64,000 nucleotides of DNA. It comes from Candidatus Latescibacterota bacterium. GTDB lineage: Bacteria > Latescibacterota > UBA2968. The notes under the pieces are model-generated. The model was not told where the DNA came from. It saw nothing but the letters and a program-made list of their open reading frames with translations, and did no database searches. Made by a program: the position numbers and the translations under genes. Position 1 is the stretch's first letter. Every line of letters begins with the position of its first letter. Below, piece after piece: positions 1 to 64,000 of the stretch. Location: assembly GCA_965205975.1 (NCBI GenBank), contig OZ242195.1, positions 3,488,001-3,552,000 on the forward strand, in the 5' to 3' direction.

Positions 1-2
1 CT

Positions 3-56
3 GAGGAGGGATTTGGACTTACTCTTATCGGGGTCGCAAAGGAGGGAAATGCATGA
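3..56 (+). CDS. cmr3: 3' end of probable Cmr3 (partial, runs off window)
   Basis: Reads EEGFGLTLIGVAKEGNA*. The terminal GFG..G glycine loop is typical of Cmr3 RAMPs. Stop overlaps the next ATG (ATGA), upstream of cmr4. Confidence 0.55.
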   Translation, partial: EEGFGLTLIGVAKEGNA

Positions 57-1324
57 AGACTCTTATAACACCAGTCGGCACATCGCTCTTTACAAACTAT
101 CTTGACAAGAATGGAGACAGTGCCTTTAGCCACAATTATGAAACAATCGGAAAATCTCCTGCTTCGGAATGGAATGCGTATGATTATGAAATTGAGGATC
201 TAAAAACGTCCAGTCTTGAATTTATAAAACAAGAAAAGGATTCCGCATCTGCCGAACTTCAGAGTATCACTAAAATTCAAGACAAACTGAAAGAGGACCT
301 CAAGGTTCGTCTATTTGCCTCAGACACAATTGCTTCGCGATTGGCTGCGGAAATTTTGGCGGATGATACAGTGGCTTCGGTTTTAGGCGATAATATCTCT
401 GTCGAATTTGATACGCAAACAGATATGATCAAGGGGCTTCAGGTTGAAGATCCCAAAGTCTTTTCGAATGAAGGCATGACCAATCTGATACGAAAGATAG
501 ACGAAAATGCTGGAGGGTACTGGCCAGCACTTGCGATCAATATCACCGGAGGGTACAAAGCCACCTTGCCATATCTGACGATTTTAGCACAAGTCAAGCG
601 AGTTCCGCTTTACTACAACTTTGAGGATACTGACGCACTCATCAAAATTCCGCAGTCACCGTTGGTTATTGATTTTGGCTTGATTGAACGCCATTCGGAC
701 ATTCTCATGCAAATCCATGAGGGGATAGAAAATTGGTCGCAATTCAGAAGCCAACATTACCAAGCTGTTCAAGATTTGGAAGCATTTATTGAAATTGATG
801 GAAACTACGCTCTCTTGTCACCCATTGGCGAAATTTTTTGGGAGGAGCATCAAAGATACTTTATCGTCGAATTGCCAGGAGGAAGTTATTATAGCTATGA
901 TGGAGACAAACGTCAGTTAATCGATGCAGCTATTAAAGAGCTTTATGGACGGTTAGATACTGTTCTATCTGATACCTGTCTATTAGACAGTGACATGAAT
1001 CTTATACCTGACAAATGCTACCAAAAAATCCGCAATTTGGGACACAATGACGACTTGAATCACGGTGGACAAATTCCAAACCCGACAAAGCCAAAAAATT
1101 TGGATCGGGAAATCTTCATTTTCAAAGCGACAGGTGGAGTTCATAGACGCTTACTATATAACTTCGAGGTTAAGGAACAAAGGACTACTCGACTTAGAAT
1201 ATTCGATACCCTTTGTGAAGATTTCGATCATAACACGTATATTGCCGATTGGAAAAATAAATTTGGTGATGAAAATTTTCCTGATATCAACTTTGTCACA
1301 CACACATTTGAAATTCCTTCATAG
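53..1324 (+). CDS. CRISPR-associated CARF protein (APE2256 family) with wHTH and RelE-like C-terminal domain (Cami1-like)
   Basis: VGTSLFTN, SAELQS, SDT, GLQV..NL and INITGGYKA..YYNFE..IP CARF motifs; LSPIGE wHTH; C-terminal IFIFK..RLLYNF..LRIFD..H..Y resembles RelE. Confidence 0.8.
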   Translation: MKTLITPVGTSLFTNYLDKNGDSAFSHNYETIGKSPASEWNAYDYEIEDLKTSSLEFIKQEKDSASAELQSITKIQDKLKEDLKVRLFASDTIASRLAAEILADDTVASVLGDNISVEFDTQTDMIKGLQVEDPKVFSNEGMTNLIRKIDENAGGYWPALAINITGGYKATLPYLTILAQVKRVPLYYNFEDTDALIKIPQSPLVIDFGLIERHSDILMQIHEGIENWSQFRSQHYQAVQDLEAFIEIDGNYALLSPIGEIFWEEHQRYFIVELPGGSYYSYDGDKRQLIDAAIKELYGRLDTVLSDTCLLDSDMNLIPDKCYQKIRNLGHNDDLNHGGQIPNPTKPKNLDREIFIFKATGGVHRRLLYNFEVKEQRTTRLRIFDTLCEDFDHNTYIADWKNKFGDENFPDINFVTHTFEIPS

Positions 1325-1350
1325 GTTTTATTTAAAAAGGAGAAGCCAAA

Positions 1351-2313
1351 ATGTTTAAACAAGCTAAACCCCTCTTTCTTATCGTCGAAACTCCACTCCA
1401 CGCTGGCAGCGGCAATGATCTTGGCATCGTTGATCTCCCGATCCAGCGGGAGAAGCATACGGATTATCCAAAAATCGAAGCATCCGGACTGAAGGGCAGC
1501 ATACGTGAAATTTTTAATGCTCAAAAAAATAAATCTGAAATAGAACTTGTATTTGGTTCTGAGCAAGGTGACTTACACGCAGGTGCTTTGGGATTTACCG
1601 ATGCACGTCTCTTGCTTTTTCCTGTCAAGTCGGTCAAAGGCGTGTTTGCCTATGTGACATGTCCCGCAGTTTTAGAGCGTTTCAAATACGACCTTTCCAT
1701 CTGCCAGCCGAACATTGTATTTGCTGACGATCTTCCCGGCAGTGATACGGTAACGACAGGGAGCGGACTCATTGTGGAAGATAGAAAAATTGTGCTGGAA
1801 GAATACACATTCGCGGTTAGTGAAAGCCAAGAATGTGATGCTGTTGCAGAGTGGATTGCGAAACAGGTTCTGCCACCGGATTCGGGCTATAACTATTGGC
1901 GCGATAAGATGAAACGGGACCTCGTGGTATTGAGCGATGATGATTTCCGAGATTTTGTGACGCTTTCGACAGAAGTCATTGCCCGCACCAAAATCGACAG
2001 TGAAACCGGTACCGTTGCAAAAGGTGCGCTGTGGTACGAGGAATACTTGCCGGCTGACTCTATTCTCTATTCGCTCGCCTTGACCACACCCATCTTTAAG
2101 GAAAATGACGCCGATAAAGGTATTTTCCAGTTGACCGATCAGGATAAAGAAAAGAAACACGATGAGTCGGAAAAGGTAATGGACTTCTTTGTGGATGGAT
2201 TGCCGAATGTCATTCAGATCGGTGGCAATGCAACCGTGGGTAAGGGTATAGTTCGGACACACGTTTATCAAAATGGAGGAGAAAACCATGCCACAAACTC
2301 CAACAATGCGTAA
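1351..2313 (+). CDS. cmr4: Type III-B RAMP Cmr4
   Basis: TPLHAGSG..GIVDLPIQRE, SGLKGS, DARLLLFPVKS, GALWYEEYLP, QIGGNATVGKG. Confidence 0.95.
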   Translation: MFKQAKPLFLIVETPLHAGSGNDLGIVDLPIQREKHTDYPKIEASGLKGSIREIFNAQKNKSEIELVFGSEQGDLHAGALGFTDARLLLFPVKSVKGVFAYVTCPAVLERFKYDLSICQPNIVFADDLPGSDTVTTGSGLIVEDRKIVLEEYTFAVSESQECDAVAEWIAKQVLPPDSGYNYWRDKMKRDLVVLSDDDFRDFVTLSTEVIARTKIDSETGTVAKGALWYEEYLPADSILYSLALTTPIFKENDADKGIFQLTDQDKEKKHDESEKVMDFFVDGLPNVIQIGGNATVGKGIVRTHVYQNGGENHATNSNNA

Positions 2314-2686
2314 GGGAATTGAACAAGGGCGTGCCAAGTATGCTTTTGAGGCAGTAAGCAGTGTTAATGGTGATAGATTGAAGAAAGAGTATAAATCCGC
2401 TGCAAAGAAACTCCCCGTTTTAATAAAAACGAATGGACTTGGGCAGTCTTTGGCATTCATAAAAAAAAGGAATAATGGGCACGACAGGCTATACGAACAA
2501 ATTGGAAACTGGCTCCAAGCCGTAGATACCAAACAGTTGGTTTCGACTGGCGAACTTGTGGAACAAGTCATCGAACTCAAATCACCCGTCTATCGACAAG
2601 TTACAGTCGAAACCCTCGCGCTACTCAATTGGATTCGCCGATTTGTCGATGGACTCATGGATGATGTGGAGGAGAATGATGCTTAA
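2288..2686 (+). CDS. cmr5: Type III-B small subunit Cmr5
   Basis: EQGRAKYA..EYKS..KKLPVLIKTNGLGQSLAF..Y..T.ETLALLNWIRRF; RBS GGAGGAG before ATG 2288. Confidence 0.93.
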   Translation: MPQTPTMRKGIEQGRAKYAFEAVSSVNGDRLKKEYKSAAKKLPVLIKTNGLGQSLAFIKKRNNGHDRLYEQIGNWLQAVDTKQLVSTGELVEQVIELKSPVYRQVTVETLALLNWIRRFVDGLMDDVEENDA

Positions 2687-3761
2687 TTTCCATCCATTGG
2701 ATACGAGGGAACTGGTTCGCTCAAATAATCAGATTGATAATTTCGCGTTGCGTTACCGACATTCCTTGCAGATTACTCGCGATGGTGAAAAATACAAATT
2801 TCAGCTTTCCGATCCGACGTTTAGTAAATCTTATGATGAATTGATTGAGCAGTTGCTGGAACGGCAAACAGAGCAACTCCTGCAATTTGTTATGCGTGGT
2901 ATCATGCTTTACTGCGTTGATGCAAGGGTTGATTGGCGACTAATTGTTGGCCTCGGCAGTGAGCATGTTCAAGAGACAAATATGACACTCCATCATATCT
3001 ATGGCATTCCGTACATTCCCGGAAGTGCTGTGAAAGGCGTGTTGCGGCATTGGTGGTTGCAAGAGAATTTCGACAATAACGAAAACAGAGCACTGAAAGA
3101 TGAAAATTTTCTCGCTCTCTTTGGAAGTCAAAACCGGCGCGGAGAAGTGCAATTTCTCGACGCTTATCCCGAAGAAGTCCATTTTGCGAAAGATATTATG
3201 AATCCTCATTATCCCGAATATTACAGTGGTAGCGCACCTCCAACAGATTCTCAAAATCCAAGACCTATAAATTTTTTAACTGTTGAGAAGACCGCCTTTC
3301 GGTTCGCTTTCTTAGCGAAGAAACAGGAACTTCTCGATAAACTTAAGGCGCGATTTGAAGATGTATTAGAACTGAAGGGCATCGGTGCGAAAACAGCGGT
3401 TGGTTATGGATATTTCCGAAATTTTGAAGATCAGACCGACAAAATTATTGACACATTCAAGCGTCAGCAACAAGCTGAACGGGAAGAAGCGGAAAGACAG
3501 CAAGAAGCCGAGAGATTGGCAAGTCTTTCTCCTGTTGAACAACTTGTCGAAGAATTGAACGGTCTCGCTGACAATTCTGTGGATGAAGCGCGTGTTACCG
3601 ACATCTACAACACAGAACTTCAATCTCTTGAAGGTGATGAGCAAATGATGGTCGCACAGGCATTGAAAGCTTATTGGGAACGTATCAATAAGTGGAGTGG
3701 CGGTTCGAGGAAACAGAGAACAAAGGTGCAAAAGGTTAAGTCAATTTTGGGAGAGAGCTGA
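2676..3761 (+). CDS. cmr6: Type III-B RAMP Cmr6 with C-terminal coiled-coil extension
   Basis: LIVGLG..ETNMTLHHIYGIPYIPGSAVKG, FLDAYP, DIMNPHY, PINFLTV, GIGAKTAVGYG; start set at ATG after GGAGGAG. Confidence 0.93.
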   Translation: MMLNFHPLDTRELVRSNNQIDNFALRYRHSLQITRDGEKYKFQLSDPTFSKSYDELIEQLLERQTEQLLQFVMRGIMLYCVDARVDWRLIVGLGSEHVQETNMTLHHIYGIPYIPGSAVKGVLRHWWLQENFDNNENRALKDENFLALFGSQNRRGEVQFLDAYPEEVHFAKDIMNPHYPEYYSGSAPPTDSQNPRPINFLTVEKTAFRFAFLAKKQELLDKLKARFEDVLELKGIGAKTAVGYGYFRNFEDQTDKIIDTFKRQQQAEREEAERQQEAERLASLSPVEQLVEELNGLADNSVDEARVTDIYNTELQSLEGDEQMMVAQALKAYWERINKWSGGSRKQRTKVQKVKSILGES

Positions 3762-4497
3762 CTATAGTAATCTGGCAAAAATTTTTGGTGAACGGGTGCG
3801 TGAAACAGGAGCAGACTTTTGTGCGATTAACGCGACAGGTGGCTATAAAGCCCAGATCGCCATTGCCGTTCTGATGGGCCAGGCACTCGACATTCCCGTA
3901 TATTACAAGCATGAACGCTTTGATGCCATTATTCCTTTTCCACCTATGCCTGTAGCACTCGATTTTTCGATCTGGCAACAGGCCAGTGGCATGTTTATGG
4001 TACTCAGCAAGGAGGGCATTGTTTCCTGGGAACAGTACCGTGAGGATTGGGATGAACGCTTTGAACCACTGGTCAACCGCGAGGAAATCGATGGCGAGGA
4101 CTATCTGGAACTCTCGGCGACGGGCCAGATCTTTCACGAGACCTTCCGAACCCGTTTTCAGCAGATAAAGGCCCATAGTCTTCCGCGATCAGCAACAGGG
4201 AATGAGAAGCAGACTCCCAATCTGGGCCACCATGGATACGGACAAGCACGAACTTCCATTTTGCGTTTTCTGCAAAAGCTCACAGATGAAGTGCCTTACG
4301 TCCGCTTTTGCCACTCAACGTATTGGAACCCGGACCTGCCTGAATCAAATCGGTTTCGGCCATCGGGTGGGGAAGTCCAGGGCATATACTCCAATGGAAC
4401 CTATTGCGTGAAATTTAAGGTGCATACAACATCAGATGATCAGGATGTATTACCCGGCATTGTGGCCGATCTCAATGACTGGATAGAGAAAGTTTAA
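3762..4497 (+). pseudogene. 5'-truncated APE2256-family CARF gene
   Basis: Begins mid-CARF (SNLAK..AINATGGYKAQ..VYYKHERF..PPMP) directly after the cmr6 stop. Lacks the VGTS/SAE/SDT half and a credible start. Confidence 0.7.
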
Positions 4498-4699
4498 AAG
4501 CGCGTTCGCAGGGGTGTCAGACCTGTCTTGCTTCAATTAGAACAAGTACCTATTTTGCAAGTTATAGACCCATTCAACCCGGTGGATGCGACCCACCTGC
4601 GCCGGTCAATGTCACACTGGCAGTTTGAGCGTGTAGAAAACAAGAGGCGTGAGGATTAGAGGTATTTCCTCATGTTCTGGTGGGTCGCAAATTTCTAAC

Positions 4700-4834
4700 T
4701 TTTTGCAGGAGTGTGTATTATGAACAGAGAATCGAAAGCAATTTTTCATTTTTGGAAGGATTTTGTATGTCAAAATGGCCTGAGTCGCAAACCGCCTTGT
4801 AACTATCTGCAACAGAGGGAATAACACAGACGGT
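4700..4834 (+). promoter_or_regulatory. CRISPR leader
   Basis: AT-rich non-coding segment directly 5' of the first repeat; the degenerate repeats are at the opposite end. Confidence 0.65.
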
Positions 4835-7800
4835 ATCAGGAAGGATTACCCGACTACTGGGGTATTGAAACCGTATCTTCGAGATGGATCGACATGGGGC
4901 GACTGTAATTGTAAATCAGGAAGGATTACCCGACTACTGGGGTATTGAAACTCATTGTCAAGAGGTGGGGCATCTGTGTTGGGGTTGATTGTCCAATCAG
5001 GAAGGATTACCCGACTACTGGGGTATTGAAACTCTACTTGTCCCCGTCAATCACGCGGACGATTGTTGCGTATCAGGAAGGATTACCCGACTACTGGGGT
5101 ATTGAAACTATCTCGGCATTGCGACCTTGCCACATAATTTGTCTCTTCATCAGGAAGGATTACCCGACTACTGGGGTATTGAAACTCTTTTGAGTTTTTG
5201 TGCAAATCAAATAAGGTTCTGTGTATCAGGAAGGATTACCCGACTACTGGGGTATTGAAACATATCAACGTTGAATTTGATCGTAAACAGGTGGCATTGT
5301 GTATCAGGAAGGATTACCCGACTACTGGGGTATTGAAACTTAGAACACGTCACAGAATGCCCCCAGGGGCACAGAAACATCAGGAAGGATTACCCGACTA
5401 CTGGGGTATTGAAACTTATATATCCTTTTTGATATTCGTGCTTCTCTACGTCCATCAGGAAGGATTACCCGACTACTGGGGTATTGAAACCGGATAGCTT
5501 TGTTGTTGATCGTGGACTTCGTCTGTTCCGATCAGGAAGGATTACCCGACTACTGGGGTATTGAAACGTAAAGTCTAATCGTCAAAGTTGGACCTTCTGA
5601 GTATATCAGGAAGGATTACCCGACTACTGGGGTATTGAAACGATTATCGGTCACCGTCTATGCACCCTTGAGTGGTTGGCCGATCAGGAAGGATTACCCG
5701 ACTACTGGGGTATTGAAACTCATTCTTCTGTCATTCGCCATACAATGTTCCCCTTTATCAGGAAGGATTACCCGACTACTGGGGTATTGAAACCAGTCCG
5801 ATCATTGTAAAAGCCATTCATGATGTCTTTATCAGGAAGGATTACCCGACTACTGGGGTATTGAAACGAACAATGAGGCAATTTTCCAAACTGATCGGGG
5901 GTCAAAAACATCAGGAAGGATTACCCGACTACTGGGGTATTGAAACTATCCAGCAACTCGCCCCAACTTCACTCTGAACCTTGCGCCAAATCAGGAAGGA
6001 TTACCCGACTACTGGGGTATTGAAACCTCTCTATTGTCGCCGCACCTGATTGTCGTTGAATCCATCAGGAAGGATTACCCGACTACTGGGGTATTGAAAC
6101 TTAAATCTCTCATCACGCGACCTCATTACGCCGTACCACATCATCAGGAAGGATTACCCGACTACTGGGGTATTGAAACCAAACGTTGCCGCGCGCCGTT
6201 CTTGCACAATTTGACGCATCGATCAGGAAGGATTACCCGACTACTGGGGTATTGAAACCTGCGATTATTGCGTCGTGATCGGTCCAATGGTCGTTCGCTG
6301 ACATCAGGAAGGATTACCCGACTACTGGGGTATTGAAACTTGACTGCGATAAGACAGGCGTTGCCTGATTACGTGCGCTCATCAGGAAGGATTACCCGAC
6401 TACTGGGGTATTGAAACTTGACGGGTTAGCCGCATGCAAGCGGTCGGCTGCCATTATCAGGAAGGATTACCCGACTACTGGGGTATTGAAACCGGTTCAG
6501 CATCCGAATATCCCCCATAACGCCATGCAATATCAGGAAGGATTACCCGACTACTGGGGTATTGAAACTCTGTCGCTGCTGCTCACGCATAATCTGTGCC
6601 ATACCAATCAGGAAGGATTACCCGACTACTGGGGTATTGAAACTCAGACTACGAACTTGTAGGCCAGAGTGTTGTTATTATCAGGAAGGATTACCCGACT
6701 ACTGGGGTATTGAAACTTGTCCCAGAAGGGGCCACTTGGGCAAGCCCTGGACAACAAATCAGGAAGGATTACCCGACTACTGGGGTATTGAAACAATACT
6801 CAACTTCGTTCTTCATCACCCACAACCTTCAATCAGGAAGGATTACCCGACTACTGGGGTATTGAAACTTATGCATGCAGCGAAAGCCATAATAAAGGCG
6901 ATTTCGTCATCAGGAAGGATTACCCGACTACTGGGGTATTGAAACCGACCCCTTGCCGTCGCCATACCCACTGCCATCATCGTATCAGGAAGGATTACCC
7001 GACTACTGGGGTATTGAAACTTTGTGTGGGCTGAAACCAACACAACAGAAAGTTTTGACATCAGGAAGGATTACCCGACTACTGGGGTATTGAAACTCAC
7101 GCAGACCATCTAAGCTGTCGCACATCTCCTCGCCATATCAGGAAGGATTACCCGACTACTGGGGTATTGAAACCAAACTCTCGACCGAGCAAAACTCCCC
7201 GACGTTTTGGCTAATCAGGAAGGATTACCCGACTACTGGGGTATTGAAACCTTTTTTAATGCTCGGAAACCCTTGTTTTTCAACATTTTAATCAGGAAGG
7301 ATTACCCGACTACTGGGGTATTGAAACTTTTCAGGATGTTTTTCTTTCTTTGTTTTCCAACTTTTTCAATCAGGAAGGATTACCCGACTACTGGGGTATT
7401 GAAACTGATTTACGCGAAAAACTGCCCGTATGTTTTCGTTTTTTAATCAGGAAGGATTACCCGACTACTGGGGTATTGAAACTATTCGGCATATAGTGCT
7501 GGGAATATTGACCCAGTCATCAGGAAGGATTACCCGACTACTGGGGTATTGAAACTCGAGTTGCCCGGCTCAAAAAGCGGAAAGGAATACATGCATCAGG
7601 AAGGATTACCCGACTACTGGGGTATTGAAACCTTTGTTCGCGCAGGCTTATTCGCTGTTGATCGCTGTTGATCAGGAAGGATTACCCGACTACTGGGGTA
7701 TTGAAACTCACTTCTCAACCCACGCTTTGCGGCGGCGTTGCACCGCTGCATCAGGAAGGATTACCCGACTACTGGGGTATTGAAACAGTATTTTTTGATA

Positions 7801-7840
7801 TATGCCCGAATGGCCGTGCGTTCCGCTATATCAGGAAGGA
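4835..7840 (+). CRISPR. CRISPR array: 39 full 37-bp repeats ATCAGGAAGGATTACCCGACTACTGGGGTATTGAAAC plus a truncated 40th; 39 spacers of about 36-44 bp
   Basis: Repeats counted by eye from 4835 to 7786, partial repeat 7830-7840. TACCC/GGGTA hairpin and ATTGAAAC 3' end give the orientation. Confidence 0.98.
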
Positions 7841-7963
7841 ACGCGATGTGTGACTTCAAAACCGCCACATAGAAATACCGATAAAGTAGGTATAAGAAAG
7901 TCAAAACCACTGGATTACTGGCGTTGTCCTTGCGCGTGGCGGCTAACACCCTGCCGCAATGAC

Positions 7964-7988
7964 GGGCGAGGCATGCCTCGCCCCTACA
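7964..7988. repeat. GTAG-type REP palindrome (GGGCGAGGCATGCCTCGCCCCTAC)
   Basis: Perfect 20-bp palindrome plus CTAC (GTAG on minus strand); also at 8332 and 17995. Confidence 0.8.
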
Positions 7989-8074
7989 AAAATCCTTATT
8001 GCGCTGACAGCTGACCACTCATTGCTTGTTTTCTTGACCATTATTCAAAAGTCACACCTGACGTCAGGCATGAG

Positions 8075-8111
8075 GTCAGGAAAGATTACCCGATTACTGG
8101 GGTATTGAAAC
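8075..8111 (+). CRISPR. Solitary variant CRISPR repeat
   Basis: GTCAGGAAAGATTACCCGATTACTGGGGTATTGAAAC, 3 mismatches to consensus. Confidence 0.85.
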
Positions 8112-8292
8112 TGTGCTCGGATGTGCGTTTTTGCACAGATGCGTGCATTTTTGCACATCTGTTTCCACCTGATGAGCACCTGTTTGGGATCTTTTTGCAA
8201 AAAAACCGCGAAAAAGGAACAAAAAAAGAAAATCCTCATTTTTTTGAGGATTTTTTTCTTTGGCACGCTTTTTGCATATAAATAGGGCGATC

Positions 8293-8405
8293 ATCAGGAA
8301 GGATTACCCGACTACTGGAGTATTGAAACCTGGGCGAGGCATGCCTCGCCCCTACATCCACACCAACACCAGGAAGGATTACCCGCTTTATTGGGATCGT
8401 GAAAT
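8293..8405 (+). CRISPR. Mini-array: repeat (1 mismatch), 38-bp spacer, degenerate repeat, preceded by leader-like 8112-8292
   Basis: Repeat 8293-8329, spacer 8330-8367, degenerate repeat 8368-8405. The upstream AT-rich tract has CATTTTTTTGAGGATTTT, similar to CATTTTGGAAGGATTTT-type sequence in the main leader. Confidence 0.85.
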
Positions 8406-8413
8406 CTTTTTTC

Positions 8414-8442
8414 TTGACAAGTGAACATTTGAGCACTAATTT
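8414..8442 (+). promoter_or_regulatory. Sigma70-like promoter for CAPP-cas1-cas2
   Basis: TTGACA-17 bp-TAATTT about 100 bp upstream of ATG 8539. Confidence 0.55.
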
Positions 8443-8538
8443 TTGGGTTAAAATTAAAACCGCCCAAAAGAGTAAGGTAAGCCACAGGTTCCCCCCGCAT
8501 GTGGTTATATTTTTCTCCAAATAGAAAGGAATCTCCCC

Positions 8539-10464
8539 ATGACAACCCCTGCGATTGAACAGTCCCCCACATCTCTCGTAGATACCCTCTGTGAAAAAGC
8601 ACAGGTGCTTTTGGAAAAAAACAATGTGGATGGCGTAGAGGCACTCGCATCAGAAGCCAGTGCGCGCGACCCGGCGTGCAACCGCGCACATCAATTGATG
8701 CTCCGCGTAGCCCTCATCCGAGACGAACAGGACAGGGCACAAACATTGCTCAATCGGTGGCGCGATTTGCCGGTAGATGATGCGTTTGGTGAATGGGGTG
8801 TACTCGCAGAAGAAATGAACGACATACAGGCAGCCGTTGAAATCTATCAGGCGCACCTATCCCAATGTCCTGACGATGCCAAATCCCTATTTGGACTGGC
8901 AATGCTACACGCAGACCGCAATGAAACGGGCCTCGCGCAATCGCGCTTGCAAATCCTCATACAGCACCATGCAGACCATACAGAAGGAATCTTTGAACTC
9001 GCGCGCCTGTACGAAGAAGACGGCATGATGGGCCTCGCGCAAGAACTCTACGCACGGGTACTCGAACTCGACCCGGACCATGCGGGCGCACTTGCGGGCA
9101 AACAACTCGTCGGCGCACAATTGCAAACATCCCAAACCTTACCAGATGCAGAAATCAAAAACCACCCCGATAGTGCCGCCCTGATCCTCCGGCTATTTGC
9201 CGCGCGAAAAGACGTGTACGCACGCCAATGGATTGATGAAGACGGAAAAACCGGCTATGTCCCCGTGCGCGAACCCCTCACAGAAGACGCGATCCAATCC
9301 CATCTCCGGGGAGATACAACTGTAGGCGTCTATCCAATTTTTGACCGGGACAAAGCACAATTTTTGGCCCTGGATATCGACATCAAAAAAGAAGCCCTCA
9401 ACACAGCGCAGCAAAACAACACCTTAATGGATGCGTTGCGCGAACAAGTATGCAAAGACATCCGACGGGTTTGCGCGGGCTTCGCATCCCTCAACCTCCC
9501 CGTTCACATCGAAGACAGCGGAAACAAAGGCGCGCATATATGGCTCTTCTTTGAAAAACCCATCCGCGCATGCGACCTGCGCGCTTATGGCCACGCATTT
9601 GCAAAGCGATTTGGCCCAGCATCAGAAGATTTACAGTGGGAGTGGTTTCCCAAACAAGACGCCGTTGGGGAAGATGAACTTGGCAACCTGATCAAACTAC
9701 CACTCGGCATCCACCGCAAAACAGGACGCCGCGCGTTATTTATCGACACAGAAGGACACGCACTCGCAGATCAAGATCGGGTATTGCGCGACATCAAACC
9801 CATAGACACACAGGCTTATGACCATGCGGTCTCCCGCCTGGGCGGAGGAGAGACCCACACGCCCCTGAAACAAGTTGATCTGAAAAAAGCATTTCCAGAA
9901 TTTCAACCCATTATGCAAGGCTGTGCAGTCATTCGCGCACTCACAGAAAAAGCCTTTGCAACCGCCCATCTGGTACACATTGAACGCCATGTCTTAAAAT
10001 GCGTATTTGGGCATCTCGACGACCAGGGGCGCACCTTCTTACACGCGGTAATTGGCGCGTGTGCAGACTACAAAGCCGAAATAACCGATTATCAGATCGA
10101 ACGCCTGCATCCGCATCCCATTGGCTGTCCGAAAATCCGCAAACACCTGCCCGACCTCATTGAAACCGTCCCCTGCAACTGCGAATTTGACCTACCAGAA
10201 GGCGGGTACCCCTCTCCCTTGCTACATATCGACCCGGCATTTACCGCTGGCATGGGACGTGTGGATCAACCGCAAAACCGCGAAATAGTAGATCGCTACA
10301 TCACACTGCGCCAGCAAGCCGCACAGGTAATGGCCGACCTATCGCGTACAGAAGATGAAATGCGCGACATATTGCGCCACCGCAAAGGCAAAATCTCCAC
10401 AGGCGTCTGGGTAGTCACAGCGGATGACGCTGGACGATTGCAAATAGGCATTGAGGCGGTTTAA
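8539..10464 (+). CDS. CRISPR-associated primase-polymerase (CAPP): TPR + AEP + Cys-rich PriL-like C-terminal domain
   Basis: N-terminal TPRs; AEP motifs LALDID, SGNKGAH, EWFPKQ, LIKLPLG; C-terminal CAVI..PIGCPKI..CNC..YPSP; directly upstream of cas1-cas2. Confidence 0.88.
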   Translation: MTTPAIEQSPTSLVDTLCEKAQVLLEKNNVDGVEALASEASARDPACNRAHQLMLRVALIRDEQDRAQTLLNRWRDLPVDDAFGEWGVLAEEMNDIQAAVEIYQAHLSQCPDDAKSLFGLAMLHADRNETGLAQSRLQILIQHHADHTEGIFELARLYEEDGMMGLAQELYARVLELDPDHAGALAGKQLVGAQLQTSQTLPDAEIKNHPDSAALILRLFAARKDVYARQWIDEDGKTGYVPVREPLTEDAIQSHLRGDTTVGVYPIFDRDKAQFLALDIDIKKEALNTAQQNNTLMDALREQVCKDIRRVCAGFASLNLPVHIEDSGNKGAHIWLFFEKPIRACDLRAYGHAFAKRFGPASEDLQWEWFPKQDAVGEDELGNLIKLPLGIHRKTGRRALFIDTEGHALADQDRVLRDIKPIDTQAYDHAVSRLGGGETHTPLKQVDLKKAFPEFQPIMQGCAVIRALTEKAFATAHLVHIERHVLKCVFGHLDDQGRTFLHAVIGACADYKAEITDYQIERLHPHPIGCPKIRKHLPDLIETVPCNCEFDLPEGGYPSPLLHIDPAFTAGMGRVDQPQNREIVDRYITLRQQAAQVMADLSRTEDEMRDILRHRKGKISTGVWVVTADDAGRLQIGIEAV

Positions 10465-10521
10465 GAATTAAAAATTAAGAATTAAGGGGATCTCACGTCT
10501 TACCGGCTTTCGGGGTTTAAT

Positions 10522-11523
10522 ATGGCCGTACTCTACGTCACAGAAACCGGTGCCCAGGTGCGCCGCGAAGGCGAGCGATTGGCCGTGTGGAAAGGCAAGA
10601 AAAAACTCCACACATTGCCTGCGTATGACCTGCACCAGATGGTCTTATTTGGCAACATCGGAATAACACCTGCGGCAATGCACACCGCGCTGATGCAGGG
10701 CATCGACCTCGTATTACTCAGCACCACGGGCAGTTATCGCGGGCGACTCGTCGGACCGCAGGGCCGCAACGTAATACTGCGGCAAATGCAATACCGTCGC
10801 TACGAAGATGAAGATTTTCGATTGGGTGCTGCACGGGGATTTGTATCGGGCAAAATCCGCAACATGCGTACCCTCATCATGCGCCTTGCACGACGCCGAA
10901 ACCGGGACATTGCCCACACCGCACAGCGACTGCGCGCACTCTTAAAACAGATAGACCGCATTGACAATGCCGATGCACTGCGCGGAATCGAAGGTGCGGC
11001 AACAGCGACTTACTTCGGTGCGCTGAGCCAATTTTTACCCTCAGCATTTCCCTTTGTCAAACGCACGCGGCGCCCGCCCAAAGACGCGGTCAATGCCATG
11101 TTGAGCTTTGGCTATACGCTGCTGTCTTCGGACATGGAATCGGCTGTCTTGCGCGTGGGATTAGATCCCTATATCGGTTATCTGCATCTCGTGGATTACG
11201 GACGTCCCTCGCTCGCGCTGGACATGATGGAAGAATTTCGTCCGGTAATTGTAGATGCAATGGTACTGGACCTGCTAAATCACGGACAAATCAAAAAAGA
11301 GGACTTTGAACAGCGCGATGGGGGCGTATTTTTATATGGCGATGGACGACAGCAACTAATCCGCGCCTATCAGGACCGGGTCGCAACTGAAGTTCAATAT
11401 CTACAACCCAGTGGACAGGTACAAAAAGTGCCCTATCGCCAGTGTTTCGAGTTGCAAGCTCGCCGTCTCATCCGCATGTTGCGCGGCGAAGACGCGGCAT
11501 ATCAGCCATTTTTAATCCGATGA
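10522..11523 (+). CDS. cas1: CRISPR integrase Cas1
   Basis: LRGIEG..YF, RRPPKDAVNAMLSFGY, GLDPYIGYLH, SLALDMMEEFRP. Confidence 0.97.
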   Translation: MAVLYVTETGAQVRREGERLAVWKGKKKLHTLPAYDLHQMVLFGNIGITPAAMHTALMQGIDLVLLSTTGSYRGRLVGPQGRNVILRQMQYRRYEDEDFRLGAARGFVSGKIRNMRTLIMRLARRRNRDIAHTAQRLRALLKQIDRIDNADALRGIEGAATATYFGALSQFLPSAFPFVKRTRRPPKDAVNAMLSFGYTLLSSDMESAVLRVGLDPYIGYLHLVDYGRPSLALDMMEEFRPVIVDAMVLDLLNHGQIKKEDFEQRDGGVFLYGDGRQQLIRAYQDRVATEVQYLQPSGQVQKVPYRQCFELQARRLIRMLRGEDAAYQPFLIR

Positions 11524-11541
11524 GTATTGGAGATCAACGCA

Positions 11542-11823
11542 ATGCTTGTGGTAGTAGCCTACGACATAGCCGACAAACGCCGATTGCGGCGGGTGATGAA
11601 ACTCATGGAAAACTACGGATCGCGCCGACAGAAAAGCGTTTTTGAATGCAACTTGAATGAACGGCGATTTCTCGCGTTGCGGTCTAAAATGTCGGAATTG
11701 ATTGACCCGGAAGACGATCGCATCTGTTATTATCATCTATGTGCAGCATGCGAAAAGCGGGTTGAAGGTATATCCAAACGCGAACATCCCGTGCCAAAAC
11801 GCGAGGATTATGTGATTGTGTGA
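11542..11823 (+). CDS. cas2: Cas2
   Basis: VVAYDIAD.RR.RRV.K..ENYG.R.QKSVFEC..D.I..Y.LC..C. Confidence 0.96.
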   Translation: MLVVVAYDIADKRRLRRVMKLMENYGSRRQKSVFECNLNERRFLALRSKMSELIDPEDDRICYYHLCAACEKRVEGISKREHPVPKREDYVIV

Positions 11824-11835
11824 GCAGATACTTGT

Positions 11836-12987
11836 ATGAGGAAATACATGAAACCTGTCGTCGCGCACAGTGCCAACCCCTATTTACCAGCCACAGCGAC
11901 CTGGATATACGACCAGATCCGCGCATTGAAACGATATCGTCCCATCGTCCTCACACAAACGCGCCAGAACCTGGATCGCTTTCCCATAGAACCCGTCTTA
12001 TCCGCCGAAGATATCTCGCCCATTCGCAGAACAACCCTCCGCCTCATTCGCAAAATGCGCGGCACATACGCGGGCTATGAAAACTGGCTTTGCAAACACA
12101 ACGCCGCCCTCATCCACGCGCACTTTGGGCAAGAGGGATACCGATGTCTCTCCGCAAAACAGCGCACAGGCATCCCCCTGATCACCACCTTTTACGGCCT
12201 GGACGTATCGGCACTACCCCGGCAAAAAAAATGGCAAAAACGATACAAACGACTCTTTGCCGAAGGCGACCTCTTCCTCGTCGAAGGACCCTTCATGGGC
12301 GAACAACTCATCGCACTGGGATGCCCTGCCAACCGGGTAATCGTACAACATCTGGGCGTAGATCTCGACAAAATACCCTTCAGAACAGACCCCACACCCA
12401 AACAACCCATCGTATTGACATACAGCGTATTTCGAGAAAAAAAAGGATTGAAATACGCAATCCAGGCTTATGCGAAAATAGCAGAAAAATATCCGGACGC
12501 CCAACTGCGGATGATCGGCGACGGACCTTTGCGTCCACAACTACAAGCCGAAATACGAAATCTACACCTTGAAAACCGCGTAAAAATGCTCGGCCTGCTT
12601 CCCCATCCCACCGCACTTGAAGAACTAAAACGCGCGACAATCCTCCTCTATCCCAGCGTCACAGCATCAGATGGCGACACCGAAGGCGGTGCCCCTGTCG
12701 CCCTCATCGAAGCCATGGCAATGGGTATCCCCATCGTATCGTCTCAACACGCCGACATCCCCGAAGTCGTCATCGACAAAACCTGTGGCCTATTATATCC
12801 CGAACGAGATGTCGCGGGCCTCGCTGAGGGACTGGACACCCTCCTCAACTCCCCCGAACAATTTGGCCGCGCTGGCCGTGCCCATGTCGAAAAACAGCAC
12901 AACCTAGAGAGACAAGCCGAAAAATTAGAGGTGATTTATGATCGGGTTGTGATGAACCAGCCCCAAGCCCCAAAGTATAATCCTTGA
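11836..12987 (+). CDS. Glycosyltransferase family 4 (WcaL-like)
   Basis: IHAHFG, TTFYGLD, EKKG, IGDGPLR, GDTEGGAPVALIEAMAMG. Confidence 0.9.
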   Translation: MRKYMKPVVAHSANPYLPATATWIYDQIRALKRYRPIVLTQTRQNLDRFPIEPVLSAEDISPIRRTTLRLIRKMRGTYAGYENWLCKHNAALIHAHFGQEGYRCLSAKQRTGIPLITTFYGLDVSALPRQKKWQKRYKRLFAEGDLFLVEGPFMGEQLIALGCPANRVIVQHLGVDLDKIPFRTDPTPKQPIVLTYSVFREKKGLKYAIQAYAKIAEKYPDAQLRMIGDGPLRPQLQAEIRNLHLENRVKMLGLLPHPTALEELKRATILLYPSVTASDGDTEGGAPVALIEAMAMGIPIVSSQHADIPEVVIDKTCGLLYPERDVAGLAEGLDTLLNSPEQFGRAGRAHVEKQHNLERQAEKLEVIYDRVVMNQPQAPKYNP

Positions 12988-13051
12988 CATCAAAAACTAT
13001 TGATACAATTTTTGGCAGTGTTATTTCCACGCATTTAAAACGGAGACAAAG

Positions 13052-14425
13052 ATGCCTGAACACCCCAACCTCGTATTTGTATTCCCCGACGAATATCGCA
13101 AACAGGCCATGGGATTCATGAACGAAGACCCCGTAATAACCCCCAATATCGACCGATTTGCGTCTGAAAGCCTCGTATTAACCGACGCCGTAAGCACCAG
13201 ACCCGTATGCAGCCCATATCGGGCAATGCTCTTCACCGGACAATATCCCCACGCCAACGGCGTACTCAGCAACGTCAACTCCACCACAGTACAATACGAA
13301 AACTACCTGCGAGAAAACGCACGGTGCTTCTCAGACGTCTTGCACGACGCTGGCTACAACCAGGCGTACCTGGGCAAACTACACCTCGATCCCCCCAATG
13401 AGCAATATCAATACACAGAAGGACCGAGAGGAAATGGCGTCATCTGGGACTCATACACCCCACCGGGACCGCGCAGACACGGATATGACTTCTGGTATTC
13501 CTACGGCTGTTGCGACTGGCACTTCAACCCCCACTATTGGACCGGCAATGACCCCATTGAAAAGCGCATTGAACCGCGGGAATGGTCTCCCAAACACGAA
13601 ACCGACATCGCAATAAACTACATCCGCAACAAAGGTGGCAAATACAGAGATCCCAAAAAACCATTCTCACTCGTCATATCCCACAACCCACCGCACATGC
13701 CATTCAAACAAGTACCAGAAAAATACGTCGCCCAATACGGCGATGCCACCCATGAAGACCTCTTAACGCGCCCCAATGTCCCCGCAGACACAAGCGGCGA
13801 CAGCGCCCGCGAAAACGCGAAACACTACTTCGCCATGGTAACCGGCGTCGATGAAAACTTTGGACGCATACTGGACTGCTTAAAAACAGAGGGACTGGAA
13901 GAAGATACCATCGTAGTCTTCACCTCTGACCACGGTGAAATGATGGGCAGCCACGGCCGCATCGGCAAAACCGTACACTACGAAGAATCCTTCACCGTAC
14001 CATTTATCATCCGCTGGCCCGGCAAAATCACACCCGGCACAGATAACCTGTTAATCGGCACACCCGACTTAATGCCCACATTGCTCAACCTCATGGGCGT
14101 GGAACAGGTCCCCGACAGCGTCCAGGGAACGGATTACTCCGACATCCTCCTGGGTAAAAAAGGCACGCGCCCGACATCTGCACTCTACCTCAACGTAATG
14201 CCCGCCGACCCCGCTGGCGGATCGCGTGGCGTGCGCACACACCGGCACACGTATGTCGTCACGCGGACACCCGAAAGCGAAGAAACGATCCTCCACGACA
14301 ATGTCGCAGACCCCTATCAACTCCAAAACATCGCTGGCGATCATCCCGGCCTTGTGGCAGAACTTGAGGACGAAATGAACAACTGGTTGGAAAAAACTGG
14401 CGACCCATGGTTAACCCAAAAATAA
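13052..14425 (+). CDS. Sulfatase (S1 family)
   Basis: CSPYR..LFTG formylglycine motif, GKLHL, PPH, TSDHGEM. Confidence 0.92.
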   Translation: MPEHPNLVFVFPDEYRKQAMGFMNEDPVITPNIDRFASESLVLTDAVSTRPVCSPYRAMLFTGQYPHANGVLSNVNSTTVQYENYLRENARCFSDVLHDAGYNQAYLGKLHLDPPNEQYQYTEGPRGNGVIWDSYTPPGPRRHGYDFWYSYGCCDWHFNPHYWTGNDPIEKRIEPREWSPKHETDIAINYIRNKGGKYRDPKKPFSLVISHNPPHMPFKQVPEKYVAQYGDATHEDLLTRPNVPADTSGDSARENAKHYFAMVTGVDENFGRILDCLKTEGLEEDTIVVFTSDHGEMMGSHGRIGKTVHYEESFTVPFIIRWPGKITPGTDNLLIGTPDLMPTLLNLMGVEQVPDSVQGTDYSDILLGKKGTRPTSALYLNVMPADPAGGSRGVRTHRHTYVVTRTPESEETILHDNVADPYQLQNIAGDHPGLVAELEDEMNNWLEKTGDPWLTQK

Positions 14426-14435
14426 GGAGCAATAA

Positions 14436-15746
14436 ATGGCAGATTCCCCAAACCTCCTCGTCATACACACCGACGAACAAAGTTGCTGGACATTGAGCGC
14501 ATATGGCGGAACACTCGTCGAAACGCCCCACATTGACTCCCTGGCAAACGAAGGCGCAATCTTGACAAACTTCATGGTCAACGTCGCCGTATGCACCCCA
14601 TCCCGAGGCGTATTCCTCACCGGACGCTACGAACATGTACACGGCGCGTATCGCAACAACATCCCCCTCAACCGCGATGAAATCACATTTGCCCAGGCAT
14701 TAAAAGACCGCGAATACGACACCGGATACGCGGGCAAATGGCATCTGGACGGACCCCCGCGCCCCGGCTGGGTACACCCCGAACGCACAATGGGCTTTGA
14801 CGACGCCGAATACATGTTCAATCGCGGACACTGGAAAAAAATCGAAGACGTCGATATGGGCGATGTACAACCCACAGTGTTTAACTACAAAACCATGGGC
14901 GACGCAAAAACCTATCCAACGGACTGGCTAACCGAAAAAACCAACGAATTTTTGACTCGAGATCGAGAAAACCCGTTTTGTTTCATGCTCAGCATCCCCG
15001 ACCCCCATCCGCCATTTCCTGTACGCGCACCCTACGACACCAGGTACAACCCCGCAGACATGCCATTGCCCGACACGCGCAACGAAGAAAATCAGCCCAG
15101 CTGGGTACCCAAAAAACAGGCTCCGAAAGATGATATCTTACGCAAACACATGGCCCAATACTGCGGCATGGTCAAACTCATAGACGACTGCGTAGGCAGA
15201 ATGCTCGATGCACTGCGCGAAAAAGGCATCCTGGACAACACAATAGTCGTATTCACATCCGACCACGGCGAATACCTCGGCGAACACGGATTGATGGGCA
15301 AGAATCAACTCTATGAAACGGCGTATCGCGTCCCCATGTTAATCCGCTGGCCCGAAAAAATTCCGGCTGGCACGCGAATAGATCGCCTGGTTGGCTCCGT
15401 CGATTTCATGCCCACCATCCTGACCCTCATGGGATTTGAACCCTGTGGACGCGAACACGGACGAGATGCATCTGCACTCTTGCGCGGCGAAGAAACCGAA
15501 TGGGACGACATCTGTTATATACACCACGACCCGAACAGAGCCGGCGTATTCACCCCCAATTACGAACTCGCCTATGTAAAGGACCACGACGCCATTCTCT
15601 TTGATCGTCAAAACGATCCCGACCAGGTGAACAACCTGTTTGACGCCCCCGAACACCGGGAAATGATCGCAGCCATGACCGCCGACCTCGCCGCACATCA
15701 CGCATCGGTCAACTCGCCATCAGCAGAATGGTTGAAGGAACTATAA
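14436..15746 (+). CDS. Sulfatase (S1 family)
   Basis: CTPSR..LTG, GKWHL, DPHPP, TSDHGE. Confidence 0.92.
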   Translation: MADSPNLLVIHTDEQSCWTLSAYGGTLVETPHIDSLANEGAILTNFMVNVAVCTPSRGVFLTGRYEHVHGAYRNNIPLNRDEITFAQALKDREYDTGYAGKWHLDGPPRPGWVHPERTMGFDDAEYMFNRGHWKKIEDVDMGDVQPTVFNYKTMGDAKTYPTDWLTEKTNEFLTRDRENPFCFMLSIPDPHPPFPVRAPYDTRYNPADMPLPDTRNEENQPSWVPKKQAPKDDILRKHMAQYCGMVKLIDDCVGRMLDALREKGILDNTIVVFTSDHGEYLGEHGLMGKNQLYETAYRVPMLIRWPEKIPAGTRIDRLVGSVDFMPTILTLMGFEPCGREHGRDASALLRGEETEWDDICYIHHDPNRAGVFTPNYELAYVKDHDAILFDRQNDPDQVNNLFDAPEHREMIAAMTADLAAHHASVNSPSAEWLKEL

Positions 15747-15757
15747 CGGGAGGATCT

Positions 15758-16237
15758 ATGGCATTTGATTCACGGCTGCAACGAGACATAATGGGGCGGT
15801 TTGTAACGGGTGTCACCGTCGTCACCACGCGATACAAAAACGGCGACATAACCGGCATGACAGCCAATGCCGTCATGTCATTATCGCTGGACCCACCGCT
15901 CGTCGTGGTATCGGTCGATAAATCAGCCACCATGCACAGCGCCTTATCTGACGCACAGTGTTATGCAATCAACATCCTCACCCGAGAACAGGAACATCTA
16001 TCCAACCGATTTGCCATACCGGGACCAAAGGACTTTTCCGATCTGACATTGCGCGAAAGCAAAACAGGTGCGCCGATCCTGGAGGGAACACTGGGATATC
16101 TCGACTGCAAGATAGTGAACATCTTGCCAGCAGGCGATCACGACATGTTTGTAGGAGAAATACTGACGGGAGAATTGGGAGAGGGGAACCCGTTGCTCTA
16201 TTATGGAGGAAAGTATCGAAGTCTGGCAGTAGAATAA
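15758..16237 (+). CDS. Flavin reductase family protein
   Basis: GRFVTGVTVVTT, GMTAN, SLSLDPPL, GDH, PLLYYGG; RBS GGAGG before ATG 15758. Confidence 0.92.
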   Translation: MAFDSRLQRDIMGRFVTGVTVVTTRYKNGDITGMTANAVMSLSLDPPLVVVSVDKSATMHSALSDAQCYAINILTREQEHLSNRFAIPGPKDFSDLTLRESKTGAPILEGTLGYLDCKIVNILPAGDHDMFVGEILTGELGEGNPLLYYGGKYRSLAVE

Positions 16238-16239
16238 GC

Positions 16240-17955
16240 TCAGGTATGAACATACATATCCAAAAACCGCTTTTCTCCTTCCGAACTGCCAATAAGGAGA
16301 ATTTCCGCTGCTTTTGGTAGCGGTTTATTGGGATCGGGATTGAGTTGCATTTCATGGTTATCGTTAAGTGCGATAATCGTGCATCCCGTATTCCTGCGAA
16401 TAGCTGAATTAGCAATCGTCTTTCCAACAAGAGAAGAGGGCATTTTCATCCTGAACACGCTGATATCCTCACTAAACACGCTCAGGCTCTCTGCCACCAT
16501 CAGGGTATCACTGCGTTTTAAGAAATTGAAAATTGCATCTGCGCCCATCGACGCATAAGACATGACGAAATCCGCGCCCGCGCGGTGCAGTGTTGCGATA
16601 TTTCTCTCTTGCGTAACGCGGCTGATAATCTGAATTTCCGGATTTAATCGCCGGCAATAAACCGTGAGATAAACATTGATATCATCGTCGTGCGTCGTAA
16701 TAATAACCGTCAACGCATTCATAATCTCGGCTCTTTTTAAAACCTCAAAATCTGCGGCATTGCCCACAATACAATTATCGAGCCTCTGAGCCTGGTCTGC
16801 ATCTTTTTCCACAATCCGATAGTCGATACCTTGTTCCACAAGCGTGCGCGCAGCCTCCATGCCAACACCACCACCACCAATAATCACAACGGGAGCATTT
16901 GAAACTTTGTAGATACAGAACAACTCGTTAAATCTATCCAATTGACTCTGTGTCCCCGTCATAACCAGCACAGTGTGGGGACCAATACGGGTATCGGGCA
17001 ATGCCGACTGAAAAATACCGCGTTCCCAAACGCCGACCGCCGTCAGACCCAGTTCTCGGCGCAGGCCAATCTCCTCGAGAGTTTTGCCCACAAGAGGCGT
17101 ATGGGCCGCCGTGGTCTCGGCAATTAACAAATCGTCGTACTGACCAATCACATGCGCTGCGGTCTCCCCGCTCTGGGTGCGTCGCGCAAGAGATGAGCCG
17201 AGCATCTTGTCAAGTTGAAGCACATGGTCGCATCCCGCCAATTGGAGAATATCCACAGAATCGGGATCGTCTGCTCTGGCAATAATCGGCACAGTGGGAT
17301 TGAGATCGCGTACAGTAAATGCGATATGGGTATTAATCGGATCGGTATCTGTTGCCGCAACAAGCGCCGCTTGCTCAATCTGCATTTTTTCATAGGTATC
17401 CGGATTGTCCAAATCCCCAACCACAACATTGATACCCTGATCGTAAAGTTGCTGTGCATGCGCCAAATCTGGCGTGAGGAGATAATAAGAATAGTGGTAG
17501 CGATCCAGCTTGTTGATAAGCGCTTGTGTAATGGGGTCATGGTGGGTCAAAAGAACATGCTCTCGCGTACCGCGGGGCAACTGACGCGGCGCGCGGGCTT
17601 CGGATTGGGCTTGAATCCACGGTGCGTAAAAAAACTGAATAAAAGTAAATGGCAGAACAATGAGCAAAAAAATCATACCCGTCAGCAAAACCAGCATGGA
17701 GAATAAACGCCCCAGATCCCCCTGAAAGGTAATATCGCCAAAACCCAATGTTGACATAACCGTAAGCGTCCAATAAAAACCCGTAAACCAGCTAAACTCC
17801 TGGCCCTCACGGAGCATGATCAAATGAAAAAGAACGCTAAAAATTGTGACAATCACAGAAAAGGCCAGCAGCAATTTGAACAGCACACCGAGATTTCGCC
17901 GAGCTGTGCGCTTTCCCAATAAAAAGGCGAGTTGTGGGGCAAGGCCTTTGAGCAT
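16240..17955 (-). CDS. Potassium channel protein with tandem TrkA-N/TrkA-C (RCK) domains
   Basis: Two TM helices with pore motif TVMSTLGFGD, two RCK pairs (IIGGGGVG). Start set at MLKGLAPQ. Confidence 0.88.
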   Translation of the reverse strand: MLKGLAPQLAFLLGKRTARRNLGVLFKLLLAFSVIVTIFSVLFHLIMLREGQEFSWFTGFYWTLTVMSTLGFGDITFQGDLGRLFSMLVLLTGMIFLLIVLPFTFIQFFYAPWIQAQSEARAPRQLPRGTREHVLLTHHDPITQALINKLDRYHYSYYLLTPDLAHAQQLYDQGINVVVGDLDNPDTYEKMQIEQAALVAATDTDPINTHIAFTVRDLNPTVPIIARADDPDSVDILQLAGCDHVLQLDKMLGSSLARRTQSGETAAHVIGQYDDLLIAETTAAHTPLVGKTLEEIGLRRELGLTAVGVWERGIFQSALPDTRIGPHTVLVMTGTQSQLDRFNELFCIYKVSNAPVVIIGGGGVGMEAARTLVEQGIDYRIVEKDADQAQRLDNCIVGNAADFEVLKRAEIMNALTVIITTHDDDINVYLTVYCRRLNPEIQIISRVTQERNIATLHRAGADFVMSYASMGADAIFNFLKRSDTLMVAESLSVFSEDISVFRMKMPSSLVGKTIANSAIRRNTGCTIIALNDNHEMQLNPDPNKPLPKAAEILLIGSSEGEKRFLDMYVHT

Positions 17956-17992
17956 ATCGGTTATTCCTGAAAAAGGGACTGGGATCTGACCG

Positions 17993-18030
17993 CTGGGCGA
18001 GGCATGCCTCGCCCCTACATCCACACCAAC
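17993..18030. repeat. REP palindrome plus flank; exact protospacer of mini-array spacer 8330-8367
   Basis: ctgggcgaggcatgcctcgcccctacatccacaccaac is identical at both sites. Confidence 0.9.
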
Positions 18031-18109
18031 CACTAACTATTTGTTTTTCAAAAATAGGCTATCGCAACAGTTGTGTCAATTTGGTTCTCAGAACAGAAAG
18101 GAACTCGAA

Positions 18110-19540
18110 ATGCCATCCAGATACAATATCCTGCTCATAATCTCAGAAGACAACGGGCAACATATCGGTTGTTATGGCGACCCTTATGCACAAACGCCGC
18201 ACATAGATAAACTCGCCTCTGAAAGCGTGCGATTTGAAAACATGTATGCGACGCAGGCCGTATGCAGCCCAGGGCGGGCGAGTATTCTAACCGGATTATA
18301 TCCGCACCAGAATGGTCAGTTCGGATTGGCAACCCACAAGTACGCACTGTACGATGAATTTCCCAACATGCCCCGCCTGTTAAAAAACGAAGGATACAGA
18401 ACCGGACTCATCGGCAAATTGCACATCAATCCCGAAGACGCCTTTCCCTACGACCTGCGGTGGAATCCGAAAGAATTTATCAGCTTTGCCAACCGCGACG
18501 TACGCAAAATGGCCGAAGTAGCAGGTGAATTTATGAAACCATCGGACGAGCCGTTCTTTTTGCAAATCAGTTTTCCCGACGCACACCTGCCATTCCACCG
18601 CCAACAATTCGGTGTACCTGAGCACCCACAGGAAGGCAAAGACGTCGAGACGCTCCCATTTGTCGGCATTGACACGCCCCGCCTAAGAGAGGAAACCGCG
18701 GACTATTACAACTGCATGTCCAGATTGGACACCGGCATAGGACTGGTCTTAGAACAACTGAACGCTCTCGGAAAAACCGAAAATACACTCGTAATTTTTA
18801 CGACCGATCACGGCGCCCAGTTTTCACGGGGAAAAACATCAATCTACGAGGGCGGATTGCGCATACCGCTAATCGTGCGATGCCCCGGTATTGGCCTTGA
18901 AGGTCACACACGCAACGAATTGGTATCACAAATCGACATCTTGCCAACTGTAACAGACATTTTGGGAATTGCGTGCCCCGCAGGAGTGGCGGGCGCATCC
19001 TTTGCACCCCTATTAAAAGGACAAAAAATTGAATGGCGCACCCATCTATACGCCGAATGGGGAAGCGGTGGCGTCGTCACGTACTTCCCACAGCGCTCCG
19101 TGCGAGATGGTCGATACAAACTCATCGCCAATCTCCTCCAGGACCGCCCAAGCCCGAGCGCACTGGGATATTCGGACAGAAACCAAAAATGGACATCCGG
19201 CGCAACACAAGAGGAAATTGCCGGTTCAGATAAGCGCATCCGGACAGCTTATGAACTCTATGAACAACCGCCAAAATACGAAGTCTATGACCTGCAAAAC
19301 GACCCATGGGAATTTGAAAATCTATCCCATAATCCGGCATACCACAACATCTTGCAGGCATTAAAAAATCGCCTTGAGACCTGGCAGAAAGAAACCGACG
19401 ACGCCCTGAGACATCCCGAAAATCTGCATCGACTCACCCAAAAACACGACGAAATTATGGAAAAATACTACGCGGAAAGTATATGGGGCAGTTCTCGGGA
19501 TTACGAATGGGACTACACCGAATACCTCTATCACCAATAA
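18110..19540 (+). CDS. Sulfatase (N-sulfoglucosamine sulfohydrolase-like)
   Basis: CSPGR..LTG.YPHQNG, GKLH, TDHG..RGK. Confidence 0.88.
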   Translation: MPSRYNILLIISEDNGQHIGCYGDPYAQTPHIDKLASESVRFENMYATQAVCSPGRASILTGLYPHQNGQFGLATHKYALYDEFPNMPRLLKNEGYRTGLIGKLHINPEDAFPYDLRWNPKEFISFANRDVRKMAEVAGEFMKPSDEPFFLQISFPDAHLPFHRQQFGVPEHPQEGKDVETLPFVGIDTPRLREETADYYNCMSRLDTGIGLVLEQLNALGKTENTLVIFTTDHGAQFSRGKTSIYEGGLRIPLIVRCPGIGLEGHTRNELVSQIDILPTVTDILGIACPAGVAGASFAPLLKGQKIEWRTHLYAEWGSGGVVTYFPQRSVRDGRYKLIANLLQDRPSPSALGYSDRNQKWTSGATQEEIAGSDKRIRTAYELYEQPPKYEVYDLQNDPWEFENLSHNPAYHNILQALKNRLETWQKETDDALRHPENLHRLTQKHDEIMEKYYAESIWGSSRDYEWDYTEYLYHQ

Positions 19541-19549
19541 GGAGAAAAC

Positions 19550-20800
19550 ATGGCAAAAACACACCTGACAATTGAAGGCGAAAAATTTCTAATAAACGAG
19601 AAGGTGACATATTCAGAAATCGATGGAACGAGACCCGGCGCCCATGGACTGCTAATGAATGCTCGATTCATCCAGGGTATTTTTGACGACGCGATGGAAC
19701 CCGAACGCTTTGCGCGGTGGGGCCACAGCGAATGGGATCCCATGGCCAATACCGAGCGCCTCATTGCGGCACTGCCCGAATGGTATCGCTATGGACTGCG
19801 CGCATTCACAACCGGATTCCAGGGTGGCGGCCCGTGTTTTACAGCACCAAATCACACGATCCAGAACAATCCCTTTGGCGAAGACGGCCTGACATTAGAC
19901 GCCGACTACGCCGAGCGGATGGACAAATTGATCCGAGGAGCAGATGCAGTTGGTATGATCGTCATCGTCAGCTTCTTTTACGGCTCGCAAACCCGCTGGC
20001 TAAAAGATGAAAAAGCCATCCGCAACGCCGTAACAACCGCCTCGCATTTTGTGAAAGAATATCCCAACGTCATCATCGAAGTCGCAAACGAGATGAATAT
20101 TGGATCATTTGCAAATCATCCCATCATTCAAAAACCCGAAGGAATGGTAACTTTATTGGACCTTGCAAGAAAAGAATCGGGCGGCTTGCCCTGTGGGTGT
20201 AGTGGAGGCGGCAGCTATCGCAACCGGGAAGTCGCAGAAGCCAGCGACATCATCCTCATTCACGGAAATGGCTGCACGCGGCAGCGATATCACAACATGA
20301 TCCAGGAAGTGCAAAGCTGGAACCTGAACCGCCCCATCGTGTGCAACGAAGATTCCCAGGCCATAGGACAACTCCAGGTCGCCTATAAAACGCAAACCTC
20401 GTGGGGATATTACAACAACATGACCAAACAGGAACCACCCGCCGACTGGGGAATCACCACCGGAGAAGACACCTTCTTTGCACACCGAATGGCAGAAGGC
20501 ATAGGAATCGACACAGACCCGATTGATGACCAGTACTACCTCCAGGGCTTAGAACCCCATTGGGAATATCAGGGCCAGCGCTGGCTTCGACTCGCCAGCT
20601 TATATCCCGAAACAATCAGCTATGTCGATTTCTATCGGAATGGCAAATTCTACGATACCGCGTATGACGAACCCTTTTCCCTGCACTTTCAGACCAACTG
20701 GCGGCAAGGCGGCATCGAAGTTCAAGACAATGACCGGGAATGGAAAGCCGTTATCCACTGCGGCGATGGGGAAGTGATTGAAAAAACGGTTCAATGTTGA
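19550..20800 (+). CDS. Putative clan GH-A-like glycoside hydrolase
   Basis: IIEVANEM and PIVCNED motifs resemble the acid/base and nucleophile Glu of a TIM barrel; follows a sulfatase. Confidence 0.5.
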   Translation: MAKTHLTIEGEKFLINEKVTYSEIDGTRPGAHGLLMNARFIQGIFDDAMEPERFARWGHSEWDPMANTERLIAALPEWYRYGLRAFTTGFQGGGPCFTAPNHTIQNNPFGEDGLTLDADYAERMDKLIRGADAVGMIVIVSFFYGSQTRWLKDEKAIRNAVTTASHFVKEYPNVIIEVANEMNIGSFANHPIIQKPEGMVTLLDLARKESGGLPCGCSGGGSYRNREVAEASDIILIHGNGCTRQRYHNMIQEVQSWNLNRPIVCNEDSQAIGQLQVAYKTQTSWGYYNNMTKQEPPADWGITTGEDTFFAHRMAEGIGIDTDPIDDQYYLQGLEPHWEYQGQRWLRLASLYPETISYVDFYRNGKFYDTAYDEPFSLHFQTNWRQGGIEVQDNDREWKAVIHCGDGEVIEKTVQC

Positions 20801-20804
20801 AAAA

Positions 20805-20907
20805 AGACGAATAGACGAATAGACGAATAGACGAACCCCGCTCCGCCACCCAAAATCGCTACGAGCTTCGATTCGTTGATTCGTTGATTCGTTAATTCGT
20901 TAATTCG
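20805..20907. repeat. About 100-bp element with inverted octamer tandem arms (AGACGAAT)n...(ATTCGTTG)n
   Basis: Homologous inverted copy at 59537-59635. Confidence 0.8.
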
Positions 20908-22102
20908 CATTTAAAAACTCATCCAGCGCATTCACCGCCTGGTCAATATGTTCTTTCTCAATCACCAGCGGAGGTAAAAAGCGCACCACATCTGGCCCTG
21001 CGACACATAATAGAATATCGTTATTTTCCCGAATCGCATTCATCGCATCCGCCGCCGGTATCTCCTTCAGCACTGCGCCTGCGATCAACCCACTGCCGCG
21101 AATTTCCGTCACCCCCTCGGCGTGTTTGTCTTTCAGTGCATTCAACTTCCCAAACAAATACGCACTCTTCTCCTGGATACCCGCAATAAATTCGGAATCA
21201 GATATCGTCTTAAACACCTCAATCGCCACCGCACACGACACGGGATGCGCCCCAAATGTCGCGGCATGATCCCCCGGCTCCACTGCATCGGCCACATCCT
21301 GCGTCACAAGCGTCGCCCCAATCGGCAACCCGCCAGCCAAGGGTTTCGCAAGCGTCATAATATCTGGTGCCACGCCGTACTGCTCATAGCAAAACAGCGA
21401 ACCAGCCCGCCCCAAACCGCACTGAATCTCATCGAAAATCAACAACATCTTCATCTCATCGCACAGGGCGCGCACACCCTCCAAAAATGCCGGATCTGCC
21501 GAATGAATACCCCCTTCTGCCTGTAGCGGCTCCAGCAACACAGCCACCGTCTGCCCATCTGCTATCTTCTCCACCGACTCCAAATCGTTCAAATCGGCAA
21601 ATTCAATACCCGGCAGCATCGGCCCAAATCCCTGGTGATATCTGGGTTGCCCCGTTGCAGAAATCCCGCCATACGTTCGCCCGTGAAAAGAATTATTCAT
21701 CGCGATAATTTTATTCTTAGGCGCATCTTCAAAATTCTTATACCCCCACTTGCGCACAAACTTCAGCGCAGCCTCAATGGACTCTGTCCCGCTATTGCAA
21801 AAAAACACGCGATCGGCAAACGAATGCTCGCACAACAACTGCGCCAACTGAGGTGCCGGAATCGTGTGATACAAATTTGAAACATGGATCAACTTGCCCA
21901 ACTGCGCGTTGGCAGCCTCTTGAATCATCGAATTGTTATATCCCAAAGCATTGACAGACAAGCCACTCACAAAATCGAGATAGTGCTTCCCATCCGTATC
22001 CACAATATGGACCCCATCGCCCTTTTCCAGCACAAACTCGGGCCGTCCATAGGTCTGCAAAATGTACTTCTGTTCTAAGTCAACAATTTCTCGAGTCGTC
22101 AT
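20900..22102 (-). CDS. argD: Acetylornithine aminotransferase
   Basis: FCNSGTES, FHGRT, EPLQAEGG, DEIQCGLGR, TLAKPLAGG; in arg operon. Confidence 0.92.
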   Translation of the reverse strand: MTTREIVDLEQKYILQTYGRPEFVLEKGDGVHIVDTDGKHYLDFVSGLSVNALGYNNSMIQEAANAQLGKLIHVSNLYHTIPAPQLAQLLCEHSFADRVFFCNSGTESIEAALKFVRKWGYKNFEDAPKNKIIAMNNSFHGRTYGGISATGQPRYHQGFGPMLPGIEFADLNDLESVEKIADGQTVAVLLEPLQAEGGIHSADPAFLEGVRALCDEMKMLLIFDEIQCGLGRAGSLFCYEQYGVAPDIMTLAKPLAGGLPIGATLVTQDVADAVEPGDHAATFGAHPVSCAVAIEVFKTISDSEFIAGIQEKSAYLFGKLNALKDKHAEGVTEIRGSGLIAGAVLKEIPAADAMNAIRENNDILLCVAGPDVVRFLPPLVIEKEHIDQAVNALDEFLNAN

Positions 22103-22125
22103 GCTAAATCCTTATGGTTAAAAAT

Positions 22126-23016
22126 TTACTGCACAATTTGCGTACCAATACCCTCGCGGGTAAAAATCTCCAGCAAAAGCGCGTGCGGAACACTGCCATC
22201 AATAATATGCGTCTTGTGAACACCGCCCTTCACAGAACGCTCACACGCACGCAACTTGGGAATCATCCCCCCGCTGGCAATACCTCTCTCAATCAGGGTC
22301 TCAACATCATTGACATGCAGTGTTGAAATCTGCGTATCCGGATCATCTGGAAACCGTCGGATACCATTCACATCCGTCAAAAACACCAACTTCTCCGCTT
22401 GCAATGCCCGCGCAATCTCACCTGCCGCCGTATCGGCATTCACATTATAACTCTCGCCCTCTGGCCCCAATCCAACAGGTGAAACAACGGGAATCATGCC
22501 CTCTTCACAAGCCAGACGGATGGGTTCGGGATCAATTCGGGCGACATCGCCAACATAGCCAATATCGACCCTCTTCGTCTCCCCATCTGCCTCCTCTACC
22601 GTCGCAAAATGCTTTGTCACATACATCACGCCAGCGTCTTTTGCCGACATACTGCGCGCGCGTCCATCGAGTATCTCCAAACCATCGACAATACGCCGGT
22701 TCACTTCGCCAAATAACGTATCTTCCACCACCTGCATCGACGCCTTATCCGTCACCCGCAAACCATTGACCCACTGCGATTCAATACCCGACGCCTCCAG
22801 ACGCCTGCTAATATCCTTCCCCCCGCCATGTACAACCACAGGACGCATACCCACGGTCTCCATAAACACCAGATCGGCCATTATCGTAGGAGAACCGCCC
22901 GCTTCGGGCTGTGTGCTACCGCCGTACTTCACCACAATAATTTTGTCGCGAAACTCGCGAATATACGGAAATGCCTCAATCAAAATTTCAGCCTTTTCAA
23001 TGATACTGTGATCCAT
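22126..23016 (-). CDS. argB: Acetylglutamate kinase
   Basis: VVKYGG, VHGGG, GLRVTD, NVNAD, GGMIPKL. Confidence 0.95.
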   Translation of the reverse strand: MDHSIIEKAEILIEAFPYIREFRDKIIVVKYGGSTQPEAGGSPTIMADLVFMETVGMRPVVVHGGGKDISRRLEASGIESQWVNGLRVTDKASMQVVEDTLFGEVNRRIVDGLEILDGRARSMSAKDAGVMYVTKHFATVEEADGETKRVDIGYVGDVARIDPEPIRLACEEGMIPVVSPVGLGPEGESYNVNADTAAGEIARALQAEKLVFLTDVNGIRRFPDDPDTQISTLHVNDVETLIERGIASGGMIPKLRACERSVKGGVHKTHIIDGSVPHALLLEIFTREGIGTQIVQ

Positions 23017-23233
23017 TTAACTCTCCAACGTGCGATATCAGTAGCGATAAACCTCGCAAAATCCCATAGATTCATATATATGACGTGCGGGTGAGTTATC
23101 TTCCTCAACTTGTAAATAAGCCATATTTGCGCCCGCCTTGCGATCGAATTACCCACCCATCGTGGAGCACTTGCTGCATTGGCGGACAAGCGTTTAAGCA
23201 TCTTTCTTCTATATCTCGGATCACATCGATCAT
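23017..23233 (-). pseudogene. Internally deleted GNAT acetyltransferase pseudogene
   Basis: N-terminal MIDVIRDIEERCLNACPPMQQVLHDGWVIR joined out of frame to C-terminal GANMAYLQVEEDNSPARHIYESMGFCEVYRY*YR. Confidence 0.75.
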
Positions 23234-23239
23234 GCGGAC

Positions 23240-24172
23240 TCACCCCGTCTCAATCCCATAAAGCCGCGGCAGAGCCTGCATCAAATTCATATTTTCCACA
23301 GCCTGGGTAGCTGCGCCTTTTTGCAAATTGTCTTCCAGAGCATTGATATAAGCAAAACCGTCATCAACCCCCAGCTTAATGATCAAAGCGTGTGTCCCCA
23401 CCACATCGCGCGTACCCCACCAATGCGCGTCGGAATCTTCAACCACCTGCACCAGATCGTCAGCGCCATAAGCACTTACAATCGCCTCGCGCAACTGCGC
23501 AGCGGCATCTTCATTCGCCAGCGCTTTCAAATCATCAACCAGTTCAACTCGAATATTTGCATTAATACCCGCAAACACCGACCGCAGCACAACAGGCGTA
23601 AAATTCACTTCAAACCCCGAATACAAGACCATTTCGGGCACGTGTTTGTGTCGCTTGCCATAGCTATACGCAATCTCATTCGACACATCCTCCACCTCGG
23701 CTCGCGCACCCGAATTGCCCGAAGTCGCCACAATCGTCGCTTCCCCCTGCACGAGTGCTTTGAGGGGATACAAAGACAAAATAACACTCGTGGGATAACA
23801 CCCCGGATTGCCCACCAGACGCGCCACAGCAATCTCTTTGGCAAACAAAGCCGGCATGCCATAAACCGCTTCTTTGAGCAACTCAGGCGCCGTATGCACC
23901 AGGCCATAACCCCTTTCAAACGCCTCTCTCGGCAACCGAAAAGCACCGCTCATATCGATCACCTTCGCACCGGCGGCCAGTGCCTCGGGCGCAAACTTCA
24001 TCGACTCGGGATCCTTCGTCGCCAAAAACACCACATCGCAATCGGTCAAATTGCCATCCCGGCGCCTCGAATTTTGTCGAAACGCGATATCTACCCGATC
24101 GTGGTGCTTTAACACCTTTTGGATCTCCTGCCCCACCATCCCCGTATCGCCGTAAATGCCTATTTTGATCAC
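23240..24172 (-). CDS. argC: N-acetyl-gamma-glutamyl-phosphate reductase
   Basis: VIDMSGAFRL, VGNPGCYPT, SGA, HKHVPEM, DNLQKGAA.QAV.NMN. Confidence 0.88.
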   Translation of the reverse strand: MIKIGIYGDTGMVGQEIQKVLKHHDRVDIAFRQNSRRRDGNLTDCDVVFLATKDPESMKFAPEALAAGAKVIDMSGAFRLPREAFERGYGLVHTAPELLKEAVYGMPALFAKEIAVARLVGNPGCYPTSVILSLYPLKALVQGEATIVATSGNSGARAEVEDVSNEIAYSYGKRHKHVPEMVLYSGFEVNFTPVVLRSVFAGINANIRVELVDDLKALANEDAAAQLREAIVSAYGADDLVQVVEDSDAHWWGTRDVVGTHALIIKLGVDDGFAYINALEDNLQKGAATQAVENMNLMQALPRLYGIETG

Positions 24173-24184
24173 AGCATAACCCTT

Positions 24185-24619
24185 TCAAGGTACTAAAATC
24201 TGATCTGAAATATCTGGGTAAACAGCCTTAAAATCTCGTTCATTAAAAGTTATCAAATGATCAACCTGAATCCGGTAAGCGGTATCTGCAATCAAGGCAT
24301 CGTAGGTTGCACCACCTGTAATGCCTTGTTGAGCGAGATGCACCAAAAGCGTTTTATATTCATTACCATCTGATGCAATTATTTCAAATGTGGAGACGAC
24401 ATTTTCCTGGATAAGTTGCAGTGCAGTGTTCGAAGAAATGCGTGGTTGTACTGGTAAACGCGTTAAAACAGCGTACAACTCAGCAAGTGTATGAGCCGCA
24501 ATATAGGCAGAAACATCGTCTTGTCTTGCTCGCTTTAACCATGTTAGTGCTCGAGCGTGACTGGGATGGGCTTCAACCATCGCAGCAATAAGTACAGACG
24601 TATCCAACAAAATTTTCAT
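24185..24619 (-). CDS. PIN-domain (VapC-like) toxin
   Basis: ILLDTSVL, LAELY..LT, YDALI, TFN.RDF acidic active-site pattern. Confidence 0.9.
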   Translation of the reverse strand: MKILLDTSVLIAAMVEAHPSHARALTWLKRARQDDVSAYIAAHTLAELYAVLTRLPVQPRISSNTALQLIQENVVSTFEIIASDGNEYKTLLVHLAQQGITGGATYDALIADTAYRIQVDHLITFNERDFKAVYPDISDQILVP

Positions 24620-25272
24620 AAACCAGATGTCTCCGCCAGCCCTTTCAACCGTGCTTCGCGACTTTGTTTTAACGTATTCCCAAGTGGTTGAAGTGCTTGT
24701 GAACGAATGACCAGAACATCTTCTTTACGAACTATTGGTGGATTTTCATTATTTGCAGATTTTGCCCCAACATCGCTTACTAATTGATTTGTAGATGAAG
24801 TCCTCATGTGTACCCAAATACTTTTTTCAAGACCCTGACATGCTTCTGGTGAGCGACAAAGAATAAAAATGGTATTTTCGCCAGCGAGTGTTCCAGCAAC
24901 TTCTGCCCATTCTGCTTGATCAATTGCTTCACAAACACCCTGAGCGTGTCCAGTAATTGTCTTCAAAATCAGCGTATGAGCCACTGATTCTACACCAATA
25001 ACAAAGTCTCGCAACTCACGCCTCAACAGATCGTCACCCTGTAACGACATCCGTTCTGAACCTATGGAAGTCTCTGGAATTTGATATCGAAAACCTCCTT
25101 CGCCATCAGGCACTTTTGCAATGCCCAGTTCTTTAATATCTTTTGACAGGGTCGATTGCGTAGTCGAAATCCCAACATCCTTCAACGCAGCATTCAGTTC
25201 TTCCTGGCGTGTGATAGGTCCCTCAGTAATCAGTTCTATAATTTTTTGATGGCGTTCTCTTTTTGCGCTCAT
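24616..25272 (-). CDS. argR: Arginine repressor with about 65-aa antitoxin-like C-terminal extension
   Basis: RQEEL..TQSTLSKDIKELG wHTH, LKT.TG.A..ID..GTLAGENTI; extra tail overlaps the PIN start (ATGA). Confidence 0.85.
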   Translation of the reverse strand: MSAKRERHQKIIELITEGPITRQEELNAALKDVGISTTQSTLSKDIKELGIAKVPDGEGGFRYQIPETSIGSERMSLQGDDLLRRELRDFVIGVESVAHTLILKTITGHAQGVCEAIDQAEWAEVAGTLAGENTIFILCRSPEACQGLEKSIWVHMRTSSTNQLVSDVGAKSANNENPPIVRKEDVLVIRSQALQPLGNTLKQSREARLKGLAETSGL

Positions 25273-25330
25273 AATTTTCCTCCATGTTCCGAGGTACTTT
25301 TGCCTGCATTCCGATTCTAAATGGCTGAAA

Positions 25331-25392
25331 AAAATATACCAGAAACAAACACAAGTCAAGAATAAAAATTCAAAAAAATGAATTTTTATTCC
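25331..25392 (-). promoter_or_regulatory. arg operon promoter with tandem ARG boxes
   Basis: Cores AGAATAAAAATTCA (25359-25372) and TGAATTTTTATTCC (25379-25392) next to minus-strand TTGACT...TATATT/TATTTT. Confidence 0.6.
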
Positions 25393-27725
25393 TTTTTAGC
25401 GTACTTATCCAACCACTCTGACATCTCCCACAAAACGTGCATAACCGACTCGCGCGCCCGATAGCTGTGGCTCTCGTGCGGCAACATCACCAATCGACAG
25501 ACAGCACCGTGTCCCTTGAGCGCGTTGTAAAATCGCTCGCTCTGCATGGGAAACGTACCCGAATTATTATCCGCCTCACCGTGAATGAGCAGCAAAGGCG
25601 CTTTAATTTTTGGCGCATGATTAAACGGAGACATCGTCGCATAAACATCTGCTGCCTGCCAGAACGTGCGCTCTTCTGCCTGAAAACCAAAAGGCGTCAA
25701 CGTGCGGTTATACGCGCCACTGCGCGCAATACCACAGCAAAACAAATCGGTATGCGCCAGCAAATTCGCCGTCATAAAACCGCCGTAGGAGTGTCCCCCC
25801 ACCGCCACTTTTTTGGGATCGGCCACGCCCAAACGCACCAGTTCATCAACCGCGGCCTTTGCACTATCGGCAAGCTGCTCGATATAAGTATCATTTGCCT
25901 CGCGATCTCCCTCCCCCACAATCGGCATCGCCGGACCATCCAGCACAGCATAACCCCGCGCCAAAAAAGGCAACGCGCCGTGCTGACTGATACGCACAAA
26001 TCGAAAAGGAGAATCCTTCACCTGACCCGCGGCATCTGCACTCTTAAATTCGCGGGGATAAGCCCACATCAGCACAGGCAACGGACCATCGGCTCTTTTA
26101 TATCCGGGCGGCAAATACAACGTCCCATTCAACTGCACCCCATCTTTGCGCTGGTACTGAACCAGCGACTTCTCCACCGCCTTCAACTGCGGCATCGGAT
26201 GAACAAAATGCGTGAGCTGCCGCATATCATTGCGCTGCAAATCCCGCACATAATAATTGGTCGGCTCATCAACACTCTCCCGGCTCATCAACACCGTATT
26301 GGCATCTATCATCGTCGTTGGCCGCTCGTAAAACGGCGCCTGGGAATGCATGAGACGTTCCGACTTACCCGTCTCCAGATCATAGCGGTCCAAAAACGGG
26401 CGATCGCCTTTGGGCGACGCACCATCACCTGCAAAAAACATATAGCGTTGCGACGCATCGGTCAGCAACACAGACCGCCCATTGGGCAACCGCGTAAACA
26501 CAGGTGCGCCCGGCGCGCCATAGCGATCTTCCCACGACCGATCAAACAACACCTGCGGTTCAAAATCCGAATCATCCGGGCGAATGCGCCACGTACGCAC
26601 GCGCCGCGTCTTCCACCAGCGCTCTGAAACCAACGCGAGATCACCCGTCCCCCACGAACACCCACCATAGCGCATCGCCAGCGACATAAGCACGCGCCCA
26701 TCACCCTCATAAGGCGCGTCGAGCGCATATACAATATCCCGTACCGCCACATCCACCTCGGGATCGCCGCCATCCTGTGCCACAACCCACGTCACGGTCG
26801 CAGGCGCGTCTGCGCGCCACCCAAACGAACGCGCACCTTCGGGCACGGCATCATAAGCAATCGGAATAGACTCGGCCAATGGCAAATCGACAAGTTCGCG
26901 CACCTCGCGCCCGTCCAGACCCCAGATCGCCACCTTTGTCGGAAAACGATACGAAGGCACCAGATACGAAAACGGTCGGTGAAAAGTCGATACCAGCACA
27001 TAACGACCATCTGGCGATGGATCGGCGCGATAGATCAGCCCGGGAGAACCCAGAGGTCTCACATCGCCATTCAGGCGCACAAGAGCAACCTGCGAAGTAG
27101 CATAATATTCAAATAACAACTCATCATGGGCATTCTTCAACAAATCTTGATACGTGCGCGATGGTGCTGCCCGTTCGCCCACATTTTCCTGAATCACCGG
27201 ACCTCTGGGCACATGCGAAGCCTCGGGCGGCTCACCCCGACCATCACACACCGCGCGCACCAACAGCCCCGAACTATCCGGCAACCAGACCATAGCCCCA
27301 CCAAAAACCTGATTCAATTTCACATCGCCAACCGGATGCGCCCTGCCAGTCTCCGAATTGCCGACCCACAGATCAATCCCATTATCACCTGTCAACGAAA
27401 AAGCAAACCACTGTCCATCGGGCGCCCAATAAGCCCGTCCAATTCTCGCATCCTTCGGCAACCCCGTCACAGGTAATTCACGACCATCGGCAACCCACTT
27501 GAGCGTCAGCCCATTGTAAAATCCCACGCGACTTTGCCCATTCACATCCGGATCCAGGCGCAAACCCGCCAGACGCAACTCGGACTGCGACACCTCCTCA
27601 ATAGACGGTGCGCCCGGACGGTGCATCAACAGCAGCACTGTCCTCGTCGGATCAATACTAAACGAAGGCGTCAAAGGCGCGTCAACAATCGCGGCGAGTT
27701 CCTCGGGTGGCATCTCGTAAGACAT
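25386..27725 (-). CDS. S9 family peptidase (glutamyl peptidase-like)
   Basis: Beta-propeller region plus GGHSYGG, DNNSGT, ESHSY catalytic triad. Confidence 0.9.
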   Translation of the reverse strand: MSYEMPPEELAAIVDAPLTPSFSIDPTRTVLLLMHRPGAPSIEEVSQSELRLAGLRLDPDVNGQSRVGFYNGLTLKWVADGRELPVTGLPKDARIGRAYWAPDGQWFAFSLTGDNGIDLWVGNSETGRAHPVGDVKLNQVFGGAMVWLPDSSGLLVRAVCDGRGEPPEASHVPRGPVIQENVGERAAPSRTYQDLLKNAHDELLFEYYATSQVALVRLNGDVRPLGSPGLIYRADPSPDGRYVLVSTFHRPFSYLVPSYRFPTKVAIWGLDGREVRELVDLPLAESIPIAYDAVPEGARSFGWRADAPATVTWVVAQDGGDPEVDVAVRDIVYALDAPYEGDGRVLMSLAMRYGGCSWGTGDLALVSERWWKTRRVRTWRIRPDDSDFEPQVLFDRSWEDRYGAPGAPVFTRLPNGRSVLLTDASQRYMFFAGDGASPKGDRPFLDRYDLETGKSERLMHSQAPFYERPTTMIDANTVLMSRESVDEPTNYYVRDLQRNDMRQLTHFVHPMPQLKAVEKSLVQYQRKDGVQLNGTLYLPPGYKRADGPLPVLMWAYPREFKSADAAGQVKDSPFRFVRISQHGALPFLARGYAVLDGPAMPIVGEGDREANDTYIEQLADSAKAAVDELVRLGVADPKKVAVGGHSYGGFMTANLLAHTDLFCCGIARSGAYNRTLTPFGFQAEERTFWQAADVYATMSPFNHAPKIKAPLLLIHGEADNNSGTFPMQSERFYNALKGHGAVCRLVMLPHESHSYRARESVMHVLWEMSEWLDKYAKKE

Positions 27726-27739
27726 AGTTTCCCTCTCCC

Positions 27740-28867
27740 CTAAAACCATCTCTTGTAATAAAACGGACTATTTTCATCCTCATTCAACTGCTTCACCACC
27801 TCGTAGAACCACATATCCAGCGGCATCTCGTGTGCATCCAATCGCGGAAAGGGATTAAAATCATCGGTCGCCAGCGTCTTGCCAATCGTATCCAGCATCC
27901 CCAAACCCAACTCCGGCACATCCACGCGCTGGATACCCGCCTTCTCCATCAATTTATCATACACATAAGACATCGTCGTACCGCCCGGAATAAACGGCAA
28001 AGCGCGCGTCCGCATCACTGGAAAAAACACATTCACCACCTTCCGGTCTGTACCATAAGCCTCAGAAGTCGCCGCTTGAATCGCATCCTTGGGCAAATAC
28101 AAACTCGTCGAATACGCGCCATTGCGCCCGTATTCCACCGCTGCTGGATCGCGACTCGGCTTATCCAGACTACCGCGCCAATCGCAAAAAGCCGTCACAG
28201 CCACGGAAATTCCCGAATCCATCAGCACATCTGTAAACTGCACAGCCATATCGCCCATCACAAATTTGGTCGCCTCAACAGCCCGCTCAGACAAAGGCGT
28301 CAACTGCCACTGGAACAAACCCTCTGCATCGACATCCTTCACAAATGTCGGGGGATAACCCGGCAAAATCCCCGAACTCGCTGCTGCCGTAGAATTGACA
28401 TAAATCACATCCTCTGCATCGGCTGCTTTGAGCGCATCCACAATTTTATCCAACGCCCGTCCCTCCAATGCGTACCCATCATTAATCCAGTGAAAACGGT
28501 CGCCAAAACCAGTTGCGCGCATCTGCATCTCCTCACCCGTCGCATATCCCAGCGACCTCGACAAATCGCGTGCCACCACCGTCAGACTACCACTTTCGGC
28601 AACCAGATCGAGCAACGCAGTCGCCACCGAACAACCAATGCCCAACCCCGTCCCCCCAACAATCACAAAATGTCGTCCCTTTGCCCAATCGAGCGCGTAC
28701 CGATCCACAGCAACGCGCTGTGCCGACTGCCGCTGATCCAGCAATTTAACCGCCTCTGCCGGAAATGCCTCAACCTCTTCTTTGCTCGGTCGCGAAACCG
28801 CCGGCGCGCCTTCCACGACACGCACACCCGGCATCGGATTTGCAAACGGACTTGGAAATTCACTCAT
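27740..28867 (-). CDS. Hypothetical Rossmann protein, divergent FabV/trans-2-enoyl reductase-like
   Basis: VIVGGTGLGIG, INDGYA, YVNSTAA, ATKFVMG, TRALPFIPG follow the FabV motif order. Confidence 0.45.
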   Translation of the reverse strand: MSEFPSPFANPMPGVRVVEGAPAVSRPSKEEVEAFPAEAVKLLDQRQSAQRVAVDRYALDWAKGRHFVIVGGTGLGIGCSVATALLDLVAESGSLTVVARDLSRSLGYATGEEMQMRATGFGDRFHWINDGYALEGRALDKIVDALKAADAEDVIYVNSTAAASSGILPGYPPTFVKDVDAEGLFQWQLTPLSERAVEATKFVMGDMAVQFTDVLMDSGISVAVTAFCDWRGSLDKPSRDPAAVEYGRNGAYSTSLYLPKDAIQAATSEAYGTDRKVVNVFFPVMRTRALPFIPGGTTMSYVYDKLMEKAGIQRVDVPELGLGMLDTIGKTLATDDFNPFPRLDAHEMPLDMWFYEVVKQLNEDENSPFYYKRWF

Positions 28868-28886
28868 AATTATTTCTCCTGGTAAC

Positions 28887-28937
28887 GGGCGGGTTTCGAG
28901 CGTTGTACAACTGCGTAGCAGTTCAACCCGCCCCTAC
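28887..28937. repeat. GTAG-type REP variant with internal hairpin
   Basis: GGGCGGGTT...AACCCGCCCCTAC with an inner AACTGC..GCAGTT stem. Confidence 0.7.
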
Positions 28938-28940
28938 ATC

Positions 28941-31448
28941 TCACCGATTATTCCACTCAATTGTAAAACCCGTACTTTCTTCAAACGCTATCGTGCGTGT
29001 ATCGGCATCCTCTGGCACCATCGCCACCGGCACCACCACGCGATTTTCATTCAGATAAATTTTCGCCGCACCGCGCACGACACATTCTTCCGGTGTCATT
29101 GCCCGCGCTTCCCGGGCAATCTCATCTTGATTGGCAGACGGACGTACCCGAATCTCCCACCCGATCCTCTCGCCCACCACGTCTAACACCTCCCGATAGC
29201 GTTCGCCCACCTGTTGGGAAATAAAAGCCACCTCAATATATGAACCGCTCTTCAGACCCATCTTTGACGGCGCGTGGGGTTGATCCCCAAATGCCCTTCG
29301 GATCTCGCTATATGCTTTATTAATCTCCCATGCATCTGACCTCTTCTCTGGCATTGCGACTTCTGTCTTTACACCCCCTGGCCAATCCAGTATCAAATCA
29401 AAACCCGTCTTTGCCTTAAAACCCGTCGTCGCATCACCGCTTACCCGCTCCCAATCATCCGCCCCATCCTTAGACACGTCAACAGCCAACACCACCGCCT
29501 TTTGATCCAGATGCAGCGCAGGTGCCTTCAAAACCCTTGCACCTGCGGGCACAGCATCTCGCGCCTCTTCAAAAAGCTGCCCCTGATGTGGCGTCTCCCG
29601 CAACCTGAGCGACCAGCCCGTTTCATCCTCTAATTTGGCAAGCATCTCGCCATACTGCTCTCGAACCACATCGGGAAAATAAAAAGCCAGTTCATACACA
29701 CCCTCATCTATGTATGCGCTGCACTTAAACAATCCCGCCTCGGGCGGAAAAATCGACATAATATGCGCGCGGGCCTCATTCATCTCCATCGGCCCGGCTT
29801 CTGACACCTCTTTTGGATGGAACAAAAACGCACGCCGATAATCCGGCTCAAAAAACGCCCTCGAATCCGCCAACAACAACCGAAAAGCCTCCACCTCTGA
29901 AGGCGTCGTCATCTCCGTACCGAACCACATCTCCGCCAATTCCTGTGCGCGAAACGGCCCCTTCGCGCCCGTTTCCAACACATAATTGTGTACCTCCGCA
30001 AGCGTATCATCGCTCAGCGCTCTTCCGCCTGCAATACCCGCCCGTGAAACGCGCCGACCATAGCCGCGTTGTCGCATCGCCCCCATTGCCTCCACGGAAT
30101 ATGCACCGCCATTTTCTGGCAACTGCACGCCCTCTGGCAAATACACATCCACCATCGAAGACAGTGCGCCGCGCGCCTCTGCATCGCCGTGTACCAGAAA
30201 ACAGGTACGCGGTTTCAACCTCTGAACCAACCCCGTCAGTTCACCTCCATCTGCATGCGCCGAAAGCGAATAGGGTTCTACCTGACACGCCACGGATATG
30301 CGCTGCCCATTCAGCATCAACGCCCGCTCTTCGGAATCCTTCGCCTGCATCAGATCCAACAACGCACGCCCGGGAGACTCCTCATCCTGATACCCCGTTA
30401 TAGCAATCAAATTCGCCGCATCGCTGGCCAAATGCTCGGCATAAAAACTCGACGCGCCTCCGATCAACATCCCCGAAGACGCCACAATACAACACGGCGG
30501 CCCCGACAAAACACGGCGGCGATCAGCCGGTGACGACACCGCTCCCACAGCATCCGAATAAAAAATATCCTCATCTCGCGCCACCCTGCGCCGCACCGCT
30601 GGCGCGAGATCATCGCCAAACGTCGAATACACCGCATTGACCGACCGCACCATCCCATCGACAAACACGGGAAACTCGGGAATCTGCTTGCGCCGCATCG
30701 CCCGTGCCAAAATTAGAATAACCTCCTGAGAACGCCCCACAGCAAAAGCGGGAACCAGCACCTTGCCGCCCGCTTCAATCACCTCGGCCACGCGCAATGC
30801 AAGCGCGGCCTCTTGCTGGGCGCGATCTGCATGTTGACGATTGCCATACGTCGATTCCATCACCATCACATCGGGTCGGCACTGCGGCACAACCATACCC
30901 GGAATCGTCAGCTGATTGGCAACCGACACATCGCCCGTCATCAAAACACTTTCCCGCACCCCCTCAATATAGATCAACGCCGCACCCAGAATATGCCCGG
31001 CGGGAATCCACGTCGCGGTCAACGCGCCATCGCAAATCGGCACTGTTGCAAGCCACGGCACATCCACCATACGCCCCAAAGCCTCATCGGCTGCCTCGGG
31101 CGGATAAAGCGGCAACTCGCCATCCCGGTCTTGCGCCATCAATTTCACGGCATCTGACAACAACACCCGTGTAATCGCCTGCGTTGCAGGCGTACAATAC
31201 ACCTTCACACCCGCCGGCAAACTATTCACCAAAACCGGCAACGCACCCGTGTGATCGGTATGCGCGTGTGTAAGCAGCACCTCATCGGGCATACCCACAT
31301 CGTCCAGCACAGAAAAATTGGGCAACTGCGATCCCTGTGCAGCACCCATTCGAATACCCGCATCCACCAGAATGCGTCGCCCTTCGATCTCAATCAATGT
31401 GCAGGAAGCACCGACCTCGTCGGCACCGCCCAAAAAGTGGAGTTTCAT
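28941..31448 (-). CDS. MBL-fold beta-CASP ribonuclease with long repeated C-terminal extension
   Basis: GGADEVGASC, THAHTDH, AGHILG, MESTYG, FAVGRSQE, GYQ, LSAHAD, VHG. Confidence 0.9.
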   Translation of the reverse strand: MKLHFLGGADEVGASCTLIEIEGRRILVDAGIRMGAAQGSQLPNFSVLDDVGMPDEVLLTHAHTDHTGALPVLVNSLPAGVKVYCTPATQAITRVLLSDAVKLMAQDRDGELPLYPPEAADEALGRMVDVPWLATVPICDGALTATWIPAGHILGAALIYIEGVRESVLMTGDVSVANQLTIPGMVVPQCRPDVMVMESTYGNRQHADRAQQEAALALRVAEVIEAGGKVLVPAFAVGRSQEVILILARAMRRKQIPEFPVFVDGMVRSVNAVYSTFGDDLAPAVRRRVARDEDIFYSDAVGAVSSPADRRRVLSGPPCCIVASSGMLIGGASSFYAEHLASDAANLIAITGYQDEESPGRALLDLMQAKDSEERALMLNGQRISVACQVEPYSLSAHADGGELTGLVQRLKPRTCFLVHGDAEARGALSSMVDVYLPEGVQLPENGGAYSVEAMGAMRQRGYGRRVSRAGIAGGRALSDDTLAEVHNYVLETGAKGPFRAQELAEMWFGTEMTTPSEVEAFRLLLADSRAFFEPDYRRAFLFHPKEVSEAGPMEMNEARAHIMSIFPPEAGLFKCSAYIDEGVYELAFYFPDVVREQYGEMLAKLEDETGWSLRLRETPHQGQLFEEARDAVPAGARVLKAPALHLDQKAVVLAVDVSKDGADDWERVSGDATTGFKAKTGFDLILDWPGGVKTEVAMPEKRSDAWEINKAYSEIRRAFGDQPHAPSKMGLKSGSYIEVAFISQQVGERYREVLDVVGERIGWEIRVRPSANQDEIAREARAMTPEECVVRGAAKIYLNENRVVVPVAMVPEDADTRTIAFEESTGFTIEWNNR

Positions 31449-31506
31449 GAAATAGTTGTCCCAAAAACTAAAATACGCTATTTTTTCCAGACAGGAGGTA
31501 ATCGCT

Positions 31507-32127
31507 TTGATCGACATTCAAATCCAAAAAGAGAAAACACTTCCCGAAGAACCCGTCACAATCGAGCAATTTCTGGCCTGGTGTGAAGAAGACATTTGGG
31601 CCGAATGGGTGGATGGAGAAGTCATTATCATGTCGCCAGCATCGCGTAAACACCAGCAAATTGCAGATTTTTTATCCGCCATTCTTCGGATCTTTTCAGA
31701 AACCAAAAACCTGGGCCTCGCCATCAGTGCGCCCTTCTCCATGCGCCTCGATGAACCCTCCGCAATTCGAGAACCCGACCTGCTATTCATCAGCACAGCA
31801 AATTTGCACCGTCTCAAAGAAAGCTATCTCGACGGCCCGGCAGATATTGCAATCGAAATCGTCTCGCCTGAAAGTATTGAACGCGACCGAGAAGACAAAT
31901 TTACCGAATATGAACAGGCGGGTATCTCAGAATACTGGCTCATCGATCTCGTTCACGAACAAGCCGAATTTTATATTTTGCAACAGGGAAGATATCATCT
32001 CGCCGACATCTCCGACGGTATCTTCCGATCCCACATCTTATCCGGGTTCGACCTGCAAATCGCATGGCTCTGGCAAAACCCCCTGCCCAACACATTGCGC
32101 GTCTTGCGCAAAATCGGCATTTTGTAA
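31507..32127 (+). CDS. Uma2 (DUF820) family endonuclease
   Basis: AEWVDGEV, HQ, REPDLLF, ADIAIEIVSP, DREDK..Y..AGI.EYWLID; TTG start after AGGAGG. Confidence 0.9.
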   Translation: MIDIQIQKEKTLPEEPVTIEQFLAWCEEDIWAEWVDGEVIIMSPASRKHQQIADFLSAILRIFSETKNLGLAISAPFSMRLDEPSAIREPDLLFISTANLHRLKESYLDGPADIAIEIVSPESIERDREDKFTEYEQAGISEYWLIDLVHEQAEFYILQQGRYHLADISDGIFRSHILSGFDLQIAWLWQNPLPNTLRVLRKIGIL

Positions 32128-32140
32128 CATCTTTAGATCT

Positions 32141-33244
32141 ATGCTCAAATCATTCGCCTTCATATTTGCTTACCTGCCCGTACGGAAACCCCGTACCCAG
32201 ACAAATAGGCTACGCCCCTCCCACTTGCCTTTTCCTTCACACTTCACACTTCTCACTTCTTACTTCTTATTGATCCTGCTCTTCGGCTGTACTGAACGCC
32301 AGGTCCGCATCCACTTTGAACAGGCGGAAAAATATCGCCACGAAGGCAAAATCGACCTCGCAATCGAAGAATACAAAGCCATCATCGTCCTGAGTCCCGA
32401 TGCGTTTGACGCCCTCAACAACCTCGGTTATCTATACGTTGGAAAAGGCCAATATGCCAATGCCATAGCACAATATCAAAAAGCCATCGCCGTCAAGCCC
32501 GACTTTGCCGAAGCCCACTTCAACCTGGGCGTCGCATACATCGCACATAGCCAACTCGACAGCGCCATAGCTGCGTACCAACGCGCCCTCCAACACGATC
32601 CCAAAAACCACGAAATCCACAACAACCTGGGCGCCGCCCACACCATGGCTGGCAATCGCACAGAAGCCGAAGTCAGCTACCAGCGGGCACTCAAACTCAA
32701 ACCCGACTACGCCGACGTTTACAATAACCTCGGACTACTCTACACCTACGAAGGTCGGTACCGAGACGCCCTCCCACAATACGAAAAAGCCATCCGCTAC
32801 AAACCCAACTTTGCCGACGCGTACAATAACATGGGCAGTGCGCACCTCGAATTGGGCCAATATGAAGACGCCATCCAGCACTTTCAAACCGCCGTCCGCC
32901 TCCAACCCAATCACGCACTCGCCCAGGAAAACCTTCGAGAAACCAAAACGCGCATAGAAGCGCGCGAAGCCGGAGAAATGCGCGCCCAACACATCCTCGT
33001 CAAAACCGAAGCCGACGCCCAAAAATTGCTCGAACAACTCGACTCAGGTGCCGAATTTGAAGCACTCGCACAACTCTATTCCACCGACGCGGCATCCGGG
33101 CGACAAGGAGGCGACCTCGGCGCATTTCTGCCCGGCACGCTCTTGCCCAAATTTGAACAAGCCGTAAAGAAAATCGAACCTGGAAAAATCGGTGGACCCG
33201 TCAAAACCCCAGCCGGATATCATATCATTAAACGCATATATTGA
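32141..33244 (+). CDS. TPR + parvulin-type PPIase, putative lipoprotein
   Basis: LLFGC lipobox, about 6 TPRs, RAQHILV..GGDLG.F..FEQA..PVKT.AGYHII. Confidence 0.85.
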   Translation: MLKSFAFIFAYLPVRKPRTQTNRLRPSHLPFPSHFTLLTSYFLLILLFGCTERQVRIHFEQAEKYRHEGKIDLAIEEYKAIIVLSPDAFDALNNLGYLYVGKGQYANAIAQYQKAIAVKPDFAEAHFNLGVAYIAHSQLDSAIAAYQRALQHDPKNHEIHNNLGAAHTMAGNRTEAEVSYQRALKLKPDYADVYNNLGLLYTYEGRYRDALPQYEKAIRYKPNFADAYNNMGSAHLELGQYEDAIQHFQTAVRLQPNHALAQENLRETKTRIEAREAGEMRAQHILVKTEADAQKLLEQLDSGAEFEALAQLYSTDAASGRQGGDLGAFLPGTLLPKFEQAVKKIEPGKIGGPVKTPAGYHIIKRIY

Positions 33245-33270
33245 GTCATCAACACACGCTATCCACAGGC

Positions 33271-33552
33271 TGTCATTCTGAGCCGTAACGCAGTGGAGGC
33301 GAAGGAGCGGGGTACAACTGCGACAGCAGTTCATCTCATACCAACACAGGTGGAACAGATGCTTCGGCTACGCTCAGCATGACAAAATACCACTCGCCGA
33401 CTCTGGTGGAACAGATGCTTCGGCTACGCTCAGCATGACAAAACACCACTCACCAACTCAAGTGGTAAAGATGCTTCGGCTACGCTCAGCATGACAAAAC
33501 ACCACTCACCAACTCAAGTGGTAAAGATGCTTCGGCTACGCTCAGCATGACA
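33271..33552. repeat. Inverted-repeat element plus 56-bp-period tandem repeats of AGATGCTTCGGCTACGCTCAGCATGACA (4 copies)
   Basis: Copies at 33357, 33413, 33469, 33525; left arm TGTCATTCTGAGC at 33271. Confidence 0.9.
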
Positions 33553-33569
33553 GAGACACGAGACGATAA

Positions 33570-33860
33570 ATGAATGAATACTTTATCTATATCACGACAA
33601 ATCGCTCTGGAACCCTCTATATAGGTGTTACCAACAATCTAACAAGAAGGGTTTATGAACATAAATGCAAGCTCGTTCCTGGTTTCACAAGCAAATACAA
33701 CATCAATAGGCTGATATATTTTGAAACAACATCCGATATCCGCGAAGCCATATCAAGAGAGAAACAGTTAAAGGGGTGGACGCGAAAGAAAAAACTCGAT
33801 CTGATAAGAACCACCAATCCAATTTTCGCTGATTTGTCCGAGGATTGGTACTCGCACTGA
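33570..33860 (+). CDS. Small GIY-YIG nuclease (YhbQ/UPF0213-like)
   Basis: YFIYI..LYIGVTNNL.RR..EH, FTSKY, AISREKQLKGW.R.KK..LI..NP. Confidence 0.93.
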   Translation: MNEYFIYITTNRSGTLYIGVTNNLTRRVYEHKCKLVPGFTSKYNINRLIYFETTSDIREAISREKQLKGWTRKKKLDLIRTTNPIFADLSEDWYSH

Positions 33861-33873
33861 TATTATTGGTTCA

Positions 33874-34326
33874 TCATCGAGAAGCACTCTCATAAGTGTA
33901 ACTCTCCAAAGCCTCTTTCGCCATATCGAGTGCCTTCACAGCCTGTTCACGGCTCACACTTGGAAAGCCACACAAAAACTCGTCCAGATTATCTCCAGCT
34001 GCCAGATAGTCGAACAGGTTTTTTACAGGCACGCGGGTTCCTTTGAACACGGGCAGGCCGCTCATGGTACCCTTGCGGCTGTGAACAACGCCATTCGCGT
34101 TCTCGCGCACCCTCTTTCCGATTTCCTCCACCGCCTGCTCGCGGCTCACTGATGGAAAATAGTCTAAGAAAATGTGCAGATTGGACCCTTTTTCCAAATA
34201 GTAGAAAAGTTTCTTCACAGGCACATCGGTTCCCTCAAAGACGCGAGCATCGTCTGCAATATCCTCACCATTTTGGATAACGTCTTCCTCAATTGTGGTG
34301 GACAGGCTTTTGTTTGGTTGCATCAT
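33874..34326 (-). CDS. Tandem DUF433 domain protein (antitoxin-like)
   Basis: Two repeats of VF.GT.VPVK.LF.YL..G.NL..FL..FPSVSREQAV. Confidence 0.88.
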   Translation of the reverse strand: MMQPNKSLSTTIEEDVIQNGEDIADDARVFEGTDVPVKKLFYYLEKGSNLHIFLDYFPSVSREQAVEEIGKRVRENANGVVHSRKGTMSGLPVFKGTRVPVKNLFDYLAAGDNLDEFLCGFPSVSREQAVKALDMAKEALESYTYESASR

Positions 34327-34359
34327 GGCAAATCTCCTTATCTTCGCGCTCCAAAACTC

Positions 34360-37236
34360 TCAATCACCCAGCACAAACTGCGCCTGCTTGCTCACGCTGG
34401 GCGTATCCGATTTGATCAAATCCGTCACCACCACCTCGATCTCCAATTGCTCCTTGCTATTCTCGGGTACATCCAGTGCAATATAAAGCGGCTCTGATGT
34501 CGCGGTCCCCGTATGCTCATAAGAAATCTGCACCCCATCAGCCCGTGGCGTTTGGCCCAACAGCCGTCCCAATCCCCGAACCAGCCCCGTACCCTGTACT
34601 CCTTTAAGCCTGTATTCCACGCGGTAACTTGTTTGCCCAAACGCATCCCGGCTCAAATTGTAAACCTCGTAATAGAGATAAACCGGTTGCCCCTTCGCAA
34701 AAATCTTAGACGGCAGAGGCACCACCTGCAAATCCCCCTTTTGGAACTTCCCCACCTGCTCTCCCACCTCGACAACCTGCCCCGCCAGTTCCAGATCGCT
34801 CAGCGCCAGAGCCTCACCGCGGAAAGATTGAACTGTGACATACATCTTATGCGCCTGAATTTTTCGGCTTATAGGATCGCGCACCTGAGCGGCCAGGAAA
34901 TACTGCCCCGGAGACAGTGCCGCACGCACCTGATCCACCATCAGCGTCCCCTTCCCCGCCTGCCCACGGATAGCTTCAGCCACCCGCACGCTATCCCGAA
35001 AAACCGGCCTCAGCGAACGATCATAGACCACCACGTCTCGATCCAGCATCACCTGTGAATTTCCCGACGGCGTCAAAGCGGCCATTGGCACACCCATATA
35101 CGTCTCCATAGCCGTCTCTCGCTCAGATTCGCGGAAATTTGCCGTGTACATATAAAAATCCAGAGGATCGCCCCCGTAATCATGCACATAAACCGAAGGC
35201 GTATGGGACACAACCCGTGCCACAACCGTCTCGGGCGCCATCCGCGACCACAGCGCGTGATTGGGCGAATTGGGTGGAATAGGCGCGAAATCGAAAAAAC
35301 CACTACCCGTAGGATCCAGAAACGTAATCTCGATTCCCCCGCCGACCTCGGCATAAATCCACGACTCCCACTTATAACCCAGTTCAGACCCATCGCGCAT
35401 CACACTGCGCCTGCGCGGTACCGGAAAAGTCGGCATCCCCCGCAACTCAGCCGTCTCAGCCTCCACCCCATATCCATACGACGAACTCGACTGCCCGTGT
35501 ACATGTTTGCTCGGCGCAACTTCCTCCAGGGCATTTGCAGCCATCATATTCAGGCGATTCTTCACCTTTGCGACTTTTTTATCTGTCTCAAACACCAGAT
35601 AATCGGACCAACTCTGATGATCTGGATGCCCCAGCCGAATGTACACATCGCCCCGACGGTCCCATCCCCGGCCGTGCCACTCTTCCAGACCCTCGGTAAA
35701 ATTTGAACGCGCAAAATGCACCCGACGGTAATGCTCAACACGGCGCTCGTTCACCTGTGTCGTCGGCGTGGGATCCTGCTCCAGCCAGAAAACTTCTCGA
35801 AGCTGTGTTAGCGACCGCCCAAAAGCCGTCTGCATTTTGGAAAGCGCCTCGGCAGGAGCCACCAGAGACAAATCGTGGTAATACCCCCGTTCTGTCGGAT
35901 CCAAAAACTGAAAATAACGCTCAAAAGCCGCCTGCGCCTGGGCAAAATCCTCCCGCTCAATATACATCTCGGCCAAAAGCGGCAAATACTCTTTCGGCTT
36001 TGTCTGTGCCATCTCCTTCAACTCATCCAGACTATAGGTCTCCTCCCCCACACTCTTCAACCGCATCGCCACATGCGCCAGACGCGCAGGCGTAATAGGA
36101 TGGCCGGGATTCACCGCCATCTGTCGCGAATACGCTTTCATCGCCTTGTCGTAATAGCGCAGCGACTCGTAAAAAACACCCAGCTTGAAATACGCGTCAT
36201 AGTGATCCGGAAAAAGCTCTATCACATTCCCAAAATAGTGATCCAGATCCACACGATCCATCCCCACCATCGCCAGATGGCACATCCCCAGATTGTAGTG
36301 TGCCGCCGTATATGCTTTATCCATCGCGCAGGTCTCGCGAAACAACCTCAGCGCCCGCGACTTCTGGCCCGGCATCTTCAGTGCCGCCAGCGCCCGCCCG
36401 TTGCGCGCCTCCACAAATCTTCTCTTTTTTTGAATCGCCTTTAAGAACAATTTTTCAGCTTCTTTTACATCGTCCTGCTCCAGGCGAAGATAGCCCAACG
36501 CGCACATCGCCACCACATCATTCGGGTGCAAAATCATCATCCGGTCGCAAATACGTGCAGCCTCCTTCACCAGCTTCTCATCCGGAGCCTGCGCCCGCGT
36601 AATATACTTCTTCGGAATCAGGTCTCCCCGCTCAAAATACGCATCTGACACCGTCACATAGCGGCGTCCAAAGTGGTAATCGTAATAATACTTCAGCACC
36701 AGCGGATTGCGCGCCTGCCAGAACCGCGCCAAAAACAGGCCCTTGTTATTCCGATCCAATGCCTTGTAAAAAGCCGCCGTATCCGCGTCGGCCACCTCCG
36801 CCAAAATCACACCCGCCACCTGCTCTTCAAACTCGCCAAAACTCGCCTGCAATTCTACCTCGGCAACCTGTTGACCCGCCTCTCCCCCCTCCGCTTCTCT
36901 TTCTCGCTCTAAAATTTTGATGTGTACCCGCTCTACCCGAAGCTCGCCGATCAAAGTTTTAAGCACCACCTCTGACTCCGATTCCGACACAATCTCACCC
37001 TTCAACACCGTGCCATCCACGAGCAACACAGTAACATTGCGCGAAGGCTGCTCTATCATTTTAATCAGCGACTTTTCCACTCGAAGTTTGCCCATCGCCG
37101 TCTTGATCACCATCTCTGTCTCAGACTCAGACACAATCTCGCCCTTCAACACCGTACCATCCTGGAGCAACACCGTTGCGCCATAAACGGGCGTAACCGC
37201 CAAAAAGAGGCAAAGTGCAATTAAGAAAGTCTTCAT
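34360..37236 (-). CDS. Exported GWxTD-domain + TPR protein
   Basis: Signal peptide, two N-terminal VLL.DGTVLKGEIVSESE repeats, TPRs, FW..QDPTP.T.VNE...EHYRRV..GWDRRG.VYIRLG.P. Confidence 0.8.
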   Translation of the reverse strand: MKTFLIALCLFLAVTPVYGATVLLQDGTVLKGEIVSESETEMVIKTAMGKLRVEKSLIKMIEQPSRNVTVLLVDGTVLKGEIVSESESEVVLKTLIGELRVERVHIKILEREREAEGGEAGQQVAEVELQASFGEFEEQVAGVILAEVADADTAAFYKALDRNNKGLFLARFWQARNPLVLKYYYDYHFGRRYVTVSDAYFERGDLIPKKYITRAQAPDEKLVKEAARICDRMMILHPNDVVAMCALGYLRLEQDDVKEAEKLFLKAIQKKRRFVEARNGRALAALKMPGQKSRALRLFRETCAMDKAYTAAHYNLGMCHLAMVGMDRVDLDHYFGNVIELFPDHYDAYFKLGVFYESLRYYDKAMKAYSRQMAVNPGHPITPARLAHVAMRLKSVGEETYSLDELKEMAQTKPKEYLPLLAEMYIEREDFAQAQAAFERYFQFLDPTERGYYHDLSLVAPAEALSKMQTAFGRSLTQLREVFWLEQDPTPTTQVNERRVEHYRRVHFARSNFTEGLEEWHGRGWDRRGDVYIRLGHPDHQSWSDYLVFETDKKVAKVKNRLNMMAANALEEVAPSKHVHGQSSSSYGYGVEAETAELRGMPTFPVPRRRSVMRDGSELGYKWESWIYAEVGGGIEITFLDPTGSGFFDFAPIPPNSPNHALWSRMAPETVVARVVSHTPSVYVHDYGGDPLDFYMYTANFRESERETAMETYMGVPMAALTPSGNSQVMLDRDVVVYDRSLRPVFRDSVRVAEAIRGQAGKGTLMVDQVRAALSPGQYFLAAQVRDPISRKIQAHKMYVTVQSFRGEALALSDLELAGQVVEVGEQVGKFQKGDLQVVPLPSKIFAKGQPVYLYYEVYNLSRDAFGQTSYRVEYRLKGVQGTGLVRGLGRLLGQTPRADGVQISYEHTGTATSEPLYIALDVPENSKEQLEIEVVVTDLIKSDTPSVSKQAQFVLGD

Positions 37237-37316
37237 ATTACATCCCTATCCTGAAGAACCCCGGAAAAAGCAAAGGCAAATACAATACCCCTTCCCCGCA
37301 CACCTGTCAAGCCATG

Positions 37317-37354
37317 AAAAATCGGCGGAAGGATACCAGACCCTTCCGCCGATT
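37317..37354 (-). terminator. Intrinsic terminator
   Basis: AATCGGCGGAAGG/CCTTCCGCCGATT stem followed by a U tract on the minus strand, after the PorV-like gene. Confidence 0.65.
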
Positions 37355-37389
37355 ATATTACCTCGAGGTGTTAATCTTCAAGTCAGAGG

Positions 37390-38472
37390 TTAAAAATCAA
37401 CAGCCCCTGAAATCACATGCACAGAAGAAAAGAAATCGCTGTCAAATGCCTTAAAGGCATAATCGAGCTTAACACCCCTACCGGTCTCCGTCAAATACTT
37501 CAGACCACCGCCAAAAGCATAGCTCTCTGTATCGTGATTGGTCTTATAACCCGCACGACCAGAAAAACCAATCGGACTGCCAGCAGCCTGGAATGTGTAT
37601 TCGATTCCCACCAGAACCTGCTCGTCAAAATCCACGGGATTTGTCACATCAAAAGCCAGATTCAGATGATGGGGAACCGGAATGCTACCCGACAGTGACA
37701 ATACATCCACCAGCATCCCCAGACGAATATTGCGCGGCAACTCAAATGCCTCTCGCTGATAGGTCTGTTCAAAGCTGTAATTTTGCACCGTCATCGCCAG
37801 AATCGTATTGCGGAAACCCGTATTGAAATACGTGCCCAGATCCACGGCAAAGGCTGTCTTTGAGTTATCGACAGTCGTGCGGTTGCCACCAATCAACACA
37901 CTCCCAGTACCTAAATTCTGACTGGCAATCTTTATATTCGCACCCACTGAAAAGCGATCTGTAATCTTCATACCATAAGCCGCAGAAAGCGCGTAATTCG
38001 ACGTTGTAAACGTTCCCGTCTCTGTAAAACCCGCGCCTGCAGGATTTGGATCAATGGCAGTGCCATTGAAATTACCGGCATCATAAGTCACAAATCCCAA
38101 ACCAAAGGTACCGCGGCCCGGAATATTGAGCGCCGCACCAGCGACCTGGCTTTTGGTATCCGCAATCCATGAAACATAAGTGAAAAATGCTTCACGACCA
38201 TCAAAAAACGCCAGCGTTGCGGGATTGGTAAACACACCAGACGCAGAACCGATCATGCCTGTACCTGCACCTGCAAGGGCTGCAGAACGCGCATTGGTCG
38301 GCAACTTCAAAAATGTAAAGCCAGCCTGAGCAACTTTGATAAATATGGGATTGTTTTCTTCGTGATTCTCTGGCAAAATTTTATCTGGCACACGCAGTTG
38401 CGCTTGCGTTGTTGTAGCCAGAAGCCCGAAAAACAACGCGAGCATCATAAGGGCCAGTTTTGTGTATTTCAC
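37390..38472 (-). CDS. PorV/PorQ family outer-membrane barrel
   Basis: FTFLKL..NARSAALAG, NPA.LA, barrel strands, terminal F. Confidence 0.8.
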   Translation of the reverse strand: MKYTKLALMMLALFFGLLATTTQAQLRVPDKILPENHEENNPIFIKVAQAGFTFLKLPTNARSAALAGAGTGMIGSASGVFTNPATLAFFDGREAFFTYVSWIADTKSQVAGAALNIPGRGTFGLGFVTYDAGNFNGTAIDPNPAGAGFTETGTFTTSNYALSAAYGMKITDRFSVGANIKIASQNLGTGSVLIGGNRTTVDNSKTAFAVDLGTYFNTGFRNTILAMTVQNYSFEQTYQREAFELPRNIRLGMLVDVLSLSGSIPVPHHLNLAFDVTNPVDFDEQVLVGIEYTFQAAGSPIGFSGRAGYKTNHDTESYAFGGGLKYLTETGRGVKLDYAFKAFDSDFFSSVHVISGAVDF

Positions 38473-38529
38473 AACTTATCTCCTTGATCAAAAGCAAGTC
38501 AACTATAGCTGTTGACTGCTGGAAGCTCT

Positions 38530-40650
38530 CTACCTGACCACGACAAAGCGTTCGATGTGCTTGGCACCAGTTGCCGTATCTTCGATGTGAGCAAAGTAAA
38601 TCCCGCTCACCAGGAACTGGTTATTATCCGAAGTCATCAGATCCCACGACTCGTCGCCAGAGCCAGAAGTGTGGTCAATGCGGGTCACGAGATCACCGGT
38701 AATGGTAAAAATGTGGATAACCGCCTGCCCAGGCAAATTCACAAACTGCAGCTTATTGGGCTGTCCCTGATAGTTAAAACCCCCATCGTTGAGTTGCCCG
38801 CCCTGCACCTGATAGGGATTGGGCACAATGCGAACCTGCGTAATATCACTGGCAGGACCGCGGAAGGGACTCACGCCCTCTGCTTCGGTGCGCGTGGCAA
38901 ACCGGCTGCTCTCCAGACCATTGGCATCAACGGCTGTCACGGAATAATAATACCTCGTGCCGCGAAGAGCCGTCTCATCGTTAAACGTAGTACCTGTCGG
39001 CGATCCGATCAGCTCGGGCACTTCTGTATGGCGGCCCGCGTAGCGGTACACATTGTAATGAGCCGCACCAGAAACCGCATCCCAACTCAACTCGTTGAGA
39101 TCGGGACCAGAGGTCACCGTCACTGAAGCGGGCCAATTGGGCGTAGCGGGCAACCGGGGCATCGTGCCCGTGCGATTTGCCCATGCCTCGCGTGCAACTG
39201 CCACGGTCGCCTTCAGCGAATCCAGACCACTGTCGAGAAAAGCTTCTTTTTCCATAAAACCAATCGTGCCATCTGCCCAGGCCTTGCCCACGCGTTTGTT
39301 TTCCGCTTCAGACGGACCGGCGACAATCACGGCTGACACAATGTGAATGCTCTGCCCCTGCTTTAAGTCCCAGGGACCAAAGGTCGTGACCCACTGATAG
39401 ATCTGCTCTGTGGTTACATACCCTGGCCTGTCGGGATCGGAAATCGCAATGCGGTCGTCGCGGCGGATCGAGTTCGGCTGCACATAAAAGTCATACACCG
39501 TCTTGCGGTCTGCTGTGCGCGTACTCGTCCACACTTCACCCGGCACCCAGCGCACATGGCGCGGCTGTGCATTTTCGGGATTGGAATTGTCATCCAGCCA
39601 GTTCTCGCCCAACACATTGGGATCATTGGTAGGCGTCTTATCCACATGCAAAAACACGCGCCCCTTGTAGTGCGATTCCATAAATTCGCCCGAACTGATA
39701 TTGGCATCGCGCACCCCATCGAGCAAATCGCCAACTGCTGGCGCGGGTTCGCCGCGATCATCGCCATCGGGGCGATACCCCAGCTTATCGCTGTCATCGC
39801 CGTCGTGGATGTAGAGTAGCTTTTCATCATCATCCCAGTAATTCACCTCATCCCATATACCGCCAGCGAGCAGGCCAGCATCGTAAGCGCGGCCCCCATC
39901 TTCGGGATTAATCGTGATATGCGCGCCACCTGCAGGACCTGAACCACCGCGCTGCAAATAGTAGTTCAACCCAACGTGGAAATTGTCATAAGACGGGTTT
40001 TTCTGCGCCGTTTCCGGGCTTGCAGCAATGCCGCGTTCGCCCGCGCGCAGATCAACCACATGCGGATTTTCCGGATATGTAATCGTGGTAACTTCAAAGA
40101 TCATATCGTCGGCATCGTGGTTTGCCCAGGAATACGTCTCACGCACAATGCGCAAGCCCTCAGAGTTTACAATGGTGCTACTGATCATAAAATCAGCACC
40201 CAAATCTGACCGCACGGCATCGTCGTCTTCGGGGAACAAACGCCAATTCGTACGCAATATCTCTTTGCCATCCTGAGTCAACGTTGGTGGATTAATGCGG
40301 AAGAACTTCGGATTGGGTCTGTTCAGTCGCGTCTGTGTGCCCCCCAACCTCGAAGACGAAAAATCGGCGAGGTCATCGAGCAGGTCATTGCACCAGGGAC
40401 TTTGCGTGGTATTCACCAGATGTTGCCCGCCTTCGTAATAGCTGGGCACATTAAACGACGAATATAGCCCCACTACCGCAAAACCCGGATTGCCAATGCG
40501 ATACCCGATATCCGGATCGGTATCGCCTGTTTCGAGACCGCCGGGCCAAATCAGACGCCCCGAGCTCCACAGCGTACCGATCTCGTGCCCCTGTGCATAA
40601 GCACTGCCAGCCATCAGTATCGCTATCAGCACAAATACAAAACGTTTCAT
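38530..40650 (-). CDS. Secreted protein with FN3-like domain and T9SS-like C-terminal sorting domain
   Basis: Signal peptide; YNVYR..YYYSVTAVD; VRIVPNPY..FVNLP..IHIFT..GDLV..WD..SGIYF. Confidence 0.75.
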   Translation of the reverse strand: MKRFVFVLIAILMAGSAYAQGHEIGTLWSSGRLIWPGGLETGDTDPDIGYRIGNPGFAVVGLYSSFNVPSYYEGGQHLVNTTQSPWCNDLLDDLADFSSSRLGGTQTRLNRPNPKFFRINPPTLTQDGKEILRTNWRLFPEDDDAVRSDLGADFMISSTIVNSEGLRIVRETYSWANHDADDMIFEVTTITYPENPHVVDLRAGERGIAASPETAQKNPSYDNFHVGLNYYLQRGGSGPAGGAHITINPEDGGRAYDAGLLAGGIWDEVNYWDDDEKLLYIHDGDDSDKLGYRPDGDDRGEPAPAVGDLLDGVRDANISSGEFMESHYKGRVFLHVDKTPTNDPNVLGENWLDDNSNPENAQPRHVRWVPGEVWTSTRTADRKTVYDFYVQPNSIRRDDRIAISDPDRPGYVTTEQIYQWVTTFGPWDLKQGQSIHIVSAVIVAGPSEAENKRVGKAWADGTIGFMEKEAFLDSGLDSLKATVAVAREAWANRTGTMPRLPATPNWPASVTVTSGPDLNELSWDAVSGAAHYNVYRYAGRHTEVPELIGSPTGTTFNDETALRGTRYYYSVTAVDANGLESSRFATRTEAEGVSPFRGPASDITQVRIVPNPYQVQGGQLNDGGFNYQGQPNKLQFVNLPGQAVIHIFTITGDLVTRIDHTSGSGDESWDLMTSDNNQFLVSGIYFAHIEDTATGAKHIERFVVVR

Positions 40651-40728
40651 AAGTTTATACTCCTGTAAATACGATTCAAAATCTGTCGCCCTCTCCCACT
40701 CACAGGAGAGGGCGAAAATGGACACACA

Positions 40729-43700
40729 TTAGAACGAGAATCGCAAACCAAATGTGATGTCTCGACGGTCCAGATAGACGATATAAGGACGGCGCGTTTC
40801 CTGGAAATTGTCCAGATCGACATCGGAACCCGGACGGCTACCTTCCTGAAGTTTGCCGTCGGCACCAACCGTCCAGCCAAGTCGCTCCATATACGCGTCG
40901 GCTTTGGCATCGTCATTTGTGCCTGGATAGTCCCAGACCTCGCCATCGTAGTCACGCAGATTGTTGAAGTTCTTGAAATTAAAAATATTGTGAATTTCCA
41001 AATACAACAGCGGTGCGCCCGTGGTATCAAAGGCTTTTGAAATCCGCAGATCTGCCATGTTGCTATCTGTCCACTGCACATTCAACACATTCTGCAGCGC
41101 AGCGTCATTGGTCGGATTGTGATTCATCCACCAACCGCCTTCTCGGCGATAGAACAAGTTGGCTTCCCAACCGCCCTTCAACATGCGCTGTTCGGCTCCG
41201 TAATCCAGCGGCGTTCGGAAGTTCAAACCCAACTTCCAGATTGGACGCGGCTTAAATTGTGGATTGGCGGCATTAGCACTGGCCTCAATAGTCAATCGGG
41301 AAGGCGTCGATACCGTGTTCTGATCGTAGATATTCTCCCACCCAATCCGCTTGCTGCGCTCCTGACGGTAATCATAAGAAATGAAACCCGTAAAGAACTG
41401 ACCGCGCGATTTCTTAAAAGCAAGCTCATAACCGCGCACATCCTTGATCCGTCCCTGGGTTGTCCACCGCGTACGCCTGCCAGTACTGTTTTCGGGATAA
41501 TAACTCGTGTTGGGTTCGAGTTCCTTGTCGATGTCCTTAAAATACACCGTGCCCGAAGCCAGATATGTACCTTCAAAACTTTTCTCAAAACCGAGCTCAT
41601 AAGCGATGGTCTGTGGCATTTCTACCCATGTGTTGCCAAAGTTCTCCAGCGGCTCACCCGCACCGGATTGCGCGCGGTAAAGTTCCACTGTCGTCGGCAC
41701 CTGATAGAAGTGACCGTAGTTAAAATAGAGCTTGGAAGTCGCAGTTGTTGGATGAGACACGCCAAACCGCGGACTCCACTCCCACTGGGTTGGCGCGCGA
41801 ACCGAGCGTCGATTTTCGTATAACAATTCGGCATTCGATCCCAGATATTCTGCATGCGGCTGTCCTACCAGATCAAACCACTTGTCCGGACGGTGAAAAT
41901 CCAGCCTCAGCCCCGCATTCACCACGATCTGGCGATACTCCATACGGTCTTGCACGAAGAAACCGCCATACCACGGCGTCTTCACCCAATAATTGTGCAA
42001 GTTGGCTGTTTGCGTCGCCACGATATCTGCCGGATTGTCGCTTTCCCAACCTTCGGGGCGGTCTGGCAACGTGGAGGTATAACCGCGATATTCACGCAGA
42101 AAGAATGTATGTGCCTGAATACCGGCTTTGACCTGGTGATGTGGCGTCATCTGACTGGTAATATCAAAAGTTATATCCGTCTCTTTGATATAAGACCAGT
42201 CCGCTGAACGGCTGGCACCACCGCCACCGCGCAAACGGTAAATACCCAGAATATCAACGCGGCGGTTGGCATAGTTCCAACCCACAGGCGCTTCATCCAG
42301 AATCACAGCACCTGCTGATTGCGCGGATGCAACGCCGGATTCGGTAATTTCTTCAACCCGACCATCGGGATAAACCGCTGCTGCGGGAATACCCACGGCT
42401 TGAGGTTTCTGCCATGTGGCTTCCCAATCCGTTCTGCCATACCGCGCAGTAAAATTGTAAAATGTCTTGGGCGACAATGTGTGCGACCAGTTCAGAGTAT
42501 AATAATTGCGGTCAATGGTCTCTTGATTGGCTTGAGACCCCGGCGCAAACATCTGAACATCGTCAAAACGGCGCGAAGCTTCCACCTGTGACCTGACAAA
42601 GGTTCCCGTAAAGTCGCCAGTTTTTGTACCATCTGCCCAACCGCGCAAATACCCCAGCGATAGTTTTGTCGTGGCTGTTGGCGTAAACGTCAATTTGGCC
42701 TGTGCCAGGTTGTCGCGATACGACGTTTTGGACAAATCGTACGTATATGCCGTGCGCTCGCGCTGATTGGTCACCATCACCGACAATTTATCCTTGATCA
42801 CCGGTGTGCCAATTGTCACATCGTAGAGATAATCGGATTCGCGATCAGCAGCATTGGCATTAAAACCATTATTCCCTTCCAATTCAAAATTGCGATGCTG
42901 CCATGCCCATATCCCTTTGGCCTGAGCAACCGTTGTTATCGGAAGATCGAAAATCCCCGCAGTCCATTCGCCTGCCGGACCGCCGCGATCATTGAACTCC
43001 TGCGTCCAGCCCTTAAAATCAGGTACACCATCGCCATTGCTATCTGCTGTGGGACCATCGCTCTCAAAGCGACCGATATCCCACCAGTTGTCCGAGCTAT
43101 ATACGTCGGGACCAAAGTGCTTGCGACCAGCGGGATTATAACGCGCATCGGCACTGATTGTAAACTGACGCGGCTCGCGGGTCACAATATTGACAACGCC
43201 ACTGCGCGCATCGCCATATTCAGCACTAAAGCCACCCGTCAAAATCTGAACTTCTGCCAGATTTGTTTTGCTAAAAGAAGAATACGGACGGTTATTGCGG
43301 TTGTCTTTCATACCCACACCGTCCATTGTGTACAACATCTCTTCTTCACTGGCACCGCGAATAGTCAAACCCCAGTCATCGCTATCCACACCTACCTGTG
43401 TGGCAAACGCATCGCGCAGACGAGGACCCGTTGGTGCTTCGCGGACTTCACTTGCCTTCATAATCGTCTGAGCGTAAGAAACTTCCAATTCAACCGGCGG
43501 ACGCTCAGCCACCACCGTAATCTCACTCAATTCGACGGTCGATTCTGTCAGAGAAAAATTCACAGGCGAGGTGCGATCAATACTCACCACCACATCCGTC
43601 TTACTCACCGTGTGATATCCCACAAGTGATGCCTGAACTTCGTACACGCCAGGCAAAACCTGAATAATGAAGTAATCGCCATTGACATCTGCTGTGGCGC

Positions 43701-43872
43701 CCATTCTGGTGCCAACAAGAACTACGTTAGCACCTGGTAAGGGATCACCCCCAGCATCTGTAATGCGACCCGAAACTTTACCCGTGGTGGTCTGTGCATC
43801 GGCCTGATACGCCAGCCCAAACCCCAGAGCAATAGCAAGCAAGGCTATAAACCCAGCTCTCAAACGGTACAT
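40729..43872 (-). CDS. TonB-dependent receptor with carboxypeptidase-regulatory-like N domain
   Basis: GKVSGRITD..PLPGANV, IRG, TGGFSAEYG.A.SGVVN, SPRFGVSHP, terminal F. Confidence 0.9.
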   Translation of the reverse strand: MYRLRAGFIALLAIALGFGLAYQADAQTTTGKVSGRITDAGGDPLPGANVVLVGTRMGATADVNGDYFIIQVLPGVYEVQASLVGYHTVSKTDVVVSIDRTSPVNFSLTESTVELSEITVVAERPPVELEVSYAQTIMKASEVREAPTGPRLRDAFATQVGVDSDDWGLTIRGASEEEMLYTMDGVGMKDNRNNRPYSSFSKTNLAEVQILTGGFSAEYGDARSGVVNIVTREPRQFTISADARYNPAGRKHFGPDVYSSDNWWDIGRFESDGPTADSNGDGVPDFKGWTQEFNDRGGPAGEWTAGIFDLPITTVAQAKGIWAWQHRNFELEGNNGFNANAADRESDYLYDVTIGTPVIKDKLSVMVTNQRERTAYTYDLSKTSYRDNLAQAKLTFTPTATTKLSLGYLRGWADGTKTGDFTGTFVRSQVEASRRFDDVQMFAPGSQANQETIDRNYYTLNWSHTLSPKTFYNFTARYGRTDWEATWQKPQAVGIPAAAVYPDGRVEEITESGVASAQSAGAVILDEAPVGWNYANRRVDILGIYRLRGGGGASRSADWSYIKETDITFDITSQMTPHHQVKAGIQAHTFFLREYRGYTSTLPDRPEGWESDNPADIVATQTANLHNYWVKTPWYGGFFVQDRMEYRQIVVNAGLRLDFHRPDKWFDLVGQPHAEYLGSNAELLYENRRSVRAPTQWEWSPRFGVSHPTTATSKLYFNYGHFYQVPTTVELYRAQSGAGEPLENFGNTWVEMPQTIAYELGFEKSFEGTYLASGTVYFKDIDKELEPNTSYYPENSTGRRTRWTTQGRIKDVRGYELAFKKSRGQFFTGFISYDYRQERSKRIGWENIYDQNTVSTPSRLTIEASANAANPQFKPRPIWKLGLNFRTPLDYGAEQRMLKGGWEANLFYRREGGWWMNHNPTNDAALQNVLNVQWTDSNMADLRISKAFDTTGAPLLYLEIHNIFNFKNFNNLRDYDGEVWDYPGTNDDAKADAYMERLGWTVGADGKLQEGSRPGSDVDLDNFQETRRPYIVYLDRRDITFGLRFSF

Positions 43873-44360
43873 AAACTCCTCCTTTGGTTTCTTTCCCAGG
43901 CATTGGGAAAGATAAGGAAAAAACCACCCGGCTCATTCCCAACGAAATTTCTCCATCTGAATGGAGCAATATCACCTGCAAAATATTATCTGCTCAGCCC
44001 TTAACATCACCTCCTTCTCAACCCCTCCCTGTGATTGCAAAAGCGGGCTTGAATGTCCCACCTCCTTTCGGTCTGCGATGTTAATTCTCAGTTTATCAAC
44101 TTGTGAATAATTTCCGATAATTCTTCTTCTGCCCAATTTAATATGCACCTCAAAATCTGTCAAGTATATACGCCAACTTACAGAATGTGTAAATACTATC
44201 TATAACATATTGTTTTAAAAAAACTTAAACTTGAATTATCGGAATTTCAAAAAATAACTTGCTAAAATCAAAAAAGTGAGCCAGCGCACAAACAAAAATG
44301 TCCCGCGATATTTGACATTTCGACCATTTCATCTGGTCAAATACCAAATGGATGTAAAAC

Positions 44361-44394
44361 AAAAAATAAAGCCCCGCGCTATACGGGGCTTTTT
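44361..44394. terminator. Bidirectional intrinsic terminator
   Basis: AAAGCCCCG...CGGGGCTTTTT flanked by A and T tracts. Confidence 0.7.
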
Positions 44395-44427
44395 GTTGAA
44401 TTGTGCCACCACTGAGCAGAAGAGATG

Positions 44428-47400
44428 TCAAGGTGCAATAAAAAATATCACCTCCTTGCTCACCTTCATGTCCGTATTCAAATCCGTTACCGTCACCTCC
44501 ATCTCATAGTGTCCCGCCTCTGACCCACTCACATCGATCTCCAGATAATTGTACTCTGTTTCCCGCGTACCCACCTGCTCGTAAGAAATTGTCACCTCTT
44601 TCTTCTCCTCAATACCCAACAATGTTCCGACCGCGCGCAAAATCGTCACAATCAGGGGTTTGCCTTTGCGTGGTGAAATTTTGTAATCCATCTGGTAGCG
44701 CGTCTGACCAAATTCATCGGATGTCAGCCCATAGACCTCGTAATAAATCGTCACGGGCTGTCCCGGCACATAGGTTTTGGATGGCATAGGCACCACCTTA
44801 TGCCCTCCTTTGACCTTCCCTCCAGCATCCTCCACTACCGATCCGGCCATCTCTATATCGCTCAATCCCAACTCACCACCCTCATAAGCCTCCACCTCCA
44901 CCTCGCGCGTATAAGCCCCCATCGCATTGTGAGCGCGATCATGCACTTCCACGCCCAAATAATATTTGCCTGGCGGCACATTGAGCGCCAACTCATCAAT
45001 CAATAGAGTTCCACTACCCACCTCAGCATCATCTGACACGGCAAAAGGCAACCCGGCGACCTTCCGAAAAACCGGTGTCCACGTACTGTCAAACAGAGCA
45101 ATACCCCGTTCAACACGACCTTCAGTTCGCCCCGAGTCAATCAGAGCAACCAAAGGCACACCGCAATAGACCTCTAACCGGCTGCGCGGATTCTCCCCGC
45201 GAAAATCTATCGCATCGAAGTGAAATGCTAAATCATCTGTTACGGCCCGATAAATTTCAGATTGTTGCCGCACCGCCCGCGCCATCACCCGATCGGGTCT
45301 TTTTGCCGTCCACTGGCTCTGATTAAAAGTTGACAGCACGCGACCCTGCGGCATATCGGGAAAATCGAACCCGCCGCGGGAATCCAACGCCGTAAACACG
45401 ACCTCAATACCCCCTGCCACATCGGGATAAATCCAGTACTCCCAATTCGAACCCCCATCAATGGGAAAAATGGGAAAACCCCGGATATTAGTCATACCCG
45501 CATCGCGATCGCGGTGCGAATCCTGAACATCGTCATAATAGTTTCCATCATTGCGATCGGCACCGCCGCCAAAAAACGTGCGATTGGGATTCAATTCGTA
45601 ATCAATAGACTCAAAATCTGAAACAATCAAATCTCCTGCATCCTCACCCTGATATTGCACATCCCGCGTCGATGTCCGCAACCTGCCCATCCGCGCGATA
45701 ATCTCCTTATGCGCCTCGGGCGTCAGCCCCATCCACAACCGCTCCTTAACCCGCACGACATCGGGATCCATCTCATAGCGCACATCGCCTGCGCGGCTCT
45801 TGTGGGCTGGTTCGCCATAGCGAATATAAATCTCCCCGCGCTTGTCCCACGGCTTTTGTCCAGACGAAAAATGCTGCATCGCATACAACACCCGACGATA
45901 GTGCTCCACCAGACGCTCATTGCTCGGCGTGGCCGGCGTGGGATCGCGGCGCTGCCAGAACATCCGAACAAAGTCCGGCTGCTGTTCGGGCGGCAATGCC
46001 TCGTAAGCAACGGTCTCTTCCAGCGTTGCCAATAGACGAATGTCTTGCAGCAGACCGCGCGTGTCGTCATCTACCGTACGCAAATACTCCGCCATCACCT
46101 TCTGCGCTTCTCCTGTCTGTCCCATCAGTTGATACACGCCCAATAGCAAGGGAAGACATTCCGCACGCAATTCAGGACGCGTATCCATCAACTCGCGCCA
46201 CACGCGCGTCGCCCTTGTGCGTTGTTCCCGCTTCAACCATATCCGCCCCAAATCGAACCGCGCCCGTGCGTGCATCGGATTCACCACAGTCTGTCGGGTA
46301 TAAGCTTTCTCGGCAGATTCGACCTTGCCCTCGCGTTCAAACACCCGCCCGAGCAAATACAGCAACTCGGGGTGATGCGGATACGCTTCAATCGCCTCTT
46401 TCAAGGCGTCTTCTGCCCGTTGTTTGCCCCCCAGCAAACGGGCAAGCGCACGGTTGGCCTGTGCGGTTTTCCAATTGGGGCGAAGAGCCAAAGCCTGATC
46501 ATAAGCCACCACGGCCTCATCCCACCGCCTGCGTCCAATATGGGATATCCCCACACCATTATATACTTCGGGCAACACCCCACCTGCGTTCAACGCCGAG
46601 TTAAACGTCTGTTCCGCAAAGGGTAAATTGCCGGCAAACAAATAGGCATATCCCTGCGCGGATCGTCCCATCAAATCGTTTCCATCTTCATCGAGAAGCG
46701 CCTCAAGCATCTCCAGAGCCGCCTGCGCCATTGCCGTATCCGGCAGCACCTGTCGGGCCGCATAGCGCGGATCGATATGCTTTGCCAGTTCTCTGCGCCT
46801 GCCCAGGGCTGTGATTATCGCCCCATCCAGGTCAGGAGGCACACCAAAACCGAGTAGCGGATTGTAATACGACCGCGCCACAATCGGATTGCGGTCCATC
46901 CAGAACCCGTAGAGAAACGCCGCGCGGTCTGCGCGCCCCAGACCAGTATAAGTGGCTTCAACCTCGGAACCCCCAAACCGCTTTAACAAATGCTGCGCTG
47001 TTTTTGCTCGCCGATCATCAAAACCCGAAGCCGGAACAAGCGTCTCACCCATCACCTCAAATTTTCGAGCCGATACGAGTGTATCCCGCCCCGCCGTTAC
47101 CTGAACCCGCAACGTATATGTCCCCGGTAGCAGTTCATGAGTGGGAATGCCCTCGGCGAATTTGACTTCACCCCGATACCCGGGAAATGACCGCTGATCG
47201 CGCCAGAGGCGATGCCCGTATCGGTCTTCTATCTGCATCTCGACCCGGTGGCTCTGATAGCCCAGATAATACACCTCAAAATACAGATAGAGCGTATTCC
47301 CCCGCCGATATTGCCGCGCCGGGTTGGGCAGGATCAAGCGCCCGTCTTTTCGGAACATCTCAAGGCTCTCTCCAGCCCCCTGTGGATTAAATCCGGAAGA

Positions 47401-47892
47401 CAAATACAGATCGCTCATGCCTATTTTTCCGGGATCGTAAGCGGGCACACCGAGAGAAAATACCGCCAATCCCGCCCGGTCGGCCTGCAAGTCACTCAAA
47501 GTCAGTTCCCCGCGATAGCGACCTGTGGGCAAGCGCACCTGCACCATATCATATACCATGCGGTCTGTATCGACAGTGGCTTCCAGCGACTCGGCGGTCA
47601 GCCTGCTTTCCGCCTCCACCTGTTGCACAACCTCTCCGGCATCGTTTAAGACCCGTAGCGAAGGCTTGTACCGCGCGAGATAAATCCCCGAATCTTGCCT
47701 CAAAAATGCAAATTGCGCCACCGGAAACCTCAATATCACTTCCTCGAATCCCTCGCGGCCCCGATATCGAAAACTGCACACATCGATCTCGAAAGCTATG
47801 GACCCTTCCCCGCGCGGTGGCAGGTCCATCTCGCTGGCGTGCAGTTCAAAAGCTGCGACCATCAAACTCAAAAATATTATTGCGATACGCAT
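44428..47892 (-). CDS. Exported GWxTD-domain + TPR protein
   Basis: Start set at MRIAII (signal peptide); TPRs; FWQRRDPTP.TP.NE...EHYRRV..WDKRGEIYIRYGEP. Confidence 0.8.
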   Translation of the reverse strand: MRIAIIFLSLMVAAFELHASEMDLPPRGEGSIAFEIDVCSFRYRGREGFEEVILRFPVAQFAFLRQDSGIYLARYKPSLRVLNDAGEVVQQVEAESRLTAESLEATVDTDRMVYDMVQVRLPTGRYRGELTLSDLQADRAGLAVFSLGVPAYDPGKIGMSDLYLSSGFNPQGAGESLEMFRKDGRLILPNPARQYRRGNTLYLYFEVYYLGYQSHRVEMQIEDRYGHRLWRDQRSFPGYRGEVKFAEGIPTHELLPGTYTLRVQVTAGRDTLVSARKFEVMGETLVPASGFDDRRAKTAQHLLKRFGGSEVEATYTGLGRADRAAFLYGFWMDRNPIVARSYYNPLLGFGVPPDLDGAIITALGRRRELAKHIDPRYAARQVLPDTAMAQAALEMLEALLDEDGNDLMGRSAQGYAYLFAGNLPFAEQTFNSALNAGGVLPEVYNGVGISHIGRRRWDEAVVAYDQALALRPNWKTAQANRALARLLGGKQRAEDALKEAIEAYPHHPELLYLLGRVFEREGKVESAEKAYTRQTVVNPMHARARFDLGRIWLKREQRTRATRVWRELMDTRPELRAECLPLLLGVYQLMGQTGEAQKVMAEYLRTVDDDTRGLLQDIRLLATLEETVAYEALPPEQQPDFVRMFWQRRDPTPATPSNERLVEHYRRVLYAMQHFSSGQKPWDKRGEIYIRYGEPAHKSRAGDVRYEMDPDVVRVKERLWMGLTPEAHKEIIARMGRLRTSTRDVQYQGEDAGDLIVSDFESIDYELNPNRTFFGGGADRNDGNYYDDVQDSHRDRDAGMTNIRGFPIFPIDGGSNWEYWIYPDVAGGIEVVFTALDSRGGFDFPDMPQGRVLSTFNQSQWTAKRPDRVMARAVRQQSEIYRAVTDDLAFHFDAIDFRGENPRSRLEVYCGVPLVALIDSGRTEGRVERGIALFDSTWTPVFRKVAGLPFAVSDDAEVGSGTLLIDELALNVPPGKYYLGVEVHDRAHNAMGAYTREVEVEAYEGGELGLSDIEMAGSVVEDAGGKVKGGHKVVPMPSKTYVPGQPVTIYYEVYGLTSDEFGQTRYQMDYKISPRKGKPLIVTILRAVGTLLGIEEKKEVTISYEQVGTRETEYNYLEIDVSGSEAGHYEMEVTVTDLNTDMKVSKEVIFFIAP

Positions 47893-48011
47893 AGTTATTT
47901 CCTCTAAAAAAAACAGTCCAATACGGTTTCTATCTCTACAGAAACGCCTCCGGAAAGATATAGGTCCCAAAAATTTACTTCTAACTGATGATCTGCACAA
48001 TATCATGGGTC

Positions 48012-48131
48012 TGTCATTTTGAGCCTTTCGGCTTCGCTCAAGATAAACTCCGCGCAGTGGAGTCGAAAAATCTACTACCAGCACAGGTGGAACAGATGCT
48101 TCGGCTCCGTTACACTCCGCTCAGCATGACA
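48012..48131. mobile_element. Solo MITE/REP-like element of the same family as 33271-33384
   Basis: TGTCATTTTGAGC...CAGGTGGAACAGATGCTTCGGCT...GCTCAGCATGACA with terminal inverted arms. Confidence 0.7.
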
Positions 48132-48370
48132 AACACCCAGACTTGCGTAACGTCAGTAATATAAACAACAATGTCCTGCGGCGTTCGGTGTTTATGAATC
48201 TAAGCCCCGTATAAGCGTGTAATACACTTAAGGCCATGTATAATTTTTCTTGTCATAGACCACAATTTTCGTTATTTATTGTATACCTTGATTCATAATC
48301 AGTATAACTGTAAATAATTGTAAATAAATGTGAATAAATGTAACTGTAATCGCAAAAAAAGGAGCCTCCC

Positions 48371-49648
48371 ATGAAACCACTGAATCGGCGCACATTTCTC
48401 AGAAGTGCAGGTGTTTGTCTGGCATTGCCGTTTTTAGACGCCATGATCCCCGTGGGGCGAACTGCGAGTCGGGCATTTGCACTTGCCCGCGAACAAACCG
48501 CAAAGCGGCTGGTATGTATTGGCAACCCCTTTGGAATGATCCCCGAGCGATTCTTCCCAACGGGAAGCGGAGGAAATTACACACTCCCCACACTCCTGCA
48601 ACCCCTATCAGCGCATCAACAAGATTTCACAATCTTCTCCAACCTGGACCACGGCGTAACCGGCGGACACCGCACCGCGCATACATTCTTGAGCGGCATC
48701 CGCATCAAAGACGCCAAAATGATGCCCGAAGGCAACATCAGCATCGATCAAAAAGCCGCGGAATTTGTGGGCGTCAACACGCGGTTTCCCTCGTTAAACG
48801 TAAGCATCAATGGCCACTGCGAAATGGTCTGGACGCGCACGGGCGTGCGGGTACCGCCAATTAACAATCCCCAAAAAGTATTTCAAGCACTATTTGTAGA
48901 TACCACAGCACAAGAGAAAAAGCAACGTGCAATCGCGCTCGAACAGCACGGCAGCATCTTAGACGCCGTAATGGGAGAAGCGCGATCCTTTGAGCGCAAA
49001 CTGGGACAAAGAGACCGGGAAAAACTGGAAGAATATCTGACCTCTGTGCGCACAGTCGAGAAAAAGCTGGGCATGTCCAAAGCGTGGCTGGACAAACCTA
49101 AACCCCAGGTCAATATGGCAATGCCGGAAAATGGCCCCTTTGTCGAAACCCTGCCCTTGATGTACGACCTCATTGCCCTATCACTCCAAACAGATTCCAC
49201 GCGGATCGCAACCCTGGAAGTCGGCCAGGGGATCAAAACCACGGACCTGGGCTTGAACACAAATTACCACAAATACTCACATCACGGCAAATTGCCCGAA
49301 CTCATGGAAGGCCTGACAATAATTGAAAAATACCAGATGGAACACCTGGGCCTGTTCTTCGACAAACTCAAAGCCATTGAAGACCCCGCCGGGGGAACCC
49401 TATTTGACAACACCATGGTATTATCGGGCAGCGGCATGGGCAATGGCAGTTCGCACTCTAACAAAAACCTGCCCATCTTGCTCGCGGGTGGCGGATTCAA
49501 TCACGGGCAGCACATAGTATTTCCAGAAGCAAAGCCCCAGCGCGTTCCACTGAGCAATTTGTACCTATCTATGTTGCAAAATTTTGGATTAGAAATCGAT
49601 CATTTCGGCCAGAGCACCGGCACGCTGAAAGGATTTGAAGTAAAATGA
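48371..49648 (+). CDS. DUF1552 (HxxSHH) protein with Tat signal
   Basis: NRRTFLR..ALPFLDAM, ISIDQ, YHKYSHH, SHSNKNLP. Confidence 0.88.
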   Translation: MKPLNRRTFLRSAGVCLALPFLDAMIPVGRTASRAFALAREQTAKRLVCIGNPFGMIPERFFPTGSGGNYTLPTLLQPLSAHQQDFTIFSNLDHGVTGGHRTAHTFLSGIRIKDAKMMPEGNISIDQKAAEFVGVNTRFPSLNVSINGHCEMVWTRTGVRVPPINNPQKVFQALFVDTTAQEKKQRAIALEQHGSILDAVMGEARSFERKLGQRDREKLEEYLTSVRTVEKKLGMSKAWLDKPKPQVNMAMPENGPFVETLPLMYDLIALSLQTDSTRIATLEVGQGIKTTDLGLNTNYHKYSHHGKLPELMEGLTIIEKYQMEHLGLFFDKLKAIEDPAGGTLFDNTMVLSGSGMGNGSSHSNKNLPILLAGGGFNHGQHIVFPEAKPQRVPLSNLYLSMLQNFGLEIDHFGQSTGTLKGFEVK

Positions 49649-52110
49649 AAAAAAGCGTTCTATTCCTCCTGATTGGCCTCTTGTCGTCAGCGACTGCATG
49701 GGCAGAAGGGGATGCGACATACAAAAACACCGTGCGGACATTTTTGGCGCAGCGATGTCAACATTGCCACGGCGCAGAGCTTCAAAAAGCAGACCTGCGG
49801 TTTGACACCCTCACGTTGGATTTTCACAATGAAGATGTCTTGCTAACCTGGCAAAATATCGCCGACATGTTAAACCTCGGCTTAATGCCGCCCTATGAAG
49901 AACCGCAGCCAGAACTGGCTGAAATGAAGCCCGTAATCGATTGGATCACCAGCGCGCTAAAAGCGCATTACGAAGCAGAAGAAAGCACGGGTGGACAAAC
50001 GGTATTGCGCCGCTTGAATCGGAAGGAATACCGCAACACCATTCGGGACCTGTTGCATCTGGACATGACCATGTTTGACCCCACAGATGCATTTCCCCAG
50101 GACGACGAAGAACACGGATTCGACAACATCGGCAAAACCCTCGTCATGTCGGATTTTCTGGTCGAAAAATATCTCGACGCAGCCGATCAAATCGTAGAGC
50201 GCGCCCTATTGCCCGGCCCGCCGCCAGAAGTAAAAACACACGAATTTACCTTTCCCATCATGCGCGGAGGCGGTGGATTTTTATCACCGGCGAGCCGCCG
50301 CTTGAAACAGGGATACGACGAGCTATTCCGCCGCCCCGATGACCGCTGGGGATACATGTCCATCGACAGATTCCGAAAAGGCGTACCGCATTCGGGAATG
50401 TACCGCGTTCGCGTTCGCGCATCTGCACACAACCAGCAACACCCTTATGACAGAATGCTGCGAACAGATGAAAATGAACCCATGCGCATGGGCATTGTCG
50501 CCGCATCCGGGCGTTATGGCGACCTGCGGCAGAGCAACACATCGGATATCACACTGGCCGAATTTGAAATGATCGCAGATGGACAACCGCGCGATTACGA
50601 ACGCAAACTCTGGCTGGATGAGTCCTATATGCCGCGCGTCACCTATCCAAACGGACCCGTCACTCTTTATTGGGGGGGCCTTCTGAGGCGTTATCACCCC
50701 CAGCTATACGAAAAAACAGACCGGCGCAAACTATCTCAACGAGAAGATCAAGAACTCGTACGCCGGCAAACCGAAGTCACAGTCATGAATTATCTCGGAC
50801 CGACCATTCGCATATACAAAGTCGAAATCGAAGGTCCCCTTTACGAACAGTGGCCCCCGCCTTCGCACACGAGCATCTTTGGCAAGCGCGATCCCAACAA
50901 AGTCAAACCGCGCGATATCCTGACGCGCTTTGCAACGCGCGCGTATCGCCGCCCGGTCAAACACAGTGAAATCGCGCACATCCTGCAACTGGTCGAGCAG
51001 CACGAAAAAGCTGGCGCCTCGCGCGTCCAGGCCATCAAAATGGGCTTAAAAGCCATCTTGTGTTCGCCCAATTTCCTCTATCTCTACGAAAACGAAGGCC
51101 AATTAGACGACTATGCCCTCGCGTCCAAGCTATCGTATTTTCTCTGGTCATCCCTGCCCGATGAGGAATTGATTGCGCAGGCAAAAAAGAAGCGATTGCA
51201 CAAACCCGATGTCTTGCGCGCACAAATTAATCGCATGTTAAAAGACGAGAAGGCACGGGCATTTGCAGAGAACTTCACAGAACGCTGGTTAGCCCTGTAC
51301 AAAATTGGCGAAATGCCGCCCGACCCGCGCAATTTCCGATTGTACTATCAGGCGCATCTCGAAGACGCGATCAAAAAAGAAACCCACGCCTTCTTCCAGC
51401 ACATCCTCGACGAAAACATGAGCATCGCGCATTTCATTGACTCGGACTTCACCTTCGTCAACCGGGACCTGAGCTTGTTATACAAAATAGAAGGCGTAGA
51501 AGGCCGGGAATTTCGCAAAGTAAAACTCAACGACCCCCAACGCGGCGGCCTGCTGGGACACGCCAGCGTATTGACGGCAACATCCAACGGCATCGAAACA
51601 TCGCCCGTGGTGCGCGGGGTATGGGTATTAGAAAACATATTGGGCATAACACCCCCGCCACCCCTGCCCGATATCGAGCCACTCGAACCCGACATTCGGG
51701 GATCGACGACCATTCGTCAGCAACTGGCAAAACACCGCAATATCGCCACCTGTAACGAATGCCATCGCCACATTGATCCATTGGGCTTTGCACTGGAAAA
51801 TTACAATCCCATAGGCGCGTGGCGATATGGTTACGGTCCCAAGAAACCAAAAATAGATGCATCAGATGTCCTATCAGATGGCAGCAAATTCGACGACCTT
51901 GTGGGCTTTAAGAAGATCCTCATGGGAAAGAAAGATCAATTTGCCCGCTGTCTGACAGAAAAGATGCTTACCTACGCGACCGGACGCACATTGGAAGCCA
52001 CCGACCGCCCCGAAGTGGATCGCATCGTACACAATTTGAAAACACAGGGCTATGGCTTGAAAGACCTGGTCATGCTCGTAGCGACGAGTGAGCCATTCAC
52101 GACCAAATAA
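49645..52110 (+). CDS. DUF1592/PSCyt-type cytochrome c domain protein
   Basis: CQHCH and CNECH, LRRLN..EY.NT, LASKLSYFLWSS.PD, TSPVVRG.W. Confidence 0.88.
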   Translation: MKKSVLFLLIGLLSSATAWAEGDATYKNTVRTFLAQRCQHCHGAELQKADLRFDTLTLDFHNEDVLLTWQNIADMLNLGLMPPYEEPQPELAEMKPVIDWITSALKAHYEAEESTGGQTVLRRLNRKEYRNTIRDLLHLDMTMFDPTDAFPQDDEEHGFDNIGKTLVMSDFLVEKYLDAADQIVERALLPGPPPEVKTHEFTFPIMRGGGGFLSPASRRLKQGYDELFRRPDDRWGYMSIDRFRKGVPHSGMYRVRVRASAHNQQHPYDRMLRTDENEPMRMGIVAASGRYGDLRQSNTSDITLAEFEMIADGQPRDYERKLWLDESYMPRVTYPNGPVTLYWGGLLRRYHPQLYEKTDRRKLSQREDQELVRRQTEVTVMNYLGPTIRIYKVEIEGPLYEQWPPPSHTSIFGKRDPNKVKPRDILTRFATRAYRRPVKHSEIAHILQLVEQHEKAGASRVQAIKMGLKAILCSPNFLYLYENEGQLDDYALASKLSYFLWSSLPDEELIAQAKKKRLHKPDVLRAQINRMLKDEKARAFAENFTERWLALYKIGEMPPDPRNFRLYYQAHLEDAIKKETHAFFQHILDENMSIAHFIDSDFTFVNRDLSLLYKIEGVEGREFRKVKLNDPQRGGLLGHASVLTATSNGIETSPVVRGVWVLENILGITPPPPLPDIEPLEPDIRGSTTIRQQLAKHRNIATCNECHRHIDPLGFALENYNPIGAWRYGYGPKKPKIDASDVLSDGSKFDDLVGFKKILMGKKDQFARCLTEKMLTYATGRTLEATDRPEVDRIVHNLKTQGYGLKDLVMLVATSEPFTTK

Positions 52111-52135
52111 GTCACCAACTTCGCAAGAGAAAAAC

Positions 52136-52169
52136 AAAACGCTCTGGTATTATTACCAGGGCGTTTTTT
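52136..52169 (+). terminator. Intrinsic terminator
   Basis: AACGCTCTGGTA..TACCAGGGCGTTTTTT. Confidence 0.75.
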
Positions 52170-52396
52170 CTTTATAAAAATAAATAGAAACACTATCGTT
52201 TTCGATTGACCTACCTTAATTTAAATATTAATTTGGCTTAAACATTAATTCAATTTAAAAATAAAATAAATCATTTTAATCGCCATCACATTTCATCCGA
52301 GATCCGAAAGGAGGAATGCCTATAATATTAAGAGTAGAAGTGTTTTCCCTGCAGCATGTAAATCATCACACAAACCGCAACAAAGGAGGTCGTTCT

Positions 52397-53095
52397 ATGA
52401 AGTTCATTGTAGCAGCGTTACTAAGTCTGGCCCTTGTTGGGCCGGGAGTGGCAGAAGTGAACGGCACCTGGTCTGTTGGGGTGACCGGGCAATACGACGT
52501 GCCGCTGTTCAAGTTGAACCAGTGGTTCCCCTCGGGTGGGATTGACATCGGGGGAACGGTCTCTCGCATCAACAACCCAACCTGGACATTTGAACTGGAC
52601 GCGCGGTATGCCAAATACGGCTCGGGCGAACTGGAAAACCGCAGATTCCTGTGGTCGGTTGACCTGCAGGAATACGAAAGCTCCAACGCCAGTTCAGAAA
52701 TGACCTGGTTTACGGTAACCGCCAACTATATTTACCACTTCGACGGCGGAGGTGCAAAATTAGACACCGGGGGCGGCGCACCCTACTTCGTCATCGGATC
52801 GGGCTTTTACCACTACAACAACGAAATCAGCGGATTGATTTATCCCGGTCAGAGCGGAACGCTGGACACCAATTTGATACAGCGTCCCGAATCAGATGTT
52901 CGCACGGCTCTGGGTGTAAACGCAGGTGTGGGCGTCGAATATTTCGCCTCTCAGAATTTTGCCATTGACCTTCGGGCACAATACCACATCATCTGGGGTC
53001 ATGTGCGCCCCCTGGAAGCCTGGGGCTTACAAGAGGCATTTCCATTTCACAAACTCAACATAGGTGTTCGGCTCAAGTTGTATTTCCCCAAATAA
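52397..53095 (+). CDS. Small outer-membrane beta-barrel protein
   Basis: Signal peptide, alternating beta strands (PYFVIGSG, GVNAGVGVEYF); RBS AGGAGG. Confidence 0.7.
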   Translation: MKFIVAALLSLALVGPGVAEVNGTWSVGVTGQYDVPLFKLNQWFPSGGIDIGGTVSRINNPTWTFELDARYAKYGSGELENRRFLWSVDLQEYESSNASSEMTWFTVTANYIYHFDGGGAKLDTGGGAPYFVIGSGFYHYNNEISGLIYPGQSGTLDTNLIQRPESDVRTALGVNAGVGVEYFASQNFAIDLRAQYHIIWGHVRPLEAWGLQEAFPFHKLNIGVRLKLYFPK

Positions 53096-53110
53096 TAACG
53101 GAGGTTCAAC

Positions 53111-56100
53111 ATGCGTTTTAACATTCGTTTGGGCTATCTCCTGATCCTGGTCGGCGCGCTATGCGTCTTCCATCCGGGCGATGGGATAGCCACAACAGGA
53201 AAAGTCACCGGTGTGGTAAAAGATGCCCAGGGTGAGGCACTACCGGGTGTCAACGTCGTCGTGAAGGGCACGCGGCGCGGTGCCGTAACCGATACAGACG
53301 GCTATTTTTTAATATTAGCTGCCGATCCGGGCGTGCATGAAGTAGAAGCATCCCTGGTAGGCTACCGCACCGAAACCATCCAAAACGTCCTGGTACAGGT
53401 CGAATTGACCACCACAGTGGATATCGTACTCCAGGAAGCAGCCTTAGAACTCGGCGAACTGGTCGTCATTGCCGAGCGGCCTGCCGTGGAACCCGATAAA
53501 ACCGTGAGTCGCTATATCGTAGGCGTCGAACAAGTCGAACAGGTTCCCCTCGCGCGAAACGCGGCAGAAATCATCGAATTGCAACCCGGCGTATCCCTGG
53601 ACGGCGCCATGCGCATCCGCGCAAGCCATACCGCCTCGGTAACCAATGGCACTAACGAAGTCTTTGTGGAAATCGACGGCATTCGCCTGTCCAACGACGA
53701 TGGCGTAGCCGAAAACAACACAGCCTCACAGGTCAACAGCCTGGCGCGCGGGGCATTGCAAGAAGTCGCCGTCGTCACCGGCGGCATGAACGCCGAATAC
53801 GGCAATGCACAGGGCGGCGTGATCAGCCTGGTGAGCCGCGAAGCCAAAGAGCGATATGGCGGCCTGGGCGAATACCGCCTGACCCTGCCGGGGCTAAAGC
53901 ACTGGGGCGCGAACGTCTATAACAGCCCGCTGTTAGAGGGCAAAACCCCGGACACCGGCAATCCCAATATAGATTCATCGCCTTCGGATTACGACAAAGC
54001 ATTAGGACATTTTTTGGAAGGCAACGTCTCCGGCCCAATCAATCCACAACTCGGCTTCTTCCTCAGTACCTATACAGATCGGCAGGCATCCGTTTTTCCA
54101 GGACCTTCCAATCACGCACCCTTCAACCTGAACACATCGGCCAATGCGACCTATCGGCCGGGCGACAAGTACAAATTCAAGCTCGGCACCACATGGGTGT
54201 ACAAAGACGGATTCAACAACGGCTCGACCAGTGTGGTACGCGGTCCGGGCGGCGCAACCACGGGCGTGCCGCCAGGCGGAGTGCGGGGCATCTCGGAAAG
54301 CGGCCTCAACCTCTACCTGCCCGCAGGATATAGCTCCTCGGGCAAGTCGCCGCGCACCGATCAGGTATTTTACGGCGTCTTGACACACACCATATCGCCC
54401 AAAACATTTTACGAAGTCCGCGTATCTTTCCAGAGCACATCTCTCGATACCAGTGACGTACCGTCAGAGACAACTGATATCATTCGCGGTGCAAACGGAT
54501 TTTACGGCACGCGAGATATCCACGCCTTTAGCTGGGCGCGGCGCACGCGCATCCTGTTAAAAGGCGACTTGTCCAGCCAGGTGACGCGGGGACACTTTGT
54601 AAAAGCCGGATTCGAAATCATCCGCAACAGCATCGAACAGCAAGATGTGATTTTCAACACAACCCGCGAACGCAACATCCGCTTGCTGGGCAAGGGCGAT
54701 CCCATCGTGGGCATGGAACCTTTTAATCCCGCGACCTACGCGGCTTATATCCAGGACAAAATGGAATTTGAGGGCCTGATCGTCAATCTGGGTGTGCGCT
54801 ACGAAGTCCTCGCGCCCGGCGAATCCTTTGGCCGCGCCATGGACCACGTCACCTGGAACCACTACAACTCGCTGACGCGCTGGCGAAACGTACCCATCGT
54901 GGATTCGCCCACGCAGACAGCCATCAGCCCGCGCCTGGGCATTTCACACCCCATCACAGAGCGCTCCACCATTCGATTTTTCACTGGACGCTTCCACCAG
55001 TTTATCGGCCTGCAAAGCCTTTACAACCGCACCTGGCGGGCCACCGGACCGGACAAAGATCTGAATGGCAACGGACAAATCGACGAGATGGAAATTTTCA
55101 ACGCCCTGGTCTATCCGCTGGCGGGTGAATTTGGCAATGTCCACATGAAACCCGAACGCACGACCAACTTTGAGGTCGGCTTCGACTACAACTTCTACGG
55201 CGATTACGTATTGGGTCTGACGGCTTTTTACAAAGACCAGGAAGGCACGCTATCCAGCGGTGGGTCTGACTTCTTCATCGACGAGCCGGTATTTGGCTTC
55301 AACTCCTCATACACCCACGCATTCTTCAATCGCCGCTTTGCTACATCTCGCGGATTTGAGCTGTCCTTTCAGAAAAAATTCAGCCAGATGACAGCCCTGT
55401 ACGTGGCTTACAACGTCAACTGGGCCAAAGCGCACCGCGGCGGCAAATCATCCTGGGAATGGTTCATCGCTCCCACGGCTCAATATGTGAACAGCGACAA
55501 GTTCTTTGCAGGCGTCACCGTGCAAGCCGACGGACAGGAAGTGCCCCGCGCACCAACGGCCGAAGAGCGGAGGGCATTCGCAGAGAAGGCCAATGAAATT
55601 GCTCTGAAATACAAAGCCAAAGCAGATGTGATGGAACCAAAGAGCAATGCCTTCTGGGAACAGCCAGTCCTCGTTGAAGACGGACTGTACTCCTTCAACA
55701 TCGCCAACTACAGCATTCCCACCTTAGATGGCGGTCTGGACAGGCGCAACTTTGCCAGCGTGCAATTCCTCTTCTCTGCACCGCCGGATTTCCACGTTAC
55801 TGCTCTGGCTGGATTCCGCGCGACCATGGTCTGGCAGATGCAGACTGGCGGCGCATTCTGGTACACGCCGCCCACGGGACCCCGGGAGCGGCGCAACGGC
55901 CCGCCCACCACAGTGACCGATGTCAGCTTTGAAAAAGACTTTGGACTGGGGCAAACGGGTACAGCCACAACCTTCCTGGAAGTCCGCAACCTCTTTGGGC
56001 AGCGCGACGATACGAGCACTGGTTTCCGCTGGATCCAGTACGGCCTCCAGAAACCGCCGCCCGGAGACAGCAAATTCGATACTTTCGGCGATATTTCCGA

Positions 56101-56170
56101 ACTGACCCGCTACAACGGCGGGCTGGGCAGACCCCGAACCATCGTGGCCGGGGCGCGGTTTAAGTTCTAA
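53111..56170 (+). CDS. TonB-dependent receptor
   Basis: GKVTGVV..LPGVNV, TGGMNAEYGNA.GGV, YIQDKME, SPRLGISHP, terminal F. Confidence 0.9.
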   Translation: MRFNIRLGYLLILVGALCVFHPGDGIATTGKVTGVVKDAQGEALPGVNVVVKGTRRGAVTDTDGYFLILAADPGVHEVEASLVGYRTETIQNVLVQVELTTTVDIVLQEAALELGELVVIAERPAVEPDKTVSRYIVGVEQVEQVPLARNAAEIIELQPGVSLDGAMRIRASHTASVTNGTNEVFVEIDGIRLSNDDGVAENNTASQVNSLARGALQEVAVVTGGMNAEYGNAQGGVISLVSREAKERYGGLGEYRLTLPGLKHWGANVYNSPLLEGKTPDTGNPNIDSSPSDYDKALGHFLEGNVSGPINPQLGFFLSTYTDRQASVFPGPSNHAPFNLNTSANATYRPGDKYKFKLGTTWVYKDGFNNGSTSVVRGPGGATTGVPPGGVRGISESGLNLYLPAGYSSSGKSPRTDQVFYGVLTHTISPKTFYEVRVSFQSTSLDTSDVPSETTDIIRGANGFYGTRDIHAFSWARRTRILLKGDLSSQVTRGHFVKAGFEIIRNSIEQQDVIFNTTRERNIRLLGKGDPIVGMEPFNPATYAAYIQDKMEFEGLIVNLGVRYEVLAPGESFGRAMDHVTWNHYNSLTRWRNVPIVDSPTQTAISPRLGISHPITERSTIRFFTGRFHQFIGLQSLYNRTWRATGPDKDLNGNGQIDEMEIFNALVYPLAGEFGNVHMKPERTTNFEVGFDYNFYGDYVLGLTAFYKDQEGTLSSGGSDFFIDEPVFGFNSSYTHAFFNRRFATSRGFELSFQKKFSQMTALYVAYNVNWAKAHRGGKSSWEWFIAPTAQYVNSDKFFAGVTVQADGQEVPRAPTAEERRAFAEKANEIALKYKAKADVMEPKSNAFWEQPVLVEDGLYSFNIANYSIPTLDGGLDRRNFASVQFLFSAPPDFHVTALAGFRATMVWQMQTGGAFWYTPPTGPRERRNGPPTTVTDVSFEKDFGLGQTGTATTFLEVRNLFGQRDDTSTGFRWIQYGLQKPPPGDSKFDTFGDISELTRYNGGLGRPRTIVAGARFKF

Positions 56171-56191
56171 TCTGACAGGAGGAGCATATTC

Positions 56192-58531
56192 ATGTCTCTG
56201 AAAAACTTGAAAAAACAATGGCTATCGGGTCTGATGGTGCTGTGCCTCATGTCAATCGGCACAATAGATTTGCAAGCGCAGGTGGTCTATAGCGCGTCGC
56301 GGCACATGACCCGGTCGCAGGTGTGGCTCTCGTTTACCAACTCCGGTACGTCGAGCATGCACTATCAGGTGACGCCATCTCGGGTGATGATGCGCATGTC
56401 CTACCCGGGCGAATTGTATTCCCTATACGCCCTGCTGGGCACCGAAGAATTTGTGGAATACTGGGGCGACAAAGCATGGGGATCAGCCGCACAAAAGGCA
56501 TTTACAAACATGCACTCGGCTGGCGAGGGCGTGCTGGTATTGACCAATGTGGGCGGTGAAAAATACGTATCGGTCACAGGCCCGCGCACGCCCACCGAAG
56601 ACGTAATACCCATGAATTACGACATCGCCAACTCAAAAGAAGCCTCGTGGGGAATGCAGTCCATTGTGCCCAATCGCGGTGTGGGTCCAGGCACGGTAAA
56701 ATCCAACTGGTGGCAAGGTGCTTCGCCCCAATCCGCTGACCCGGCCAATTTGCGACCCTACGAAATTCACAACTTCGATTACGGCGTTTATCCGCCCGTA
56801 CAAAATGCAGGCGAAGAAATCCATATCACGCAGTGGCAGACAAAGCACAACATCGTCGTCACGCGCAAAGCACATGCGTGGAGTCATCAGGATTTCGACG
56901 ACTTTTTCATTATAGAACTCGAGTTCGAAAATCAAGGCGGACAGCAACTCGACGACACCTACCTTGGCGTCATGAACTCCATGTACGTCAACAGCTCTGG
57001 AACATCTTTCCGCTGGGGTCATGAAGGCGGCCTGGTCACCTATCGCCGCAGTCAGGCACTGGACGACCACTATCGCTACAGCGAGGCACCCAACTTCGAA
57101 AACAATTCCTTAAGTGGGCTATCACCCGCGGATTTCCAGGGCAAATACATCATGTACCAGTGGGATGGCAATTCCCCATCCAGCTTCGAAGAAGACACGG
57201 GCGACCCCTACTTCTCCGACCTGGAAGTCACGGCTTTTCCCGGCAGCAAGAGCAGGCCCGAAGGCATGCCCATTGCGCCGGCCTATCAGTTTATGGCACC
57301 TCTGGCTTTTCGCAATGCCGGGAGTCACACATTCAACGCCGCAGACGCAGCAGAAGGCTTTGTCGATCCACAGGGCGAACCCCTGTCGCACTGGTACGAA
57401 GTATTTGGCCGCCGCAACATCGACGACCCCACGCGGGGCGCGTTGAGCATGGCCGATCAGTACGACTTCTTCACCTCGCCCACAATGGCCAACCCGCCCT
57501 CTGAACAAATGCAGTGGGAAGACCTGATCTTTGGTCCCTACAGCCTGTCACCCGGGCAAAAAGCCAAAATCGTGCTCGCCTACGGCTTTGGGTCGGCCGC
57601 TGAATATGACATCAACAGCCAGACGGGTTATGCCAATGACATCACCAAGTGGTCGTGGAACGTGGGCGATGTTGGACCAGACGCCCGCAAATCGCTTTTA
57701 GCCAAAGGTGAAGAAGCCATGCTGCGTCATCTAAACCACGCGCAATTTGCCTATAACAACGAGTACCAGATACCCAACGCACCCCCGGATGTAGATTTTT
57801 TCCAGGGGAGCAATGCCCAGGCCAAAATTACGCTGACGTGGTCAGATGCCGCAGAAAAAGCCATCAACCCCGAATACGGACAGGCCGATGTGGTCGCCTA
57901 TCGGGTCTATCGCTCAATCTGGCAGGAAACCGGACCATGGGAACTGGTGGGCGAGGTTTCAGCTGGCAGTAGCCAGGGTGGCACGTACACCTGGGTAGAT
58001 GAAAATTCGCTGGCCGGATTCCAATTCGCCTACAATGTGCGCTCTGTAGCCAGCCCCAAATCGTCGTGGTCCGAAGGCTCCAAAACCCTTGCCGATCTCC
58101 CCGAGACCGTGCGCAAGCACCTCACGGAAAATGGTCTGGAAAGCGGATGGTCCGCAGCGGAACAGCGCATGATCGTTCCGGGCAGCCCAATTTTGGCCGC
58201 CAATGACGCCGCCGACAATATGGAGAGACCGGTAGTCGTGGTGCCCAATCCGTTTAGTCTGGCGCAAGCCCAATCCAATTATCAGGGCACACTCAAACTG
58301 CGCTTTGTCGGGGTGCCGCACCAGGCAAAAATCTCCATCTTTACGGTTTCAGGGGATCTCGTTGCCGAAATCAACCACAACGATCCAACGGCCGGGGAAG
58401 CGCAGTGGCTCTTAAAAGATCGCTTCCTCACAGGTGAAGCCACCTCATCCGCGTACTTCTTTGTGGTGGAGTCCCTCGTGCCTTCCAGTCGCGGTCAAAA
58501 GACCAAGGGCGCGTTCATAATCAACCGTTAA
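56192..58531 (+). CDS. Secreted protein with T9SS-like C-terminal sorting domain
   Basis: Signal peptide; FGPYSL.PG, YRVYRS, VVPNPF..F.GVP..ISIFT.SGDLV..W. Confidence 0.72.
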   Translation: MSLKNLKKQWLSGLMVLCLMSIGTIDLQAQVVYSASRHMTRSQVWLSFTNSGTSSMHYQVTPSRVMMRMSYPGELYSLYALLGTEEFVEYWGDKAWGSAAQKAFTNMHSAGEGVLVLTNVGGEKYVSVTGPRTPTEDVIPMNYDIANSKEASWGMQSIVPNRGVGPGTVKSNWWQGASPQSADPANLRPYEIHNFDYGVYPPVQNAGEEIHITQWQTKHNIVVTRKAHAWSHQDFDDFFIIELEFENQGGQQLDDTYLGVMNSMYVNSSGTSFRWGHEGGLVTYRRSQALDDHYRYSEAPNFENNSLSGLSPADFQGKYIMYQWDGNSPSSFEEDTGDPYFSDLEVTAFPGSKSRPEGMPIAPAYQFMAPLAFRNAGSHTFNAADAAEGFVDPQGEPLSHWYEVFGRRNIDDPTRGALSMADQYDFFTSPTMANPPSEQMQWEDLIFGPYSLSPGQKAKIVLAYGFGSAAEYDINSQTGYANDITKWSWNVGDVGPDARKSLLAKGEEAMLRHLNHAQFAYNNEYQIPNAPPDVDFFQGSNAQAKITLTWSDAAEKAINPEYGQADVVAYRVYRSIWQETGPWELVGEVSAGSSQGGTYTWVDENSLAGFQFAYNVRSVASPKSSWSEGSKTLADLPETVRKHLTENGLESGWSAAEQRMIVPGSPILAANDAADNMERPVVVVPNPFSLAQAQSNYQGTLKLRFVGVPHQAKISIFTVSGDLVAEINHNDPTAGEAQWLLKDRFLTGEATSSAYFFVVESLVPSSRGQKTKGAFIINR

Positions 58532-58549
58532 AACACAAGGATTGAAGCT

Positions 58550-59527
58550 ATGAAAAATACGATGTTGCTAATCGTTTTGATGGTGCTCGCCCTATCGGTT
58601 CCGGCTTCGGCGCAGGCACTCTTCCCAGAAGCCGAGGAAATTCTGAATCCAGAGGGCCGCAGCAAGATCAAGCCATCCACATTCAATTTTTTGAAAGTGA
58701 CCAACAATGCCCGAGTCGCGGGCATGGGCGATGCTTTTACCGCGGTATCCGATGGGATAGACGGCATACTCTGGAACCCGGCTGGGCTGACCAAAGTGAA
58801 CAATTTTGGCTATACCTTTGGCTATACTCAATGGTTGGTCGAATCAAAATTTGTCACCGGGTCCCTCGCCTACAACACCGGGCAATGGGGCGTACTCGGA
58901 ATCTCCTTTGTCAACTTTTCCCTGCCCGACATACCCGAAACGACCACCATGGAACCAGACGGCACCGGTGCTATGGTGAACTCGGGCGATCTCGCCGTCG
59001 GCCTGGTTTACGCCTATCAATTGACCGACAAGCTCTCGGCAGCAGCCTCCCTGCGCTTTGTCCAATCCGCGCTGGGACCAGAGACACTCAGCGCAGTCTC
59101 CGTGAACGTCAGCACCTTGATGTACACGGGCTTTCAAAGCCTGCGCCTTGGTATGAACATGAAAAACCTGGGCGGAGAGCAGGAAATTGTGAGCGAAAAA
59201 TCGGAAATGCCCCTGGTATTCCACACCGGGATAGCCATGGAATTGTACGGCAACCTCGGCGATCCCGTATCCCTGACCGGCTCGTTTGAAGGCGCTTTCT
59301 TCACCGACCGCGAGCAACGCTGGAATCTGGGCGGTGAACTCTGGATACAGAACCTCATCGCGCTTCGAGCGGGTTATAAGATCAAATACGACGTGGAAAC
59401 CTGGAGTATTGGCGGTGGCCTCAAAGGGAAATTCGGTGGAAGACACATCGCCTTAGACGTGTCGTATAGCAATTTTGGCGATTTGTTTGACCCGCCTCTG
59501 CGCCTGAATCTCTCGGGTTCATTGTAG
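58550..59527 (+). CDS. PorV/PorQ family outer-membrane barrel
   Basis: FNFLKV..NARVAGMGDAF, WNPAGL, LRAGY. Confidence 0.8.
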   Translation: MKNTMLLIVLMVLALSVPASAQALFPEAEEILNPEGRSKIKPSTFNFLKVTNNARVAGMGDAFTAVSDGIDGILWNPAGLTKVNNFGYTFGYTQWLVESKFVTGSLAYNTGQWGVLGISFVNFSLPDIPETTTMEPDGTGAMVNSGDLAVGLVYAYQLTDKLSAAASLRFVQSALGPETLSAVSVNVSTLMYTGFQSLRLGMNMKNLGGEQEIVSEKSEMPLVFHTGIAMELYGNLGDPVSLTGSFEGAFFTDREQRWNLGGELWIQNLIALRAGYKIKYDVETWSIGGGLKGKFGGRHIALDVSYSNFGDLFDPPLRLNLSGSL

Positions 59528-59536
59528 GAGGAATCG

Positions 59537-59635
59537 GACGAATCAACGAATCAACGAATCAACGAATCAACGACAGAGGTTGTAGCAACTTTGGGTGGTT
59601 GGGCGGGATTCGTCTATTCGTCTATTCGTCTATTC
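59537..59635. repeat. Inverted copy of the octamer-arm element at 20805
   Basis: (ACGAATCA)n core (TTCGTCTA)n; core resembles the reverse complement of the 20805 core. Confidence 0.8.
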
Positions 59636-59724
59636 ATTTCGCCGTATCTTTCATACCCCGCCGGAATTGGAACGCAATCCGACTTCCGTGCGGGGTGTGC
59701 CATTTGCGCTAACAGGAGAGACGT

Positions 59725-61704
59725 TTGGCCGAAGAACTGCAATCAGACCCAACAGGTGAACCTGCAAAAGGCATAACACTCCGCTCGGTTGCCCTGGGCA
59801 TTGGGATCGTAATCTTCATCAACCTGTGGGTGACGTATGCCGAGACCGTGGTAAAAACCTCTCGCCTGAACCTGAGCGTATTTCAAATAACGCTCCTCGC
59901 CATTTTCATCATCCTGATCGGGGTAGTCAACCCCCTGATCAAATCTGTAAATCGCCGCTACGCCTTTGCCCCCGCCGAATTGCTATCCGTCGTCGCCATT
60001 GGCATCGTCGGCTGCGTCGTGCCCACATCCGGCATCACCGGATTTCTGATCGGGGTAATTTCCACCCCCTTTTATTTTGCCACGCCCGAAAACGGATGGG
60101 CCGAGTACTATCACCCTAATCTCAATTCGTGGGTAGTACCCACCAATCAGGAGGCTGTACGCGCATTTTACGAGGGCTTATTGCCCGGTAACCCTATCCC
60201 CTATCGCGTGTGGCTGGCACCACTCGCGTGGTGGGGCAGTCTGGTGGTAGCCGTATTTGCCGTTTCCGCCACACTAATGATTATCTTGCGAAAACAATGG
60301 GTAGAATACGAAAAACTCGCCTATCCCATCGCCGCCGTACCCATTGAAATGTCGCAAGATGCCCTCTCTGCGCGTCTTCTCCCCGCATTCATGCGCGGCC
60401 CCATGTTCTGGATTGCAGCGGCTATACCATTTTTGATTTTTGTCTGGCACTCCCTGTCATGGGCATACCCGCTCCTGCCCAGCATCGGCATCCTTCCACA
60501 CGGGGGATATTTCCGCTTCACGCGCTATTCGCCGGGCATGTACATTCAACCCATGCAATTTTTGACCATCGGCTTTGCGTACTTTGCCAATACACAGGTC
60601 CTATTCTCAGTCTGGTTTTTCTTTTTACTCCACGTCCTGGAAGGGGGCATTTTTAACCGCCTGGGCTATCAGATCGAGCGATCAACCGATTCATTCAGCG
60701 CAGACCCGCCCACCGAAGCCTGGCAGTGTTTTGGCGCACTCGCCTGTCTCGTAGTGTGGCGACTGTGGGTCGCGCGGCGGCATCTGCGCGATGTCGTCCT
60801 CAAAGCACTCGACAAAAATCATCCGGTAGATGACCGCGGTGAAATACTTTCCTACCGGTCCGCAGTTCTAATTTTGTCGTGTAGCCTCATCTACGTCTTA
60901 TTCTGGCTCCTGCAAATAGGGATGGACCTGAGCACCGCATTGATTTTTATGTCCGGCGTCGCCGTCATTTACATCGGCATTGCGCGCGTGGTATCCGAGG
61001 CAGGCGTCGTGTATTCTGGCGCCACGGTGACGCCGCAGGCATTTGTCATGGACCTGCGCGGCACCCACGTCATATCCGGAAGCAGCATGACAGCCATCGC
61101 ATTGTCCTACTCCCTCATCGATTATATGCGCGGACTATTCACTCCGGCACTGGCTCAATCGATCAAATTGGGCGACCTGATTCGCGGCAACCGCCGTCTG
61201 TTATTCTATTGCGTGGGCATCGGCGTGCTCGCCGGATTTGTTTCTTCGGTATGGCTCATGCTCTATCTGGGCTATTCTTACGGAGCATACAATTTTCCGC
61301 GCTTCCCCTTCTTCAGCGGCGACCCAAAAGGCATCTACGGATCAACCCTTACGATGATGCGAACGCCCAAAGCACCCGACCCCAACCGCATCATTTTTTT
61401 CGCCATTGGCGCGGGCGCAATGGCCCTGTTGACATTCTTGAGATACCGATTTTCCTGGTGGCCCATCAACCCCATCGGCCTGACCATCTCCGCTGCCGAT
61501 AACACGGCATCTCTGGTCATGCCCGTATTCATCGCCTGGGTATGCAAATCCTCTTTGCTCCGCATCGGCGGCGTGAACCTCTATCGGAAAGCCATGCCCC
61601 TATTCCTGGGCCTGCTCGTCGGCTATACCGCTGGCGTCGCCTGGTCATTTCTCGTCGATGCAATCTGGTGGCCCGGCCAGGGGCATTCAGTTCACTGGTG
61701 GTAA
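59725..61704 (+). CDS. DUF6785/DUF6784-like multi-pass membrane protein (putative transporter)
   Basis: Many TM segments; RKQWVEYEKL.YP, WWPINPIG, PLFLGL.VG; TTG start after AGGAG. Confidence 0.7.
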   Translation: MAEELQSDPTGEPAKGITLRSVALGIGIVIFINLWVTYAETVVKTSRLNLSVFQITLLAIFIILIGVVNPLIKSVNRRYAFAPAELLSVVAIGIVGCVVPTSGITGFLIGVISTPFYFATPENGWAEYYHPNLNSWVVPTNQEAVRAFYEGLLPGNPIPYRVWLAPLAWWGSLVVAVFAVSATLMIILRKQWVEYEKLAYPIAAVPIEMSQDALSARLLPAFMRGPMFWIAAAIPFLIFVWHSLSWAYPLLPSIGILPHGGYFRFTRYSPGMYIQPMQFLTIGFAYFANTQVLFSVWFFFLLHVLEGGIFNRLGYQIERSTDSFSADPPTEAWQCFGALACLVVWRLWVARRHLRDVVLKALDKNHPVDDRGEILSYRSAVLILSCSLIYVLFWLLQIGMDLSTALIFMSGVAVIYIGIARVVSEAGVVYSGATVTPQAFVMDLRGTHVISGSSMTAIALSYSLIDYMRGLFTPALAQSIKLGDLIRGNRRLLFYCVGIGVLAGFVSSVWLMLYLGYSYGAYNFPRFPFFSGDPKGIYGSTLTMMRTPKAPDPNRIIFFAIGAGAMALLTFLRYRFSWWPINPIGLTISAADNTASLVMPVFIAWVCKSSLLRIGGVNLYRKAMPLFLGLLVGYTAGVAWSFLVDAIWWPGQGHSVHWW

Positions 61705-61714
61705 AGGCGCTGAA

Positions 61715-63700
61715 ATGGCAATACAAACTGATTTTGTACACGAAACCGATCCCCAACAAGAAAAGGGCCTGACAGTCCGCTCGGTGGGTCTTGCACTGGG
61801 CGCAGTGGTCTTCATCAACCTGTGGGTGACCTATGCCGAAACCGTAGTGCATGCATCCAGACTGAACCTGAGCTTTTTTCAGCTCACATTGATGGCCGTA
61901 TTTGTCTTGCTGGTCGCAGCCGTCAACCCGATCTTGAAACTCCTGGGATCGCATCGCGCGTTTTCGCCCTCAGAACTGCTGGCAATTGCGGCAATCGGCA
62001 TGGTGGGGGGTGTGGTACCCGCTTCGGGCGTAACCGGATTTCTCATCGGCGTCATTTCCACGCCAATCTATTTTGCCACACCCGAAAATCGATGGGGCGA
62101 ATTCTATCATCCCAATCTCGACTCGTGGGTCGTACCCATAGACCCCGAAGCCCTGCGCATGTTCTACGAAGGCTTGCCACCCGGCGCGTCCATGCCCTGG
62201 GAAGTATGGCTGATGCCCCTGCTGTGGTGGGCGAGCTTTATCGTCGCAGTATTCGCGCTCTCAGCCAGCATGATGGTCATTTTGCGCAAGCAATGGGCAG
62301 AACACGAAAAACTGGTCTATCCCCTCGTGGCCGTCCCCCTGGAAATGGCGCAAGATTCGCGATCAAAAAAGTTGTTACCGGGATTTATGCGAGGCAAGCT
62401 ATTCTGGATCATGGCCGCGATACCATTTTTGTTATTCTTGTGGAATTCCCTATCCTGGTTTTACCCGCTCATGCCCGGAATCGGGATCTTTCCCCACGCC
62501 GGAAAGTTTAATTTTACGCGGTATTCTCCCCACGTCTATCTGGAACCCCTGAACCTGTTTACCATTGGCTTTGCGTACTTTGCCAACACACAGGTATTGT
62601 TTTCCGTCTGGTTTTTCTTCTTATTACACGTAGTAGAAGGCGGCATATTCAACCGCCTGGGCTACCAGATAGCCAGATCAACCGACTCGTTCAGCGCCGA
62701 CCCGCCCACCGAAGCCTATCAGTGCTTTGGCGCGCTGGCGTGCCTGGTCGTATGGCGATTGTGGGTCGCGCGGTGGCATTTGCGAGACGTCTTCCTCAAA
62801 GCATTTAGAAAAGCGTATCCCGCCGACGACTCCCGGGAAGTACTGGCCTACCGCACAGTGGTCTTTGTATTTTTAGTGAGCCTGTCTTTTGTGCTCTTCT
62901 GGCTCTGCCGCATCGGCATGGACATAACAACCGCACTCGTCTTTCTATGTGCGCTATCCATAATCTATATCGGTCTGGCACGGGTCGTATCAGAAGCCGG
63001 GATGGTGTATTCGGGCGCCACAGTAACGCCACAGGCATTTGTCATGGACATGCGCGGCACACAAGTCATGTCCGCGGGTAGCCTTACCGGCATTGCCCTA
63101 TCGTATTCCATTGTCGATTACATGAGGGGACTATTTACGCCCGGCGTGGCACAGTCCATCAAAATGGGAGAACTTATCCAGGGCAACCGCCGCGCATTGT
63201 TATTCTGGGCTGGCATAAGCGTCTTGCTGGGACTGGCCGCATCCGTATTTTACACCCTGCACCTGGGCTATTCTCACGGCGCGTACAACTTCCCGCGCTT
63301 CCCCTTTTTCAGCGGCGATCCAAAAGGCATCTACGGATCAACGCTAACCATGATGCACACGCCCAAAGCACCTGACGGCGAGCGCATGGTCTTCTTTGCA
63401 ATTGGAGCGGGCCTGATGGCATTGTTGACCTTCTTGCGCTACCGGTTCCCGGGCTGGCCCCTGCATCCCATCGGACTCACGCTATCGGCTGCCGATAATA
63501 CTGCCCACCTCGTCATGCCGGTCTTCATCGCCTGGGCGTGCAAATCTATCATCATGGCCGTCGGCGGTGTAAACCTCTACCGCCGCTCCAAACCCGCGTT
63601 TCTCGGCCTCCTCGTGGGCTATACAGCCGGAGTGGTACTGTCATTCCTCATCGACGCGCTGTGGTGGCCGGGAGAAGGGCATCTGGTGCACTACTGGTAG
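61715..63700 (+). CDS. Tandem paralog of the DUF6785-like membrane protein
   Basis: Colinear and highly similar to the preceding CDS (e.g. STDSFSADPPTEA, YNFPRFPFFSGDPKGIYGSTLTMM). Confidence 0.7.
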   Translation: MAIQTDFVHETDPQQEKGLTVRSVGLALGAVVFINLWVTYAETVVHASRLNLSFFQLTLMAVFVLLVAAVNPILKLLGSHRAFSPSELLAIAAIGMVGGVVPASGVTGFLIGVISTPIYFATPENRWGEFYHPNLDSWVVPIDPEALRMFYEGLPPGASMPWEVWLMPLLWWASFIVAVFALSASMMVILRKQWAEHEKLVYPLVAVPLEMAQDSRSKKLLPGFMRGKLFWIMAAIPFLLFLWNSLSWFYPLMPGIGIFPHAGKFNFTRYSPHVYLEPLNLFTIGFAYFANTQVLFSVWFFFLLHVVEGGIFNRLGYQIARSTDSFSADPPTEAYQCFGALACLVVWRLWVARWHLRDVFLKAFRKAYPADDSREVLAYRTVVFVFLVSLSFVLFWLCRIGMDITTALVFLCALSIIYIGLARVVSEAGMVYSGATVTPQAFVMDMRGTQVMSAGSLTGIALSYSIVDYMRGLFTPGVAQSIKMGELIQGNRRALLFWAGISVLLGLAASVFYTLHLGYSHGAYNFPRFPFFSGDPKGIYGSTLTMMHTPKAPDGERMVFFAIGAGLMALLTFLRYRFPGWPLHPIGLTLSAADNTAHLVMPVFIAWACKSIIMAVGGVNLYRRSKPAFLGLLVGYTAGVVLSFLIDALWWPGEGHLVHYW

Positions 63701-63837
63701 AAGTGTGAAGTAAGAAGTGTGAAGTGTGAAAAAAAGAAGACAGCGATGAAGGCAGAAGGATCTTTAGCTCACGAGTGGAGCGCGTAGGAATAGAGATAAC
63801 TCAGTGCGATTCTGAGTCCGGGTCTCCAGATGGGATA

Positions 63838-63999
63838 TCAGGCGGCATAGATTTCTTTCCCTTCTTCTAAGATGCTATAATAGATTAGTCCGATATTATT
63901 TTTGTGTCTCTCAAGATCTTCAGGTGTTGCAACCAGAATATCAAAAGGGACGCCAAGTCCGCGAATCTCTCGATAGAGATGCTGCGCTGTTCTTCGTCT
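63838..63999 (-). CDS. 3' part of minimal nucleotidyltransferase (MNT) antitoxin (runs off window)
   Basis: RRRTAQHLYREIRGLGVPFDILVATPE...ILEEGKEIYAA*. Confidence 0.7.
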   Translation of the reverse strand, partial: RRRTAQHLYREIRGLGVPFDILVATPEDLERHKNNIGLIYYSILEEGKEIYAA

Positions 64000-64000
64000 G

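Follow-up and report, generated by a model that had tools for sequence, protein, structure and literature searches.

A self-matching spacer behind a predicted sigma-54 promoter in a type III-B CRISPR locus of Candidatus Latescibacterota

Introduction

How does a spacer identical to a site of its own chromosome come to stand beside the adaptation genes of a type III-B CRISPR locus, and what could it do there? The question is raised by a window of 64,000 nucleotides from a Candidatus Latescibacterota bacterium (contig OZ242195.1, positions 3,488,001 to 3,552,000). The window is the whole stretch of DNA analysed here, and positions without a prefix refer to it. Shortly before the CAPP, cas1 and cas2 genes, a 38-nt spacer repeats a site upstream of a K+ channel gene. 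The first-pass annotation described this spacer as part of a separate mini-array with a leader-like tract and proposed a retained guide aimed at host transcripts containing REP sequences. It overlooked a predicted sigma-54 promoter and a CARF activator, which changed our view of when the guide could be made.

Results

Organization of the locus

The genome is a single contig of 5.56 Mb, labelled G000 in our comparison of the genus. From the gene content read in the sequence, the CRISPR locus is of type III-B. Just upstream of the window (L021:9899-18056) lie a CARF-AAA+-HTH activator gene, cas6, a DUF1232 gene, cmr1, cas10 and cmr3, in this order. The window continues the cmr operon with a Cami1-type CARF-RelE effector gene (53..1324, + strand; PADLOC CARF7--CARF_RelE, E 1.7e-97) and cmr4, cmr5 and cmr6 (1351..3761, +). 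Then come a truncated CARF-DUF2103 gene, the main array, and CAPP, cas1 and cas2 (8539..11823, +), encoding a TPR-primase-polymerase (NF040561, E 1e-100), Cas1 and Cas2. The cas6, cmr1-6 and CARF-RelE genes are full-length. Cas10 keeps its GGDD motif at residues 424-431 and lacks the HD pair. Cami1 is described as a cA4-activated CARF-RelE protein in PMC11229360. The CARF-DUF2103 gene (3697-4497) adjoins cmr6, and its N-terminus is apparently cut in both G000 and G008.

The main array (4835..7786, +) comprises 39 identical 37-nt repeats and 38 spacers of 36-44 nt. The true acquisition leader (4560..4834, +) comes before it; in six relatives the leader shows 86-92% identity and ends alike next to the repeat. 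A genome search allowing up to 3 substitutions gave no further site for any of the 38 spacers. One of them (6796-6832) resembles a distant chromosomal island (31/33 with a gap; G000:C1:2776146-2776178 and 2779883-2779921). That island is also matched by a spacer of G016 (39/39), and G000:C1:3045073 by a spacer of G020 (39/41). These chromosomal sites are possibly resident mobile DNA.

The last array repeat is split, leaving 7830-7840, by the insertion of a 224-bp MITE-like element (7841..8064) with terminal inverted repeats. This element has many copies across the genus and bears another REP copy at 7962-7999, which matches the spacer at 28/38 and is not a promoter. Its terminal repeat also flanks a deleted transposase fragment upstream of cmr1 (L021:13630-14091). 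Beyond the element lies repeat R0 (8075..8111, +), with 3 mismatches and an intact stem. The tract that had been called leader-like begins at the first base after R0. Hence the supposed separate mini-array is more plausibly the severed end of the main array. The rest of the described layout before CAPP-cas1-cas2 stands, with repeat R1 (8293..8329, +), the spacer (8330..8367, +) and the degenerate repeat R2 (8368..8405, +); the tract itself has to be reassigned, as a sigma-54 promoter. In what follows, the position delimited by R1 and R2 is called the slot. An Rfam search gave no match within 4400-18300. The stretch is partly present in sponge metagenomes.

The locus is variable within the genus. 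The interference module is exchanged while repeat, cas6 and promoters stay constant: cmr genes are found in G000 and G008, and Csm-like gene strings, judged from ORF sizes and sequences, in G013 (L026:4958-11132) and G015 (L024:559-7570; see also L049-L050). Further interference modules occur in G015, G016, G019 and G020. The CAPP-cas1-cas2 block is missing from G008 and the whole locus from L080. Downstream of cas2, G019 (L031) and the related strain found in run X5 have one more repeat, so that CAPP-cas1-cas2 is itself bounded by repeats. The spacer of that second G019 mini-array matched nothing except itself in 5 genomes.

Whole genes also lie between CRISPR repeats in relatives (L026:16204-16853 and L026:14616-15784 in G013; L022:12500-16837 and 17142-18235 in G016; L005:1826-1999, minus strand, in G020). 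One such insert of 648 bp opens with a ribosome-binding site and closes 1 base past the stop codon. Other cargo includes a dockerin-like protein, a dynamin-like pair, a PIN toxin-antitoxin pair with DUF4926 and a 55-codon hydrophobic ORF. Arrays of relatives have in addition been invaded by a group II intron (L022:9497-11933, G016) and a DDE transposase (L030:14898-16320, G019).

A predicted sigma-54 cassette precedes the slot

The former leader-like tract is a 181-bp segment (8112..8292, +) placed exactly between R0 and R1. Its end is unlike that of the true leader; in 7/7 loci the main array is preceded by one conserved leader end. A role as acquisition leader, or as a leader of reverse orientation, was rejected: the end is unrelated, and decay and insertions cluster at the tract's end of the array.

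The segment has the features of a sigma-54 enhancer-promoter cassette. A -24/-12 element (8261..8276, +) is preceded by two tandem palindromes of the GTGCA-N4-TGCAC type (8123..8156), which are candidate activator binding sites at a distance within the 80-150 bp usual for such sites. The genome has rpoN, with an RpoN box. The assignment uses the general sigma-54 consensus and site distances, and the predicted start at about 8287, 6 nt before R1, presumes a usual spacing between element and start. Between palindromes and promoter lies an AT-rich hairpin with flanking T runs (8229..8254), possibly a main-array terminator or a DNA-bending tract. Region 8220-8265 folds with -16.2 kcal/mol (z -3.9), and a scanner called it terminator-like on the minus strand only.

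The arrangement recurs within the locus. A pattern derived from the tract alone found 5 sites in the genome: two in the tract, one before cas6, one before the DUF1232-cmr operon and one elsewhere. With a refined motif, which was shaped on the three locus sites, a palindrome stands 60-190 bp upstream of 3/94 sigma-54-like sites, all three in the CRISPR locus. Paired palindromes occur at three places in 5.56 Mb, again all in the locus, where about 0.05 would be expected. Across the genus, the cassette is present at full length in 5/21 genomes (83-90% identical), and 5/21 retain the slot promoter together with two palindromes. It lies exactly between two repeats in G000, G016, G019 and G020, comparable to the gene-sized inserts in arrays of relatives. 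The predicted cassette is the conserved feature of the slot. The cas6 promoters of G008 and G013 have no detectable palindromes, which counts against the shared regulon.

The DUF1232 gene (116 aa, L021:12990-13340) stands first after the second sigma-54 promoter in G000, G008, G015, G019, G020, L056 and L057; in G016 it follows cas6. From its position, the DUF1232 protein is a candidate induced factor. Nearer to CAPP, a possible sigma-70 promoter (8414..8442, +) has a TTGACA box and a weak -10. It is weak overall, conserved by eye in 6/6 loci, and received no call from the scanner. An imperfect palindrome (8420-8437) between its -35 and weak -10 is kept in 6/6 loci and is a possible repressor site.

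A candidate activator with a CARF sensor

The gene just outside the window that opens the upstream part of the locus encodes a 554-residue protein with Cas_NE0113, Sigma54_activat and HTH_8 domains. Walker A and B and the other ATPase motifs are present, and the HTH at the C-terminus is short. The canonical sigma-54 contact loop is GAFTGA. Here it reads GAYSGQ, and homologues have GAYTGQ or GAFTGA-like loops. Recognition helices vary among homologues although the palindrome is conserved. The loop, the short HTH and the varying helices speak against the predicted role.

Several searches bear on the sensor domain. A comparison of residues 9-210 with 48,161 solved chains gave the cA6-bound Cad1-CARF as the sole match among those listed (Z 13.3, rmsd 3.7, 158 aligned), and a profile search hit a CARF-deaminase at E 8e-4. 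A phmmer search of the CARF part against the PDB found nothing, and Foldseek returned matches to the ATPase and none to the CARF part; a CARF model folded from the single sequence was of poor quality (pLDDT 51) and was set aside. The protein combines a CARF fold akin to cOA binders with a locus whose Cas10 palm motif, GGDD, is kept, and its ligand would most likely be cOA. Against cOA-driven activation, NE0113-type CARFs are also annotated as ring nucleases.

The N-terminal domain is near full length in 8/21 genus genomes and in 0/10 other family members. The CARF-ATPase fusion is common to about 100 close homologue clusters. A profile search added six remoter homologues, from among its 150 best-ranked matches, in which both the CARF and the ATPase domain recur. 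A metagenome scan kept 80 loci, one of which carries a full-length fusion, on a short contig where no cas genes were seen. The PADLOC profile RtcR_PspF2 matches residues 233-552 only. Since a profile of that name exists, the architecture is at least catalogued.

Slot repeats are defective and slot contents differ between strains

R1 differs from the array repeat at 1/37 positions. This G>A change at repeat position 27, a position invariant in 296 array repeats, places a C-A mismatch in the 5-bp stem and leaves the 8-nt tag intact. In silico, stem pair probabilities drop from 0.79-0.91 to 0-0.36. In R2 the 3' half is decayed and the tag lost, and G016 has the same decay without a spacer. The first-pass claim that both repeats had diverged strongly while the spacer had not does not hold: with a single change in R1 and an R2 decay common to the spacerless G016, the contrast between decayed repeats and a preserved spacer vanishes.

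Among 41 genomes searched for the syntenic slot, five relatives have it. In 4/6 genomes the 5-bp stem of the first slot repeat is broken, and in 2/6 its tag is changed, with different changes each time. A stem or tag defect is thus found in 6/6 slot genomes, against 6/296 repeats before ordinary spacers, which is a pattern rather than a test because the genomes are kin and not independent. The 38-nt spacer occupies the slot in G000. The slot is empty in G013 and G016; the related strain of run X5 likewise holds no spacer there, just a single repeat. G015 and G019 carry a 101-103-nt mosaic of host repeats that includes a multi-copy one. G020 has a 174-nt stretch with the 55-codon hydrophobic ORF, for which no source was found among 21 genus genomes. 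The single slot repeat of G016 resembles a hybrid of R1 and R2. G008 has a III-B system and the target site and has lost cassette, slot and CAPP-cas1-cas2.

The spacer is therefore present in 1/6 slot genomes and absent from 5/5 relatives as well as from the X5 strain. The conservation expected of a guide retained by selection was not observed, and the slot repeats are defective in all six genomes.

The spacer was copied from a site upstream of a K+ channel gene

The spacer equals 17993-18030 at 38/38, and identity stops at both spacer boundaries, as first reported. Genome-wide, the 38-mer has 2 exact copies; the count stays at two when up to 3 mismatches are allowed and is three at 4-6, the third site matching at 34/38. 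Its palindromic core, by contrast, has 33 exact copies. A full 38-mer acting as a standard mobile unit was ruled out by its occurrence in only 2 copies, and the same ends do not recur at many loci; only the 24-nt REP core is multi-copy. The length of 38 nt falls inside the range of the array spacers, and the R1 tag and the start of R2 abut the spacer directly.

The protospacer (17993..18030, - strand) consists of REP and a unique flank. We confirmed its position 38-75 nt upstream of the channel/RCK start codon (ATG 17955), in the predicted 5' UTR. A sigma-70-type promoter (18051..18079, -; TTGACA-17-TATTTT, 10/12), whose hexamer regions align in relatives, lies upstream of the protospacer, so that RNA complementary to the guide is predicted. 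The flank matches the tag at 3/8, as had been noted. These matches fall at -6 to -4, and none of -1 to -3 pairs. Promoter and flank together predict a complementary transcript with an unpaired tag flank. A coding role of the protospacer was rejected: the frame is open to GTG 18033 in G000, but a stop lies just before the ATG in 4/4 aligned relatives.

The orthologous channel site matches at 38/38 in G003 and 37/38 in G008 and is absent in G015, G016, G019 and G020. From the latter four, the target REP had first seemed strain-specific, an idea dropped once the site was seen in G003 and G008. Outside G000, a 31-nt pattern occurs at the orthologous channel locus only (21 genus genomes). Since relatives carry the target at the orthologous position, the spacer was copied from it, which agrees with the acquired origin first proposed; on this distribution the target site is the older of the two. 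The perfect identity was also considered as a sign of selection. This was rejected, because the target is 38/38 in G003 too, where the channel gene is 92% identical to that of G000, and R1 has one change. A viral source was likewise discarded: five viral contigs carry a 26-nt core, yet only 26-31 of 38 positions match.

Leader-adjacent integration with repeat duplication has left no sign at the slot, where the tract end differs from the leader end and the 3' halves of R1 and R2 differ. The chance of a REP core in a random 38-nt window is about 1e-4 to 2e-4. Being so rare, such a capture requires a bias. Across seven loci, 1/293 spacers bears the REP motif.

Short-read contigs support the assembly. 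Those of run X1 span 8024-8359 and 8338-11806 with zero differences and extend 30 nt across both spacer junctions, although X1 may be the source of the assembly. Sampled words of 8112-9100 are recovered at 98-99% in two samples from a single study. In two RNA runs, 4-6% of sampled words of the stretch are present.

Predicted folding and pairing of the guide

Positions 3-22 of the spacer form a perfect palindrome. As first suggested, it could fold the guide: the predicted 8-bp hairpin has -16.5 kcal/mol (z -3.9). No other of the 293 tag-plus-spacer RNAs compared across seven loci folds as stably, and an equally stable fold is found in 198 of 20,000 random genomic 38-mers. The 3' seed region stays unpaired, and the guide-target duplex remains favourable after unfolding of both hairpins (-31 to -46 kcal/mol). 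With a free seed and a favourable duplex, the guide may still be active despite its fold. In the Cmr complex of T. thermophilus, the seed lies at the guide 3' end and cOA output requires pairing of positions 1-7, as described in PMC8376896. Over 66 REP-core strand-sites, positions 1-7 of the guide pair only with the spacer itself and with one target; one other REP site nearly satisfies the seed.

With this pairing limited to a single target, REP-wide surveillance is unlikely. The proposed REP/RAYT surveillance would also need a RAYT partner. A search for Y1_Tnp/RAYT (PF01797) in G000, which is 98% complete, was negative, although a divergent RAYT could escape it. The six Y1 proteins of relatives have no tblastn match in G000 and no such REP beside them.

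Discussion

How a self-spacer could be tolerated

We consider it reasonably probable that the spacer is an accidental self-capture, tolerated in a muted slot that heads a probably cOA-induced CAPP-cas1-cas2 transcript. CAPP-Cas1-Cas2 would have captured the hairpin-forming REP site in the channel 5' UTR, 9.6 kb away. The slot repeats would be remnants of the array tail, now in the 5' leader of the CAPP-cas1-cas2 transcript. Entry of a spacer at a site without a leader end counts against this reading; ectopic integration or recombination of a repeat-spacer unit is assumed, and PMC8860593 reports that such units can move independently of adaptation.

Several mutings together could let the cell tolerate the self-spacer. 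The sigma-54 promoter ahead of the slot would be off without its activator, the broken R1 stem would be a poor substrate for Cas6, R2 is decayed, and self-folding of guide positions 3-22 would mute the slot further. This muting may be incomplete, given the intact tag, the free 3' seed and the favourable duplex. On infection, cyclic oligoadenylate made by Cas10 would switch on the CARF-AAA+-HTH activator. The activator would then drive the sigma-54 promoters of slot and CAPP-cas1-cas2, of cas6 and of the DUF1232-cmr operon, so that infection would induce CAPP-cas1-cas2.

Other readings of the slot

The predicted promoter also allows a use for the guide. cOA would act through the activator to express the slot guide, which would lead Cmr to the constitutive channel mRNA and hence to more cOA, a positive feedback ending in dormancy through CARF-RelE. 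Such an inducible self-guide would amplify the alarm by making a housekeeping mRNA a standing Cas10 trigger while acquisition genes are being induced. The self-target would be safe solely because the slot is silent until infection, and the slot would be an alarm-switched expression cassette that other strains load with other cargo, for instance the 55-codon hydrophobic ORF. The predicted start so close to R1, the intact tag, unpaired at -1 to -3, and a target predicted to be transcribed are consistent with this, and so are a single-stranded Cmr seed at the guide 3' end (PMC8376896) and full-length cas6, cmr1-6 and CARF-RelE beside a Cas10 with GGDD. We nevertheless find an amplifying guide rather improbable: the spacer is confined to one of six slot genomes, the R1 stem is broken at an otherwise invariant position, positions 1-7 needed for cOA overlap the hairpin, and G008, with III-B and target, yet lost the slot. 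Still further from the data is the main idea of the first-pass annotation, a constitutive regulatory guide that lowers channel mRNA or surveys REP transcripts. A perfect match in a predicted 5' UTR and 33 exact REP cores suggested it; we give it very little credence, because the promoter is of sigma-54 type and not constitutive, the spacer is not conserved, and other REP copies fail positions 1-7 and, one site aside, the seed. Full pairing with an unprotected flank would moreover predict toxic cOA signalling and not quiet silencing.

That the 38-mer arrived without Cas1-Cas2, through gene conversion or in the form of a mobile REP unit, is unlikely. In its favour are the multi-copy host repeat that fills the slot in G015 and G019, the MITE that splits the neighbouring repeat, and the approximate coincidence of the spacer with the segment that distinguishes the channel UTR between clades. 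This reading accounts poorly for a 38-mer with only two copies and an exact fit from tag to repeat at normal spacer length. The failure to find a RAYT in G000 and the REP motif in just 1/293 spacers also speak against it. An assembly artefact fusing two distant pieces might be suspected wherever an exact 38-bp repeat occurs 9.6 kb apart in a metagenome-assembled chromosome. It is largely refuted, to the point of being hardly credible, by X1 contigs that span both junctions by 30 nt and by the 98-99% of sampled words found in two samples.

Relation to known systems

Adaptation in the III-A system of S. thermophilus takes hairpins, including those of host 5' leaders, with self-targeting as a possible side effect (PMC8860593). 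The present spacer resembles the products of this hairpin-biased adaptation (PMC8860593; reviewed in PMC9048733) in that its source is a host palindrome within a transcribed 5' leader and it is complementary to the mRNA. The precedent is a III-A system without CAPP, whereas here, in a III-B system with CAPP, one fixed spacer follows a sigma-54 promoter at the tail of the array and is no fresh uptake at the leader end. The slot also shares with the cr-like mini-arrays of Shmakov et al. (bioRxiv 10.1101/2023.03.03.530964) two repeat-like sequences around one spacer, in the gap between array and cas genes. As described in that preprint, those mini-arrays are mostly of type I, conserved and partly complementary to cas promoters, and the type III ones were judged degraded, with no targets found. 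Unlike them, the spacer here belongs to a type III system, is fully complementary to a host UTR, is not conserved (1/6), and has a target and a promoter of its own; partial complementarity to a cas or cargo promoter was not found. Our literature search found no REP-targeting type III mini-array.

In its predicted parts, CARF sensor, sigma-54 ATPase, HTH and upstream sites, the activator resembles RtcR and RtcR-like proteins (PMC4012209, PMC11090510). It differs from RtcR in its sensor, of the NE0113/CARF5 kind with a fold closest to Cad1-CARF among the matches listed, and in its predicted regulon of cas6, cmr and CAPP-cas1-cas2 in place of the rtcBA or restriction genes described in those sources. 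Coupling of cOA to transcription of adaptation and cmr genes is reported for Sulfolobus Csa3a/Csa3b (PMC7480081) and for CalpL-CalpT-CalpS (PMC11229360). Csa3 is an archaeal CARF-HTH protein without an ATPase, whereas an ATP-driven enhancer-binding protein with sigma-54 is predicted here; CalpS, according to PMC11229360, is released by proteolysis, unlike the predicted sigma-54 route. The CAPP genes follow the CAPP-TPR-Cas1-Cas2 module of PMC8211822, in which TPR-PrimPol, cas1 and cas2 stand beside a type III array, and differ from the module as described there by the sigma-54 cassette and repeat-bounded slot upstream. The literature searched gave RtcR and restriction-linked homologues only, and no report of type III cas genes under the control of a CARF sigma-54 activator. 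The text and three searchable supplements of the 2025 classification place transcriptional regulators among cOA effectors and do not name a CARF sigma-54 activator, and the cOA-effector survey PMC11229360 states that regulators were set aside. Primed-like adaptation by type III systems is listed as an open question in PMC9048733.

Implications

Taken alone, the self-spacer is probably a tolerated accident that shows how a type III guide predicted to be lethal can persist. If the guide were loaded after induction, it would be an RNA-level alarm amplifier. The setting outweighs the spacer: a CARF-sigma-54 regulon of three promoters would span crRNA processing, interference and acquisition. If true, this regulon would add to Csa3 and CalpS another path by which cOA reaches gene expression, and would offer type III systems a concrete means to raise spacer uptake on target detection. 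With the protein, the three promoters and the palindromes defined, cOA-induced adaptation would be directly testable.

Follow-up and report, generated by a model that had tools for sequence, protein, structure and literature searches.

Can the only arginine repressor of a bacterium also serve as the antitoxin of a toxin–antitoxin pair? The question is raised by the head of the arginine operon in a 64,000-nucleotide stretch of the genome of an uncultured marine Candidatus Latescibacterota bacterium (the window; its genome is G000 below), where a complete ArgR runs on into a C-terminal tail and overlaps a PIN-domain gene by ATGA. The open reading frame lies on the minus strand (ATG at 25272, stop at 24616), encodes 218 aa, and is the sole argR copy in the genome; Pfam recognises both domains of the repressor (Arg_repressor, residues 4–67; Arg_repressor_C, residues 87–151) and finds no match in the tail. 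The original prediction had described a continuation of about 65 aa, and indeed the tail reaches 56 aa past the native stop position (codon 163 genus-wide, CAA here), or ~66 aa past the Pfam core, and contains both motifs quoted there—PPIVRKEDVLV (178–188) and SREARL (204–209). The overlapping PIN gene, which had been called intact-looking, encodes 144 aa with a clear Pfam PIN match (E = 1.3e-14; 55.3 bits against a cut-off of 23.6). The order argR-PIN-argC-(GNAT)-argB-argD also holds, with Semialdhyde_dh, AA_kinase, and Aminotran_3 matches for the biosynthetic genes, except that the GNAT gene is a remnant. Likewise, the argR-PIN block is AT-richer than its neighbours, as stated: its GC content is 42.3%, against 51.2% and 55.2% alongside; of 4711 segments of equal length across the genome, 2.6% have a GC content this low.

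The fusion is neither an assembly error nor the loss of a stop in a single genome. Single contigs from two runs that are possibly the source samples, X1 (24071–25381) and X2 (23543–25381), cover it with zero differing letters or gaps and hold no stop behind the ArgR core. The frame is also open in three further species-level genomes and in all 24 distinct full-length database variants (the window's included), and two Ca. Latescibacterota MAG records bear the same block. An upstream TTG start, which would give a protein of 247 aa, was rejected because it sits inside the -35 element, while the ATG has a Shine-Dalgarno sequence and agrees with all relatives. In a structural model of the monomer, the ArgR fold extends to residue 157, residues 159–177 are unstructured (pLDDT <50), and the tail is predicted to form a hairpin (180–189) and a helix (197–215), both at modest confidence (Table 1).

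Table 1. Features of the argR-PIN locus and the adjoining arginine operon (positions in the window)
Feature	Position	Strand	Basis and remarks
Twin ARG-box-type operators (putative)	25357..25394	.	18-bp boxes at 25357–25374 and 25377–25394, 20 bp apart; the first overlaps the -35
Predicted sigma-70-type promoter	25331..25359	-	-35 TTGACT, 17 nt, -10 TATTTT; 9/12 match
Shine-Dalgarno GGAGG, strong	25279..25283	-	Ahead of the argR ATG; duplex -9.3 kcal/mol
Allelic block (leader, argR-tail, PIN)	24173..25352	-	BLASTN breakpoints against G003 and G019; ends just past the -35 and just ahead of the argC start
ArgR codons 1–162, winged-helix DNA-binding and C-terminal oligomerisation domains	24787..25272	-	Pfam, model, comparison with AhrC
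Read-through codon 163 (CAA) and flexible linker to residue 177	24742..24786	-	Same or equivalent codon is a stop in 14/20 genus genomes; pLDDT; variability
VapB-type neutralising module (predicted), residues 178–218	24616..24741	-	Hairpin 180–189, helix 197–215 with R205 and R208; private G185D
VapC/PIN ribonuclease gene (predicted), 144 aa	24185..24619	-	D6, E47, D107, D129 present; ATGA-coupled to argR
argC, first gene past the block	23240..24172	-	Semialdhyde_dh (Pfam)
GNAT acetyltransferase-like remnant	22980..23243	-	No Pfam match; family label read from relatives' sequence
argB and argD, operon end	20900..23016	-	AA_kinase, Aminotran_3 (Pfam)

We examined the identity of the tail through the partners of related PIN genes, reading the gene upstream of PIN relatives at 80 metagenome and 3 genome loci, of which 75 were usable (8 were dropped for an upstream gene that was cut off or missing, a wrong frame, or a misplaced PIN start). 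The heads of these 75 upstream genes are AbrB-fold in 56 cases, HTH_17 in 3, DUF2281 in 2, and without a family in 14; none is an ArgR. A profile of 71 distinct antitoxin C-termini (last ~50 residues), including no Latescibacterota sequence, matches the ArgR tail with E = 4.7e-8, the next best match among 106,350 genome frames having an E value of 1.3. The match spans residues 178–216 and follows the pattern P-x-x-x-x-K-x-(G)-V-L-V, then R205 and R208, which are conserved in 66/71 and 64/71 of the outside tails. Similarity to the window's tail also increases with similarity to the window's PIN (Spearman 0.46, n = 70, kin that are not independent). A word-based search with the 62-aa tail alone gave no candidate, which reflects too few shared words rather than absence (a profile search gave 650 matches), and the tail profile matched no solved structure (best E 0.25). 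Together, these comparisons support the view that the tail is the C-terminal toxin-binding module that antitoxins of this PIN clade, mostly AbrB-type, carry, as had been proposed from its resemblance to AbrB-type VapB C-termini, and that ArgR occupies the position of their DNA-binding domain. By the same comparisons, the antitoxin head appears to be exchangeable and the tail constant within this PIN clade, and the tail very probably binds the window's PIN. Elsewhere in the collection, the module is borne by excisionase-like HTH_17 heads upstream of close PIN relatives (L078, L084, and L086), is doubled in tandem in four antitoxins (P0123, P0141, P0218, and P0264), and is fused ahead of DUF2283 in P0241.

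Within the lineage, the linker is the most variable part of the protein among the 24 variants (0.137), compared with 0.039 for the module and 0.042 and 0.024 for the ArgR domains. The dN/dS of the module is 0.30–0.38 against G018, the genome that keeps the fusion after losing most of its PIN, and 0.58–0.79 among three close carriers (1–4 synonymous changes); that of the ArgR core is lower, at 0.03–0.16. One tail substitution, G185D, is private to the window's genome, the residue being G in 23/24 variants and 63/71 outside tails. An open frame of 63 codons has a 21% chance of persisting at 27% divergence, counting substitutions only, and is thus weak evidence by itself.

In our best reading, the ArgR-tail protein would work like a VapB, yet falls outside the AbrB/MazE family: the gene lies directly upstream of and overlaps vapC (ATGA), as in type II systems, but the usual small protein with an AbrB, RHH, PHD, or small HTH head is absent, the head being a full ArgR in a protein of 218 aa. 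AbrB/SpoVT-type VapBC pairs (MazE_antitoxin PF04014 with PIN PF01850) share with the window's pair the PIN clade (35–59% identity in 80 loci), the C-terminal module (P-x-L-x-x-K-x-G-V-L-V ... R-x-x-R), the gene order, and mostly the 4-nt overlap; they have a 45-aa AbrB head where the window has a complete 162-aa ArgR, and the window's pair, unlike them, is without its own toxin–antitoxin promoter, being embedded in a biosynthetic operon and read as part of it. Among PIN antitoxins, the head has been reported to be an RHH, AbrB, PHD, COG2442, COG2886, COG2880, or MerR-like domain (Makarova et al. 2009, PMC2701414). The systems described there are alike in their exchangeable heads, as with the HTH_17 and DUF2281 heads on this very module; the heads named in that survey are small stand-alone DNA-binding domains, none of them a repressor that senses a ligand, forms hexamers, and governs a core pathway. 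Within the literature searched, judged from titles and abstract openings and covering subscription papers thinly, we found no ArgR–antitoxin fusion.

The PIN toxin, a predicted VapC, looks alive. Its model has a pLDDT of 95.8, and the top Foldseek matches are VapC chains, the best being M. tuberculosis VapBC26 (PDB 5X3T, 5x3t_B; TM 0.76, 22% identity), which likewise has four acidic residues; by sequence, the PIN profile matched no solved structure. D6 and E47 are each present in 118/118 sequences of our PIN alignment (A1), and D107 and D129 in 115/118; all four are in the window's PIN, and their equation with D4, E42, D97, and D116 of VapC26 rests on position rather than superposition. The gene is under purifying selection (dN/dS 0.09–0.14 among three carriers, similar to argC). 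The window's PIN has a private D112, where 15/15 other close PINs among the matches listed have H. In VapBC26, the antitoxin C-terminus is reported to be unfolded alone and its helix to cover and block the active site; VapC26 cuts the 23S sarcin-ricin loop, and other VapCs cut tRNA (PMC5737657). That antitoxin, unlike the window's, has an RHH head and a different tail sequence. The window's genome is TA-rich, with 24 PIN genes, most of them AT-rich and most with a short upstream partner. Further along the window, an AT-richer Uma2-type gene (31456–32127, plus strand) adjoins a gene (28941–31517, minus strand) for a beta-CASP metallo-beta-lactamase-fold nuclease of 858 aa whose C-terminal half is without a family.

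How widespread is the arrangement? We found ArgR in 149 of 168 phylum genomes and the module at the argR locus in 6, which all belong to this genus. The genus set comprises 21 genomes, in one of which (G009, 98% complete) our queries matched neither argR nor argB, a possible operon loss; the tally concerns the other 20. Three carry fusion and PIN (G000, G016, G006), three a tail without PIN, two are decayed, twelve are plain, and none has a PIN without a tail—a pattern, not a statistic, because the genomes are kin. Among the three with a tail only, G018 keeps the fusion and the last 19 codons of a PIN, and G004 and G015 encode an ArgR of 161 aa and, behind it and coupled by ATGA, a separate 55-aa ORF belonging to this family of modules (29% identical, E ~1e-3 in 180 frames); no close PIN for this orphan ORF was found in either genome. 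This headless ORF (L014, L016) is identical between the two at 165 of 168 bases, their flanks being 93–96% alike. The decayed alleles, G017 and G011, have a stop at codon 163 or the equivalent position, with scraps of tail or PIN. Codon 163, which is CAA in carriers, is a stop codon in all 12 plain alleles; that G017 and G011 end at the same point accords with a reversion as well as with the fusion having arisen twice. The tally fits a toxin that is always lost before the tail (0/20 PIN-only), and a database PIN of 109 aa (P0298), in which an in-frame deletion has removed D6, suggests one more toxin loss. An intact PIN, P0004, is 81% identical to the window's and its end matches the G018 remnant; a second fused lineage may thus still have its toxin somewhere.

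The search for the fusion in other genomes, which had been proposed as a check, succeeded within this lineage, in the three other species-level genomes and the 24 database variants noted above. In the protein database, it comprises 5 clusters and 27 sequences, with tails all at least 74% identical. Outside this lineage, none was found among the best 150 of 650 matches to a profile that included tails of the window's lineage; the single ArgR fusion among these 150 is a 99% copy of the window's. Weak, partial tail-profile matches occur in long frames of four genomes (G027, G044, G030, and G147; E 5e-4 to 5e-3), and a match in G066 was rejected as an ordinary AbrB antitoxin.

The fusion belongs to a 1.18-kb block for which close relatives have a different allele, with plain argR. 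Run contigs have joints or loose ends at 25352/25353 and 24172/24174, and both the plain allele (X1, X2, X19) and the separate-ORF allele (X5) join at the block ends. In the argR tree, the three carriers form one long-branched clade (100/100), a grouping rejected by the flanking genes argC, S9 peptidase, argB, and argD (p-AU 6e-65, 6e-6, 8e-5, and 0.017; outgroup G029 excluded). G000 and plain G008 are 94–96% identical in the flanks and 70.6% in argR; for G006 and plain G019 the values are 92–95% and 70.0%. Across alleles, then, argR is ~70% alike against 91–96% for the flanks, and the alleles are scattered across species, whereas within alleles argR (G000–G006, 90.5%; G008–G019, 91.7%) matches the flanks (90–94%), so recombination appears to have reshuffled two alleles that are each about as old as the subclade. 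We reject a recent spread of the block from one to another of the three carriers, because it is no more alike between them than the flanks. The simplest inference is that the fusion arose when codon 163 of argR ceased to be a stop. The block was found in no RNA run; contigs of the RNA run X19 have a plain-allele relative.

Just upstream of the block lies a pair of palindromic boxes, which we take to be ARG boxes. The pair precedes argR and covers the -35 in 20/20 genus genomes with argR, and the twin site is unique in the window's genome, scoring 22.1 against 6.9 for the next site when the matrix is derived from the boxes themselves. There was no second twin box in the genome and none scoring above 8 in the 2.8 kb upstream of argG, and a wider ArgR regulon, including argG-argH, was rejected; what can be seen of this ArgR's regulon is thus confined to its own operon, a loop like that of toxin–antitoxin autoregulation. 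The promoter is a prediction of a kind no more numerous in the region than in shuffles, and its TTGAC is kept in relatives. Carriers have a long leader with GGAGG, and most plain alleles an ATG shortly after the -10. With the anti-Shine-Dalgarno sequence that we presume, the duplex ahead of the argR ATG is far stronger than that ahead of an internal Met156 (-3.8 kcal/mol). Beyond the block, argC and argB are separated by a second come-and-go insert, the GNAT-like gene: it is 247 aa long in 4/4 relatives compared (G003, G014, G008, and G001) and absent in others, and the window's copy has lost ~500 bp at 23143/23146 and bears a frameshift. Repeated AT-rich units that look like a single ARG box also occur at G000:C1 ~2419495–2419540, directly upstream of an rsmH-like gene (label read from sequence) that heads a cell-division cluster.

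Both ArgR domains match ArgR/AhrC of Bacillus subtilis (PDB 1F9N) over residues 4–150 (E = 1.2e-29), and the family's winged-helix and C-terminal domains are present, as are tandem ARG boxes at an arg promoter (one site). Twin palindromic operators over the promoter are likewise described for the B. subtilis protein (PMC7248756), from which the window's ArgR differs in its 56-aa extension, in having a twin operator only at its own operon, and in its arginine pocket. There, Q111, D118, and T128 are kept (Q104, D111, and T121 in B. subtilis), but the GlyAspAsp turn, described as the single motif that four studied ArgRs share and as contacting arginine (PMC7248756), is replaced by G131-E132-N133. 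Across 30 argR loci from 30 Latescibacterota genomes (L001–L030), with or without a tail, the turn reads GEN in 29, GEH in 1, and GDD in none, which points to a lineage-wide ArgR variant; the recognition helix in these loci reads TQSTLSKD. With pocket residues kept but GEN in place of GDD, arginine sensing by this ArgR is uncertain, and arginine control of the toxin is possible.

How might the pair work? We favour, with a probability of roughly 0.6, a functional type II VapBC in which the cell's sole ArgR acts as antitoxin, autoregulated via the ARG boxes and kept mainly by addiction. A headless VapB module with its VapC would have inserted between argR and argC, and loss of the stop at codon 163 would have brought the module into frame. 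ArgR would then provide what AbrB provides elsewhere—expression signals, oligomerisation, and autorepression via the twin boxes over the -35—and the tail (a hairpin and an Arg-rich helix on a flexible linker of ~19 residues) would bind and block VapC, up to six per hexamer, with ATGA coupling and the strong Shine-Dalgarno placing antitoxin ahead of toxin. Truncating argR, or swapping it for a plain allele, would free the RNase, and escape would therefore need prior toxin loss; this fits both toxin-first decay and the persistence of a minority allele across species. Since the intact pair is in the minority (3/20), addiction would have to be leaky or costly. The original prediction that the arrangement might stabilise the operon stands only in part: because the block holds the leader, argR-tail, and PIN only, addiction could protect this argR allele but not argCBD, and 17 of 20 genus genomes are without an intact PIN there. 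Counting against a working, addictive pair are the weaker dN/dS of the module, the private G185D and D112, and the G018 tail that has outlived its PIN.

It had also been suggested that the fusion ties an RNase toxin to arginine sensing. The pair would then be a domesticated switch in which arginine on the ArgR hexamer sets the amount of free VapC—or, in variants, in which ARG-box repression is followed by tail proteolysis, or VapC loading alters operator binding—so that growth arrest and arginine synthesis are wired together for host benefit. Such a switch would suit the predicted transcription of toxin and antitoxin only from the ARG-box promoter, the kept pocket residues, purifying selection on the PIN through the subclade's entire age, and the retention of both alleles across species, which balancing selection could also yield. 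We nevertheless regard it as unlikely, given the GEN turn shared with plain relatives, the 17/20 genus genomes that lack the toxin at the locus, and the low-confidence linker parting pocket from tail, which argues against direct allostery. No more likely is a metabolite-gated system, in which arginine or another ligand of the GEN pocket, or toxin loading, switches toxin release and arg transcription on a hexamer with up to six VapC, and the allele acts as a drive element resisting plain argR across species. The interpretation first offered is thus partly supported, in the identity of the tail and in ArgR as its head.

Two readings would give the fusion itself less meaning, and we consider both improbable. 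If it were incidental, the antitoxin would be a separate 63-aa peptide made from Met156 (or clipped off), with ArgR lending its promoter only; Met156 is present in 24/24 variants and G018 and absent from two decayed alleles, and the separate ORFs of G004 and G015 sit at the same site, but the Shine-Dalgarno before Met156 is weak, the residue lies inside the last helix of ArgR in the model and is also a Met in a tail-less outgroup ArgR (G023), and no carrier has a stop between the parts. Alternatively, the locus may be a relic, with a harmless or housekeeping PIN and a tail tolerated as an appendage on its way out, G185D and H112D being the first signs. Repeated decay (G018, G017, G011, G004, G015, and P0298), the weak dN/dS signal of the module, the many other PIN genes in the genome, and the decaying GNAT neighbour accord with this, but the argC-like dN/dS of the PIN, its full set of acidic residues, the invariable loss of toxin ahead of tail, and a module far more conserved than the linker all speak against it.

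On the favoured reading of a working VapBC with ArgR as antitoxin, the parts are known and the combination would be new among type II VapBC systems: a VapB-like function outside the AbrB family, carried by an ArgR without GDD. A core metabolic regulator seems to have been captured by a selfish toxin–antitoxin pair; as the head is the only copy of that repressor and has its own operator, the toxin would make argR undeletable and would itself come under amino-acid control signals. Symbiont arginine supply has been reported as important to a sponge host (bioRxiv 10.1101/2020.08.06.240770), and type II toxin–antitoxin systems have been noted in sponge Latescibacterota (PMC12993501); a plain-allele relative is present in a run labelled as a sponge metatranscriptome, and a tie to the arginine supply of the sponge is speculation. 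The genus displays a full range of states at this locus—the plain allele, a separate tail ORF, the toxin-bearing fusion, the fusion left once the toxin is gone, and the re-truncated form—that bears on two debated questions, how toxin–antitoxin systems capture host regulators and whether addiction or benefit maintains chromosomal systems. If arginine does gate the toxin, the locus would couple an RNase toxin chemically and directly to a single amino acid.
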